42,808 nucleotides of DNA from a virus (Duplodnaviria > Caudoviricetes), in IMG/VR virus record IMGVR_UViG_3300032232_000888, positions 1 to 42,808 of that record; one strand, given 5' to 3'. The notes beneath the pieces were generated by a model. The model was not told the DNA's origin. It did no database searches and was given only the letters and a program-made list of their open reading frames with translations. Positions within the stretch are counted from its first letter, which is position 1, and each line of letters begins with the position of its first letter. Shown here one piece after another: positions 1 through 42,808 of the stretch. A program made the translations under genes and the position numbers.

Positions 1-2
1 GT

Positions 3-1196
3 GCGGGTGGACCAGGTATACAAGGACGCCCAACTAACACAGCAAACGGTGGCCCTGGTAGATCTTCTTCTATATCTGGTTCAGCTGTAACTTATGCTGG
101 TGGTGGTGGAGGTGGTGCATATACTGGTATAACTCCTGGTGTTGGAGGTGTTGGTGGCGGTGGTAATGGAGGTCAAGGATATGCAACTAACGCAACATCT
201 GGCTCGCCTAATACTGGCGGCGGCGGTGGCGGCGGTGGTAGTTTCCCAAATTTAGGTTATTATCCTGCAAATGGTGGATCAGGTATTGTTATAGTTCGTT
301 ATGCAGGTAGTCCTAGATGTACTGGTGGTACAATAACATCAGTTGGTGGTTATACAATTCATACATTTACATCTTCTGGTAATTTAAGCGTTATAACTCC
401 TGGTTCTATAACATACAATTCTCCCGGCACTTATACCTTTGTACGTCCAGCTGTTTTCAATGTTCTTGGAGTTATGGTTTGGGGGGGAGGCGGTTCTTCT
501 GGATCTTTCTACAGAGGTGGAACTGTTGCTGGTGGTGGTTCTGGTGGTTGGTTTTGGCATGCTATTACCAACACTACTGCAAATATAGGCAATACAGAAA
601 CAGTAGTTGTTGGAACTGGTGGAACTAATGGAGGGTATTCTGGAAGCCCTGGAACATTTTCTCAATTTGGTAATTTCATATATGGTCGTGGAGGTCATAG
701 CGGCGGTGGATCATATGCTGGTAGAACAGATTCTGATGTTGTAACTACTACCCTTCGTCCTAATTGGAACGGTATATCTTCTGAAATGGGTGGCCCTGGT
801 GGAGGTGCACCTGAAAATACTGGAGGCGGTTATTCGAATTGGGATGGAATGAATACTACATACGCAGGTGGCGGTGGCGCTCAAACTATGAATGACCCTT
901 ATCATAGCGGCAGACCTTATACGTATGATTTTATTGGTGGTAAGGCTTCACAATTGGCTCCTGGATCTTCTTTATACAATCCACCTTCTTCTACTTCTTC
1001 TGTCGGTTTACCTGAATATTTTAATACTGTAGGCGCTGGTGGTTTTGGTGCACAAGGTTCTGGGCGTAATGGAGGAGGACCAGGAGATGGTACTTACGCC
1101 CAAGGTAAATTCCCAGGAGGCGGCGGTGCTGGATACGCAGGGAGCGGGAGCACACAACCTGGTGCATCAGGTGCTGTACACATTTATTGGTATTAA
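3..1196 (+). CDS. Glycine-rich virion/tail-fibre-associated protein, 5'-truncated by the window edge
   Basis: The frame of ORF 474..1196 is open from position 3 (AGGPGIQGRP...YAGGGGGGA...NTGGGGGGG...GGSGIVIVRY...YTIHTFTSSG). It has two tandem Gly-rich modules ending GSGIVIVRY / GASGAVHIYWY, typical of phage Gly-rich domain proteins. Confidence 0.7.
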   Translation, partial: AGGPGIQGRPTNTANGGPGRSSSISGSAVTYAGGGGGGAYTGITPGVGGVGGGGNGGQGYATNATSGSPNTGGGGGGGGSFPNLGYYPANGGSGIVIVRYAGSPRCTGGTITSVGGYTIHTFTSSGNLSVITPGSITYNSPGTYTFVRPAVFNVLGVMVWGGGGSSGSFYRGGTVAGGGSGGWFWHAITNTTANIGNTETVVVGTGGTNGGYSGSPGTFSQFGNFIYGRGGHSGGGSYAGRTDSDVVTTTLRPNWNGISSEMGGPGGGAPENTGGGYSNWDGMNTTYAGGGGAQTMNDPYHSGRPYTYDFIGGKASQLAPGSSLYNPPSSTSSVGLPEYFNTVGAGGFGAQGSGRNGGGPGDGTYAQGKFPGGGGAGYAGSGSTQPGASGAVHIYWY

Positions 1197-1205
1197 AGGA
1201 TTAAT

Positions 1206-1655
1206 ATGATGGATGATAATAAATATTATATTGAAATAGATAAAGATAATAATCCTATAGGGCATCCAATAATAGAATCAAACATATTACAAGTATATGG
1301 ATCTATAGAAAACATACCGAAAAAAATAGTATTATTTCAAAAATCAACAAAACAAACATTAGATATGTTTGATATCGATTTAGGAACATCGTATGAAATT
1401 AGAGATAATAGTGTTATAGAAATTCATAATATTATTAAAATGAACGAAGAGCAAATTCAAGAAAAAATTAACCAACTTGAAAATGAATTTTACAATTTAA
1501 CAAATTTCTATTCTTGGAAATTTTCAATGGAAAAACAAATAATTGTGCCCCCTACGCCTCATCCTGACAAGACAAATAAGCCCAATCCTTCTTATGTTTA
1601 TGAATGGAATGAAAATGATAAGTGTTGGGATAAGATAGATAGAATTAAAGAATAA
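1206..1655 (+). CDS. Hypothetical protein, possibly a tail-fibre assembly/chaperone-like partner of the upstream Gly-rich protein
   Basis: AAGGA RBS; C-terminal PPTPHP...YEWNENDKCW motif commonly seen in small proteins following phage fibre genes. Confidence 0.5.
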   Translation: MMDDNKYYIEIDKDNNPIGHPIIESNILQVYGSIENIPKKIVLFQKSTKQTLDMFDIDLGTSYEIRDNSVIEIHNIIKMNEEQIQEKINQLENEFYNLTNFYSWKFSMEKQIIVPPTPHPDKTNKPNPSYVYEWNENDKCWDKIDRIKE

Positions 1656-1675
1656 ATAATAAAAAAGGTAATTCA

Positions 1676-2416
1676 ATGGCAACCCCAACATCAAGATCAG
1701 ATTTTAAAGAAAACTGCCTACGTCGTTTGGGCAAACCTGTTATTGAAATCAACGTTGATGATGACCAGGTAGATGATCGTATTGACGAAGCCTTAAGATA
1801 TTTCTGGGACTATCATTTCGATGGTTCTGAAAAGATATTTTACAAACACCCAGTAACACAAACAGATAAAACCAATAAGTACATTACACTACCTGAAAAC
1901 ATTATTGGCGCTGTTAATATATTTCCTATTGGTAGTGGTTTGAATACAAACAACTTATTCAATATTCGTTACCAGATTGCTCTTAATGATCTGTATACCT
2001 TGACTTCTGTTTCTATGGTGCCATATGTTATGGCACTAACTCATATTCAGAATCTTGAACAGATACTTGTTGGTCAACAGCCATTGAGATATAACCGTCA
2101 TGTTAATAAATTATATATCGATATGGATTGGGAAAGAGTAGACATTAATGAATATATTTTGGTTGAGGCTTATGAAGTAATAAACCCAGACATCTATACT
2201 GATGCTTGGTCTGATCGTTGGCTTCTTAGATATGGCGCTTGTCTAATCAAGCAACAGTGGGGTAACAACTTAAAGAAATTTGATGGTATGAAAATGCCAG
2301 GTGGTTTAACTTTTAACGGTCAACGAATATATGAAGAAGCCACTCAAGAGAGAGTAGAGCTTGAAAAAGAAATGATCCATAGCTATTCACTTCCTGTTAC
2401 AGATATGATTGGCTAA
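1676..2416 (+). CDS. gp13: Neck protein, T4 gp13-like
   Basis: LRRLGKPVIEINVDDDQ...QQWGNNLKKFDGMKMPGGLTFNG motifs; first gene of the gp13-gp23 synteny. Confidence 0.92.
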   Translation: MATPTSRSDFKENCLRRLGKPVIEINVDDDQVDDRIDEALRYFWDYHFDGSEKIFYKHPVTQTDKTNKYITLPENIIGAVNIFPIGSGLNTNNLFNIRYQIALNDLYTLTSVSMVPYVMALTHIQNLEQILVGQQPLRYNRHVNKLYIDMDWERVDINEYILVEAYEVINPDIYTDAWSDRWLLRYGACLIKQQWGNNLKKFDGMKMPGGLTFNGQRIYEEATQERVELEKEMIHSYSLPVTDMIG

Positions 2417-2417
2417 T

Positions 2418-3140
2418 ATGGCAACCAACTTTTTCTTCAATAATTTTCAATCATCTCAGGAGCAGCTGCTTCTCGAGAATTTGATTATTGAAACTATAAA
2501 AATATATGGTCAAGACATGTGGTATATGCCTCGTAAGTTAAACAACTATGATAAGGTATATGACGAAGATGACCAATCAAGTTACGAGAGCGCATATCCT
2601 ATTGAAATATATATTAAGTCAGTCGATGGATTCTCTGGCGACGGCAACTTTATGTCTAAGTTTGGACTTGAAATCAGAGACCAGGTTGTGTTCTCTGTCG
2701 CTCAGCGCATTTTCAATGAGGAAGTTGGTTCATTCTCTTCTCAGACAAGACCAAACGAAGGCGACCTTATATATTTCCCACTGAATAAAAAGTGTTTTCA
2801 AATCAAATATGTTAACAAGTTTGAGATGTTCTATCAGTTGGGAGCATTACAGACTTGGGAAATGACTTGTGAGTTGTTCGAATATTCAAACGAACAGATG
2901 AATACCGGTATACCTGAAATTGATATTCTACAAGCAAAATCCAGCACCAATATTCTTGATTGGAATATAACAGACGAGAGCGGTAACGATCTATTGACAG
3001 AAGATAGTCAGTATCTTGTTATGGAAAACTCAAAACTTTCAGATATTATTGCAGCTGCAGACAATGACGAAATACAAACAGAGTCAGATATATTTGTTGA
3101 CTTTACTGCATTTGATCCATTCAGTGAAAGAGCAATTTAA
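2418..3140 (+). CDS. gp14: Neck protein, T4 gp14-like
   Basis: SKFGLEIRD, RPNEGDLIYFP, FYQLG and DPFSE motifs; ATG at 2418 preferred over the upstream alternative start; synteny. Confidence 0.92.
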   Translation: MATNFFFNNFQSSQEQLLLENLIIETIKIYGQDMWYMPRKLNNYDKVYDEDDQSSYESAYPIEIYIKSVDGFSGDGNFMSKFGLEIRDQVVFSVAQRIFNEEVGSFSSQTRPNEGDLIYFPLNKKCFQIKYVNKFEMFYQLGALQTWEMTCELFEYSNEQMNTGIPEIDILQAKSSTNILDWNITDESGNDLLTEDSQYLVMENSKLSDIIAAADNDEIQTESDIFVDFTAFDPFSERAI

Positions 3141-3997
3141 TGTTTGGTACTCCTTTCTATTTTTCGTTGATCAGAAAATACGTTATCCTTATGGGTACTC
3201 TCGTCAACAATATTCGTATCACTAGAACAGATAAAACTGGAAACATAACAGCTTTAATAAAAGTTCCGGTTACTTATGGTCCAAAAGATAAAATGCTTGC
3301 TCGTGTTATCCAGGACCCAGATATCGATAGACCAACTGCCATTGCACCATTGCCAATGATATCGTTTGAAATGGGCAAGATGAGTTATGATGGCACCAGA
3401 AAACTACCAACTATTAATAAGATAGCTGTTAAAAATTCTACTGAAACAAACAAGTTAAAATATCAGTACAATCCTGTTCCATATAACATAGAATTTAAAG
3501 TTTATGTTTATGCTAAGAACGCTGAAGATGGCACAAAAATAATCGAGCAAATCCTTCCTTACTTTACGCCTGATTGGACAACCACTGTAAAACTTATTCC
3601 TGAAATGGAAATTACAATGGACATTCCAATTATACTAAATGATATATCATACAGTGATAATTATGATGGAGCTTTTCAAAAGCGTAGAGCAATTATATGG
3701 ACTTTAGACTTTGTTTTGAAAGGCTATATATACGGACCAGTTAAATCAAATGGTATAATTAAATTCGTTAAAACAAATTTCTATTTACCAGATACTGAAA
3801 CAAATGCAATAGAATTTGTTGGTGAACTGCCTGCTGTTGAACGTGTTACATCACAGCCTGGATTGAATGCAAATAATAATCCTGTAACATATTATGGCGC
3901 ACCAAATAATAACATAGCAACTGTAGCATACAATGACATAGAAGTGTCTGATGATTTTGGATTTGTCACAATGATTTACAACGAAGATGAGATATAA
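3140..3997 (+). CDS. gp15: Tail sheath stabilizer / tail terminator, T4 gp15-like
   Basis: KVPVTYGPKDK, QYNPVPYN, IIEQILPYFTP and GYIYGP motifs; synteny. Confidence 0.92.
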   Translation: MFGTPFYFSLIRKYVILMGTLVNNIRITRTDKTGNITALIKVPVTYGPKDKMLARVIQDPDIDRPTAIAPLPMISFEMGKMSYDGTRKLPTINKIAVKNSTETNKLKYQYNPVPYNIEFKVYVYAKNAEDGTKIIEQILPYFTPDWTTTVKLIPEMEITMDIPIILNDISYSDNYDGAFQKRRAIIWTLDFVLKGYIYGPVKSNGIIKFVKTNFYLPDTETNAIEFVGELPAVERVTSQPGLNANNNPVTYYGAPNNNIATVAYNDIEVSDDFGFVTMIYNEDEI

Positions 3998-4425
3998 TGA
4001 CAGAAAATGCAAACAATGATCCTATAAGCCAAGCTTTAGGCGTTACACCAATGAGTCCATCTAGCGCAGTCAGTAATATGATTATAGATGCACACAATGA
4101 TTCAGCCAGAACAGACTTTGAGGCTGCTCGAGCCAATATATATGAAGTTATACAGAACGGCCAAGAAGCCATGTTTAAACTTGGTCAGATAGCGGATAGC
4201 TCACAGCATCCAAGAGCTTTCGAAGTTTTGGCAAAATTAATGGATACAATGCTTGCTGCTAATAAAGATTTGATGGATTTGCAAAATACAATTAGAAAAA
4301 TTAATGTTGCAGACGCTCCAACAAACGAAACAGCAAAAACTATTAATAACAACTTGTTCGTTGGTTCCACAGCAGAACTTCAAAAAATGATTGAGAATAT
4401 AAAAAATGGCGGATCTGCAGTCTAA
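3997..4425 (+). CDS. gp16: Terminase small subunit, gp16
   Basis: HPRAFEV and NNLFVGSTAELQK motifs; directly upstream of the large terminase. Confidence 0.92.
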   Translation: MTENANNDPISQALGVTPMSPSSAVSNMIIDAHNDSARTDFEAARANIYEVIQNGQEAMFKLGQIADSSQHPRAFEVLAKLMDTMLAANKDLMDLQNTIRKINVADAPTNETAKTINNNLFVGSTAELQKMIENIKNGGSAV

Positions 4426-6058
4426 TAAAGTACGAACTGGATATAATGGTAATGCCAATCTAAAGCGTGAAAATCAGGCTATTGAATGGACACCTGACCT
4501 TGTACAAGAGTATATAAGATGTTCTCAGGATGTTGTATACTTCACTGAAACATATATGAAAATTATTAACGTTGACAAGGGTCTCGTTAATTTCAAATTA
4601 TATCCATACCAAAAAGATATGTTGTTGTCTTTTGCCAACAACCGTTTTAATATTGTAACAACTGCTCGTCAGGCTGGTAAATCAACTACCACCTGCGCTT
4701 TCATCCTTTGGTATATCATATTCCATAAAGATAAAACTGTTGCCCTCCTTGCCAACAAAGGCGATACGGCTCGTGAAATTCTTGGACGTATTCAGCTTGC
4801 ATATCAACATTTACCTACTTGGCTCCAACAGGGCATTAAGGAATGGAATAAAGGATCGTTCGAACTTGAAAATAATTCACGTGTTATTGCAGCTGCTACT
4901 TCAACAGATTCTATTCGTGGTTATTCTATCAATATGTTGTTTATTGACGAGGCGGCGTTTATTGAAAACTGGGACGAGTTTTTTACCTCTGTTTATCCTA
5001 CCATTTCTTCTGGTACAGAATCTAAAATTGTTTTAGTTTCCACTCCTTGTGGGCTGAATCACTTTTACAGTATTTGGGTTAATGCTATACAGAAACGAAA
5101 CCAGTATCAACACATACAAGTTATGTGGCAAGATGTCCCTGGTCGAGATGAAAAATGGAAAGAAGACACCCTAGCAGCAATGAACTTCGATTTAGAGAAG
5201 TTCGATCAAGAGTACAATTGCGAATTTCTTGGTAGTTCTGGCACTCTTATCGCTGGTTGGAAACTTAAAGAATTAGTTCATCAAAATCCAATAGTCGAAC
5301 GCGAAGGTTTGATTCAATACATACCACCGTTAGAACAACATGTTTACATAATGCTTTGTGACGTTTCTCGTGGCAAAGGGCTTGACTACTCTGCATTCCA
5401 GTTAATTGATGTAACATCGATGCCATATCAACAGGTATGCGTTTACCGTAACAATGCAATTTCACCAATAGATTATGCAGACTTTATTCATAGGTCCGCC
5501 AAAGCGTATAATAATGCATCTGTTCTTGTTGAAATCAATGATATCGGCGAGCAAGTTTCTCACTCATTACATTACGATTTTGGTTACGAACATGTTCTAT
5601 TCACTGAAAACGCTGGTCGTTCTGGTAAACGTATTACAGGTGGTTTCGGTGGAGGCTCAGTAGACAAAGGTATTCGTACGACAAAAATTGTTAAGTCGGT
5701 CGGGTGTTCTATCCTTAAACTTCTCATCGAACAGAACCAATTTATCGTTAATGATTTCCATACGATCAACGAGCTTTCTACTTTCTCTAAGAAGGGAACT
5801 TCCTACGAAGCCGAGTCTGGTAAACATGATGACCTTGTAATGTGCCTTGTTCTTTTTGCTTGGCTTTCAGAACAGCAATATTTCAAAGACTATACTAATA
5901 TAAATACTCTTATGTCTCTTCGAGAAAAAACAGAAGAAGATATGGAACAGGATATGGCTCCATTCGGTTTTATGATGGATGGGCGCGATGAATACGATGA
6001 AACTATTGAAAAATTCGTTCCGGAAAGTTGGATGTGGAATACGCACGAAAATTTCTAA
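4406..6058 (+). CDS. gp17: Terminase large subunit, gp17
   Basis: Walker A ARQAGKST, Walker B FIDEAAF, STP motif, nuclease DVSRG..LDYS and HDDLVM; no intein or intron evident. Confidence 0.97.
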   Translation: MADLQSNKVRTGYNGNANLKRENQAIEWTPDLVQEYIRCSQDVVYFTETYMKIINVDKGLVNFKLYPYQKDMLLSFANNRFNIVTTARQAGKSTTTCAFILWYIIFHKDKTVALLANKGDTAREILGRIQLAYQHLPTWLQQGIKEWNKGSFELENNSRVIAAATSTDSIRGYSINMLFIDEAAFIENWDEFFTSVYPTISSGTESKIVLVSTPCGLNHFYSIWVNAIQKRNQYQHIQVMWQDVPGRDEKWKEDTLAAMNFDLEKFDQEYNCEFLGSSGTLIAGWKLKELVHQNPIVEREGLIQYIPPLEQHVYIMLCDVSRGKGLDYSAFQLIDVTSMPYQQVCVYRNNAISPIDYADFIHRSAKAYNNASVLVEINDIGEQVSHSLHYDFGYEHVLFTENAGRSGKRITGGFGGGSVDKGIRTTKIVKSVGCSILKLLIEQNQFIVNDFHTINELSTFSKKGTSYEAESGKHDDLVMCLVLFAWLSEQQYFKDYTNINTLMSLREKTEEDMEQDMAPFGFMMDGRDEYDETIEKFVPESWMWNTHENF

Positions 6059-6079
6059 TTCCCCTTAAATTTAAATTTT

Positions 6080-6087
6080 TATAAATA
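6080..6087 (+). promoter_or_regulatory. T4-type late promoter (TATAAATA) upstream of gp18
   Basis: Exact TATAAATA in the intergenic region; the cognate gp55 sigma factor is encoded in this window. Confidence 0.8.
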
Positions 6088-6131
6088 ATGATAAATCTGA
6101 CTATCATACAACCTAATAAAGGGGTAAAAAT

Positions 6132-8738
6132 ATGGCTTTTCAACTATCTCCAGGCGTAAACGTTACTGAAATTGACCTTACTACTGTTGTGCCTGCAGTA
6201 TCCGCTTCTGTCGGCGCAATCGGTGGTGCGTTTCGTTGGGGTCCAATTGGTCAAAGAGTATTAGTAGACAGCGAAAGCACTCTTGTTTCTAAGTTTGGCC
6301 CACCAACATCATTCAATGCAGAAACGTTTTTCACTGCCGCCAATTTCCTTTCATACACTAACAGCCTTTATGTTTCTCGTGCTGCCAATACTACTGGTTC
6401 TGTAGCAGATGCTGTTGCATTTACTGTCAGTGCGAATACATCGACATCAAATAACATTCTTGTTGGTAATACTTCTGGGTTGTCTGTTGGTATGTATATC
6501 ACTCAGACATCTAACAGTAATGCAATTCCAGCTGGTAGTCAGTATTACATCACAGCTGTAAATGCAACAGCTGTTATTTTAAACTCAGGTTTCAGAACAA
6601 CTAACACTGGAACAACTGCCACTGCTACTGTTTATTTGGGTCGTTCAGAAACAGCATATACTGCAGTAGGTCTTGGTTCAAATGGTGCTGCTAATGCTTC
6701 TCCATATATTGTTTCAAACCTTGTCAATCAGATTGTAAAAAACGATAATGCTTATATCCTAAAAGATGGCAATTTCGATATGGATATCGCTTATGTTGCA
6801 AAATATCCTGGTGCAATGGGTAACTCACTAAGAGTTTCAGTTTGTGATAATTCAAACAGCTTCTCTTCTAATGTTGCTTTATCAAATGCATCAATTTCAA
6901 CCGATATCGAATTTAGAATAGGTTCTGCTATCGCAACTGTTAAATTTGCTGGTATTTCGAATACATCTGCTAATACAATAGCAAATAACTTTTCTGTTGG
7001 CGATCAAATCCTTGCTGGTAACAGCGCAATGGGACTACAGTATCTTCAGGTAAAAACTGTTGAAGTTGGTTCAAACGCACTATTCGTTAATACTGCAGTA
7101 AATGCGTTTTTTGGCAACGATACTTTCATTAATGCTTATTCTGGGTTTATTTCTGTACCAAATACTAGTATCGCTAACCCATATAGCAATGGCGACGTTG
7201 TAACTTATGCCAACAGCGCTGGTAATACAACGCTTTCTGGTTTAACTGGTGGCGCCAGCTATTATGTTGTTGAATCAAACACTAGTGGGTTTAAACTATC
7301 AAATACTTCTTATGGTAATGCAATAACAACTATCGTTCCTGCTACTGGTTCTGATTTCACACTTACTTCAAATACAAACGTATTAAAAATTACTTTTACC
7401 GAGCCTTTCAGACTTCGTGATAATTATGTATCAGAAACCATTAACCGTAACTGGGAATTCTTCAATCTAGTAGGTTCTGCTCCTGGCCAGTCAACTTATC
7501 AATATACTAGCGGTAATACTGCTGCTAATGACGAAGTCCATGTTGTAGTTGTAGATAGTGGCGGCATGTTCTCTGGTGTAACAGGAACTGTTCTTGAAAC
7601 ATACAAAGGTCTTTCAAGAGCAACTGATGCAGTAAAAGAAGACGGCACAGATAATTATTACAAGACTGTTGTTAACAAGAACTCAAATTATGTTTGGTGG
7701 GCTAATGACCGTACAAACGCTGTATCTAATACTGCAGTAAACCTTGTAAGTTCAAATACATCTTCTCCATTAAATGCACAGTTTACACTTGGTAATGATG
7801 GCAAAGACGAAATAAATATTACTCTAGCATGCCTTGGCGAAGCTTATGACCTATTTGCATCCCCTCAGGATGTAGATATTTCTCTTGTTCTTCAGGGTCG
7901 CCCAATTGGTGGTACTACTGTTGTTGGTGGTCAAACTGTATCAAACTTCCAGCTAGCAAATTACATCATTGATAACATTTGCGAAACTCGTAGAGATTGT
8001 ATCGCATTGATCAGCCCAGATAAGGCGACTATGCTTAACAATTACGGAAATGAAGCAACAAGTCTTAAGAATTGGAGAGGCGCTGTTCGCAACACTTCTT
8101 ATGCTGTTCTTGATTCTGGTTACAAGTATCAGTACGATCGTTACAATGACGTTGATCGTTGGATTCCATTGAATGGTGATATTGCTGGTCTATGCGCCCG
8201 CACTGATCAGACTAATGATGCTTGGTGGTCACCAGCTGGTTATAATCGTGGAAACATTAAGAACGCTCTTAAGCTTGCTTATAATCCTAAGAAAAACGAG
8301 CGCGATATCCTTTATACTAATGGTATCAACCCAGTTATTTCTGCACCAGGTCAGGGCGTTGTTCTTTATGGTGATAAGACCCTTCAGGCAAAACCATCTG
8401 CATTCGATAGAATTAATGTTCGTAGATTGTTCATTGTTCTTGAAAAGGCAATTTCAACTGCTGCCAATTATTCACTATTCGAATTCAATGATTCATTCAC
8501 TCGCGCTCAGTTCAAGAATCTAGTAACTCCTTATCTACGCACCATTAAGGGTCGTCGTGGTATTACTGACTTCTATGTTGTGTGTGATGATACAAATAAT
8601 ACACAGCAGATTATTGATACAAACCAGTTTGTTGGTGACATCTATATTAAGCCAGCTCGTTCAATCAACTATATCCAGCTGAACTTCGTTGCTGTTCCAA
8701 GTGGTGTTCAGTTCTCTGAAGTTGTTGGCAAGTTTTAA
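6132..8738 (+). CDS. gp18: Tail sheath protein, gp18 (with large N/S/T-rich insertions)
   Basis: LSPGVNVTEIDLT N-terminus; WWSPAGYNRG, FDRINVRRLF and YIKPARSINYIQLNF C-terminal motifs. Confidence 0.97.
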   Translation: MAFQLSPGVNVTEIDLTTVVPAVSASVGAIGGAFRWGPIGQRVLVDSESTLVSKFGPPTSFNAETFFTAANFLSYTNSLYVSRAANTTGSVADAVAFTVSANTSTSNNILVGNTSGLSVGMYITQTSNSNAIPAGSQYYITAVNATAVILNSGFRTTNTGTTATATVYLGRSETAYTAVGLGSNGAANASPYIVSNLVNQIVKNDNAYILKDGNFDMDIAYVAKYPGAMGNSLRVSVCDNSNSFSSNVALSNASISTDIEFRIGSAIATVKFAGISNTSANTIANNFSVGDQILAGNSAMGLQYLQVKTVEVGSNALFVNTAVNAFFGNDTFINAYSGFISVPNTSIANPYSNGDVVTYANSAGNTTLSGLTGGASYYVVESNTSGFKLSNTSYGNAITTIVPATGSDFTLTSNTNVLKITFTEPFRLRDNYVSETINRNWEFFNLVGSAPGQSTYQYTSGNTAANDEVHVVVVDSGGMFSGVTGTVLETYKGLSRATDAVKEDGTDNYYKTVVNKNSNYVWWANDRTNAVSNTAVNLVSSNTSSPLNAQFTLGNDGKDEINITLACLGEAYDLFASPQDVDISLVLQGRPIGGTTVVGGQTVSNFQLANYIIDNICETRRDCIALISPDKATMLNNYGNEATSLKNWRGAVRNTSYAVLDSGYKYQYDRYNDVDRWIPLNGDIAGLCARTDQTNDAWWSPAGYNRGNIKNALKLAYNPKKNERDILYTNGINPVISAPGQGVVLYGDKTLQAKPSAFDRINVRRLFIVLEKAISTAANYSLFEFNDSFTRAQFKNLVTPYLRTIKGRRGITDFYVVCDDTNNTQQIIDTNQFVGDIYIKPARSINYIQLNFVAVPSGVQFSEVVGKF

Positions 8739-8744
8739 TAAATA
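8737..8744 (+). promoter_or_regulatory. Variant late promoter (AATAAATA) upstream of gp19
   Basis: One mismatch to TATAAATA, in the gp18-gp19 gap; the same variant lies at 1651-1658 upstream of gp13. Confidence 0.5.
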
Positions 8745-8771
8745 GATTAAAGCTCAAAAGGAGTATCTTAG

Positions 8772-9386
8772 ATGCCATTTAATATCAACGCTTTCAAGCA
8801 AAATGGTCTGGTGTACGGTGGTGCCAGACCATCCCTATTCAACGTAGTTCTATCAGTGCCAGGAGCTCTTGGCATTGATAGCGTCTCAGTCGATAAGTTC
8901 CGTTTCGTTTGCCGTACAGCTGCTCTTCCAGAATCAACAATTTCTCCAATCGAAATTCCTTATTTCGGTCGTAAAATTAAGGTTGCTGGCGAAAGAACTT
9001 TCGGCGACTGGTCAGTAACAGTAATGAACGACGAAGATTTCGCCGTTCGTGCAATGTTCGAAACTTGGTCAAACGCAATGAACCGTCTTGTATCAAATGT
9101 TCGCGATCCAGGCATTGGTGCTGAACAGTATAAGACAGACCTAGAAGTTATTCAGTATTCTAAAGATGGTGGTGAAATCCGTTCTTATCAGCTTGTTGGA
9201 GCTTTCCCAACTTCAATCGGTGAGATCAGTCTTGATTGGAGTTCAGCAAGTCAGATCCAGGAATTCCCTGTAACTTTCTCATACGATTACTGGGTACCAG
9301 TTATTGAATCTTCTGATAAAAAGGCTGGGGGCGTAAACGTATATGGACCGGAAACTGAATTAGATGGCGCCGCTGGCCCAATCTAA
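8772..9386 (+). CDS. gp19: Tail tube protein, gp19
   Basis: GGARPSLF, IPYFGRKIKVAGERTF, WSVTVMNDEDF and FPVTFSYDYW motifs. Confidence 0.95.
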   Translation: MPFNINAFKQNGLVYGGARPSLFNVVLSVPGALGIDSVSVDKFRFVCRTAALPESTISPIEIPYFGRKIKVAGERTFGDWSVTVMNDEDFAVRAMFETWSNAMNRLVSNVRDPGIGAEQYKTDLEVIQYSKDGGEIRSYQLVGAFPTSIGEISLDWSSASQIQEFPVTFSYDYWVPVIESSDKKAGGVNVYGPETELDGAAGPI

Positions 9387-9407
9387 TACTTATTTTTTAT
9401 GATTATA

Positions 9408-9432
9408 GGAGGGGGTAACTCCCCTCCATTTT
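9408..9432 (+). terminator. Hairpin between gp19 and gp20 (possible intrinsic terminator or processing stem)
   Basis: GGAGGGGG-TAAC-TCCCCTCC followed by ATTTT. Confidence 0.55.
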
Positions 9433-9442
9433 GGAGAATTAA

Positions 9443-11212
9443 ATGGCAGAATTATTCGGTTTCGAATTTAAAAGAAAAAATCAAAAAGTAGTTGACGAGA
9501 TCCAGTCGTTTGCTCCAAAAGAGACAGATGATGGTGCAGTTGTTGTTGCGGCTGGTGGTGCGTTTGGTACATATGTTGATCTTGACGGAACAGTTAGAAC
9601 AGAAGCGGAATTAGTAACTAAGTACCGTGAAATGTCACTTCATCCTGAATGTGATTCTGCTGTTGATGAAATCATTAATGAATCAATTTCTATTGACGAA
9701 GAAGTAATTGTACAGATTAATTTGGAAAATGTTAAAAACATGTCACCCCAAATTAAGAAAATAGTTACTGAAGAATTTCAAAACTGTTTAAATTTACTAC
9801 AGTTCAATAGCCATGCTTATGACATTTATCGTCGTTGGTATGTTGATGGGCGTTTATATTATCATGTTCTTGTAGATGAGAAAAATCCTAAAGAAGGTAT
9901 TAAAGAATTACGTTACGTTGATCCACGTAAGATCCGTAAGGTAAGAGAAGTTTCTAAAAAGAAAGTTCCTAACGGTAACTCTGGTGATGCAGTTATCTCT
10001 AGAGTCGCCAATGAATACTTTATCTTCAATGATAAAGGTTTTAATTATGGTAACAGAACATCCGGACCAACCACTTCTGGTTTAAAAATTGCCAAGGATT
10101 CAGTTCTACATGTTGTATCTGGTCTTACTGATAACCAAGGTACAATGGTTCTTTCATATTTACACAAAGCCATTAAGGCTCTTAATCAATTGCGTACTCT
10201 CGAAGACGCATTGGTTATCTATCGTTTAGCTCGCGCCCCCGAACGTCGTATTTGGTATATCGACGTAGGTAATCTCCCTAAGATGAAGGCAGAGCAGTAT
10301 GTTCGCGATATCATGGTCAAGCATAAAAACCGTTTGATCTATGACGCAGCATCTGGAGAAATTAGAGACGACCGTAAATTCATGACTATGTTGGAAGACT
10401 ATTGGCTTCCTCGTCGTGAAGGTGGTAGAGGTACGGAGGTTACTACCCTACCAGGCGGTCAAACACTTGGTCAAATGGACGACGTATTATATTTCCAAAA
10501 GAAGTTTCTCCAGACGCTCAACGTTCCAGTAAGTCGTCTTAACTCAGATGCCTTATTTTCTATTGGACGTGCTACCGAAATTACTCGTGATGAATTAAAG
10601 TTTGCTCGTTTCATTATTCGTCTTCGTTCAAGGTTCTCACAGTTATTTCTTAAGATGCTTGAAAAGCAATTGGTGCTTAAGGGTATTATGACACCAGACG
10701 ATTGGAATACTTTTACAAATGATATCAAGTTTGATTATGCCAAGGATAACTATTTCACTGAGCTTAAGGATGCTGAAATTGCTCAGGGTCGTATTCAGTT
10801 GGCTGGTGCGTTCCAGGACTTTGCTGGTAAGTATTATTCACATGACTGGATTCGTAGAAACGTTCTTCAGCAGACTGACGTTGATATTGAAGAGCAGGAA
10901 GCACAGATTGCTGCCGAGAATCAATCACAGGATCCACGTTGGATGAATCCAATGATTGAGCAGAATGCTATGCAAATGCAACAGCAACAGGCTCAGCAAG
11001 ATGGTGGCGAGCAAATGTCACCAGAAGATCAAAACAAATACGAACAAGTAAGACAGGCCATGATCTTTATAAAACAAATGAAGGAAAAAGGCAACCCTTC
11101 TAATAGATCAATTCAAGATCAATCAAAATATAAAGCAGCCGTTCAAATTGTAGCAAAAAATCCTGATATAGCTGATTCATTAAGTGCTAATCAGGGTCAA
11201 CCAACACAGTGA
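9443..11212 (+). CDS. gp20: Portal vertex protein, gp20
   Basis: LEDALVIYRLARAPERRIWYIDVGNLPK, EDYWLPRREGGRGTEVTTLPGG and EITRDELKF motifs; Gln-rich C-terminal extension. Confidence 0.97.
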   Translation: MAELFGFEFKRKNQKVVDEIQSFAPKETDDGAVVVAAGGAFGTYVDLDGTVRTEAELVTKYREMSLHPECDSAVDEIINESISIDEEVIVQINLENVKNMSPQIKKIVTEEFQNCLNLLQFNSHAYDIYRRWYVDGRLYYHVLVDEKNPKEGIKELRYVDPRKIRKVREVSKKKVPNGNSGDAVISRVANEYFIFNDKGFNYGNRTSGPTTSGLKIAKDSVLHVVSGLTDNQGTMVLSYLHKAIKALNQLRTLEDALVIYRLARAPERRIWYIDVGNLPKMKAEQYVRDIMVKHKNRLIYDAASGEIRDDRKFMTMLEDYWLPRREGGRGTEVTTLPGGQTLGQMDDVLYFQKKFLQTLNVPVSRLNSDALFSIGRATEITRDELKFARFIIRLRSRFSQLFLKMLEKQLVLKGIMTPDDWNTFTNDIKFDYAKDNYFTELKDAEIAQGRIQLAGAFQDFAGKYYSHDWIRRNVLQQTDVDIEEQEAQIAAENQSQDPRWMNPMIEQNAMQMQQQQAQQDGGEQMSPEDQNKYEQVRQAMIFIKQMKEKGNPSNRSIQDQSKYKAAVQIVAKNPDIADSLSANQGQPTQ

Positions 11213-11221
11213 GGTTAATAA

Positions 11222-11443
11222 ATGAGTGATTATAAATATGATATGAGCGATTTAGTATCTGCAGCTGCTGCTCAAAAGCCATTAGATTTTGAAGCAGCGT
11301 TTAACGATTTAATTGTTGACAGAATTGCAACAGCAATTAACGATAAGAAAATATCTGTTGCTCAGCAAATGTATGGTTATACCACAGATAACGAAGAAAC
11401 CGAAGAAGAACTAGAGGATCATCAAGATGGCGAAACCGCTTAG
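11222..11443 (+). CDS. Small acidic prohead core protein (gp67-like by position)
   Basis: Short protein with an acidic tail directly after the portal; GAGG RBS. Confidence 0.6.
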   Translation: MSDYKYDMSDLVSAAAAQKPLDFEAAFNDLIVDRIATAINDKKISVAQQMYGYTTDNEETEEELEDHQDGETA

Positions 11444-12446
11444 AGACATTGCTTCTAAAGCTCCTAAAGAAGGTAAACTTTCAGGAGTAAAAAAGAGTAC
11501 AACTGAACCTGAAGATATTTCAGATTTCAATGCATCATCAGGCAATCAGGATTTCGCCAAAGATCATAAGGTTGAAAAGCATTCCGATCGTGTAGGTAAT
11601 GACGATGATGTTTACAAAGGTAAAACTAAAAAAGCCGAAATGCAAAGACACGGTTATAAAAAGCCACAAGATGAAAAAATATATGAAGCTAAGTGTAATA
11701 TGACAGAAGCCGGAACTATGTGTGAAGTTCATGGCGATAAGGCTTGTTCTTCTGATAAAGTACCAGAAGCTGGCGTTGGTAAAAGAGGAATGATTGCTGA
11801 TAAGAAAAAGCTTCAGGAAGTATTGACTAAGAAAACTGGTGCATACTATGGTATGCATAAAGAAAATTCTGAACAGCTAGATGAAATGCCATCTCAGCAT
11901 AGAAGCGCAGCTGGTTCTGGTAGAAATACTAATCCTAACTTAAGTAAGTTAGCTCGTAAGCTTTCTATGGAAAAACCAAGATACTTTAGACCAAAGGATA
12001 AAAAGTCAAAAGCTGACGAAAGAGATGAAGGCGAAAAGCTTTCTGCTGGTAAAGAAATAAAGAGATACCCTGCAGGCAAAGCAAAAGGCGTTAGAGAAGA
12101 AGCTGAGCAGATTGACGAAATTTCAAAAGATCTTGCTGGTGATTATATCAAGTCAGCTTCTTCATCAGCAGCAAATTTAAAAACAGATGCTGCTTATGCT
12201 AATATGACTAATGATGATGCAAGAGCAAATAAGAACAGAGACAAGGCTCGTAATCGTCAGGCTGGAATTTACACTGCTGTTAATAAAATAACAGGTCGCG
12301 CAAAGGTTCCTGCTAATGAAGAACTAGCAATGCCAATGCTTGAAGGTGGTAAGAAAAAGAAAACAGAAAAAGAATCAGCGCCTGGAGATACTCCTATAAG
12401 AATGCCTTCTGGTAATGTTGGCGATTCAGATACAGGGAGAATATAA
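11427..12446 (+). CDS. Charged prohead core / internal head protein
   Basis: Lies between portal and protease; K/E-rich; repeated [LI]xE motifs (IYE, LQE, LDE, IDE). Confidence 0.55.
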   Translation: MAKPLRDIASKAPKEGKLSGVKKSTTEPEDISDFNASSGNQDFAKDHKVEKHSDRVGNDDDVYKGKTKKAEMQRHGYKKPQDEKIYEAKCNMTEAGTMCEVHGDKACSSDKVPEAGVGKRGMIADKKKLQEVLTKKTGAYYGMHKENSEQLDEMPSQHRSAAGSGRNTNPNLSKLARKLSMEKPRYFRPKDKKSKADERDEGEKLSAGKEIKRYPAGKAKGVREEAEQIDEISKDLAGDYIKSASSSAANLKTDAAYANMTNDDARANKNRDKARNRQAGIYTAVNKITGRAKVPANEELAMPMLEGGKKKKTEKESAPGDTPIRMPSGNVGDSDTGRI

Positions 12447-12724
12447 TGGCAGCAATAATTAAACCACTCGGAACAGAATCTGTTTGTAATACAATAACCT
12501 TTAGTTCTTATAGCAACAGCGCATTAGTAAAAATATCACATGCTTCTGCAGTTACAACTTTAGCTTTAATTACATGTAAAGATTCTACAAATACTACTAC
12601 TAAATGGACAATGTCTATTATTGGTGGTGAAACATTGATTGTTGAAAAAGGTGCAACAGATATTTTGACTTCGAATAACACAGCTGCTACATTAGTAGCT
12701 GTTCCTGTTGCATATAAGAATTAA
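12446..12724 (+). CDS. Hypothetical protein (small gene preceding gp21)
   Basis: Translationally coupled ORF (TAATG overlap) in the head module. Confidence 0.6.
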   Translation: MAAIIKPLGTESVCNTITFSSYSNSALVKISHASAVTTLALITCKDSTNTTTKWTMSIIGGETLIVEKGATDILTSNNTAATLVAVPVAYKN

Positions 12725-12733
12725 GAGGAAAAC

Positions 12734-13408
12734 ATGAAACTCTTTACAGAATTAGTTGAAGACGTTCAGTTCGTTACCGAAGCAAAAGAAAACGGTAAGA
12801 AAGATTGTTTCATTGAAGGCATTTTTCTTCAGGCTGAATTACAAAACCGTAACGGTCGTGTTTATCCAATAGGAGTATTGGAAAACGAAGTCAAGCGTTA
12901 CATGAGAGAAACCGTTGATAAGGGTCGCGCCTACGGCGAGCTTGGTCACCCAGCTGGTCCATCTATTAATCTTGATAGAGTATCACATATTATTACAGAG
13001 TTGAAAAGAGATGGAAATAACTTTCTTGGAAAAGCTAAACTTACAGAAACTCCTATGGGAAACATTGCACGTGGTTTGTTGGAGTCTGGTGCTAACCTTG
13101 GCGTTTCTTCCCGTGCTATGGGTTCACTAAAAGAATCAAACGGTAAGATGATCGTACAAAGCGATCTAAAGCTTTCAACCGCTGCTGACATTGTTGCTGA
13201 TCCTTCCGCCCCTGATGCATTCGTTAAGGGTATTATGGAAAACGTAGAATGGATTTATGATCCAGTAAAGAATACTTGGCGTGAAGAAAAGCTTCATGAA
13301 ACTAGAAAAGCAATTCATAACATGTCAAAATCACAACTCGAAGAGCAGCGTTTGGCTATTTTCGAAGATTATATTGCTTCATTAGCAATAAAGAACAAAT
13401 TTATATAA
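12734..13408 (+). CDS. gp21: Prohead core protease, gp21
   Basis: NRNGRVYP, GELGHP, LGVSSRAMGS and DIVADPSAPDAFV motifs. Confidence 0.96.
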   Translation: MKLFTELVEDVQFVTEAKENGKKDCFIEGIFLQAELQNRNGRVYPIGVLENEVKRYMRETVDKGRAYGELGHPAGPSINLDRVSHIITELKRDGNNFLGKAKLTETPMGNIARGLLESGANLGVSSRAMGSLKESNGKMIVQSDLKLSTAADIVADPSAPDAFVKGIMENVEWIYDPVKNTWREEKLHETRKAIHNMSKSQLEEQRLAIFEDYIASLAIKNKFI

Positions 13409-13411
13409 ATA
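13404..13411 (+). promoter_or_regulatory. T4-type late promoter upstream of gp22
   Basis: Exact TATAAATA overlapping the gp21 stop. Confidence 0.78.
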
Positions 13412-13440
13412 ATTTTAAATTCTATTAAGGAGATTTTTTA

Positions 13441-14523
13441 ATGGCTAACGAACAAAATAAGGACTTAGAAAATATGGAAGAGCTTCCTGTTGATGCAATT
13501 GAAAATGAAGAGGAATCAGAACTTGATGAAGAATCAATGGCTGCTGCAACTCTTAAGCCAAATTCTAAGCCTGCTCCTGATGCCAAGTCAAAGATTGGTA
13601 TGATGCAGTCAGTTATGGGTCAGATGCATCAGATGTCAAAGGGTGATCTTACTCATTGGTTCAATGCAACTATGGCTCAGTTTGGTCCAGGTAAAACTTA
13701 TGGTGTTGGTGACAATTCTGCAAGTAACGCCTCAACTATCGATATGACTACTGGTAAGGGTCCAAAAACTAAGGACGGAATGCCAAAGCTTAATATGAAA
13801 GAAGACGTTGAAGAAATGTTTGCTGGTTCTGATCTTTCCGAAGAATTTAAGGACAAGGTATCAACCCTTTTCGAAGCAGCTATTTCTGCCCGCACTATCA
13901 CAGAAACTGCCCGTCTCGAAGAAGAATTTGAACAGAAGCTTGAAGAACAAGTATCTATTATCAATGAAGAACTTGCTTCAAAAATCGACACTTATCTAGA
14001 CTACGTAGTAGAAAACTGGATGAAAGAAAACGAAGTAGCCATCGAATCAGCTCTCCGCAATGAGATCATGGAAGAATTTATGGATGGTCTAAAGAATCTT
14101 TTCTCAGAGCATTATATCAATGTTCCTGAAGATAAGGTAGAAGTTCTAGAAGCTCTTGCTCAGAAGGTAAGTGAACTAGAAGTAAAGCTTGATGAAACAA
14201 TTTCCGAAAACGCAATCCTAAAGGGTGAGTTAGTAGAAGATCAAGCTAGAGGTATTTTTGAAGAACTTGCTTCTGACCTTGCACTAACACAGCAGGAAAA
14301 ATTCTCAGCTCTAGCCGAAGGAATTGAATTTGACGGCAATCTTGAAACATATGCGAAAAAGTTGAACATCATTAAGGAAAACTATTTCCGTACTGAACCA
14401 GCTTCATATTCTTCTAATATCGAAGAAGAAACATTCGAAGGCGAAATTTCTGAATCAACTCGTTACGTAGATCCAAACGTTAACCGTTATGTTCAGGCTA
14501 TTGCCAGAAACGTTAAAAAGTAA
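13441..14523 (+). CDS. gp22: Prohead core scaffold protein, gp22
   Basis: Acidic coiled-coil with LSEEFK..TLFEAA, YLDYVVENWMKEN and IIKENYF; located between gp21 and gp23. Confidence 0.93.
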   Translation: MANEQNKDLENMEELPVDAIENEEESELDEESMAAATLKPNSKPAPDAKSKIGMMQSVMGQMHQMSKGDLTHWFNATMAQFGPGKTYGVGDNSASNASTIDMTTGKGPKTKDGMPKLNMKEDVEEMFAGSDLSEEFKDKVSTLFEAAISARTITETARLEEEFEQKLEEQVSIINEELASKIDTYLDYVVENWMKENEVAIESALRNEIMEEFMDGLKNLFSEHYINVPEDKVEVLEALAQKVSELEVKLDETISENAILKGELVEDQARGIFEELASDLALTQQEKFSALAEGIEFDGNLETYAKKLNIIKENYFRTEPASYSSNIEEETFEGEISESTRYVDPNVNRYVQAIARNVKK

Positions 14524-14528
14524 TTTTT

Positions 14529-14536
14529 TATAAATA
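14529..14536 (+). promoter_or_regulatory. T4-type late promoter upstream of gp23
   Basis: Exact TATAAATA in the intergenic region. Confidence 0.8.
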
Positions 14537-14574
14537 AAATTAAATCCTATTTAATAACCCGAAAGGAAAAATAA

Positions 14575-15933
14575 ATGTATCTAGCTGAGGAAATTCAAAA
14601 CAAGTGGGCACCTGTCCTTGACCATGACGCTCTTGGCGTTATTAAGGATCAGCATCGCCGTTCCGTAACTGCAGTAATGCTTGAAAACACTGAGAAGGCT
14701 CTTATGGAATCTGCTGCTCATGGTCAATATCAGACTATGATGACAGAATCTCCAGTTCCAGCCAACTTCATGGGCGCTTCCAGCTCAACTGCTGGTGCTG
14801 GTGGTATCGATACTTTCGATCCAGTACTTATTTCTCTAGTACGTCGTGCAATGCCTAACCTTATTGCCTATGACATCTGCGGCGTTCAGCCAATGACTGG
14901 TCCAACTGGCTTGATTTTCGCAATGCGTTCACGCTATGCTAACCAGGCTGGTGATGAAACCTTCTACAACGAAGTGAATACTTCATTCTCATCTGTTACT
15001 TCTGGTGCTAACACTTTCGGTAACAAGTTTGTTGGTTCTATCCCAGGCGCTTCAAACACTTCACCACTTACAGCTGTTAATACATATAACACTGGTACTG
15101 GTATGACAAGAGCCCAGAGCGAAGCTCTTGGAACTGATTCAAATACTGCTTTCCCACAGATGGCTTTCAGCATCGAAAAGGTTACAGTAACTGCTAACAC
15201 TCGTGCCCTAAAAGCAGAATACACTATGGAACTTGCCCAGGATCTTAAGGCAATCCATGGTCTAGACGCTGAAACAGAATTGTCAAATATTCTATCAGCT
15301 GAAATTCTTGCTGAAATTAACCGTGAAGTTGTTCGTACTATCAACATCACTGCTGTTGCTGGTGCTCAGGATAACGTAACTACTGCTGGTATCTTCGATC
15401 TTGATACTGATTCTAACGGTCGTTGGTCAGTTGAAAAGTTTAAGGGTCTTATGTTCCAGCTTGAAAGAGAAGCTAACCAGATTGCTAAGCAGACTCGTCG
15501 TGGTAAGGGTAACATCGTTATCTGTTCTTCAGACGTTGCTTCTGCTCTTCAGATGGCTGGTGTTCTTGACTACACCCCTGCTCTTAACTCAAACAATCTT
15601 CAGGTAGATGACACTGGTAACACTTTCGCTGGTGTTCTTAACGGTCGTCTAAAGGTATACATCGATCCATACGCAATCGGTGGTAACTACCTAACTGTTG
15701 GCTATAAGGGTTCGTCAGCTTTCGACGCTGGTCTATTCTATTGCCCATACGTTCCTCTACAGATGGTTCGTGCAGTTGATCAGGATTCCTTCCAGCCTAA
15801 AATTGGTTTCAAGACCCGTTACGGCATGGTAGCAAATCCATTCGCTGAAGGTGCAAATAAAGGTTCTGGTCGTTCAAACGTAATCAGCACTAACGTTTAC
15901 TATCGTCGTATTATCGTAAACAACCTAATGTAA
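14575..15933 (+). CDS. gp23: Major capsid protein, gp23
   Basis: KWAPVLDH, CGVQPMTGPTGLIFAMR, RALKAEYTMELAQDLKAIHGLDAE and FQPKIGFKTRYG motifs. Confidence 0.98.
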   Translation: MYLAEEIQNKWAPVLDHDALGVIKDQHRRSVTAVMLENTEKALMESAAHGQYQTMMTESPVPANFMGASSSTAGAGGIDTFDPVLISLVRRAMPNLIAYDICGVQPMTGPTGLIFAMRSRYANQAGDETFYNEVNTSFSSVTSGANTFGNKFVGSIPGASNTSPLTAVNTYNTGTGMTRAQSEALGTDSNTAFPQMAFSIEKVTVTANTRALKAEYTMELAQDLKAIHGLDAETELSNILSAEILAEINREVVRTINITAVAGAQDNVTTAGIFDLDTDSNGRWSVEKFKGLMFQLEREANQIAKQTRRGKGNIVICSSDVASALQMAGVLDYTPALNSNNLQVDDTGNTFAGVLNGRLKVYIDPYAIGGNYLTVGYKGSSAFDAGLFYCPYVPLQMVRAVDQDSFQPKIGFKTRYGMVANPFAEGANKGSGRSNVISTNVYYRRIIVNNLM

Positions 15934-15967
15934 TATTAGGAAGAAGACGGTTTCAAGCCGCAAACTT

Positions 15968-15994
15968 AAGGGGATCTTCGGGTCCCCTTTTTTT
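15968..15994 (+). terminator. Intrinsic terminator after gp23 (C-UUCG-G tetraloop)
   Basis: AAGGGGATC-TTCG-GGTCCCCTT followed by a T run; this tetraloop is characteristic of T4-type terminators. Confidence 0.88.
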
Positions 15995-15996
15995 CA

Positions 15997-16004
15997 TATA
16001 AATA
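15997..16004 (+). promoter_or_regulatory. T4-type late promoter upstream of gp3
   Basis: Exact TATAAATA just after the gp23 terminator. Confidence 0.78.
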
Positions 16005-16028
16005 GTTGATGTATAATGGAGGAATGTT

Positions 16029-16550
16029 ATGAGCGCAATTGACAATACACCACAAAACAAAAACTTTTTAAGCCCTCTTAATTTTAAATTTCAAATTAAG
16101 AAAGCACCACATGTTAACTTCTTTGTTCAAAGAGTTAACATACCTGATATCGCAGTTCGAACTCCTGAAACAATGAATCCTTTTGTTAGAATTCCTTATC
16201 CTGGCGATCACGTGGAATATGGAATATTTAACATATCATTTAAGGTAGATGAAGACCTGCAAAACTATCTAGAAATTCATAAGTGGTTAAGAGCCTTTGG
16301 TAAACCAGAAGAATTCGAAGAGTATAAAAACCTAGCAGATATTGCTTCTTGGACTGGCGATGGTTTGTATTCAGACATATCGCTTATGATTCTTGCAAGC
16401 ACTAAAATGCCAAACTATGAAATAGTATATGTCGATGCATTTCCTATATCCCTATCAGGTTTGAATTTCAACACTGTAGATTCTGATATCAAATATGTCG
16501 AAGCTTCTGCTACTTTCAGATACACTTATTATACAATATCTAAAATTTAG
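16029..16550 (+). CDS. gp3: Tail tube terminator / tail completion protein, gp3-like
   Basis: NFLSPLNFKF, VNFFVQRVNIP, FKVDEDLQNYLEIHKW and DAFPISLS motifs; gp23-gp3-uvsY-uvsW synteny. Confidence 0.85.
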   Translation: MSAIDNTPQNKNFLSPLNFKFQIKKAPHVNFFVQRVNIPDIAVRTPETMNPFVRIPYPGDHVEYGIFNISFKVDEDLQNYLEIHKWLRAFGKPEEFEEYKNLADIASWTGDGLYSDISLMILASTKMPNYEIVYVDAFPISLSGLNFNTVDSDIKYVEASATFRYTYYTISKI

Positions 16551-16607
16551 CTTTACTTTCTACTAAAAGTATAATATTATATAATATTAATACTTTAGAG
16601 AGTTGCA

Positions 16608-17042
16608 ATGAAAATCGAAGATATTCTTGAACAGTGGAAACAAGATTCAGAAATAGATCGTACAGAGCTCGGCGACGAGGCTCTGAAGATACCAAAACTT
16701 CATCACAAATACTTTCAAATTTACATACAAGAAAAACTTGCTCTTCGTTCACTCGATGCTGATATGAAAAAGTTAAAGCTCGATAAGCATGAGTTTTTTA
16801 CACAGGGTCATACTGAAGAAACTAGATCTAAGATGTGGGAGTTACCAGCTCGTGGCCTTATTCTTAAAACAGATATACCTATGTACATGGATGCTGATAA
16901 AGATCTTATTAAGCTATCGCTCAAGATTGGTGTACAGCAAGAGAAATTAGAATTACTTGAATCGATAATCAAAAGCTTAACTAATAGAGGCTTTCAAATT
17001 AAGTCAGCTATTGAGTGGCAGAAATTTACTATGGGAGCATAA
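16608..17042 (+). CDS. uvsY: Recombination mediator UvsY
   Basis: DSEID..L..E..KIPKLHHKY and RGFQIKSAIEWQKF..G motifs. Confidence 0.92.
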   Translation: MKIEDILEQWKQDSEIDRTELGDEALKIPKLHHKYFQIYIQEKLALRSLDADMKKLKLDKHEFFTQGHTEETRSKMWELPARGLILKTDIPMYMDADKDLIKLSLKIGVQQEKLELLESIIKSLTNRGFQIKSAIEWQKFTMGA

Positions 17043-18499
17043 TGGAAATAATTGAAATAGAAAAAGTCAACGAGACTTACAATAAAATTATTGCTGACCC
17101 TTCAACAATTATGGAGTTGAGTGGGTATTTCACGTTTGATGTTCCTGGCGCTAAGTTCACACCAGCCTATCGTAACAAATATTGGGACGGTAAGATACGC
17201 CTTCTTAATACAATGACGTGTTTACTTTATGCTGGTCTCAATTCATATGTTGAAGAGTTTGCCAACAAACGTAATTACCTAATAGTATATAAGTCAGATT
17301 TTTCCGCTGACGAATTTTCTGTTAAAGAAGCAAAAGATTTTATACAAACTTTAAACTTACCTGAAAAATATAACCCAAGAGATTACCAACTGGAGGCTTT
17401 TATACATGCTGTACGTCATCGTAGATCTTTACTTCTCTCACCCACAGCCTCAGGCAAATCGTTTATCATCTATTTAATAACGAGGTACTACCATGCACGG
17501 ACTCTTATTATTGTCCCAACTACTTCTTTGGTTAGTCAACTTGCCTCTGACTTTAGCGACTATGGCTTTGTATCTGATAGGTACGTTCATCGAATCTTTG
17601 CTGGACAAGATAAACAAACGAATAAACCAATTACCATCTCAACCTGGCAGTCGATATATAAACTTCCTAAAGAGTATTTCGAACAATTTGATGTGGTCAT
17701 AGGCGATGAAGCCCATCTTTTCAAAGCTAAATCTCTTACTACTATTATGTCTAATCTTGATAGTTGTAGATTTCGCTTCGGGTTTACAGGTACTTTGGAC
17801 GGCACTCAAACTCATAAGCTTGTTCTTGAAGGTTTGTTTGGTCCTACTAGGAAAGTTACTAGCACTGCTGAGTTAATAGAACAGAAACATCTGGCAGAAT
17901 TTAAGATCAAAGCAATAGTGCTTTCTTACCCAGAAGAAGTAAGAAAGATGATCGCACGTGCGACTGACTACCAAGCCGAGATGGATTATCTTGTAAGACT
18001 AGAAGCTCGTAATAAGTTTATACGTAACCTCGCGCTATCGCTCGAGGGCAACACATTGTTGCTGTTTCAATATGTTGATAAACATGGTAAAGGTCTTTAT
18101 GATAAATTAATGCAGGAAGCAGGAGATCGTAAAATATTTTACGTATCTGGTGAAGTTGATGGAGAGGAACGTGAAGAAATTCGTAAGATCGTTGAAGCAG
18201 AACAAAACGCAATTATCGTTGCTAGTTATGGAACTTTCTCCACAGGTGTTAACATTCGTAATTTGCATAACGTTATATTCTCTAGTCCTTCCAAATCTAA
18301 AATTAGAAACTTACAGTCTATTGGTCGAGGACTACGTAAGTCAGATAGTAAGGATAGCGCAACGCTTTACGACATTGCCGATGACATGAGCTGGAAAAGT
18401 AAGAAAAATTTTACTCTACTTCACTTTATGGCACGTATAGGGATATACAATGAAGAGAAATTTCCGTATAAGATCTATAACGTAAACCTTAATATATGA
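17042..18499 (+). CDS. uvsW: SF2 DNA helicase UvsW
   Basis: PRDYQ, SPTASGKS, DEAH, GFTGT and LQSIGRGLR motifs; ATG at 17042 is coupled to the uvsY stop. Confidence 0.96.
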   Translation: MEIIEIEKVNETYNKIIADPSTIMELSGYFTFDVPGAKFTPAYRNKYWDGKIRLLNTMTCLLYAGLNSYVEEFANKRNYLIVYKSDFSADEFSVKEAKDFIQTLNLPEKYNPRDYQLEAFIHAVRHRRSLLLSPTASGKSFIIYLITRYYHARTLIIVPTTSLVSQLASDFSDYGFVSDRYVHRIFAGQDKQTNKPITISTWQSIYKLPKEYFEQFDVVIGDEAHLFKAKSLTTIMSNLDSCRFRFGFTGTLDGTQTHKLVLEGLFGPTRKVTSTAELIEQKHLAEFKIKAIVLSYPEEVRKMIARATDYQAEMDYLVRLEARNKFIRNLALSLEGNTLLLFQYVDKHGKGLYDKLMQEAGDRKIFYVSGEVDGEEREEIRKIVEAEQNAIIVASYGTFSTGVNIRNLHNVIFSSPSKSKIRNLQSIGRGLRKSDSKDSATLYDIADDMSWKSKKNFTLLHFMARIGIYNEEKFPYKIYNVNLNI

Positions 18500-18550
18500 T
18501 CACAACAGTACTGATTATACTGTAATTTTGAAATAAGTAAAGGGATAAAA

Positions 18551-19096
18551 ATGGCCAGAGTAAAAAATTATATCAATAATAAAACATTGTATACTTCGAT
18601 GGTTGAATATAAAACAAAATTAAACCAAGCTTTTCGTGAAGATAAACCAAAGCCACAAGTATCTAATTACATCGGTCAGTCTATTCTTTTAATTTGTAAT
18701 AACTTGGCCAAGAAACCTAACTTCTCTGGTTACACCTATAAACAGGATATGATCTCTGATGGTATAATTGATTGTATAGCAGCCGTTGATAATTTTGATC
18801 CTGATAGAACTAATAATCCCTTTGCATATTTTACACAAATAGCCTGGAATGCATTCATAAGAAGAATACAAAAAGAAAAGAAACAGACATATATCAAACA
18901 TAAGAATTTTGAAAACAGTTTCCTTATGAATGAATTGTGGGATGATGCTGAAAATATTCATTTAAAAGCAAACGAATATTCATCAGAGGTTGTAAGGTCG
19001 TATGAAAATAAGTTGACTAAACCTAAGAAACAGGGTAAACTAAAAGGAATTGAAGTGTTTTCAGTTACAGAAGACGAGGTAAAAAATGAAGAATGA
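18551..19096 (+). CDS. gp55: Late-transcription sigma factor, gp55
   Basis: NYINNK, PNFSGYTYKQDMISDG and NPFAYFTQIAWNAFIRRIQKEKKQ motifs. Confidence 0.95.
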   Translation: MARVKNYINNKTLYTSMVEYKTKLNQAFREDKPKPQVSNYIGQSILLICNNLAKKPNFSGYTYKQDMISDGIIDCIAAVDNFDPDRTNNPFAYFTQIAWNAFIRRIQKEKKQTYIKHKNFENSFLMNELWDDAENIHLKANEYSSEVVRSYENKLTKPKKQGKLKGIEVFSVTEDEVKNEE

Positions 19097-19277
19097 ACAT
19101 CTAGTACCAGTCAATATTGTTGATTTGGTAAATAAACTCAGTGATCTCTCAGTAAGAGAAAATGAACGTAATAACTACGTTCTTCGTTTAGAAGCAACAG
19201 CTGCTTATATCAATGAGTCTTTGGTCAAACACAAAACACAAACTGCAGCTTTTACAAAGAAGAAAAACTTTAGATGA
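19086..19277 (+). CDS. Hypothetical protein
   Basis: 63-aa ORF with GAGG RBS filling the gp55-gp47 gap. Confidence 0.6.
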   Translation: MKNEHLVPVNIVDLVNKLSDLSVRENERNNYVLRLEATAAYINESLVKHKTQTAAFTKKKNFR

Positions 19278-20344
19278 AGTTAGCAATTATCACTGATACA
19301 CATTGGGGAGTTCGTAATGATAACATTGCCTTCATGGACAACAGTAAGCGATTTCTTGATGAAGTATTTTTACCATATTTGGACAATAACAATGTCTATA
19401 CTGTTTGTCATCTTGGTGATCTTGTAGACCGTCGTAAGTATATTAATTTCAATACTGCACTTCGTCTCCGTCAAGATTTCCTTGAACCTCTTTTCCAACG
19501 AGATATTGAGCTTCACCTTATCGCTGGTAATCATGATACTTACTTTAAAAACACTAATCGAGTCAATGCGCTTCGCGAGTTAGTTGAACGTAAGTACGCT
19601 GATCAATTTATAATACACGATCATAATCCTTGTGAGTGGATGTTTGATGGTACAAATGTGTTAATGCTACCTTGGATTTGTGATGAGAACAGAGAGGCAA
19701 GTTTACATGCAATCAGAAACACTAGCGCCCAAATCGTCATGGGACACTTGGAGCTCCAAGGCTTCGAGATGTTTCGTGGGTCTATTGTCTCACATGGCGA
19801 TGATCCCAGTTTATTTGACCGTTTCGATACTGTTATGTCTGGCCATTATCACCATCGCAGTTCTCGCGGTAATATTCATTATCTCGGTAGCCATGCTGAG
19901 TTCACTTGGTCTGATTACTCCGACCCAAGAGGGTTTCACATATTCGATACGAAAACGAGAGGGCTGACCTTTATTGAGAACCCATACAGGATGTTTAAGA
20001 AAGTATGGTATAATGATGCTGATGCCACTTTCTTAAACTCCGAGATAGATTATGCTCAGTATAAGAATTGTATGCTTAAGGTTATCATTCAAGAGAAAAC
20101 AAATTTGTTTTGGTTTGATAAGTTTATCGAAAATATCGAATCAGAAAATCCTCTTGATATTCAGATTGTTGAAGATCACCTTAATCTTAACCTTGAAGAA
20201 GATTCTGATATTGTTAATGAAGCAGAATCAACAATTGATATTTTTAAGAAGTACATTAGCGGGTTCGATGAGAAAACTGTTAACAAAGAAAAACTTGAAA
20301 AGAAAATTGTTGAATTGTACAACGAGGCTTTGACTATTGAATGA
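19274..20344 (+). CDS. gp47: Recombination endonuclease subunit, gp47 (Mre11/SbcD-like)
   Basis: Metallophosphoesterase motifs TDTHWG, GDLVD, GNHD and SGHYH. Confidence 0.95.
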   Translation: MKLAIITDTHWGVRNDNIAFMDNSKRFLDEVFLPYLDNNNVYTVCHLGDLVDRRKYINFNTALRLRQDFLEPLFQRDIELHLIAGNHDTYFKNTNRVNALRELVERKYADQFIIHDHNPCEWMFDGTNVLMLPWICDENREASLHAIRNTSAQIVMGHLELQGFEMFRGSIVSHGDDPSLFDRFDTVMSGHYHHRSSRGNIHYLGSHAEFTWSDYSDPRGFHIFDTKTRGLTFIENPYRMFKKVWYNDADATFLNSEIDYAQYKNCMLKVIIQEKTNLFWFDKFIENIESENPLDIQIVEDHLNLNLEEDSDIVNEAESTIDIFKKYISGFDEKTVNKEKLEKKIVELYNEALTIE

Positions 20345-22047
20345 TTATATTTAAAAAACTGCGTTGGAAAAACTTTCTTTCTACAGGTAATGTTTTTACT
20401 GAAATTAATTTGAACGAACATAACACCACGCTTATCGTTGGTGAGAATGGTGCAGGCAAATCAACAATGCTTGATGCGCTTTCATTTGTTTTGTTCGGCA
20501 AAGCATTTCGTAAGATCAACAAGCCTCAGCTACTCAACTCAATCACTCTGAAAGGATTGGTTGTAGAGGTTGAGTTTTCTATTGGCGTCAATCAATATAA
20601 AATTGTAAGAGGTATTAAGCCAGTAGTATTTGAAGTTTATCAAAACAACAATTTGATGAATCAATCTGCTGAGATGAAAGACTATCAAGAGATTCTTGAA
20701 AAACAAATCATCAAGGTAAACCATAAGTCGTTTTCGCAGGTTGTTGTTCTTGGGTCAGCCACCTTTCAACCGTTTATGCAGTTGAGCCCAGCACAACGAC
20801 GTGATATAATTGAAGACCTTCTTGATCTTCAAATATTCACAACGATGAATTCATTGTTGAAAGATAAGATAACAGTAAACACTGGAAACATTCTAGAGGC
20901 TAATAGTAAAAGAAAATTAGTTGAAGAGAAAATTAAAATTATTACAGAGCATCTTATTGAGATGCAAAATAATAATGATCAGTTGATAGCCGAAAAGAAT
21001 TCTAGGATAGAAGAAACTGATAAACAGATTTCAGATCTTACTGACCAGTATCATATTATCGATAATCAGATTAAGAACCTCAAAGAAGATACTGAAGATG
21101 AACCTAAGATAGGTAAGCGTATCAATCAGCTTTCGCAGCTTAGACATAAGATTGAAGCCAAGCGTGCATTGCTTGATAATGATGTTAAGTTTTTTAAAAA
21201 GCACGAGAACTGCCCTACGTGTACTCAGTCTATCAGTTTCGAGTTTCGTGAAAGAACTTTGTCTAATAAGAATAATGAGATTGAGAGTATTGATACTGCT
21301 CTTACTGATCTCGTTTCTCAATACGAAGAAGCTAATGTTCGTTTGAATGAAATCATTGAGATACATGCTCAAATCAATACATTCCAGTTCGATACTCATA
21401 AGATCAAAACTAAGATAAGTTCTCTTATAGAATATCGCAACACATTGGATGAAGAAATAAAATCTATCAATAAGAAAACAGTTGAACAAGATGATACTAA
21501 GATAACTGATCTTGAAAAAGAATTAACAGAGATTAAAAAAGCTACGAACGAACTTAATGACGACAAACAAGTTCTAGCAGCTGCAGCTTCTTTGTTGAAA
21601 GATGGTGGCATCAAAGCAAGGATTATCAAACAGTATGTTCCTGTTATTAATAAGCTTATCAATAAGTATCTTTCAGCTATGGATTTCTTTGTACAGTTCG
21701 AACTTGACGAAGAATTTAATGAAACAATCAAGTCGCGCTTCAGAGACGAGTTTTCTTACGCCTCATTTTCTGAGGGTGAAAAGATGCGAATTAATCTTGC
21801 TATCTTGTTTACATGGCGTGCTGTGGCTAAGTTGCGTAATTCTATCTCTACTAACCTGCTTATTATGGATGAAGTTTTCGATAGCTCCTTAGACTCGAAC
21901 GGAACAGAAGAATTCCTCAAGATAATTATTAGCTTGACTTCTGATACAAATACCTTTATTATAAGTCATAAGACTGATCAGCTTTACGACAAGTTCTCTA
22001 AGGTGATCAAGTTTGAGAAAAACAAGAACTTCTCAAGGATTGCATAA
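20341..22047 (+). CDS. gp46: Recombination endonuclease subunit, gp46 (Rad50/SbcC-like)
   Basis: GENGAGKST, coiled coil with CPTC hook, FSEGEK signature and LIMDEVFD. Confidence 0.96.
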   Translation: MIIFKKLRWKNFLSTGNVFTEINLNEHNTTLIVGENGAGKSTMLDALSFVLFGKAFRKINKPQLLNSITLKGLVVEVEFSIGVNQYKIVRGIKPVVFEVYQNNNLMNQSAEMKDYQEILEKQIIKVNHKSFSQVVVLGSATFQPFMQLSPAQRRDIIEDLLDLQIFTTMNSLLKDKITVNTGNILEANSKRKLVEEKIKIITEHLIEMQNNNDQLIAEKNSRIEETDKQISDLTDQYHIIDNQIKNLKEDTEDEPKIGKRINQLSQLRHKIEAKRALLDNDVKFFKKHENCPTCTQSISFEFRERTLSNKNNEIESIDTALTDLVSQYEEANVRLNEIIEIHAQINTFQFDTHKIKTKISSLIEYRNTLDEEIKSINKKTVEQDDTKITDLEKELTEIKKATNELNDDKQVLAAAASLLKDGGIKARIIKQYVPVINKLINKYLSAMDFFVQFELDEEFNETIKSRFRDEFSYASFSEGEKMRINLAILFTWRAVAKLRNSISTNLLIMDEVFDSSLDSNGTEEFLKIIISLTSDTNTFIISHKTDQLYDKFSKVIKFEKNKNFSRIA

Positions 22048-22622
22048 TGTTTGATACAGTGGTAGTTGACGATCTCTTAAACCATAAAGATCAAGGTCGT
22101 CTTCATGACATGATAATGCATCATGTTGAGTGGAAATTCTTGAACGACGTCAGCGGTAACAACAATCAACCATTTCCTTCGAATGGTTTCGTGCACGTCA
22201 CTAAGCATCCAGAGTTTGCCAACCCCTCTATCATTTACGATGTTTTACTAGGAATGTTCAAAGAAAGGTTGCAGCAATTTGTTCCTGGATACAAAGAAAT
22301 TTACTATAATCGTATTTTTCTCCAGCTCCCTTTAGCAAAGCACTTTAAAAAGGAACACAATGGAGTTCACGTCGATCTTCCTCCTCATCTTCCTCATGTG
22401 GCTTGTGTGTATTACGTTAATGATTCTGATGGAGATACTATTATCTACGAGCAGACGATTAATGATGTTCCAGGAGGATCTCAAAACGTACAACTCACAG
22501 AACACAAAAGGGTTACGCCGAGACGTGGCAGAGCAGTGTTTTTTGATGGTTCTCGATATCATTGCAGCAGTCAGCCTACTCTCAATTATCGTACTATCAT
22601 TAACTTTGATTTGACTGTATGA
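22047..22622 (+). CDS. 2OG-Fe(II) oxygenase superfamily protein
   Basis: HVD...YYVNDSDGDT...FDGSRYHCS...R..IN, matching the HxD...H...R DSBH motif set. Confidence 0.85.
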   Translation: MFDTVVVDDLLNHKDQGRLHDMIMHHVEWKFLNDVSGNNNQPFPSNGFVHVTKHPEFANPSIIYDVLLGMFKERLQQFVPGYKEIYYNRIFLQLPLAKHFKKEHNGVHVDLPPHLPHVACVYYVNDSDGDTIIYEQTINDVPGGSQNVQLTEHKRVTPRRGRAVFFDGSRYHCSSQPTLNYRTIINFDLTV

Positions 22623-22771
22623 TTTGGCGTATCTGGGCAAAAGCTCTCGGTGAAAAAACTGGGAAAGATGATAGAGAAGCTGACAAAGTTGCGATAATTC
22701 GCACTTGTATAGTTCTCTGTTATGTTATAACTAACATCTTTATCATAGCAGGAGTTATACGGCATTGGTAG
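22619..22771 (+). CDS. Small membrane protein (50 aa, below the ORF-track cutoff)
   Basis: MIWRIWAKALGEKTGKDDREADKVAIIRTCIVLCYVITNIFIIAGVIRHW; ATGA overlap with the previous stop; one C-terminal hydrophobic helix. Confidence 0.7.
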   Translation: MIWRIWAKALGEKTGKDDREADKVAIIRTCIVLCYVITNIFIIAGVIRHW

Positions 22772-23001
22772 TAACTTTAGAAACAGATCCTGAAACTGGC
22801 GATCTTATCCTTCCTATCCCAACAGAGCTATTGTCTCAAATGGGATGGATCGAAGGAACAGAACTGTTTTGGATTGATAATGAGAATGGCACATACAGCC
22901 TGAAGGAAAAGAAAAATGGAACTAGTGAAGAGCAACGATCTGATACTGACGACTCCGTGTCAACAGTTCAACTTTCAGGATCCACCATTCGACCCGATTG
23001 A
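22765..23001 (+). CDS. AbrB/MazE/SpoVT-like small DNA-binding protein
   Basis: GDLILPIPTELLSQMGWIEGTEL resembles the swapped-hairpin motif; the C-terminal tail overlaps def. Confidence 0.6.
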   Translation: MVVTLETDPETGDLILPIPTELLSQMGWIEGTELFWIDNENGTYSLKEKKNGTSEEQRSDTDDSVSTVQLSGSTIRPD

Positions 23002-23452
23002 GTTTGCCAAAGAACTTGTATCTTTCATGTACGAGAGTAACGGTATTGGTCTTGCTGCTAATCAGGTAGGAGTTCCTTATCGTGTGTTCGCGATGCGTGG
23101 TTCTCCGGAAAACTTTGTCTGTTTCAACCCCAAGATCGTACAACCTTCAGAGGCTCAAGTTACCCTTGAAGAAGGGTGCTTGACTTTTCCAGGTTTAACG
23201 GTTAAAATAAAAAGACCACAACATGTTCGTGTTCGTTTCACGAAACCTAACAACGAAACTATTACTAGACAGTTTACAGGTATGACTGCTCGCATATTCC
23301 AACATGAACTAGACCATTTAGATGGTGTTGTGTTCTACAATAAAGCAAACAGATTTCATCGCGATAAAGCTTTAGAAAAGTGGCGGCGTGGTGATGTTTC
23401 GACATTAAACGTAAATACGGATCTTAGTAAATATGAATATCTTCTACGTTGA
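22916..23452 (+). CDS. def: Peptide deformylase
   Basis: All three PDF motifs present: GIGLAANQ, EGCL and QHELDH. Confidence 0.95.
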   Translation: MELVKSNDLILTTPCQQFNFQDPPFDPIEFAKELVSFMYESNGIGLAANQVGVPYRVFAMRGSPENFVCFNPKIVQPSEAQVTLEEGCLTFPGLTVKIKRPQHVRVRFTKPNNETITRQFTGMTARIFQHELDHLDGVVFYNKANRFHRDKALEKWRRGDVSTLNVNTDLSKYEYLLR

Positions 23453-23993
23453 TCATGACCCTATGAATGCAGCGGAAGCTTTAGTTGATAAGCACGTTGT
23501 TAAAATGATTCTCGAGAGCGCACAGCTGCTCTCGACTGCGCATCGTGTGCTCGATGGCGAGTTAGTTGATGGCATCAGAGTAAACTTAGATACAGGTAAA
23601 TCTCGCAAAACAAAGGCATATATACTTGCTGATGCTCGTGATTCAGTTATCTATTCTGCTACTCATATGAATCACCCATCGGCTGTTTGGTGTCGTAACT
23701 CTGTACAGAATTATGATTGGCTTGTTGATCATATGTTTGCATTAATGCGCGAGTACACTCATCGCTATGGTAAAACTCACAAGTGTTACGGTGAGATATC
23801 GTACATGCTGCAGTCTCCTCCAAAGAATCTTAAAGATTGGGACTGGACTCCGATGCCTTCTTGTATGGCAGATGAATATATTATTTCAGATGACCCCTTG
23901 ACTAATTACCGAAACTATTATAAGATTGGTAAATCGAATCTTCACAAATGGACTAACAGAGAACCTCCGGAGTGGATCAATGAGCAGGTATGA
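23433..23993 (+). CDS. Pyrimidine-dimer DNA glycosylase / endonuclease V (DenV)-family protein
   Basis: MNIF..D...DKHVVKMILESAQLLST, HMNHPSAVW, EYTHRYGKTH and YRNYY motifs. Confidence 0.75.
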   Translation: MNIFYVDHDPMNAAEALVDKHVVKMILESAQLLSTAHRVLDGELVDGIRVNLDTGKSRKTKAYILADARDSVIYSATHMNHPSAVWCRNSVQNYDWLVDHMFALMREYTHRYGKTHKCYGEISYMLQSPPKNLKDWDWTPMPSCMADEYIISDDPLTNYRNYYKIGKSNLHKWTNREPPEWINEQV

Positions 23994-24198
23994 TATGGGT
24001 AAATTTGAATGGGACTGGTTTATTGGTTGGACTGGTGCGACGGTAATAATTTTGGGTCTTGTAACTGCAATTTATTTTGGTTCTATTGATAATAGTCAAA
24101 AGTATTATGCATCAATGGATAAATGTATTGCTGCTGGTGGTTCATTCATTCCTATGCGTGGAAGTGAAGCAATTTGTATTCAGGGAATAAAGCAATGA
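23980..24198 (+). CDS. Hypothetical single-TM protein
   Basis: ATG at 23980 preceded by GGAG; hydrophobic segment followed by C..AGG...C. Confidence 0.55.
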   Translation: MSRYDMGKFEWDWFIGWTGATVIILGLVTAIYFGSIDNSQKYYASMDKCIAAGGSFIPMRGSEAICIQGIKQ

Positions 24199-24608
24199 GT
24201 TTTTATACAGACGTGCGAGATTTTCATCAGGCATTCGGGCAGCGTGTTGGCGAGAAGCCAGAGTTTCCTGATGGCGCGGAACGTTGTCTTAGAACGAGAC
24301 TTTTACAAGAAGAATTTGAAGAATATCTTTTAGCTGAAGGGCAAACCGACCTTGTTGAAGTTGCCGATGCACTTGCTGACATTATCTATATTGCTTGTGG
24401 CACTGCCGTTTCTTACGGTATTCCTTTGGACGATGTTTTTGCTGAGGTCCATCGAAGCAATATGGCAAAGCTTGTCGATGGCAAGGTAATTCGTCGTGCT
24501 GATGGTAAAGTACAGAAGCCAGAAGGCTGGACTGCTCCGGATATTAAGGGCGTATTAGAAAAGTCACACCAAGAATATATTTGTAAAATTGCATCAATCA
24601 CGCTATAA
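24195..24608 (+). CDS. MazG-like / PRA-PH-family NTP pyrophosphohydrolase
   Basis: LLQEEFEEY...VADALADIIY...EVHRSNMAK...DGKVQKP motifs. Confidence 0.85.
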   Translation: MSFYTDVRDFHQAFGQRVGEKPEFPDGAERCLRTRLLQEEFEEYLLAEGQTDLVEVADALADIIYIACGTAVSYGIPLDDVFAEVHRSNMAKLVDGKVIRRADGKVQKPEGWTAPDIKGVLEKSHQEYICKIASITL

Positions 24609-24650
24609 TACAAGTATATATACTAGACAATTCTAATACAGGAGGCATAA

Positions 24651-25952
24651 ATGGTAGAAGTACTTGTTCGTCAAAAAATTGATTCTGAAGAAACATTAGG
24701 CACATTCATTTCAAATAATTATTATGATCGTGTTATTGAAACTGATTGTGATCTTTATGCCTGGAATCAAACAGGTATCAACGACGAATCTAATATCATT
24801 TTCAAGTTTCGTAAAAACACATTTACGAAAGAAGAATGTGATGCTGCTTATGCTGGTCTCAGAGAAGCTGCAGTAGAATCACAAAATCGTGGTTTGGCTG
24901 CTGGCCCTCGTGGTGATTTCCTTGGTACAGCTGGTCGTGGTGGACGCGATTGGGTCACTGCTGAACATGAAGATATCTTGTTCTTCCTATCAAGAACAGT
25001 TAATTCTATTGATAGCGGAGATACCATAGATACTATTCGTCAAACTCACAAGAATAATCCTAGAGAAGAAACACGTGGTAGGGTTTGGCTTCGTTCAGAA
25101 GTAATGAAAGCATATCCTGAATATCATGGTTGGTTCGAAAGATGGCTTATTGATGTCGCTAGTATGTCTCGTGAAGAGCAGCGTAAAGAAGCCGAGTTTG
25201 TAATTGATAAGTATATTTCCGATACCAACTACGCTCAGTCAGTTATGTCTGGTATTGCTGGATACTTCGATCGTTATCCTCGCATTCCTTACGGTCGCGA
25301 AACATCATATACTGAGAAGAACCGCCAGAAGTTCGCTCTCTGTTATCCTTACCTTCAAAAACTTAACTCACAGTTTGCAAAACTGATTCCTAACAGATGG
25401 AAAGCGCAGAATGATCAAGCAAACAAACTTGACTCAAGATTCCGCATTGATGGCACTGTCTTTACTACTCTTACTGTTAACCACAATTGGCGTACTGCCT
25501 GCCATCGAGATGCTGGCGATCTTACTACTGGCTTCAGTAATATTTGTGGGGTTACTGGTCCAGAGGGTAAAGGATGGAGAGGTGGTCAGTTTATTCTTCC
25601 TGAGTACCGCATTGCAATTAATCTCCAGCCTGGTGATATGTTGCTTGTCAATAACCACGAAGGAATTCACGGAAACGATGAACTTATTGGCGATGATAAC
25701 GACCGTATGACTATCGTTGCGTACTTCCGTGAAAAGATGCTAGAGCTTAAGTCATGGGAATATGAGAACCTTCGTAAGCAGTTTGTTGACGAGAGGCGTT
25801 TGGACAAGAGTCATAAGTTTCAGCGCCCTCTTTGGAATGGTGTATCTCCTGGTATGTGGGAAGATCAAGAGTGGTACGATTACATGAAAACTCATAACAT
25901 CCCTAATCCTTATGCTAAGCAAGAAACTGCAAGCTTGGACGCATTCTTTTAA
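24651..25952 (+). CDS. TET/JBP-like 2OG-Fe(II) dioxygenase (candidate DNA base hydroxylase)
   Basis: VFTTLTVNHNWRTACHRDAGD (HxD), GDMLL...IHGN and RMTIVAYFRE match the TET/JBP clade pattern; first gene of the modification cluster. Confidence 0.75.
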   Translation: MVEVLVRQKIDSEETLGTFISNNYYDRVIETDCDLYAWNQTGINDESNIIFKFRKNTFTKEECDAAYAGLREAAVESQNRGLAAGPRGDFLGTAGRGGRDWVTAEHEDILFFLSRTVNSIDSGDTIDTIRQTHKNNPREETRGRVWLRSEVMKAYPEYHGWFERWLIDVASMSREEQRKEAEFVIDKYISDTNYAQSVMSGIAGYFDRYPRIPYGRETSYTEKNRQKFALCYPYLQKLNSQFAKLIPNRWKAQNDQANKLDSRFRIDGTVFTTLTVNHNWRTACHRDAGDLTTGFSNICGVTGPEGKGWRGGQFILPEYRIAINLQPGDMLLVNNHEGIHGNDELIGDDNDRMTIVAYFREKMLELKSWEYENLRKQFVDERRLDKSHKFQRPLWNGVSPGMWEDQEWYDYMKTHNIPNPYAKQETASLDAFF

Positions 25953-26629
25953 TGTGTGGCGTTCTTGGTATTGCTATTAAAAACTTCAAAGAGGAAGATC
26001 ACGATTTAGTTCGTGGTCTTTTCGTTCAATCTATGATTCGTGGTAAGCATGCGACTGGCGTTTCGTATGTAAAAAGTGGTATTGTAAATACTATTAAAGA
26101 ACCAATACCTGCTGACGAATTTATTGCGAAACAAAATTTAAACGATTGGAAAAATGAAGATGGAAATTTATATTGTGTTGGTCATATTAGGTACTCCACT
26201 TCTGACTTGCGTTTCAATCAGCCTATGGCTAGTGATAGGCTATCTATCGTCCACAACGGTATCATATCTCAAGAACCTCCTGAAACTTGGGAGGACAAAT
26301 ACAAACTCAGACCAGAAACCTCTAACGACTCCGAGCTTGTTCTGCGAGCAATGGAAGAAGATTTAAATCCTCTACATCATTTCGATCCTGCTTCGATGGC
26401 TGTTTGTGCTTTATATGATGATAAAAGATTAGTTGCATATCGCAATCATGAACGACCACTATACTATTCATTAAGTAATAACGGAATTGCTTTTGCATCA
26501 ACAGCGGATATCTTGAAAAGAGCTGGCTTTCCTTTTTCAGTAAAAGTTAACATGTATGAAATTAATACTATTGAAAATTTCGAAGTTTCAAGCTATACTA
26601 TAGATACTGATTATGAGGATTTACAATGA
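25952..26629 (+). CDS. Class-II (Ntn) glutamine amidotransferase
   Basis: N-terminal MCG, RG.HATG, GHIRYST, QP, HNGII and NDSE motifs. Confidence 0.88.
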   Translation: MCGVLGIAIKNFKEEDHDLVRGLFVQSMIRGKHATGVSYVKSGIVNTIKEPIPADEFIAKQNLNDWKNEDGNLYCVGHIRYSTSDLRFNQPMASDRLSIVHNGIISQEPPETWEDKYKLRPETSNDSELVLRAMEEDLNPLHHFDPASMAVCALYDDKRLVAYRNHERPLYYSLSNNGIAFASTADILKRAGFPFSVKVNMYEINTIENFEVSSYTIDTDYEDLQ

Positions 26630-27498
26630 ATTATAAACCAGAAAGCTTTACATGGGGTATGGAAATTGAGTGGGGCGACATTCCCCGCTCATTCATCATT
26701 CCGGAACACCTTGGTTCTTGGGAATATAGCGAACGCGATATTATCAATACCAAAGAGCCATACAAGAATGTTTGTGCTGACCCATTGGGTATTGAACCTC
26801 CTGTTGGTGGCGAGATCAATACAAAGCCAACCAAAACTTGGCAGGAACAGGTTGATAGGTATTTCGAGTTAAAACAATTGTTTGTAGATGCTGGTCATGA
26901 GCCAACCATTTGTACAACAACTCATACACACATTCATTGTTATGTTCCTGGGTTAAAAGAAAACGTAACGGCTCTTAAACGATTCTCAAAGTATGTTAAG
27001 GAAAATCAACATACAGCTATTGATTATGCTTATGGTTTTTATAACGTCGACGAAATGAAAGAAGTTAAAGGTGCAAAAACCTATCTTAAATACGATGGCG
27101 GTAGGTTTGTTCCTGATTACATTTGTGATAATATTATAAACCTAGCGACTAACTTTGATCATTTTATCAAGCTGCATGCTGCTGGTAAAGATGGTGTATC
27201 TATGGGTCGCCCGTTTCGTTATGGTATCAACACATATGCAATGAAACATATTGGCACAATTGAGTTTCGTTTCTTCAGAGCTTCTCTGGTTCGTGAGCAA
27301 ATTGAATCTTGTTTCCGATTCACTAGCGATTTTATTGCTGCAGCTCTTAACGATGGCCCTTCTGCTCGTGATTTGATTGCAAATAATAATTATAAATTCC
27401 CTCCAATGATTTGGAGCCTTGAACAATTTAAAGGTTGGGAGGCTACCAAACATCCGGAAGATAGAGGTAAGAAACAAAGGAAGTTCGTTGAGGTTTAA
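26626..27498 (+). CDS. Putative amidoligase (COOH-NH2 ligase superfamily)
   Basis: TWGMEIEW, GGEINT, HTHIH and GTIEFRFF motifs; adjacent to the GATase. Confidence 0.78.
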   Translation: MNYKPESFTWGMEIEWGDIPRSFIIPEHLGSWEYSERDIINTKEPYKNVCADPLGIEPPVGGEINTKPTKTWQEQVDRYFELKQLFVDAGHEPTICTTTHTHIHCYVPGLKENVTALKRFSKYVKENQHTAIDYAYGFYNVDEMKEVKGAKTYLKYDGGRFVPDYICDNIINLATNFDHFIKLHAAGKDGVSMGRPFRYGINTYAMKHIGTIEFRFFRASLVREQIESCFRFTSDFIAAALNDGPSARDLIANNNYKFPPMIWSLEQFKGWEATKHPEDRGKKQRKFVEV

Positions 27499-28021
27499 AT
27501 TTACAACCAGAGAAGAGTTTATTTCTTTCATAACAGATCGTAAAGAAGATAAGTTCGCCAAGACATTTGTTGCTAAATGCGACATGCTTAAGAAATGGGA
27601 TTGGGTGTTGGGTTTATGGGATGAGGATGAATTGTGCGGAGCTATTCTTGTTACGTATTCTAAACGTCAACCAATCGTAGCAAACCTACAACTTCTCCAT
27701 ACATTCTATAAACATCGTAACAAGGGCATTGCAAAATGCCTTTGTGATATAGCATTGGTTAATGCTTGCAAGCTTAAGGTAGATTATTTCCGAGTATCAG
27801 CTGATCCTGGAGCTATTAAATTCTATGAGAAAATTGGTTTAATGATGCTTGGGGAACAAAAGAGCAAATGCCAGCTTTCCATGTTTCGTATTACTTCTCC
27901 CTTCTTTGAAGAGAACGATTACGTCATTGATTCGTTCATATACAAACAGATGACGAGAAAAGGAAAGGGCGGATGCATTAAATTTTTTGTAGAGCATAAT
28001 TTCGCTTGCCTTCCAGAATAA
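27488..28021 (+). CDS. GNAT-family N-acetyltransferase
   Basis: LQLLHTFYKHRNKGIAK (acetyl-CoA motif A) and AIKFYEKIG (motif B); start uncertain (TTG 27488 vs 27419). Confidence 0.8.
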   Translation: MRFKFTTREEFISFITDRKEDKFAKTFVAKCDMLKKWDWVLGLWDEDELCGAILVTYSKRQPIVANLQLLHTFYKHRNKGIAKCLCDIALVNACKLKVDYFRVSADPGAIKFYEKIGLMMLGEQKSKCQLSMFRITSPFFEENDYVIDSFIYKQMTRKGKGGCIKFFVEHNFACLPE

Positions 28022-28034
28022 AATATGGTATTAT
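28006..28034 (+). promoter_or_regulatory. Sigma70-like promoter for the 28099 ORF
   Basis: TTGCCT-N17-TATTAT. Confidence 0.55.
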
Positions 28035-28098
28035 ATAATTCTTGAGCGATGAAAAGAAAACTCAAGAATTTTAAAATGGTCCAAAAAAGGAGAGACCT

Positions 28099-29421
28099 AT
28101 GAACTACGAAGCTATTTGTTATTACTGGCAGAATATTGAAACACAAGAGATTGTGTATCTTGGATATCATAAAACCGATGATGAAGACGGTGATTATTAT
28201 ACAGCCAGTACCGAGAACCCTGCATTCCACGATCTTTGGAATAAGGGTCTTTTGAAACGAGTCGTGTTTTTCAAAGGAACAGTTGAGCAGTGTGTGTCAT
28301 TCGAGCATTACATTCTTTCAAAAATGAACGCTAAACATAATACCATTATGTTCAACGAGTCCAATGGTGGTGGTGCTGGATGTAATTTAGTGCTTGTTAA
28401 CGATTTGATGAAAATTCAAGCTGACAAAGTTATTAGTGGACAATTTAAAAATTGTATTATACATCACAGTGAGTTGGAAAAAGTTATACAAGCTAAAGAA
28501 ATTTTAGAAAAAGTTAAAACAAATAACATGTTTAACTATTTTCAAACAGCAGAAGTTTATGTTGGTGAGCTGCGTAACATGCAGCGAATTCAAATTCGAC
28601 ATCAGCGTCGATTGCAAAATCATATTAATATGATTGCAGATAGAATGGCCGATCCTGCTGAAGCTCGTAAACACGTCAAGCCAGTAATTGTTGTTGTTTC
28701 TAGAAACAATGTTAAGAAAATTCTAAATGGTAATCATACTTTAGAAGCAGCAATTAAGGCAAAATGGACAACGTTGCCTGTTATGTATATACCTTCAGAA
28801 GAATTTAATGACGACTTTTCTACCATGGAACATTTTGGTAAAACCATTAATATAGTTCCAGAAGTTAGAGAAGGTAATTCCAAAGAAGATGTGAAGAGAA
28901 CTATTCTTTCTTTAAAAGAAAAAGGAATTTCATTTTATTCTGATGAGATGAAACTGATCCTACAAAATTTGTACAGTCAAGAATATTCATCAAGTTCAAT
29001 TTCTGGTTTGATCGCTGCTGTTCGTAAACAGCATTTTCTTGAACATGAAGGTTCTAAGTATAATTTCTATAATTATGATAAGGGTGAACTTGATTCTAGA
29101 GTCAATGATTATTTGACCGCTAATCCAAACAGTGGTTGTATCTCTCAATCTGCCGAAAGAGTAATTTTTGCTGGTATCGGCGGTGTTGTTAATAGCTTGC
29201 GCCAAAGAAGTAGAGATTGGAATAATCCAAAGGGTAAAATTTTTATTCACTATAGTAACATCAAAGATTGGCGAGATCGTGCAACAATAAATCGGGCGAT
29301 TGAAGATTGTTTGGAAATTGCTAAATTAAATTGGATCGAGCTTGAATATCTTCCTTGTTTCTATGATACAGAGAAAGATACTTTAACACATGAGCCGCCT
29401 GTTGCCTCAGAAGCAGCGTAA
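28099..29421 (+). CDS. GIY-YIG(Seg)-like N-terminal domain fused to a ParB/Srx-like domain
   Basis: CYYWQN...YLGYH...DYYTAS...E...FNESNG resembles Seg-type GIY-YIG; KPVIVV...ILNGNHTLEAA...LPV resembles the ParB/Srx core. Confidence 0.55.
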   Translation: MNYEAICYYWQNIETQEIVYLGYHKTDDEDGDYYTASTENPAFHDLWNKGLLKRVVFFKGTVEQCVSFEHYILSKMNAKHNTIMFNESNGGGAGCNLVLVNDLMKIQADKVISGQFKNCIIHHSELEKVIQAKEILEKVKTNNMFNYFQTAEVYVGELRNMQRIQIRHQRRLQNHINMIADRMADPAEARKHVKPVIVVVSRNNVKKILNGNHTLEAAIKAKWTTLPVMYIPSEEFNDDFSTMEHFGKTINIVPEVREGNSKEDVKRTILSLKEKGISFYSDEMKLILQNLYSQEYSSSSISGLIAAVRKQHFLEHEGSKYNFYNYDKGELDSRVNDYLTANPNSGCISQSAERVIFAGIGGVVNSLRQRSRDWNNPKGKIFIHYSNIKDWRDRATINRAIEDCLEIAKLNWIELEYLPCFYDTEKDTLTHEPPVASEAA

Positions 29422-30385
29422 GCAAGAATTTATCAATTGGTATCGCTGGTCGCTTTCTATCAAGGATTGCGATCCAGCGATATTCATGACGAACTACTTG
29501 TTCCGTAGGTTCGAGCATAACAGAGAACAAAAACTCTGGATTGCTTGGATCTATGGAACAACGTATTATCTTCCTACAACATGGGTGGTATGGAATGAAT
29601 TCCCAGATTTCGAACTCGTCGGTGTCGAACGACTCCGCGAATGGAACAATAACAATTACAAACGGCTCCGTTATCAAACTGACACCAAGTGGAACAAAGG
29701 TCATCTTCCAGCCCAGTTCGAAAGCTATAAGCAATGGGTTGGTGATAAGTCTCAACGCCAAGCATTTGAACAATTCCTTACAGGCACCCCAAGAGAAAAC
29801 TTCGAACAGCTCTGGCCAGAAGTAAAGAGCAAGTTCCACAAGTTTGGTAGATACTCAACTTGGTTTTATTTACAAACCCTTAAACAATGTTGCGATATGC
29901 CAATAGAACCGTCTACTCTTATGCTAGATGATCACGATGGTAGTCGTTCTCATCGTAATGGTTTGCTTATGGCTCTTGGGCTTGATGAATGGTACGATCA
30001 AAAACTTACACCATCTCAAGTAAACTATATTGAAGGTCAGGCTTATTATATCTTACAGGAAGTGAAACAGGAATTTCCTAACACCGACTATTTCGATATG
30101 GAAACCTGTTTGTGTTCATTCAAGAAATTATTCCGTAAGTCAAAGGGTAGATATCTTGGGTACTACCTTGATCGTCAGGCAGAAGAAATCCAGCAGTGTG
30201 AAAAAGATGGTTGGTTTGGTATTGACTGGCAACCATTATGGGATTCAAGAGTTGAAACTTTAGAAAATAAACTCTTGACTAATAAGATAGATAATAGTAA
30301 AATGAGTTTGTACCTTGATAATAATATACTAGATGCAACAGGACTTTTCGAAAAGAAAAGCGTTGGACTCGAGGAGTTTTTTTAA
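29390..30385 (+). CDS. aGPT-Pplase2 / amino-acid:DNA transferase-like protein (HhH-glycosylase fold)
   Basis: DCDP, KFGRYSTW, SHRNGL, METCLCSFKK and YLGYYLDR motifs; context of kinase plus TET-like gene. Confidence 0.72.
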   Translation: MSRLLPQKQRKQEFINWYRWSLSIKDCDPAIFMTNYLFRRFEHNREQKLWIAWIYGTTYYLPTTWVVWNEFPDFELVGVERLREWNNNNYKRLRYQTDTKWNKGHLPAQFESYKQWVGDKSQRQAFEQFLTGTPRENFEQLWPEVKSKFHKFGRYSTWFYLQTLKQCCDMPIEPSTLMLDDHDGSRSHRNGLLMALGLDEWYDQKLTPSQVNYIEGQAYYILQEVKQEFPNTDYFDMETCLCSFKKLFRKSKGRYLGYYLDRQAEEIQQCEKDGWFGIDWQPLWDSRVETLENKLLTNKIDNSKMSLYLDNNILDATGLFEKKSVGLEEFF

Positions 30386-30939
30386 TGAAGGTTATTGCTA
30401 TTGGTGGAGAGCCAGGTGCTGGCAAGTCCACTTTGATGAAACGTCTTATCAAAGAGTTTAATGTTGTTCCAAAATATAATGAGTATAAACTTGTACCATA
30501 TCTTCAATACTTCGAAATTTTTATTCTTGGTAAGTATGAAGAAGGCGAAGTGTTTTCTGGTACGGATAGAATGTCTATGGCGGTTCAGCCAGAGGCAATA
30601 AAATTCCTTGCCTATTTGCCAGAACATAGTATACTATTATATGAAGGCGATAGGTTATTCACATCATCGTTCCTTGAACATTGTGTTGAAAAATATGATA
30701 CTGAAATTATCTATTTGAAAACTGATAAGTCAGTTCGCCAGGATAGATATAAGGAACGTGGATCCGAGCAAAACGAAACTTGGCTTGCTGGTCGCGAAAC
30801 AAAGGTTTCAAATATTATGACTAACTTCGCTTTGATGTTTAATACAAAAACGTTTTCTAACAACACATTAGAAGAACAAGATGTAGTATTTGAATACATT
30901 AAAAATACAGTGAACAATGGTAAACATTATGAGCGATGA
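30385..30939 (+). CDS. P-loop nucleotide kinase (modification-cluster associated)
   Basis: GGEPGAGKST Walker A; GTDRMSMAVQP, EGDRL and RYKERGS motifs. Confidence 0.8.
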   Translation: MKVIAIGGEPGAGKSTLMKRLIKEFNVVPKYNEYKLVPYLQYFEIFILGKYEEGEVFSGTDRMSMAVQPEAIKFLAYLPEHSILLYEGDRLFTSSFLEHCVEKYDTEIIYLKTDKSVRQDRYKERGSEQNETWLAGRETKVSNIMTNFALMFNTKTFSNNTLEEQDVVFEYIKNTVNNGKHYER

Positions 30940-31327
30940 AACTAAACCATACGATCCATCGTTCAATCAAGCTTTGATTGTTTCTCCTCCTCCATATCCT
31001 TCTATTGAAGAACTTATCTCTATCTTTGTTAAAGAAAAGGAAACAGAAGTAATGATTTATAAATATGCCGAAAATGAAATTATCTCTGATTTTCATGACT
31101 ATATAGATAAGACGTATGAGGAACACTATAAGACAAATATGAAGAGCATTGAATGTTTTGATGCTTGGATCGCTCTTGGTGATTCGACCGATACGTTTCG
31201 TAACACAGCATTAAAGTATCTTTGGCGTTATGGAAAAAAGAACGGCAAGAATAAAGCTGATTTGATGAAGGCTCTACATTACACACTAATGTGTTTGTAT
31301 GTTGATCACTATAAGGATGATAAGTAA
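30917..31327 (+). CDS. DUF3310-like protein
   Basis: HY...IECFD...KYLWRYGKKNG...DLMKALHY motif; the true start may be ATG 31052 (AAGGA RBS). Confidence 0.75.
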   Translation: MVNIMSDETKPYDPSFNQALIVSPPPYPSIEELISIFVKEKETEVMIYKYAENEIISDFHDYIDKTYEEHYKTNMKSIECFDAWIALGDSTDTFRNTALKYLWRYGKKNGKNKADLMKALHYTLMCLYVDHYKDDK

Positions 31328-32181
31328 TGGAAATTAAGATTGATCTTGAAGCTCTTAGAAAGCGTGGATTGTTTCTAGCAACGCCTATGTATGGTGGTGC
31401 TTGTGCTGGTATGTTTGCTAAATCAACAGCAGATCTTTCGGCTCTGTGTACCCAGTATGGTATCCCTCTTCAGATGTACTTCTTGTTTAACGAGTCATTG
31501 ATTACTCGTGCAAGAAACTATTGCTGTGATGAGTTTATGCGTTCAACTTCTGAACACATGCTTTTCATTGACTCTGATATTGGATTTAATCCACAAGATG
31601 TTATTGCTATGATGGCTCTTCAGGCACAAGACGAAGAGAAGTATGAAATCATTGGTGGTCCTTATCCTAAGAAGTGCATTAGCTGGGAAAAGATTAAGTC
31701 TGCTGTTGATAAGGGTATTGCTGATGAAGATGCCAATGTTCTTGAAAAGTTTGTTGGTGACTTTGTTTTTAACCCAAAGGGTGGACAGCAGAGCATTGCT
31801 ATCGGCGAGCCTTGTGAAGTTTTAGAAATTGGTACAGGTTTCATGATGGTTACTAAGAAGGCGATGCAAAAGTTTGCTGACAAGTATCCTGAATACCTCT
31901 ATCGCCCCGATCATGTTCGCACTGAACATTTCGACGGTAGCCGTGAGATTATGATGTTCTTTCAGGCAGAGGTTGATCCTGTTTCTAAGCGTTATCTATC
32001 AGAAGATTATTGGTTCTGTCAGAAGGCACAAGCCGCTGATATTAAGACATGGTTCTGCCCATGGATGAAGCTCCAGCATGTTGGAACTTATATCTTTGGT
32101 GGATCATTGGCAGATCTAGCATCAATCGGTGCTGCTGCAACTGCTGACCCAGGTGCGCTTGGCGGCAAAAAGAAGAAGTGA
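31327..32181 (+). CDS. GT-A fold glycosyltransferase-like protein
   Basis: ATPMYGG, ESLITRARN, FIDSD (DxD), GTGFMM and LSEDYWFC motifs. Confidence 0.75.
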   Translation: MEIKIDLEALRKRGLFLATPMYGGACAGMFAKSTADLSALCTQYGIPLQMYFLFNESLITRARNYCCDEFMRSTSEHMLFIDSDIGFNPQDVIAMMALQAQDEEKYEIIGGPYPKKCISWEKIKSAVDKGIADEDANVLEKFVGDFVFNPKGGQQSIAIGEPCEVLEIGTGFMMVTKKAMQKFADKYPEYLYRPDHVRTEHFDGSREIMMFFQAEVDPVSKRYLSEDYWFCQKAQAADIKTWFCPWMKLQHVGTYIFGGSLADLASIGAAATADPGALGGKKKK

Positions 32182-32197
32182 GAAAGGGAACTACATT

Positions 32198-32851
32198 ATG
32201 AAAATTGATGCATACACAATCGGTATTTTGAAGAACTTTGCTAAGATTAATCCTTCTATTCTTGTTCAAGAAGGAAATACTTTGAAGACAATCTCAACTT
32301 CAAAGACAATCATGGCTAGGGCGCATGTTACAACTCAGTTTGATACGCGATTTGCTATCTATAATCTTGATCAGTTTATTTCAACACTTAGTATCTTCAA
32401 CGATCCAGAGTTGACGTTTTTTGATAAGGAAGTAAAAATTTCTGATAAGAAAATGAATATGAACTTTAAATATGCTGATGAGAATACTGTAACTAAGGTT
32501 CCTGAAAAGGAAATCAACTTACCTTCAATTGAAGTTTCGTTTAATCTTACTAACGAAAACTTGAAGGATGTTGAACGAGCTATTGGTATTCTTGGTTTGC
32601 CTGAAATTGTTGTTACTGGTGATGGTACAAACATTTTCTTGCAGGGTGTTGATAGTAAGAACATTTCTGGTCATGTTTTTTATATCAATATTGGCACAAC
32701 TGATAAGGTATTCAAGGCTATCTTTAAGTCAGAAAATATTAAGGTAATTCCAGGTGATTATGAAGTTTCTATTTCCTCTCGTGGTATTTCCCACTTCAAG
32801 GGAAGTGAAGCAGAGTACTGGATTGCTGTTGAGCAAACGTCAACTTTCTAA
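32198..32851 (+). CDS. gp45: Sliding clamp, gp45
   Basis: ILKNFAKINPSI, FAIYNLDQF and YWIAVE motifs; ATG at 32198; precedes the clamp loader. Confidence 0.92.
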   Translation: MKIDAYTIGILKNFAKINPSILVQEGNTLKTISTSKTIMARAHVTTQFDTRFAIYNLDQFISTLSIFNDPELTFFDKEVKISDKKMNMNFKYADENTVTKVPEKEINLPSIEVSFNLTNENLKDVERAIGILGLPEIVVTGDGTNIFLQGVDSKNISGHVFYINIGTTDKVFKAIFKSENIKVIPGDYEVSISSRGISHFKGSEAEYWIAVEQTSTF

Positions 32852-32852
32852 G

Positions 32853-32881
32853 TTGACTTTTATTTCGGGAGGGTTTATAAT
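32853..32881 (+). promoter_or_regulatory. Sigma70-like promoter upstream of gp44
   Basis: TTGACT-N17-TATAAT. Confidence 0.7.
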
Positions 32882-32895
32882 AACCCTCCCTTTTT
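32867..32895 (+). terminator. Intrinsic terminator-like hairpin after gp45
   Basis: GGGAGGGTT-TATAAT-AACCCTCCC followed by TTTTT. Confidence 0.7.
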
Positions 32896-32910
32896 ATTAT
32901 GGAGCATGTG

Positions 32911-33849
32911 ATGAACGAAGAATTTCTTTGGGTCGAAAAGTATCGCCCGAAAACAATTGATGACACCATCCTTCCTGTTGATTTGAAGGCAACCTTTCAA
33001 CAGTTTGTTGATCAAAAGAATATCCCTAACCTTATCCTATCTGGTAGTGCTGGCGTTGGTAAAACGACAGTAGCCCGTGCTATGCTTGAACAGCTGGGAT
33101 GCGACTACATTGTAATTAACGGATCTATGAATGGCAATATTGACACCCTCCGAAACGAAATCCTCAACTTCGCCAGTACAGTGTCCTTCTCAGGTGGACG
33201 CAAGTACGTTATCCTTGATGAGGCAGACTATCTCAACGCAAATTCTACACAGCCCGCACTACGTAACTTTATGGAAGAATTCTCAAGGAACTGCGGATTC
33301 ATTCTCACATGTAATTTTAAGAACCGGATTATCGAGCCACTCCACTCTCGGTGTTCTGTAATTGATTTCAAGATCAGCAAGAAGGATATGGTCAAGCTCG
33401 CATTGCAGTTTATGAAGCGAGTTAACTTTATCCTCAATACAGAAAACGTTAAGTATGAATCAGCTGTAATTGCTGAGGTGATTCAGAAGCACTTCCCTGA
33501 CTGGCGTCGTGTACTCAATGAGCTTCAGCGGTATGCGGTGTCAGGTAAGATCGATTCTGGCATTCTTGCTAATATGCAGGACAACAGTATCCGAGAACTA
33601 ATTCATTTTATGAAGGATAGAGATTTTACTGAGGTTCGTAAATGGGTAAAAAACAATCTTGATACAGACGTCAATGTTTTGTATAACCAGTTCTATGATT
33701 CTGCTTCTGACTATTTCACACCTGATAGCATTCCTATGTTGGTGTTGCATATCGCAACCTATCAATACCAGAATGCGTTTTCTGCCAATCCTGAAATCAA
33801 CTTCTCTGCATTCTGTGCGCATGTTATGCTTGACCTTGAGTTCGTCTGA
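32911..33849 (+). CDS. gp44: Clamp loader large subunit, gp44
   Basis: LWVEKYRP, GSAGVGKTT, ILDEAD and SRC motifs. Confidence 0.96.
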   Translation: MNEEFLWVEKYRPKTIDDTILPVDLKATFQQFVDQKNIPNLILSGSAGVGKTTVARAMLEQLGCDYIVINGSMNGNIDTLRNEILNFASTVSFSGGRKYVILDEADYLNANSTQPALRNFMEEFSRNCGFILTCNFKNRIIEPLHSRCSVIDFKISKKDMVKLALQFMKRVNFILNTENVKYESAVIAEVIQKHFPDWRRVLNELQRYAVSGKIDSGILANMQDNSIRELIHFMKDRDFTEVRKWVKNNLDTDVNVLYNQFYDSASDYFTPDSIPMLVLHIATYQYQNAFSANPEINFSAFCAHVMLDLEFV

Positions 33850-34319
33850 TGTTTTTAGATGTAACGCTAGAGCCAAGGAAAGTTGAAGTAGTAATTGAGG
33901 AAGAAGAAAAGAGATACGATTGGTGTTATGAAAACAGTATAAATTTTGGTAAAGTTCTTATAGACCTAGACAAGCCTCAAGAGTTTAAATATAATAAATG
34001 GCGCACCAACAGTTCTTTGTCTATGCACAAGGATACTATTGATGTTGCTCAGAAAATGAATCAGAATCACCACCTTTCTGATAAGCTTCATTATCATTTT
34101 CTTTTCCATAAGGTTCGTAAACAAAAACGGTATGGTAAAAAGAAAACCGAGGCAGAAAAGAAGCTCGAGAAGCAACTCGAGCAAGAAGCTAAGATAATCT
34201 CTTTAATCCAAGATTATTATAAATATAATATTGTGCGAGCGAAAGAGGCGTACAAGATCCTAACGAAGGATCAGATTGAATTGATTAAACAAAAACAAGA
34301 AAAAGGTGGAGCTAAATGA
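33849..34319 (+). CDS. gp62: Clamp loader small subunit, gp62
   Basis: Position between gp44 and regA; N..LS...D, HYHFLF..VRK and YY.YN..RAKE motifs. Confidence 0.85.
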   Translation: MFLDVTLEPRKVEVVIEEEEKRYDWCYENSINFGKVLIDLDKPQEFKYNKWRTNSSLSMHKDTIDVAQKMNQNHHLSDKLHYHFLFHKVRKQKRYGKKKTEAEKKLEKQLEQEAKIISLIQDYYKYNIVRAKEAYKILTKDQIELIKQKQEKGGAK

Positions 34320-34717
34320 ATGATTTACTTAACTCGTTAGTAGAGGTGAAGATAGCCGAAGAAGAAGATTTCCTAAAGATCAAAGAAACTCTCACTCGCA
34401 TTGGTGTTGCCTCTCGTAAAGAAAAGAAACTTTATCAATCCTGTCACATTTTCCATAAGCAGGGCAAATACTACATTGTACATTTCAAAGAGATGTTCGC
34501 AATTGATGGTAAGCCATCTAACTTTTCTGATGAAGACAAGGGTCGCCGTAATAAGATCATTGAACTTCTTCAGGATTGGGGATTGCTTAAGGTCGTAGAA
34601 GCTCCTTCTATCAAGGATCCGTTAGCTTCTATGAGTCAGATTAAGATCATCAATCATAAAGAAAAAGATGAATGGACTCTCGAAGCCAAATATAATATGG
34701 GTCGTAAAAAGAAGTGA
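34316..34717 (+). CDS. regA: Translational repressor RegA
   Basis: DFLKIKETLTRIGVAS...LYQSCHIFHKQGKYYIVHFKE motif. Confidence 0.96.
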   Translation: MNDLLNSLVEVKIAEEEDFLKIKETLTRIGVASRKEKKLYQSCHIFHKQGKYYIVHFKEMFAIDGKPSNFSDEDKGRRNKIIELLQDWGLLKVVEAPSIKDPLASMSQIKIINHKEKDEWTLEAKYNMGRKKK

Positions 34718-34731
34718 GGTAATTATTTGTT

Positions 34732-35088
34732 ATGAAAATGCCGTGGATAATTCAGAGAAAACCTGCTACACCAGCCGAAGAACAGATAGAGCGAATTAAG
34801 GCTCTTCTGTTCCCACCCCTAGTCCTTCAACAAGAAATGCAAAGCGATGGGAACCCAATCAAGTTCCATATCGATTACTCTGCAGATTCTAATTTGGACG
34901 CTGCCCTCATGGATCTCCAAGAAGGGTATAATGATCCTGCTGCACATAAGACAATTCTTGATGTTATCAAGAGGCTAAATAAACTCCGAACGATGCTAGA
35001 AGCATACGCCGAACTTGACAAAGACGCCAAGTATATTTTAGTCGAGAACATGGAGCAGGATCCAGATGTTACAGCTGCAGAAAACTGA
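34732..35088 (+). CDS. Hypothetical protein
   Basis: GAGG RBS; 118-aa ORF in the operon direction. Confidence 0.6.
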   Translation: MKMPWIIQRKPATPAEEQIERIKALLFPPLVLQQEMQSDGNPIKFHIDYSADSNLDAALMDLQEGYNDPAAHKTILDVIKRLNKLRTMLEAYAELDKDAKYILVENMEQDPDVTAAEN

Positions 35089-35269
35089 CATAGAAGATTT
35101 TATGGAAGCTCTGGAGGAGATGATGGATTCCCGAGATGACATGTGGTTCGAGCAGAAATACTGTAACATCCATAAGTTTCTCTACATCAAAGAGCATAGA
35201 TATGATCGCGCTAAGAAAAAAGTGCGCGACTATCTTGAGAAAATTATCGACACATCCTCAGAAAAATAA
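35066..35269 (+). CDS. Hypothetical protein
   Basis: 67-aa ORF overlapping the previous stop. Confidence 0.5.
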   Translation: MLQLQKTDIEDFMEALEEMMDSRDDMWFEQKYCNIHKFLYIKEHRYDRAKKKVRDYLEKIIDTSSEK

Positions 35270-35272
35270 CGC

Positions 35273-35301
35273 TTGACTTCTGACTCCCAATAGGGTATAC
35301 T
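35273..35301 (+). promoter_or_regulatory. Early (sigma70-like) promoter
   Basis: TTGACT-N17-TATACT; same consensus as at 36105, 36475 and 37568. Confidence 0.8.
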
Positions 35302-35325
35302 TAGTGAATAATAAGGGAGTCGCTG

Positions 35326-35739
35326 ATGACGATGCATCTTCTACCTGCTTTTTATACCACTACTACTACTCGTAAACGTAAGCCTGGCAATAACAAACGC
35401 CAAGCTCTAGCTAGAGCTGAGCACGAGGCTTGGGTCCAGTCTATGACTGGTGGTAAAAAAGCTGATAAAAAAGTGCTTGACTTTAAATGGAAACAGCGGT
35501 ATACTAATGATATGATGGTTGATCGGAGTGGTTACGTCTCTGCAGGAATGTCCGGTTCTGCGTCTTCCTGTACTAATCGTAGCCTGATGAGCAACCTCCA
35601 TAAAGAGCCTGAACATGTCCGTAAGGAAATTCTGGCCAAGGCAAGCAGGGTTATGCCCCTGTTTAATAAAGGTGGGTTGCAGTACGCTACCCCAGAAACT
35701 GATATGACTCAAGTCGGTTCCAAGTCTAGGAGAGGTTAA
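35326..35739 (+). CDS. Hypothetical basic early protein
   Basis: GGGAG RBS downstream of a promoter; C-terminal PLFNKGGLQY motif. Confidence 0.65.
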   Translation: MTMHLLPAFYTTTTTRKRKPGNNKRQALARAEHEAWVQSMTGGKKADKKVLDFKWKQRYTNDMMVDRSGYVSAGMSGSASSCTNRSLMSNLHKEPEHVRKEILAKASRVMPLFNKGGLQYATPETDMTQVGSKSRRG

Positions 35740-35927
35740 TGAAGATCGCTGATAAGCTTAAGAAGATTAATGGTTCTCTGACTGTTAATCTCTATGATAA
35801 TGGATATATGGTTGAAGTGAGTGGTCGTGATTTCGATGACGACTATACTGATGTTAGGATCGTTTGTCTTACTGTTGAACAGATCAACGAGATTATCGCT
35901 GAAGCAGTGGAGATGGAGAAGTCCTAA
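35739..35927 (+). CDS. Hypothetical protein
   Basis: TAATG-coupled 62-aa ORF with GGAGAGG RBS. Confidence 0.65.
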   Translation: MKIADKLKKINGSLTVNLYDNGYMVEVSGRDFDDDYTDVRIVCLTVEQINEIIAEAVEMEKS

Positions 35928-36094
35928 TGGTACAGATCCAGCTTCAAGATACTAGTGGTAACTGGCGTACTTACGGCGTTACCCAAGACAATTCCCAGAG
36001 AGTTCTCTCTGAGATGAAGCAGCTTGCTTCCAGGTTTCCCGATCAACGGGTCCGAGCTGTGGATATGGATGGAAAATTAGTTGACATTCTTTGA
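35927..36094 (+). CDS. Hypothetical protein (55 aa, not in the ORF track)
   Basis: MVQIQLQDTSGNWRTYGVTQDNSQRVLSEMKQLASRFPDQRVRAVDMDGKLVDIL; TAATG coupling and GGAG RBS. Confidence 0.65.
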   Translation: MVQIQLQDTSGNWRTYGVTQDNSQRVLSEMKQLASRFPDQRVRAVDMDGKLVDIL

Positions 36095-36104
36095 AAAAAA
36101 GTGG

Positions 36105-36133
36105 TTGACTTTAAGGCAAAAGTGAAGTATACT
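36105..36133 (+). promoter_or_regulatory. Early (sigma70-like) promoter
   Basis: TTGACT-N17-TATACT with an upstream A tract. Confidence 0.8.
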
Positions 36134-36164
36134 AACTAAATAATGAACCTTATGGAGAAATAGA

Positions 36165-36416
36165 ATGACTCAGACTGCTCGTGTATTGACTGCCCTTCAG
36201 AATGGTGAGGAACTCACCGCCAAGCAGATTGCCTCACGCTTTAGTGTTGCTAATCCGCATGACGTTGTGTATCAGCTTCGTAACCAGGGTTACTGCATCT
36301 ATCTTAATGAGAAGCGTAACTCGAAGGGCGATGTAAAGGGTAAGTACCGCATTGGTACTCCATCTCGTGCTCTAATCGCAGCTGGCTATAAGGCCATGTC
36401 TGCCGGTCTCGTCTAA
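36165..36416 (+). CDS. Winged helix-turn-helix DNA-binding protein
   Basis: VLTALQNGEELTAKQIASRFSVANPHDVVYQLRNQGYCI followed by a wing; has its own promoter and terminator. Confidence 0.75.
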   Translation: MTQTARVLTALQNGEELTAKQIASRFSVANPHDVVYQLRNQGYCIYLNEKRNSKGDVKGKYRIGTPSRALIAAGYKAMSAGLV

Positions 36417-36438
36417 TAAGTTCCTGAAATAGGATCTT

Positions 36439-36470
36439 GAAGGCGGGACCCAAAAAGTCCCGCCTTTTTT
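36439..36470 (+). terminator. Intrinsic terminator
   Basis: AAGGCGGGAC-CCAAAAA-GTCCCGCCTT followed by a T run. Confidence 0.88.
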
Positions 36471-36474
36471 ATGC

Positions 36475-36503
36475 TTGACTTTAAAACGATTGTCAGGTAT
36501 ACT
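36475..36503 (+). promoter_or_regulatory. Promoter at the head of the ncRNA/tRNA cluster
   Basis: TTGACT-N17-TATACT. Confidence 0.8.
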
Positions 36504-36547
36504 AAGTGAATAATAAAGACTACGCTGTTTGACATTGTTGGAAGCAG

Positions 36548-36874
36548 AAGCAATCGAAAGGTTGTTTCTTCATGGATATACAGAGCGACGCAAGATACCT
36601 TAGTGGTTGTCGGCATATCATGCGGTCTTGGTAGTGTTATGTACTGTAGGCATACAGGCTGTATATCTTTGAAGAAACAACTTATTAGGTGTGGTGTTAT
36701 GGAAAATCCCAGTGTTCCTGGGCAGCGCACAGTCAATGGGTCCTCTGTCCTGCAGGCACGGCCAATACTGAGTTGTAATCGAAATAGGAGTCATGACCTG
36801 AAATAAGATTACAGAGTAAAGCGAACGGTATGGCGGTCTATCCATATCCATAACATGACATCACTCCTAATAAG
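36548..36874 (+). ncRNA. Unassigned large structured RNA(s) leading the tRNA cluster
   Basis: Long helix 36559-36583 pairing with 36659-36683, and a second domain closed by 36681-36703 / 36847-36874; no convincing ORF. Confidence 0.6.
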
Positions 36875-36878
36875 CATT

Positions 36879-36953
36879 GGACTCTTAGCGCAATGGTAGA
36901 GCATCGGACTTTTAATCCGCTGGTTCCGGGTTCGAGTCCCGGAGAGTCCACCA
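36879..36953 (+). tRNA. tRNA-Lys(UUU)
   Basis: Cloverleaf, loop CTTTTAA, TTCGAGT T-loop, encoded CCA. Confidence 0.93.
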
Positions 36954-36956
36954 TAA

Positions 36957-37029
36957 TTGCTTGTAGGGAGAGCCGAGTCGCTCCCGCATGTATTGGAGAG
37001 GCGTAAGCCTGGCGGTATACAGCAAGCAA
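36957..37029 (+). ncRNA. Small multibranch structured RNA between tRNAs
   Basis: TTGCTTG/CAAGCAA closing stem; GGGAG/CTCCC, TGTAT/ATACA and AGGC-GTAA-GCCT hairpins. Confidence 0.45.
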
Positions 37030-37038
37030 ACTATATAC

Positions 37039-37113
37039 TGGCGTATAGCTCAGTGGTAGAGCACTGTCCTGATAAGACAGGGGTCAATGGATCGTAACCA
37101 TTTACGCCAACCA
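37039..37113 (+). tRNA. tRNA-Ile(GAU)
   Basis: Cloverleaf, loop CTGATAA, atypical T-loop ATCGTAA, CCA. Confidence 0.88.
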
Positions 37114-37117
37114 ATAA

Positions 37118-37194
37118 CGGAGATTGGCTCAGTCTGGTAGAGCATTCGCTTTGGGAGCGAAGGGTCGCAGGTTCGAATCCTGCATCTCCGACCA
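37118..37194 (+). tRNA. tRNA-Pro(UGG)
   Basis: Cloverleaf, loop TTTGGGA, CCA. Confidence 0.94.
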
Positions 37195-37200
37195 AATAAC

Positions 37201-37290
37201 GGAAGAATGGCCGAGTGGTTGATGGCTCTAGTCTTGAAAACTAGCATACCTGCAAGGGTATCGTGGGTTCGAATCCTACTTCTTCCGCCA
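37201..37290 (+). tRNA. tRNA-Ser(UGA)
   Basis: Cloverleaf with long variable arm, loop CTTGAAA, G73, CCA. Confidence 0.94.
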
Positions 37291-37304
37291 TAAATAAAAG
37301 AATT

Positions 37305-37391
37305 GAGTAGGCTGCAGAGACGGTGGACTGCAACGGACTGTAAATCCGTCCTCTAAGAGCGTTGTGGGTTCGAATCCTACCCTACTCACCA
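37305..37391 (+). tRNA. tRNA-Tyr(GUA)
   Basis: Loop CTGTAAA, long variable arm, CCA. Confidence 0.9.
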
Positions 37392-37397
37392 TAATAT

Positions 37398-37475
37398 CCT
37401 CTGTTAGTGTAGCGGTCTAACATACCCGCCTTTCAAGCGCGGAGATCATCGGTTCAAATCCGATACAGAGGACCA
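37398..37475 (+). tRNA. tRNA-Glu(UUC)
   Basis: Loop CTTTCAA, imperfect anticodon stem, TTCAAAT T-loop, CCA. Confidence 0.85.
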
Positions 37476-37481
37476 AATAAT

Positions 37482-37557
37482 GGACCGATAGCTCAGTTGG
37501 TAGAGCAGCCGACTCTTAATCGGCTTGTCGTGGGTTCGATCCCCTCTCGGTCTACCA
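37482..37557 (+). tRNA. tRNA-Lys(CUU)
   Basis: Loop CTCTTAA, CCA. Confidence 0.93.
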
Positions 37558-37567
37558 AAAATAACGC

Positions 37568-37596
37568 TTGACTATATACATTAGGCGTTATATACT
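37568..37596 (+). promoter_or_regulatory. Sigma70-like promoter for the OMP gene
   Basis: TTGACT-N17-TATACT. Confidence 0.8.
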
Positions 37597-37633
37597 ATGT
37601 AAGTATGTGTATCAATAAACAAAGGAAAGAAAT

Positions 37634-38167
37634 ATGAACAAGCTTATTATCTCATTCGTCGCTCTTGTTGCTGCTACAGCCGCAAATGCTACAGACCTAC
37701 CTTCAAAGTCAACCCCAACTCCTCCTAAGAAGCCAGCTCTTGCTGACACTGAAAAGAATGTTTACGGTGGACTTAATGGTGGTTTCGTTGTAACTGACGG
37801 TATCAATAAGAATAGCCCATGGACAATTGGTCTTGTTGGTGGTTATAATGTGTATCGTTTCGCTGGCATTAATGTTGCTGCTGAAGGTACTTATGACTAT
37901 TCAAAGGGTGAAGTAAACACTCTTGCTATCAATTCTGTTGTTGGTTATGATGCTCCTTTCGTAATTCCTTATGCTCTAGTAGGTGTTGGGTATCGTACTC
38001 AGTCACATAACGATAGAAACATTTGGAACTATGGTGGTGGTTTGAAGTACAACCTCACCTCTTCTCTTGAACTTGATGGTCGTTACCGTCGCACCGAAGA
38101 TCTTAAGACCAAGCCAAACAGCAAGGCTGAAGATCGTGTGACTCTTGGTGTGAACTATAAGTTCTAA
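37634..38167 (+). CDS. Outer-membrane beta-barrel protein (Omp25/RopB/OmpA-TM-like)
   Basis: Signal peptide ending ANA followed by TDLP; alternating beta strands (YGGLNGG, GGGLKY, LDGRY); C-terminal LGVNYKF BAM signal. Confidence 0.85.
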   Translation: MNKLIISFVALVAATAANATDLPSKSTPTPPKKPALADTEKNVYGGLNGGFVVTDGINKNSPWTIGLVGGYNVYRFAGINVAAEGTYDYSKGEVNTLAINSVVGYDAPFVIPYALVGVGYRTQSHNDRNIWNYGGGLKYNLTSSLELDGRYRRTEDLKTKPNSKAEDRVTLGVNYKF

Positions 38168-38174
38168 AACTTAT

Positions 38175-38250
38175 TCCGCGATAGCTCAGTTGGTAGAGCG
38201 TCTGACTGTTAATCAGAATGTCCCTGGTTCGAGCCCAGGTCGTGGAGCCA
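38175..38250 (+). tRNA. tRNA-Asn(GUU)
   Basis: Loop CTGTTAA, G73, CCA. Confidence 0.94.
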
Positions 38251-38254
38251 ATAA

Positions 38255-38329
38255 GGTCCGTTAGCTCAGCGGGAGAGCAACTCCTTTACACGGAGAAGGT
38301 CGGCGGTTCAATCCCGTCACGGACTACCA
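38255..38329 (+). tRNA. tRNA-Val(UAC)
   Basis: Loop TTTACAC, CCA. Confidence 0.93.
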
Positions 38330-38334
38330 CTATT

Positions 38335-38410
38335 GGGGATATAGCTCAGTTGGGAGAGCGTCTGATTTGCATTCAGAAGGTCTGCGGTTCGATCCCGCAT
38401 GTCTCCACCA
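38335..38410 (+). tRNA. tRNA-Ala(UGC)
   Basis: Loop TTTGCAT, G3:U70 pair, CCA. Confidence 0.94.
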
Positions 38411-38412
38411 AA

Positions 38413-38645
38413 ATCAAGACCCGACGGGATTAATTAAATGGGTACTCGTCTAATAGTTAGGACTGCTGGCAAAGCCGATAAATACCACCCATGGTTGTGC
38501 AGGACACTAGGTATCTTGATCGAGCAATCACAGGCTGCTCGTTAATCCGATGCTGTGCGGGTGGTTACTGGTTACACTCCTAAGCAGCAGGAACCTTAAA
38601 GGTTGGTCGCTCAATAGACTCGCGGAGAGCCACGGTTAGTTCTCC
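38413..38645 (+). ncRNA. Unassigned structured non-coding segment between tRNA-Ala and tRNA-Thr
   Basis: ATCAAGA/TCTTGAT closes 38413-38520 with an inner ATGGGT/ACCCAT; further hairpins GAGCA/TGCTC, TGCTG/CAGCA, AACC/GGTT and GGAGA/TCTCC. Confidence 0.4.
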
Positions 38646-38653
38646 ACTTATTC

Positions 38654-38729
38654 GCTGGTTTAGCTCAGTAGGTAGAGCACCTGTTTTGTAATCAGGATGT
38701 CGTGAGTTCGATTCTTACAACCAGCACCA
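38654..38729 (+). tRNA. tRNA-Thr(UGU)
   Basis: Loop TTTGTAA, CCA. Confidence 0.92.
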
Positions 38730-38735
38730 GTTTAT

Positions 38736-38810
38736 TGCGGGGTGGAGCAGTAGAAGCTCGTTTGGCTCATACCCAAAAGGTCGAAGGTGCAATTCCTTCC
38801 CCCGCTTCCA
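38736..38810 (+). tRNA. tRNA-Met(CAU), initiator-like
   Basis: Loop CTCATAC; 1:72 T:T mismatch; GCGGGG-TGGAGCAG 5' end resembles tRNA-fMet; atypical T-loop TGCAATT. Confidence 0.85.
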
Positions 38811-38814
38811 AATT

Positions 38815-38889
38815 GATCCTGTACGCATCTGGTGAGGCGACCCCGCTGTCTACGGGGTGAGGAGGGTTCGATTCCCTTCAGGATCGCCA
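38815..38889 (+). tRNA. tRNA-Asp(GUC)
   Basis: Loop CTGTCTA, G73, CCA. Confidence 0.9.
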
Positions 38890-38892
38890 TAA

Positions 38893-39025
38893 TTGTGGTA
38901 AGGAAAGCCTATGGATTACCACTCGCTGCAGCAGTGTGTATGATAGGGTCGGAGTAATTAACCGACAAAAGGAGAATGGGAAGCTTGAACCGATAGGCGA
39001 AAGTCAGATACCTCACCTGCCACAA
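38893..39025 (+). ncRNA. Unassigned structured RNA between tRNA-Asp and tRNA-Gln
   Basis: TTGTGGTA/TGCCACAA terminal stem, GCCTAT/ATAGGC inner stem and GTCGG/CCGAC hairpin. Confidence 0.5.
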
Positions 39026-39036
39026 CGAATAAATAT

Positions 39037-39111
39037 TGGGGATTAGTTAAATTGGTATAACGGAGGATTCTGACTCCTTTGTTCGAGGTTCGAGTCCTTG
39101 ATCCCCAGCCA
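39037..39111 (+). tRNA. tRNA-Gln(CUG)
   Basis: U1:A72, loop TTCTGAC, G73, CCA. Confidence 0.92.
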
Positions 39112-39162
39112 ATTTAGAGTTTATTATATAAAAGAACTTAAATATAAAAAGGATATTATATA

Positions 39163-39684
39163 ATGTTCATGTTCTCGGTGCCTTGTGTTATATTGCAATG
39201 TCAAGATTGGCCATCTAAAAAACAAAAATTGATTGAGTTGTGCTCATTACAGTCAATAGAATCTGGCGAAGAAAAAGTGATAATGTCAGATTATCATTCA
39301 AACAATTCATACTCTGATCAAATAGCTAATATTTTCAAAGACGAGATCAATGAATTCTTGAACAGATTGCAAATAACTAACATTATTAAGATTGATAAAT
39401 CGTGGTTTGAAGTTGCTAAAAAGGGGATGCATCATCCTGTACACAATCATGGTGCAATTGGTTATAGTGTTGTTTGCTACATCGAGTACAATCAACATCT
39501 TCATACACCAACAACATTTCTTGCTCCTTTCAATAATTTTTTAAATGGAGGGCATCTAGAATTTACTCCCAATGTGGATGAGGGTATAATAATTTTCTTT
39601 CCTAGTGTTCTTCATCATTATACAATGCCAAATACAAGTGATGTTGATAGAAAGATTATATCATTTAATTTGGTGCCTGAGTAG
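39163..39684 (+). CDS. Putative 2OG-Fe(II) oxygenase (TIGR02466-like)
   Basis: KSWF...HPVHNHG..GYSVVCY...EGIIIFFPSVLHHYT.PN....RKIISFN motifs. Confidence 0.82.
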   Translation: MFMFSVPCVILQCQDWPSKKQKLIELCSLQSIESGEEKVIMSDYHSNNSYSDQIANIFKDEINEFLNRLQITNIIKIDKSWFEVAKKGMHHPVHNHGAIGYSVVCYIEYNQHLHTPTTFLAPFNNFLNGGHLEFTPNVDEGIIIFFPSVLHHYTMPNTSDVDRKIISFNLVPE

Positions 39685-39746
39685 GACGGTAATGCGCAGG
39701 TCTGCAAAACCTTGAGAACCCAGTTCAACTCTGGGAGGCACCTCCA
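39672..39746 (+). tRNA. tRNA-Cys(GCA)
   Basis: Loop CTGCAAA, U73, CCA; its 5' end overlaps the oxygenase ORF end. Confidence 0.88.
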
Positions 39747-39753
39747 AACTAAT

Positions 39754-39828
39754 GCGGGTATAGCTCAGTGGTAGAGCACTTCGTTGCCAACGAAGATGTC
39801 GTCGGTTCGACCCCGATTGCCCGCTCCA
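39754..39828 (+). tRNA. tRNA-Gly(GCC)
   Basis: Loop TTGCCAA, U73, CCA. Confidence 0.94.
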
Positions 39829-39829
39829 T

Positions 39830-39906
39830 GTTCCGATAGCTCAACTGAATAGAGCACTGGTCTACGAAACCAGAGGTTGAGGGTTTGAGTCCTTCTCGGA
39901 ACACCA
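39830..39906 (+). tRNA. tRNA-Arg(ACG)
   Basis: Loop CTACGAA, CCA; D-loop GA instead of GG and T-loop TTTGAGT. Confidence 0.9.
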
Positions 39907-39911
39907 TTAAT

Positions 39912-39988
39912 GCCCGAGTAGTCCAATTGGCAGAGGCGCTGGTCTTAGAAACCAGATGTTGGGGGTTCAAATCCCTCTTCGGGCACCA
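39912..39988 (+). tRNA. tRNA-Leu(UAG), short variable loop
   Basis: Loop CTTAGAA, A73, CCA; 77 nt with no long variable arm. Confidence 0.88.
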
Positions 39989-39994
39989 CACTTT

Positions 39995-40110
39995 AGGTTG
40001 TGTTCAGCATACAATGGATGAACCAGTCACCGTGAGTTCGAATCTCACCAGGAGCTCCTTGCTTCTGTAGCTAAGTGGTAAAGCAACTGCCAAAAAGTAC
40101 AACCTGTTGA
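39995..40110 (+). ncRNA. Y-RNA-like unit 1 (YrlA-like circularly permuted tRNA domain)
   Basis: Terminal stem AGGTTGTG/TACAACCT; TTCAGCA motif; T-arm GTGAG-TTCGAAT-CTCAC; closed acceptor CAGGAGC-TCCTT-GCTTCTG; D-arm TA-GCT-AAGTGGTAA-AGC. Confidence 0.8.
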
Positions 40111-40119
40111 ATTTAGTGC

Positions 40120-40148
40120 TTGACTTCTGTATCATTATAGGGTATTAT
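40120..40148 (+). promoter_or_regulatory. Sigma70-like promoter driving units 2-7 and the DUF2828 gene
   Basis: TTGACT-N17-TATTAT. Confidence 0.72.
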
Positions 40149-40164
40149 ATGTATATTGAGTTTG

Positions 40165-40305
40165 AGATTGACCGTTCAGCAAAAAGCATTTGCTTAAAGG
40201 TAGTAGCTTCGGCTACGTATTGAACTGGCTTTATACCTGGTTCTCCGGTGGTTGTTTCGATGGGCGTCCACTATAAAAAAATGAAAGTAGAAGTCAGTCT
40301 GTTGA
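40165..40305 (+). ncRNA. Y-RNA-like unit 2
   Basis: Stem AGATTGAC/GTCAGTCT; TTCAGCA; 3' GTTGA; internal GTAGC-TTCG-GCTAC and other hairpins. Confidence 0.7.
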
Positions 40306-40310
40306 GTTTT

Positions 40311-40405
40311 AGGAAGCATTCGGCAAACAATTATTGATTGGTTCAACTCCAATACCAGCGGTTCACGCTAGTACGCCTCGTGTGGGGCAAATTGCTTCCT
40401 GTTGA
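40311..40405 (+). ncRNA. Y-RNA-like unit 3 (permuted T-acceptor-D domain)
   Basis: Stem AGGAAGCA/TGCTTCCT; TTCGGCA; T-arm ATTGG-TTCAACT-CCAAT; acceptor-like ACCAGCG/CGCTAGT; D-like GCC...GGC. Confidence 0.75.
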
Positions 40406-40409
40406 TTTT

Positions 40410-40497
40410 AGGTTTCTTTCGGCATACAAATCTGGTTGATACAGAACCGCTTAGGTGGTTTAGTTAGTTGGTTCAAGTCCAGCAAGAAACCTGTAGA
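40410..40497 (+). ncRNA. Y-RNA-like unit 4
   Basis: Stem AGGTTTCT/AGAAACCT; TTCGGCA; TCTG-N7-CAGA and ACCGC-TTAG-GTGGT hairpins; T-arm GTTGG-TTCAAGT-CCAGC. Confidence 0.72.
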
Positions 40498-40521
40498 ATA
40501 ACTACAATATGGAGAAAGTGA

Positions 40522-40926
40522 ATGTCATACAGAGTTAATAAGTTCGTTACTGAGTCTTACACCAATGACCTTGGTCAGACTTTGAATCCTGGTGATGATG
40601 TTGTGTTCGTTACAACTGGTTATGGTCATAATGTACGCATCGAAACTGGTAAGTTCGAAGGCGTGTACCGCAATCTTGAAAGCGAGAACCTCGCTGGTAC
40701 TCGCATCGGTACTGTTCCCGTTCATACTCATGAAAATGTTTATGCCGAAAATGGTGAACATGAAGAGTATCAGTGGGGAGGTTGGGACAGTGAAACACGA
40801 AGATATATTAACAAGCCAACAGGCAAACGTTACAACCGTATTCCTGTTGTGAAGTATCGCAAGTCTATCCTTCAGCGTAATCGAGTGTTCAAGCTTGAAA
40901 CTCCTCTCGCTAAGGTAAGTATCTGA
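40522..40926 (+). CDS. Hypothetical protein embedded in the ncRNA array
   Basis: GGAG RBS; NDLGQTLNPGDDVVFV is an SH3/KOW-like start; 134 aa. Confidence 0.7.
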   Translation: MSYRVNKFVTESYTNDLGQTLNPGDDVVFVTTGYGHNVRIETGKFEGVYRNLESENLAGTRIGTVPVHTHENVYAENGEHEEYQWGGWDSETRRYINKPTGKRYNRIPVVKYRKSILQRNRVFKLETPLAKVSI

Positions 40927-40931
40927 GTTCT

Positions 40932-40994
40932 AGGATTGTTACAGCATAAATGCACTTGATTTGTAATCAAACCCGCAAAGGGCAATCCTGTTGA
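40932..40994 (+). ncRNA. Y-RNA-like unit 5 (carries a Thr anticodon stem-loop)
   Basis: Stem AGGATTG/CAATCCT; TACAGCA; TTGA-TTTGTAA-TCAA; 3' GTTGA. Confidence 0.72.
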
Positions 40995-40999
40995 GTTTT

Positions 41000-41061
41000 A
41001 GGGTCAGTTCCGCAACCCAACAAAATCTTTCGCAAAAAAAGACCCAAGTTGACCCTGTTGA
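41000..41061 (+). ncRNA. Y-RNA-like unit 6
   Basis: Stem AGGGTCAG/TTGACCCT; TTCCGCA; TCTTT-N7-AAAGA hairpin; 3' GTTGA. Confidence 0.7.
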
Positions 41062-41065
41062 GTTT

Positions 41066-41123
41066 AGATTCAATACCGCAAACAATCAAATCGACTTGAA
41101 ATCGACCAAAGTGAATCTGTTGA
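41066..41123 (+). ncRNA. Y-RNA-like unit 7 (carries a Ser anticodon stem-loop)
   Basis: Stem AGATTCA/TGAATCT; TACCGCA; TCGA-CTTGAAA-TCGA; 3' GTTGA ending 14 nt before the DUF2828 ATG. Confidence 0.7.
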
Positions 41124-41137
41124 AAAGGAAAAGTGAA

Positions 41138-42571
41138 ATGACTACTTTTATAAATGCTGTTGTTAATCAGTCTGCTCGTACCGAAAATGGTATGAAGGCT
41201 CGTCAGTCTACTGCTAATGCATTGACTGATCTGTTTTTTAAGATCGGCGCTATGCGTGGTCAAAATGTAATTCCAGCTTGGACTGCTGCTAAGGTTCAGG
41301 ATCTCCAAAAGGCAAGCCGTATTGCTCTTTGGGCTCGTGACGTTCGTGGTGGTGCTGGTGAGCGTAAGATCTTTCGTGATATTCTCGTTGATCTTGCTTC
41401 ATCTGATCCTCATCGCGGCGTAGCTCTTGCTCGTAAGATCCCTGAGTTGGGTCGTTGGGATGACTTCCTTGTGTTTGTTGGAACCCCTCTTGAGGTTTAT
41501 GCTTTCGAAACTATCCGCGAAGCTCTCGAAGCTGGCAATGGTCTCTGCGCAAAGTGGATGCCTCGTCAGGGTCCAATAGCTGTGAAGCTTCGTCAGCACC
41601 TTGGTTGGACTCCAAAGTTCTACCGTAAGCGTCTGGTTGAATTGACCAAGGTCGTTGAGACTCAGATGTGCGCTAAGGACTGGGATAACATTAACTTCAA
41701 CCATGTTCCTTCTGTTGCTTCTGGTCGTTACAAGAAGGCATTTGCTCGCAATACTGAAAAGTATAAGGAGTGGACTGCAGCTCTTGTATCGAAGGATCCT
41801 GAGGTAGCAAAGGCTGTCAAGGTCAATGCTGGTGCGGTTTATCCGTATGATGTGTTAAAGGGGTTGATCTGCACCTATGGCACTCGTTATGATTCTCATA
41901 ACCTAAACCATATCCTTGCTCAGTGGGAAGCTTTGCCTAACTTTGTTGGTGATGCTAACATTCTTCCACTTGTTGACGTTTCTGGTTCAATGACTTCATT
42001 GGCTGGTGGTCATAAGTCAAAGTCTAGCACTAGCTGCCTCGATGTTGCTGTGTCTCTTGGTCTGTATCTCGCAGACAAGAACAAGGGTAAGTTCAAGGAT
42101 ACCTTCTTGACTTTCTCTAGCGATCCTCAGCTGCTTCATCTTCGTGGTAACATCCTCGACAAGGTAAAGCAGATGGTATCTTCTAAGTGGGAAATGAACA
42201 CCAACTTGCATCGTGCGCTGGACAAGATCCTTCGTACTGCGCTTGAAGGTAATGTTCCTCAGTCAGAAATGCCAGGTGCATTGTTGATCCTTTCTGATAT
42301 GCAGTTTGATTCTTGCACTCGTCATGATGACTCTGCTATGGAAATGATTAAGCGTAAGTATGTTGATGCTGGTTACAATGTACCTAACATTGTGTTCTGG
42401 AATCTTAATGCTCACGACAATGTTCCTGTCAAGTACGACACTCGTGGTGCTGCTCTTGTTTCTGGTTTCTCACCTTCTATCGTTAAGGCTGTTCTGCAGG
42501 CTGAGATGGATAACTTTACGCCAGAAGCTATCATGATGCAAACTATCATGAACCCACGATATGACTACTGA
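41138..42571 (+). CDS. DUF2828-family protein with C-terminal vWA domain (Ro60/TROVE-like architecture)
   Basis: RTENG...ST...DLFF, RDVRGGAGER, GRWDD and AKWMPR in the N-terminal helical region; vWA MIDAS DVSGSM, SDMQFD and IVFWNL; ATG 41138 has an AAGGA RBS (477 aa). Confidence 0.82.
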   Translation: MTTFINAVVNQSARTENGMKARQSTANALTDLFFKIGAMRGQNVIPAWTAAKVQDLQKASRIALWARDVRGGAGERKIFRDILVDLASSDPHRGVALARKIPELGRWDDFLVFVGTPLEVYAFETIREALEAGNGLCAKWMPRQGPIAVKLRQHLGWTPKFYRKRLVELTKVVETQMCAKDWDNINFNHVPSVASGRYKKAFARNTEKYKEWTAALVSKDPEVAKAVKVNAGAVYPYDVLKGLICTYGTRYDSHNLNHILAQWEALPNFVGDANILPLVDVSGSMTSLAGGHKSKSSTSCLDVAVSLGLYLADKNKGKFKDTFLTFSSDPQLLHLRGNILDKVKQMVSSKWEMNTNLHRALDKILRTALEGNVPQSEMPGALLILSDMQFDSCTRHDDSAMEMIKRKYVDAGYNVPNIVFWNLNAHDNVPVKYDTRGAALVSGFSPSIVKAVLQAEMDNFTPEAIMMQTIMNPRYDY

Positions 42572-42603
42572 GGAAAGGCTTATAGCATTCCTTATGCTAA
42601 TGT

Positions 42604-42638
42604 GGATGCCCATTGTTGTGATGGGCATCCTCTACTTT
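42604..42638 (+). terminator. Strong hairpin after the DUF2828 gene (terminator or processing stem)
   Basis: GGATGCCCAT-N7-ATGGGCATCC, 10-bp perfect stem with a weak U tail. Confidence 0.55.
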
Positions 42639-42640
42639 AC

Positions 42641-42716
42641 GCTGCAATAGCTCAGTTGGTAGAGCACTTGATTAGTAATCAAGATGTCGCGAGTTCGATC
42701 CTTGCTTGCAGCACCA
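42641..42716 (+). tRNA. tRNA-Thr(AGU)
   Basis: Cloverleaf GCTGCAA/TTGCAGC, anticodon arm CTTGA-TTAGTAA-TCAAG, CCA. Confidence 0.9.
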
Positions 42717-42793
42717 GCCCATATGGTCCAATTGGCAGAGGCGTCGGCTTCAAACTCCGAATGTTGTAGGTTCGAGTCCTACTATGGGCACCA
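42717..42793 (+). tRNA. tRNA-Leu(CAA), short variable loop
   Basis: Loop TTCAAAC, A73, CCA; 77 nt; abuts the previous tRNA with no spacer. Confidence 0.86.
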
Positions 42794-42794
42794 T

Positions 42795-42808
42795 GCTACC
42801 TTAGTGTA
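42795..42808 (+). tRNA. 5' start of a further tRNA, truncated by the window end
   Basis: GCTACCT-TA-GTGTA fits an acceptor strand plus U8A9 plus D-stem start. Confidence 0.4.

Follow-up and report, generated by a model that had tools for sequence, protein, structure and literature searches.

The chemistry by which a P-loop kinase and an amino-acid:DNA transferase (AADT) act on 5-hydroxymethyluracil (5hmU) in DNA has been established (Lee 2021, PMC8989533), and the characterised AADTs all take an amino acid or a polyamine. As described in the available text of that paper, its clusters resemble the locus analysed here in that a TET dioxygenase replaces the dUMP hydroxymethylase and a kinase and an AADT form the core. 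Its metavirome clusters also name amidoligase and glutamine amidotransferase genes as co-associated; both recur in our locus, and the same text states neither a function nor a product for them (PMC8989533). Oxidation of T has been shown for related, shorter phage dioxygenases of the 5mYOX family, in which clade C1 occupies neighbourhoods with glutamine amidotransferases (GATases) along with P-loop kinases and AADTs, again as here (O'Toole 2026, PMC13229309). According to the portions of that study available to us, C1 enzymes with linked GATase, kinase and AADT genes require ParB, ParB-less C1 members tested earlier had no activity in E. coli, and the steps downstream of T oxidation fall outside its scope. 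Oxidation by phage 5mYOX enzymes is iterative and extends in vitro to 5mC; the C1 enzyme that was tested yields mainly 5hmU.

Both reports flag amidotransferase genes beside thymine-modifying enzymes and, in the text available, leave their role unexplained. This type of neighbourhood is already published (PMC8989533; PMC13229309), the same portions giving no product. An earlier, sequence-only reading of the present locus had described such neighbourhoods as computationally predicted and lacking a chemically determined product. The predictions are indeed in print, although matters have moved beyond prediction now that related phage T-dioxygenases have been shown to be active (PMC13229309); within the literature searched, we found no determined product for this combination of genes.

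Gene content and extent of the cassette

We analysed a 42,808-nucleotide stretch of DNA (the window; IMG/VR record IMGVR_UViG_3300032232_000888) from an uncultured, T4-like phage whose own genome is represented by this 42.8-kb window alone; the earlier description of the pathway as complete goes further than such a fragment can support. Contigs from run X1 tile the whole stretch with 0 differing letters, which checks the assembly only, as X1 may be its source. The sequence-only reading had assigned nine genes within 24195–32181 to a single DNA-modification pathway, and all nine open reading frames lie there on the + strand. The genes are real and their names mostly right; a 440-aa GIY-YIG/ParB-like frame, often missing in relatives, had been overlooked. 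The ten genes are:

24195..24608, +, MazG-like nucleotide pyrophosphohydrolase (PF01503, PRA-PH, E 2.1e-21)
24651..25952, +, TET/JBP (5mYOX) Fe/2OG dioxygenase, 433 aa, clade-C1-like long form (PF12851, E 4.5e-20)
25952..26629, +, stand-alone class-II (Ntn) glutamine amidotransferase, PurF-like glutaminase domain (PF13522, GATase_6, E 4.4e-11)
26626..27498, +, amidoligase, a carboxylate-amine ligase of the glutamine synthetase/glutamate-cysteine ligase (GS/GCL) fold (ESM Atlas and fold)
27488..28021, +, GNAT acyltransferase (PF13673, Acetyltransf_10, E 6.7e-9)
28099..29421, +, 440-aa insert, GIY-YIG-like N-terminus and ParB/Noc-like domain (PHROG ParB-like, E 1.6e-5)
29390..30385, +, amino-acid:DNA transferase, aGPT-Pplase2/AADT (PF18724, ADDT, E 2.4e-24)
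30385..30939, +, P-loop 5hmU DNA kinase, 5-HMUDK family (PF18751, Ploopntkinase3, E 2.7e-13)
30917..31327, +, DUF3310 protein (PF11753, E 7.3e-5; 23.2 bits against a cut-off of 24)
31327..32181, +, conserved putative GT-A-like protein with DxD (invariant DxD; Anp1, E 0.005)

Seven of the nine junctions in this run overlap, by 1 to 32 nt, in agreement with the earlier description of the genes as mostly overlapping or abutting. Among the earlier family names, six pass Pfam cut-offs and the amidoligase is recovered through the ESM Atlas and its fold, whereas DUF3310 falls slightly under its cut-off and the putative GT-A assignment is weakly supported; the GT-A profile drew two xylanase matches from the PDB, too weak to be meaningful. 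For the GNAT, TTG 27488 is the probable start; it is preceded by a ribosome-binding-like site in a frame open from 27419. A sigma-70 promoter scan returned 41 sites against 39.0 expected and is therefore uninformative. TGA recoding, which a tRNA with a UCA anticodon had brought to mind, was rejected, as 19 of 53 genes terminate in TGA.

Three of the nine genes stay put when relatives exchange the cassette. MazG is upstream of TET under every cassette type (20/37, 12/14 and 7/9), DUF3310 is found alongside each (22/41, 11/11 and 8/9) and so is the GT-A-like gene (40/41, 11/11 and 9/9 loci), with the proviso that linked genes have a common history, so that these and the following locus counts do not represent independent events. 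MazG follows regA in Cr30 and DLP6. The GT-A-like gene occurs in 63 phage records, compared with 9 records with a TET match, and in phiM12 it lies between gp46 and gp45 with the cassette absent. Contrary to their earlier placement as pathway steps, none of the three co-varies with the cassette across loci: MazG and DUF3310 are probably flanking backbone genes, and the GT-A-like gene is probably a backbone gene beside gp45, independent of TET. The pathway comprises six genes rather than nine, namely the TET/JBP dioxygenase, class-II GATase, amidoligase, GNAT, AADT and P-loop kinase.

Predicted oxidation, phosphorylation and transfer

The dioxygenase scores 72 bits against a cut-off of 34.9 (Tet_JBP, PF12851), and its HxD...H...R Fe/2OG motif (H285, D287, H340, R352) is invariant in 14/14 sequences. 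Compared by eye, its SGIAGYFDRYPRIPYGR motif agrees with the C1 rows of Dataset S11 and not with the C2 rows, and its GATase/kinase/AADT neighbourhood is C1-type. With 433 aa and a large insertion, it exceeds the roughly 290–330 aa of the enzymes in Dataset S11; a clamp-type tail and the lack of a short cognate ParB further set it apart from clade C1 as that clade is described in the available text (PMC13229309). From its sequence, the enzyme likely converts T to 5hmU in DNA.

A search for hydroxymethylases and C5-methyltransferases, which the sequence-only reading had suggested for the rest of the genome, was run on relatives. Neither a dUMP/dCMP hydroxymethylase (PF00303) nor a C5-methyltransferase (PF00145) was matched in the near-complete relatives G001 and G002, and G012 likewise gave no PF00303 match. 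G001, which is 98% complete and has the same cassette, does encode ThyX; this combination of ThyX with neither of the other enzymes supports post-replicative oxidation of T. Pre-replicative synthesis of 5hmU or 5hmC was rejected; the near-complete relatives are without thyA-fold hydroxymethylases. The order put forward earlier, post-replicative hydroxylation followed by phosphorylation and substitution, is supported by these absences and by intact catalytic residues. Alternatively, the dioxygenase might continue to 5-formyl- or 5-carboxyuracil, or act on host-made 5mC, with the GATase and amidoligase amidating the carboxy base in parallel to, or in place of, the kinase/AADT branch. The iterative oxidation and in vitro 5mC use of phage 5mYOX enzymes lend this some plausibility. 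However, the kinase and AADT are strictly retained together, a C5-methyltransferase is absent in 2/2 near-complete relatives and the tested C1 enzyme stops mainly at 5hmU, and we regard this as very improbable.

For the steps after oxidation to 5hmU, the kinase scores 50.3 bits against a cut-off of 27, adjoins the AADT and is 30% identical to PaMx11 gp49 (E 3e-6). The AADT combines PF18724 with a helix-hairpin-helix fold and an ETxxC motif, in which E238-T239-x-x-C242 is invariant (52/52) and has the spacing of E243/T244/C247 in PaMx11 gp46. Its top three Foldseek matches are gp46, with TM values of 0.52–0.57, and its sequence suggests that it likely displaces the phosphate of 5-PmU. The AADT profile found no matches among PDB sequences, and its profile alignment with gp46 is not significant, though the folds match; for that reason the glycine-binding residues of gp46 (D24, W146, K150) are not mappable and the nucleophile is unreadable from the pocket. 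Among the cultured-phage AADTs aligned, the closest is CBA120 orf248 (28% over 313 columns, E 1e-28), which we take to be the orthologue of the ViI gp247 serine transferase. Relatives of the window AADT are encoded on 528 metagenome stretches.

Between the GNAT and the AADT lies the 440-aa insert, whose PDB matches are Noc/ParB proteins (best E 9e-4); GIY-YIG was detected in 3/18 aligned members of its family, the window's own not among them. Its ParB/Noc-like domain, together with the ParB dependence of C1 enzymes near GATase, kinase and AADT genes, could mean that it is a required TET activator, as ParB176 is for 5mYOX176, which would give the cassette seven working parts. Yet the insert is present in 29/64 cassettes, absent in 28/64 and exchanged for another ParB-like fusion in the remaining 7, and between phages it is 23–27% identical while the neighbouring genes are 65–97% and the TETs 81–91% identical. 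The complete G002 and Cr30 genomes contain no match to it, PF02195 exceeds its threshold in 0/5 genomes, and ParBs in Dataset S11 that were compared are about 200–240 aa long. Near TET we found no short cognate ParB with a nucleotide-binding and a dimerisation domain, only this nuclease–ParB-like fusion. In runs X2, X3 and X12, the gene is partly or wholly uncovered, and among the contigs listed none bridges it, so this coverage is given no weight. ParB was rejected as an obligatory component; a required activator is a very improbable role for the insert, which is likely a facultative, fast-diverging, mobile nuclease gene.

The amidotransferase, its partners and the predicted product

GATase residues C2, R30, H78, R80, T83, N102, G103 and D126 are invariant (52/52), providing the N-terminal Cys and the glutamine-binding R, T, NG and D residues of class II. 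All 8/8 PDB matches of its profile are PurF, and the EgtC-like Pfam family GATase_4 was not matched at E 0.01; the sequence points to an enzyme that likely serves as an ammonia source. In PurF, ammonia displaces a pyrophosphate leaving group. Among the 96 distinct TET loci whose downstream boundary is present, a GATase occurs in 64/64 loci with a window-type AADT and in 0/32 of the remainder, the AADT tree behind this split being a quick version used for clade membership only. A separate metagenome scan shows a GATase at 59/80 AADT loci, the other 21 being cut upstream. More distant GATases appear in 170 phage records, many of them LUZ24-like.

The identity of the amidoligase is confirmed at the level of predicted structure and the ESM Atlas (0.98 to Amidoligase_2 clusters). 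Its AF2 model (pLDDT 91.7) matches the carboxylate-amine ligase 1tt4 with Z 11.0 and an rmsd of 4.0 Å over 215 aligned residues, and by fold it comes closest to YbdK-like and glutamate-cysteine ligases. E13, E15, E63, H102, H104, R198, E213 and R215 are invariant (24/24), giving the ExE, E, HxH, R and ExR pattern of the GS/GCL fold. At the sequence level, the window protein has no Pfam match of its own and none in the PDB, and a search of 50,697 phage records at E 1e-5 gave no match either. The amidoligase is a facultative tailoring enzyme: it is absent in 36/59 GATase-bearing AADT loci of the metagenome scan, and its profile, which did match in G009, found nothing in a 96%-complete genome. 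Either it or the GNAT can be missing from GATase/AADT loci, although at most window-like loci the amidoligase directly follows the GATase. Because the amidoligase is dispensable, the GATase needs an acceptor besides it, and the constant companions are TET, kinase and AADT alone. Moreover, AADTs 87–89% identical to the window's are accompanied by a glycosyltransferase/amidoligase/phosphatase set, and one that is 82% identical has a lone GNAT beside it; with near-identical AADTs serving different tailoring sets, the swappable genes probably do not make what the AADT uses as its substrate. The sequence-only reading had joined the GATase, amidoligase and GNAT into a single amine-building unit, which is not supported in view of the many amidoligase-less loci in which the GATase accompanies the AADT and of the close AADT relatives that serve another set.

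The C-terminal peptides of TET (SLDAFF; a tail in 93/112 distinct ends) and AADT (GLEEFF) resemble the clamp-binding tail of the polymerase. Such tails are found in GATase at 0/79, amidoligase at 0/68 and kinase at 1/84. The window GNAT has none, and GNATs that follow an amidoligase have one in 4/70. At amidoligase-less loci a different GNAT follows the GATase, tailed in 5/5 and, in the metagenome scan, in 66/70. A tailed GNAT fits acetylation of a DNA amine, by analogy with PaMx11 gp48 on 5-NmdU, and the tail-less amidoligase and window GNAT fit action on small molecules; lack of a tail is weak evidence, the kinase being tail-less too.

We propose, with confidence evenly balanced, that ammonia from the PurF-like GATase is passed to the AADT to give 5-aminomethyl-dU, which the amidoligase and GNAT next acylate. 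The dioxygenase would likely oxidise thymine to 5hmU after replication and the kinase would likely phosphorylate it; the AADT would then swap the phosphate for ammonia that the GATase frees from glutamine, and the amidoligase and GNAT would follow by acylating the new 5-aminomethyl group. Glutamate as the acyl group is a guess from the fold, and would yield gamma-glutamyl- or N-acetyl-gamma-glutamyl-aminomethyl-dU. TET and AADT may dock on the gp45 clamp, and the modified base may shield the DNA from host nucleases. The observed basis of this pathway lies in the families of its enzymes, their intact catalytic residues, the linkage of the genes and the tails at the C-termini. The ammonia route is favoured by the obligate GATase–AADT pairing, the dispensable amidoligase, the PurF-like GATase, the swappable tailoring genes, the tailed GNATs of amidoligase-less loci, a natural GATase–GNAT fusion that we found, the enzyme complement of G001 and the precedent of tRNA MnmEG, where ammonia can be the nucleophile at the uracil C5-methylene. 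Our literature search found no paper on an ammonia route for an AADT, and a weak search of 478 longer candidates returned no GATase–AADT fusion.

Several points count against the ammonia route: the amino-acid and polyamine nucleophiles of known AADTs, the relatedness to CBA120 orf248, the classic amidating pair that a GATase and an amidoligase form, the distant GATases of other phages, and the tail-less amidoligase and window GNAT. The length of TET relative to the Dataset S11 enzymes and the inactivity of ParB-less C1 members weigh against the proposal as well. The known nucleophiles, the orf248 relationship and the missing tails also speak for the pathway of the sequence-only reading. There, the AADT would transfer an amino acid (e.g., serine) or a pre-built amine, the GATase and amidoligase would turn a carboxylate into an amide either before or after transfer, and the GNAT would acetylate the amine. 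The adjacency of GATase and amidoligase at most window-like loci suits it. Under such a scheme the GATase would have no acceptor in many amidoligase-less cassettes, and near-identical AADTs beside different tailoring sets fit it poorly; we consider it unlikely.

A gamma-glutamyl protection and deprotection scheme, following EgtA/EgtC or mercapturate logic, would likewise account for the obligate GATase, the dispensable amidoligase and the GATase–GNAT fusion. The amidoligase or the host would supply a gamma-glutamyl compound (e.g., gamma-Glu-Cys) for the AADT to attach, the GATase would remove the glutamyl group and the GNAT would acetylate the amine, in line with the YbdK-like and glutamate-cysteine ligase fold matches. 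The uniformly PurF-like rather than EgtC-like GATase argues against this scheme, as does the absence of a clamp tail from an enzyme that would here work on DNA, and it is decidedly unlikely.

Returning to the ammonia route, a broader and more tentative version, which we think possible though doubtful, is that the window-type AADT clade consists of ammonia:DNA transferases with their own PurF-like glutaminase, working with TET on the gp45 clamp behind the fork. 5-Aminomethyl-dU would then be a hub decorated by the swappable slot: with acetyl, with gamma-glutamyl or acetyl-glutamyl in this phage, and with sugar in others. If so, the pathway would yield a DNA base not described before and would include a glutamine amidotransferase acting on DNA. 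Natural drop-outs make the amidotransferase question directly testable, as the five-gene version (TET, GATase, GNAT, AADT, kinase) has a predicted product of 5-acetylaminomethyl-dU, 299.11 Da, and the window version an acylated base predicted at 386.14 or 428.15 Da. The proposal, if correct, would represent a new enzyme activity on DNA and a novel base within a widespread group of phages, offer a means of labelling DNA through primary amines placed on T, and explain how post-replicative modifiers keep pace with replication.

Comparison with known systems

The 5-AcNmdU pathway of PaMx11 employs the gp49 kinase, gp46 glycine transferase, gp47 flavin lyase and gp48 acetyltransferase. It shares with the window a kinase, the AADT fold, a GNAT and, on the proposed reading, a 5-aminomethyl-dU intermediate. 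In PaMx11, a thymidylate-synthase-family gene adjoins the cluster and the amine arises through glycine transfer and oxidation, whereas the window adds TET, a GATase and an amidoligase, and the flavin lyase is absent from its cassette. The serine:DNA transferase pathway of ViI/CBA120 (5-NeOmdU) contains the nearest cultured AADT among those aligned, at 28% identity, but unlike the window it relies on pre-replicative 5hmU and a PLP decarboxylase. Cr30 (Caulobacter) and DLP6 (Stenotrophomonas) carry the same long TET subfamily at 41–47% identity to the window's, and both are T4-like with the GT-A-like gene near gp45, as here. Their cassette differs from that of the window, with Cr30 pairing another AADT clade with an inositol-1-phosphate synthase.

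Gene content of the cassette

The genes fall within one interval, which contains an ORF that had been skipped:
24195-32181, + strand: ten ORFs, from MazG-like to GT-A
28099-29421: 440-aa protein with a ParB/Noc-like core, between GNAT and AADT

Seven of the nine junctions overlap. A sequence-only reading had described nine mostly overlapping or abutting genes; the nine are present, and the tally missed the tenth. Pfam matches above the cut-off confirmed the MazG-like, TET/JBP, class-II GATase, GNAT, AADT and kinase families, while DUF3310 fell slightly below it. The amidoligase matched nothing in Pfam or in a PDB sequence search, but it groups at 0.98 with ESM Atlas clusters in which 30-78% of members carry Amidoligase_2, and its model (pLDDT 91.7) resembles in fold glutamine synthetase, glutamate-cysteine ligase and PafA, the best match having Z 11.0 and rmsd 4.0 Å with 215 aligned. 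The GT-A glycosyltransferase is putative, with a DxD motif and otherwise weak profile matches. The GATase keeps every glutamine-binding residue, and all eight PDB matches to its profile are PurF. For the AADT model (pLDDT 92.6), the top three Foldseek matches are the glycine transferase PaMx11 gp46 (E 0.006-0.018, TM 0.52-0.57), and the E-T-x-x-C motif described for that enzyme in the available text of the gp46/gp47 structure paper is retained. Across 23000-34000, contigs of sequencing run X1 cover the stretch without a single mismatched letter.

Thymine in finished DNA as the likely substrate

The window is a fragment; the rest-of-genome check used near-complete relatives. G001 (162 kb, 98% complete, with the cassette as in the window) and G002 (100% complete) both encode ThyX. 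Neither a thyA-fold enzyme nor a C5-methyltransferase was matched in any of five records including these two (controls matched in 10/14 and 9/14), and G012 (96% complete) likewise gave no thyA-fold match. Since G001 and G002 lack a thyA-fold enzyme, they lack a dUMP/dCMP hydroxymethylase, and ordinary dTTP would thus be incorporated. G001 has 150 ORFs of at least 120 aa; scanning 109 of them against Pfam revealed no second TET, AADT or hydroxymethylase. The cassette target is likely T; a higher-oxidation route is very unlikely. We are confident that this is a real post-replicative thymine-hypermodification cassette of a published kind.

Exchangeable cassettes and probable backbone genes

Loci were fetched from viral contigs by anchor, namely TET (66), amidoligase (best 80 of 107), AADT (77) and GATase (12), and their genes were then labelled. 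Retaining distinct TETs with a downstream boundary left 96 loci, the remainder being duplicates or cut short; by design this sample over-represents amidoligase loci, its shares are not natural frequencies, and its counts come from related phages and hence are not independent events. The slot after TET is swappable, holding a TET-associated glycosyltransferase, a methyltransferase with another AADT, an inositol synthase with an AADT, or the GATase type. The same long TET heads at least six other cassettes (L001, L007, L008, L009, L012, L018, L031):
TAGT glycosyltransferase
methyltransferase and another AADT
FkbM methyltransferase, AADT and inositol-1-phosphate synthase
N6/N4-methyltransferase-like protein and AADT
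uncharacterised 324-aa and 147-aa pair
uncharacterised 346-aa protein and kinase

MazG, DUF3310 and GT-A had been read as pathway steps, yet they persist whichever cassette is present. Among gp45-reaching loci, GT-A occurs in 40/41 GATase-type, 11/11 other-AADT and 9/9 AADT-less loci, and DUF3310 in 22/41, 11/11 and 8/9, respectively; MazG lies upstream in 20/37, 12/14 and 7/9. The GT-A protein matched 63 phage records and TET only 9, and in phiM12 the GT-A gene is flanked by gp46 and gp45, a cassette being absent. Because they are retained across cassette types, and GT-A also without TET or cassette, these three are probably backbone genes. At L143:6269-6655, a dATP/dGTP diphosphohydrolase (PF18909, E 1e-34) replaces DUF3310 between kinase and GT-A, hinting at a slot for nucleotide-pool hydrolases.

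At the site upstream of AADT, 29 of the 64 cassettes have the 440-aa gene, 7 have a different ParB-like fusion and 28 have neither; dependence of the TET dioxygenase on this insert is very improbable. Compared with the four nearest relatives, the gene shows 23-27% identity, against 65-97% for the other genes, and a GIY-YIG match appears in 3 of 18 aligned family members. Both fusions, that of the window (GIY-YIG-like N-terminus) and L065:2579-4048 (HNH-like motif by eye), resemble free-standing homing endonucleases.

How nitrogen may enter

The window-type AADT occurs in 64 of the 96 TET loci, with a GATase in all 64 and in none of the other 32. Metagenome contigs, some overlapping the viral set, were scanned with the AADT alignment: among the best 80 of 528 loci, a GATase was in view in 59 (upstream missing at a contig end in 21), and 36 of these 59 lacked the amidoligase. 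Scanning with the GNAT of amidoligase-less loci gave 68 new loci, of which 62 show GATase-GNAT without a visible amidoligase and 6 are truncated. The amidoligase profile matched none of five genome records carrying amidoligase-less loci, one of them 96% complete. Judged by gene content, the amidoligase is dispensable and the GATase is not. A form with five genes, TET-GATase-GNAT-AADT-kinase, in which GNAT has the clamp-type tail, is common (L199, L369 and about 70 similar loci) and offers the simplest case for examining an ammonia route. Two loci (L221:3559-6090, L080:800-2619) carry a second, different amidoligase, which hints at two ligation steps in succession. GNAT is absent from 2 of the 64 cassettes, which carry a glycosyltransferase-amidoligase-phosphatase set instead; their AADTs are 87-89% identical to that of the window.

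The simplest account, to which we give an even chance, is that the GATase would pass ammonia to the exocyclic-methylene intermediate of AADT (a mechanism set out in the available text of Lee 2021, PMC8989533, and of the gp46/gp47 structure paper), yielding 5-aminomethyl-dU, whose amine the variable genes would acylate. Against it, known AADTs accept amino acids or putrescine, as far as the available text of Lee 2021 (PMC8989533) goes; the closest cultured AADT among those aligned is CBA120 orf248; and a search for fusions found one GATase-GNAT but no GATase-AADT. Amino-acid transfer by AADT, with amidation, is a less likely alternative, and a gamma-glutamyl protect/deprotect route is unlikely.

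Clamp-type C-terminal tails

T4 gp43, gp55 and gp33 bind the sliding clamp gp45 through short hydrophobic, acidic C-terminal motifs, according to a T4 late-gene review, and in three relatives the DNA polymerase terminates in L-E-D-F-F. Only two of 60 window ORFs have such an end, TET (SLDAFF) and AADT (GLEEFF). With a pattern loosened after sight of earlier tail results, the tail occurs across loci in 93/112 TETs and 64/80 AADTs, against 1/84 kinases, 0/68 amidoligases, 0/79 GATases, 0/61 GT-As and 10/554 unlabelled ORFs. GNAT bears it in 66/70 amidoligase-less cassettes versus 4/70 behind an amidoligase. The tailed proteins may dock on gp45.

The phage and its relation to known systems

The entire record (42,808 bases) is a T4-like myophage fragment. 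Neck, terminase, tail and head genes come first, then uvsY, uvsW, gp55, gp47 and gp46, and finally gp45-44-62-regA with a tRNA array:
36879-42793: 19 tRNAs (ARAGORN)
37398-37475: 78-nt tRNA with UCA anticodon
37634-38167: outer-membrane beta-barrel gene
39163-39684: 2OG-Fe oxygenase
39672-39743: one further tRNA (Rfam)

ARAGORN labels the UCA tRNA tRNA-SeC, yet its length is ordinary; it is possibly an opal-suppressor or Trp tRNA, and TGA ends 19 of 53 window genes. The sequence TATAAATA, which we take to be the T4 late-promoter consensus, lies at 31058-31065 inside DUF3310, upstream of GT-A; the window has eight such sites, all +, versus 3.7 expected, and this one may merely reflect a Tyr-Lys-Tyr codon run. 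Close strains also turn up in a single study, in two runs annotated as lake or freshwater. A peptide deformylase, the beta-barrel gene, and TET and GT-A proteins 41-64% identical to those of Caulobacter phage Cr30 and Stenotrophomonas phage DLP6 suggest a proteobacterial host.

The available text of Lee 2021 (PMC8989533) describes TET_JBP contigs with kinase and aGPT-Pplase2, the amidoligase and amidotransferase genes being co-associated with no function assigned there. In that of O'Toole 2026 (PMC13229309), clade C1 and C2 enzymes oxidise T, and GATases, kinases and AADTs adjoin C1 genes; "amidoligase" occurs in none of its 12 supplements. As the sequence-only reading held, we found no chemically determined product for this combination, nor an amidotransferase-fed route, in a search of mostly open-access literature. 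The relative G001 shares with the pmoC-phages of methanotrophs a pmoC/amoC gene (L153:2301-3062, PF04896, E 5e-109; one of five relatives tested). Cultured phage Cr30 carries the AADT and inositol synthase form of the TET cassette.
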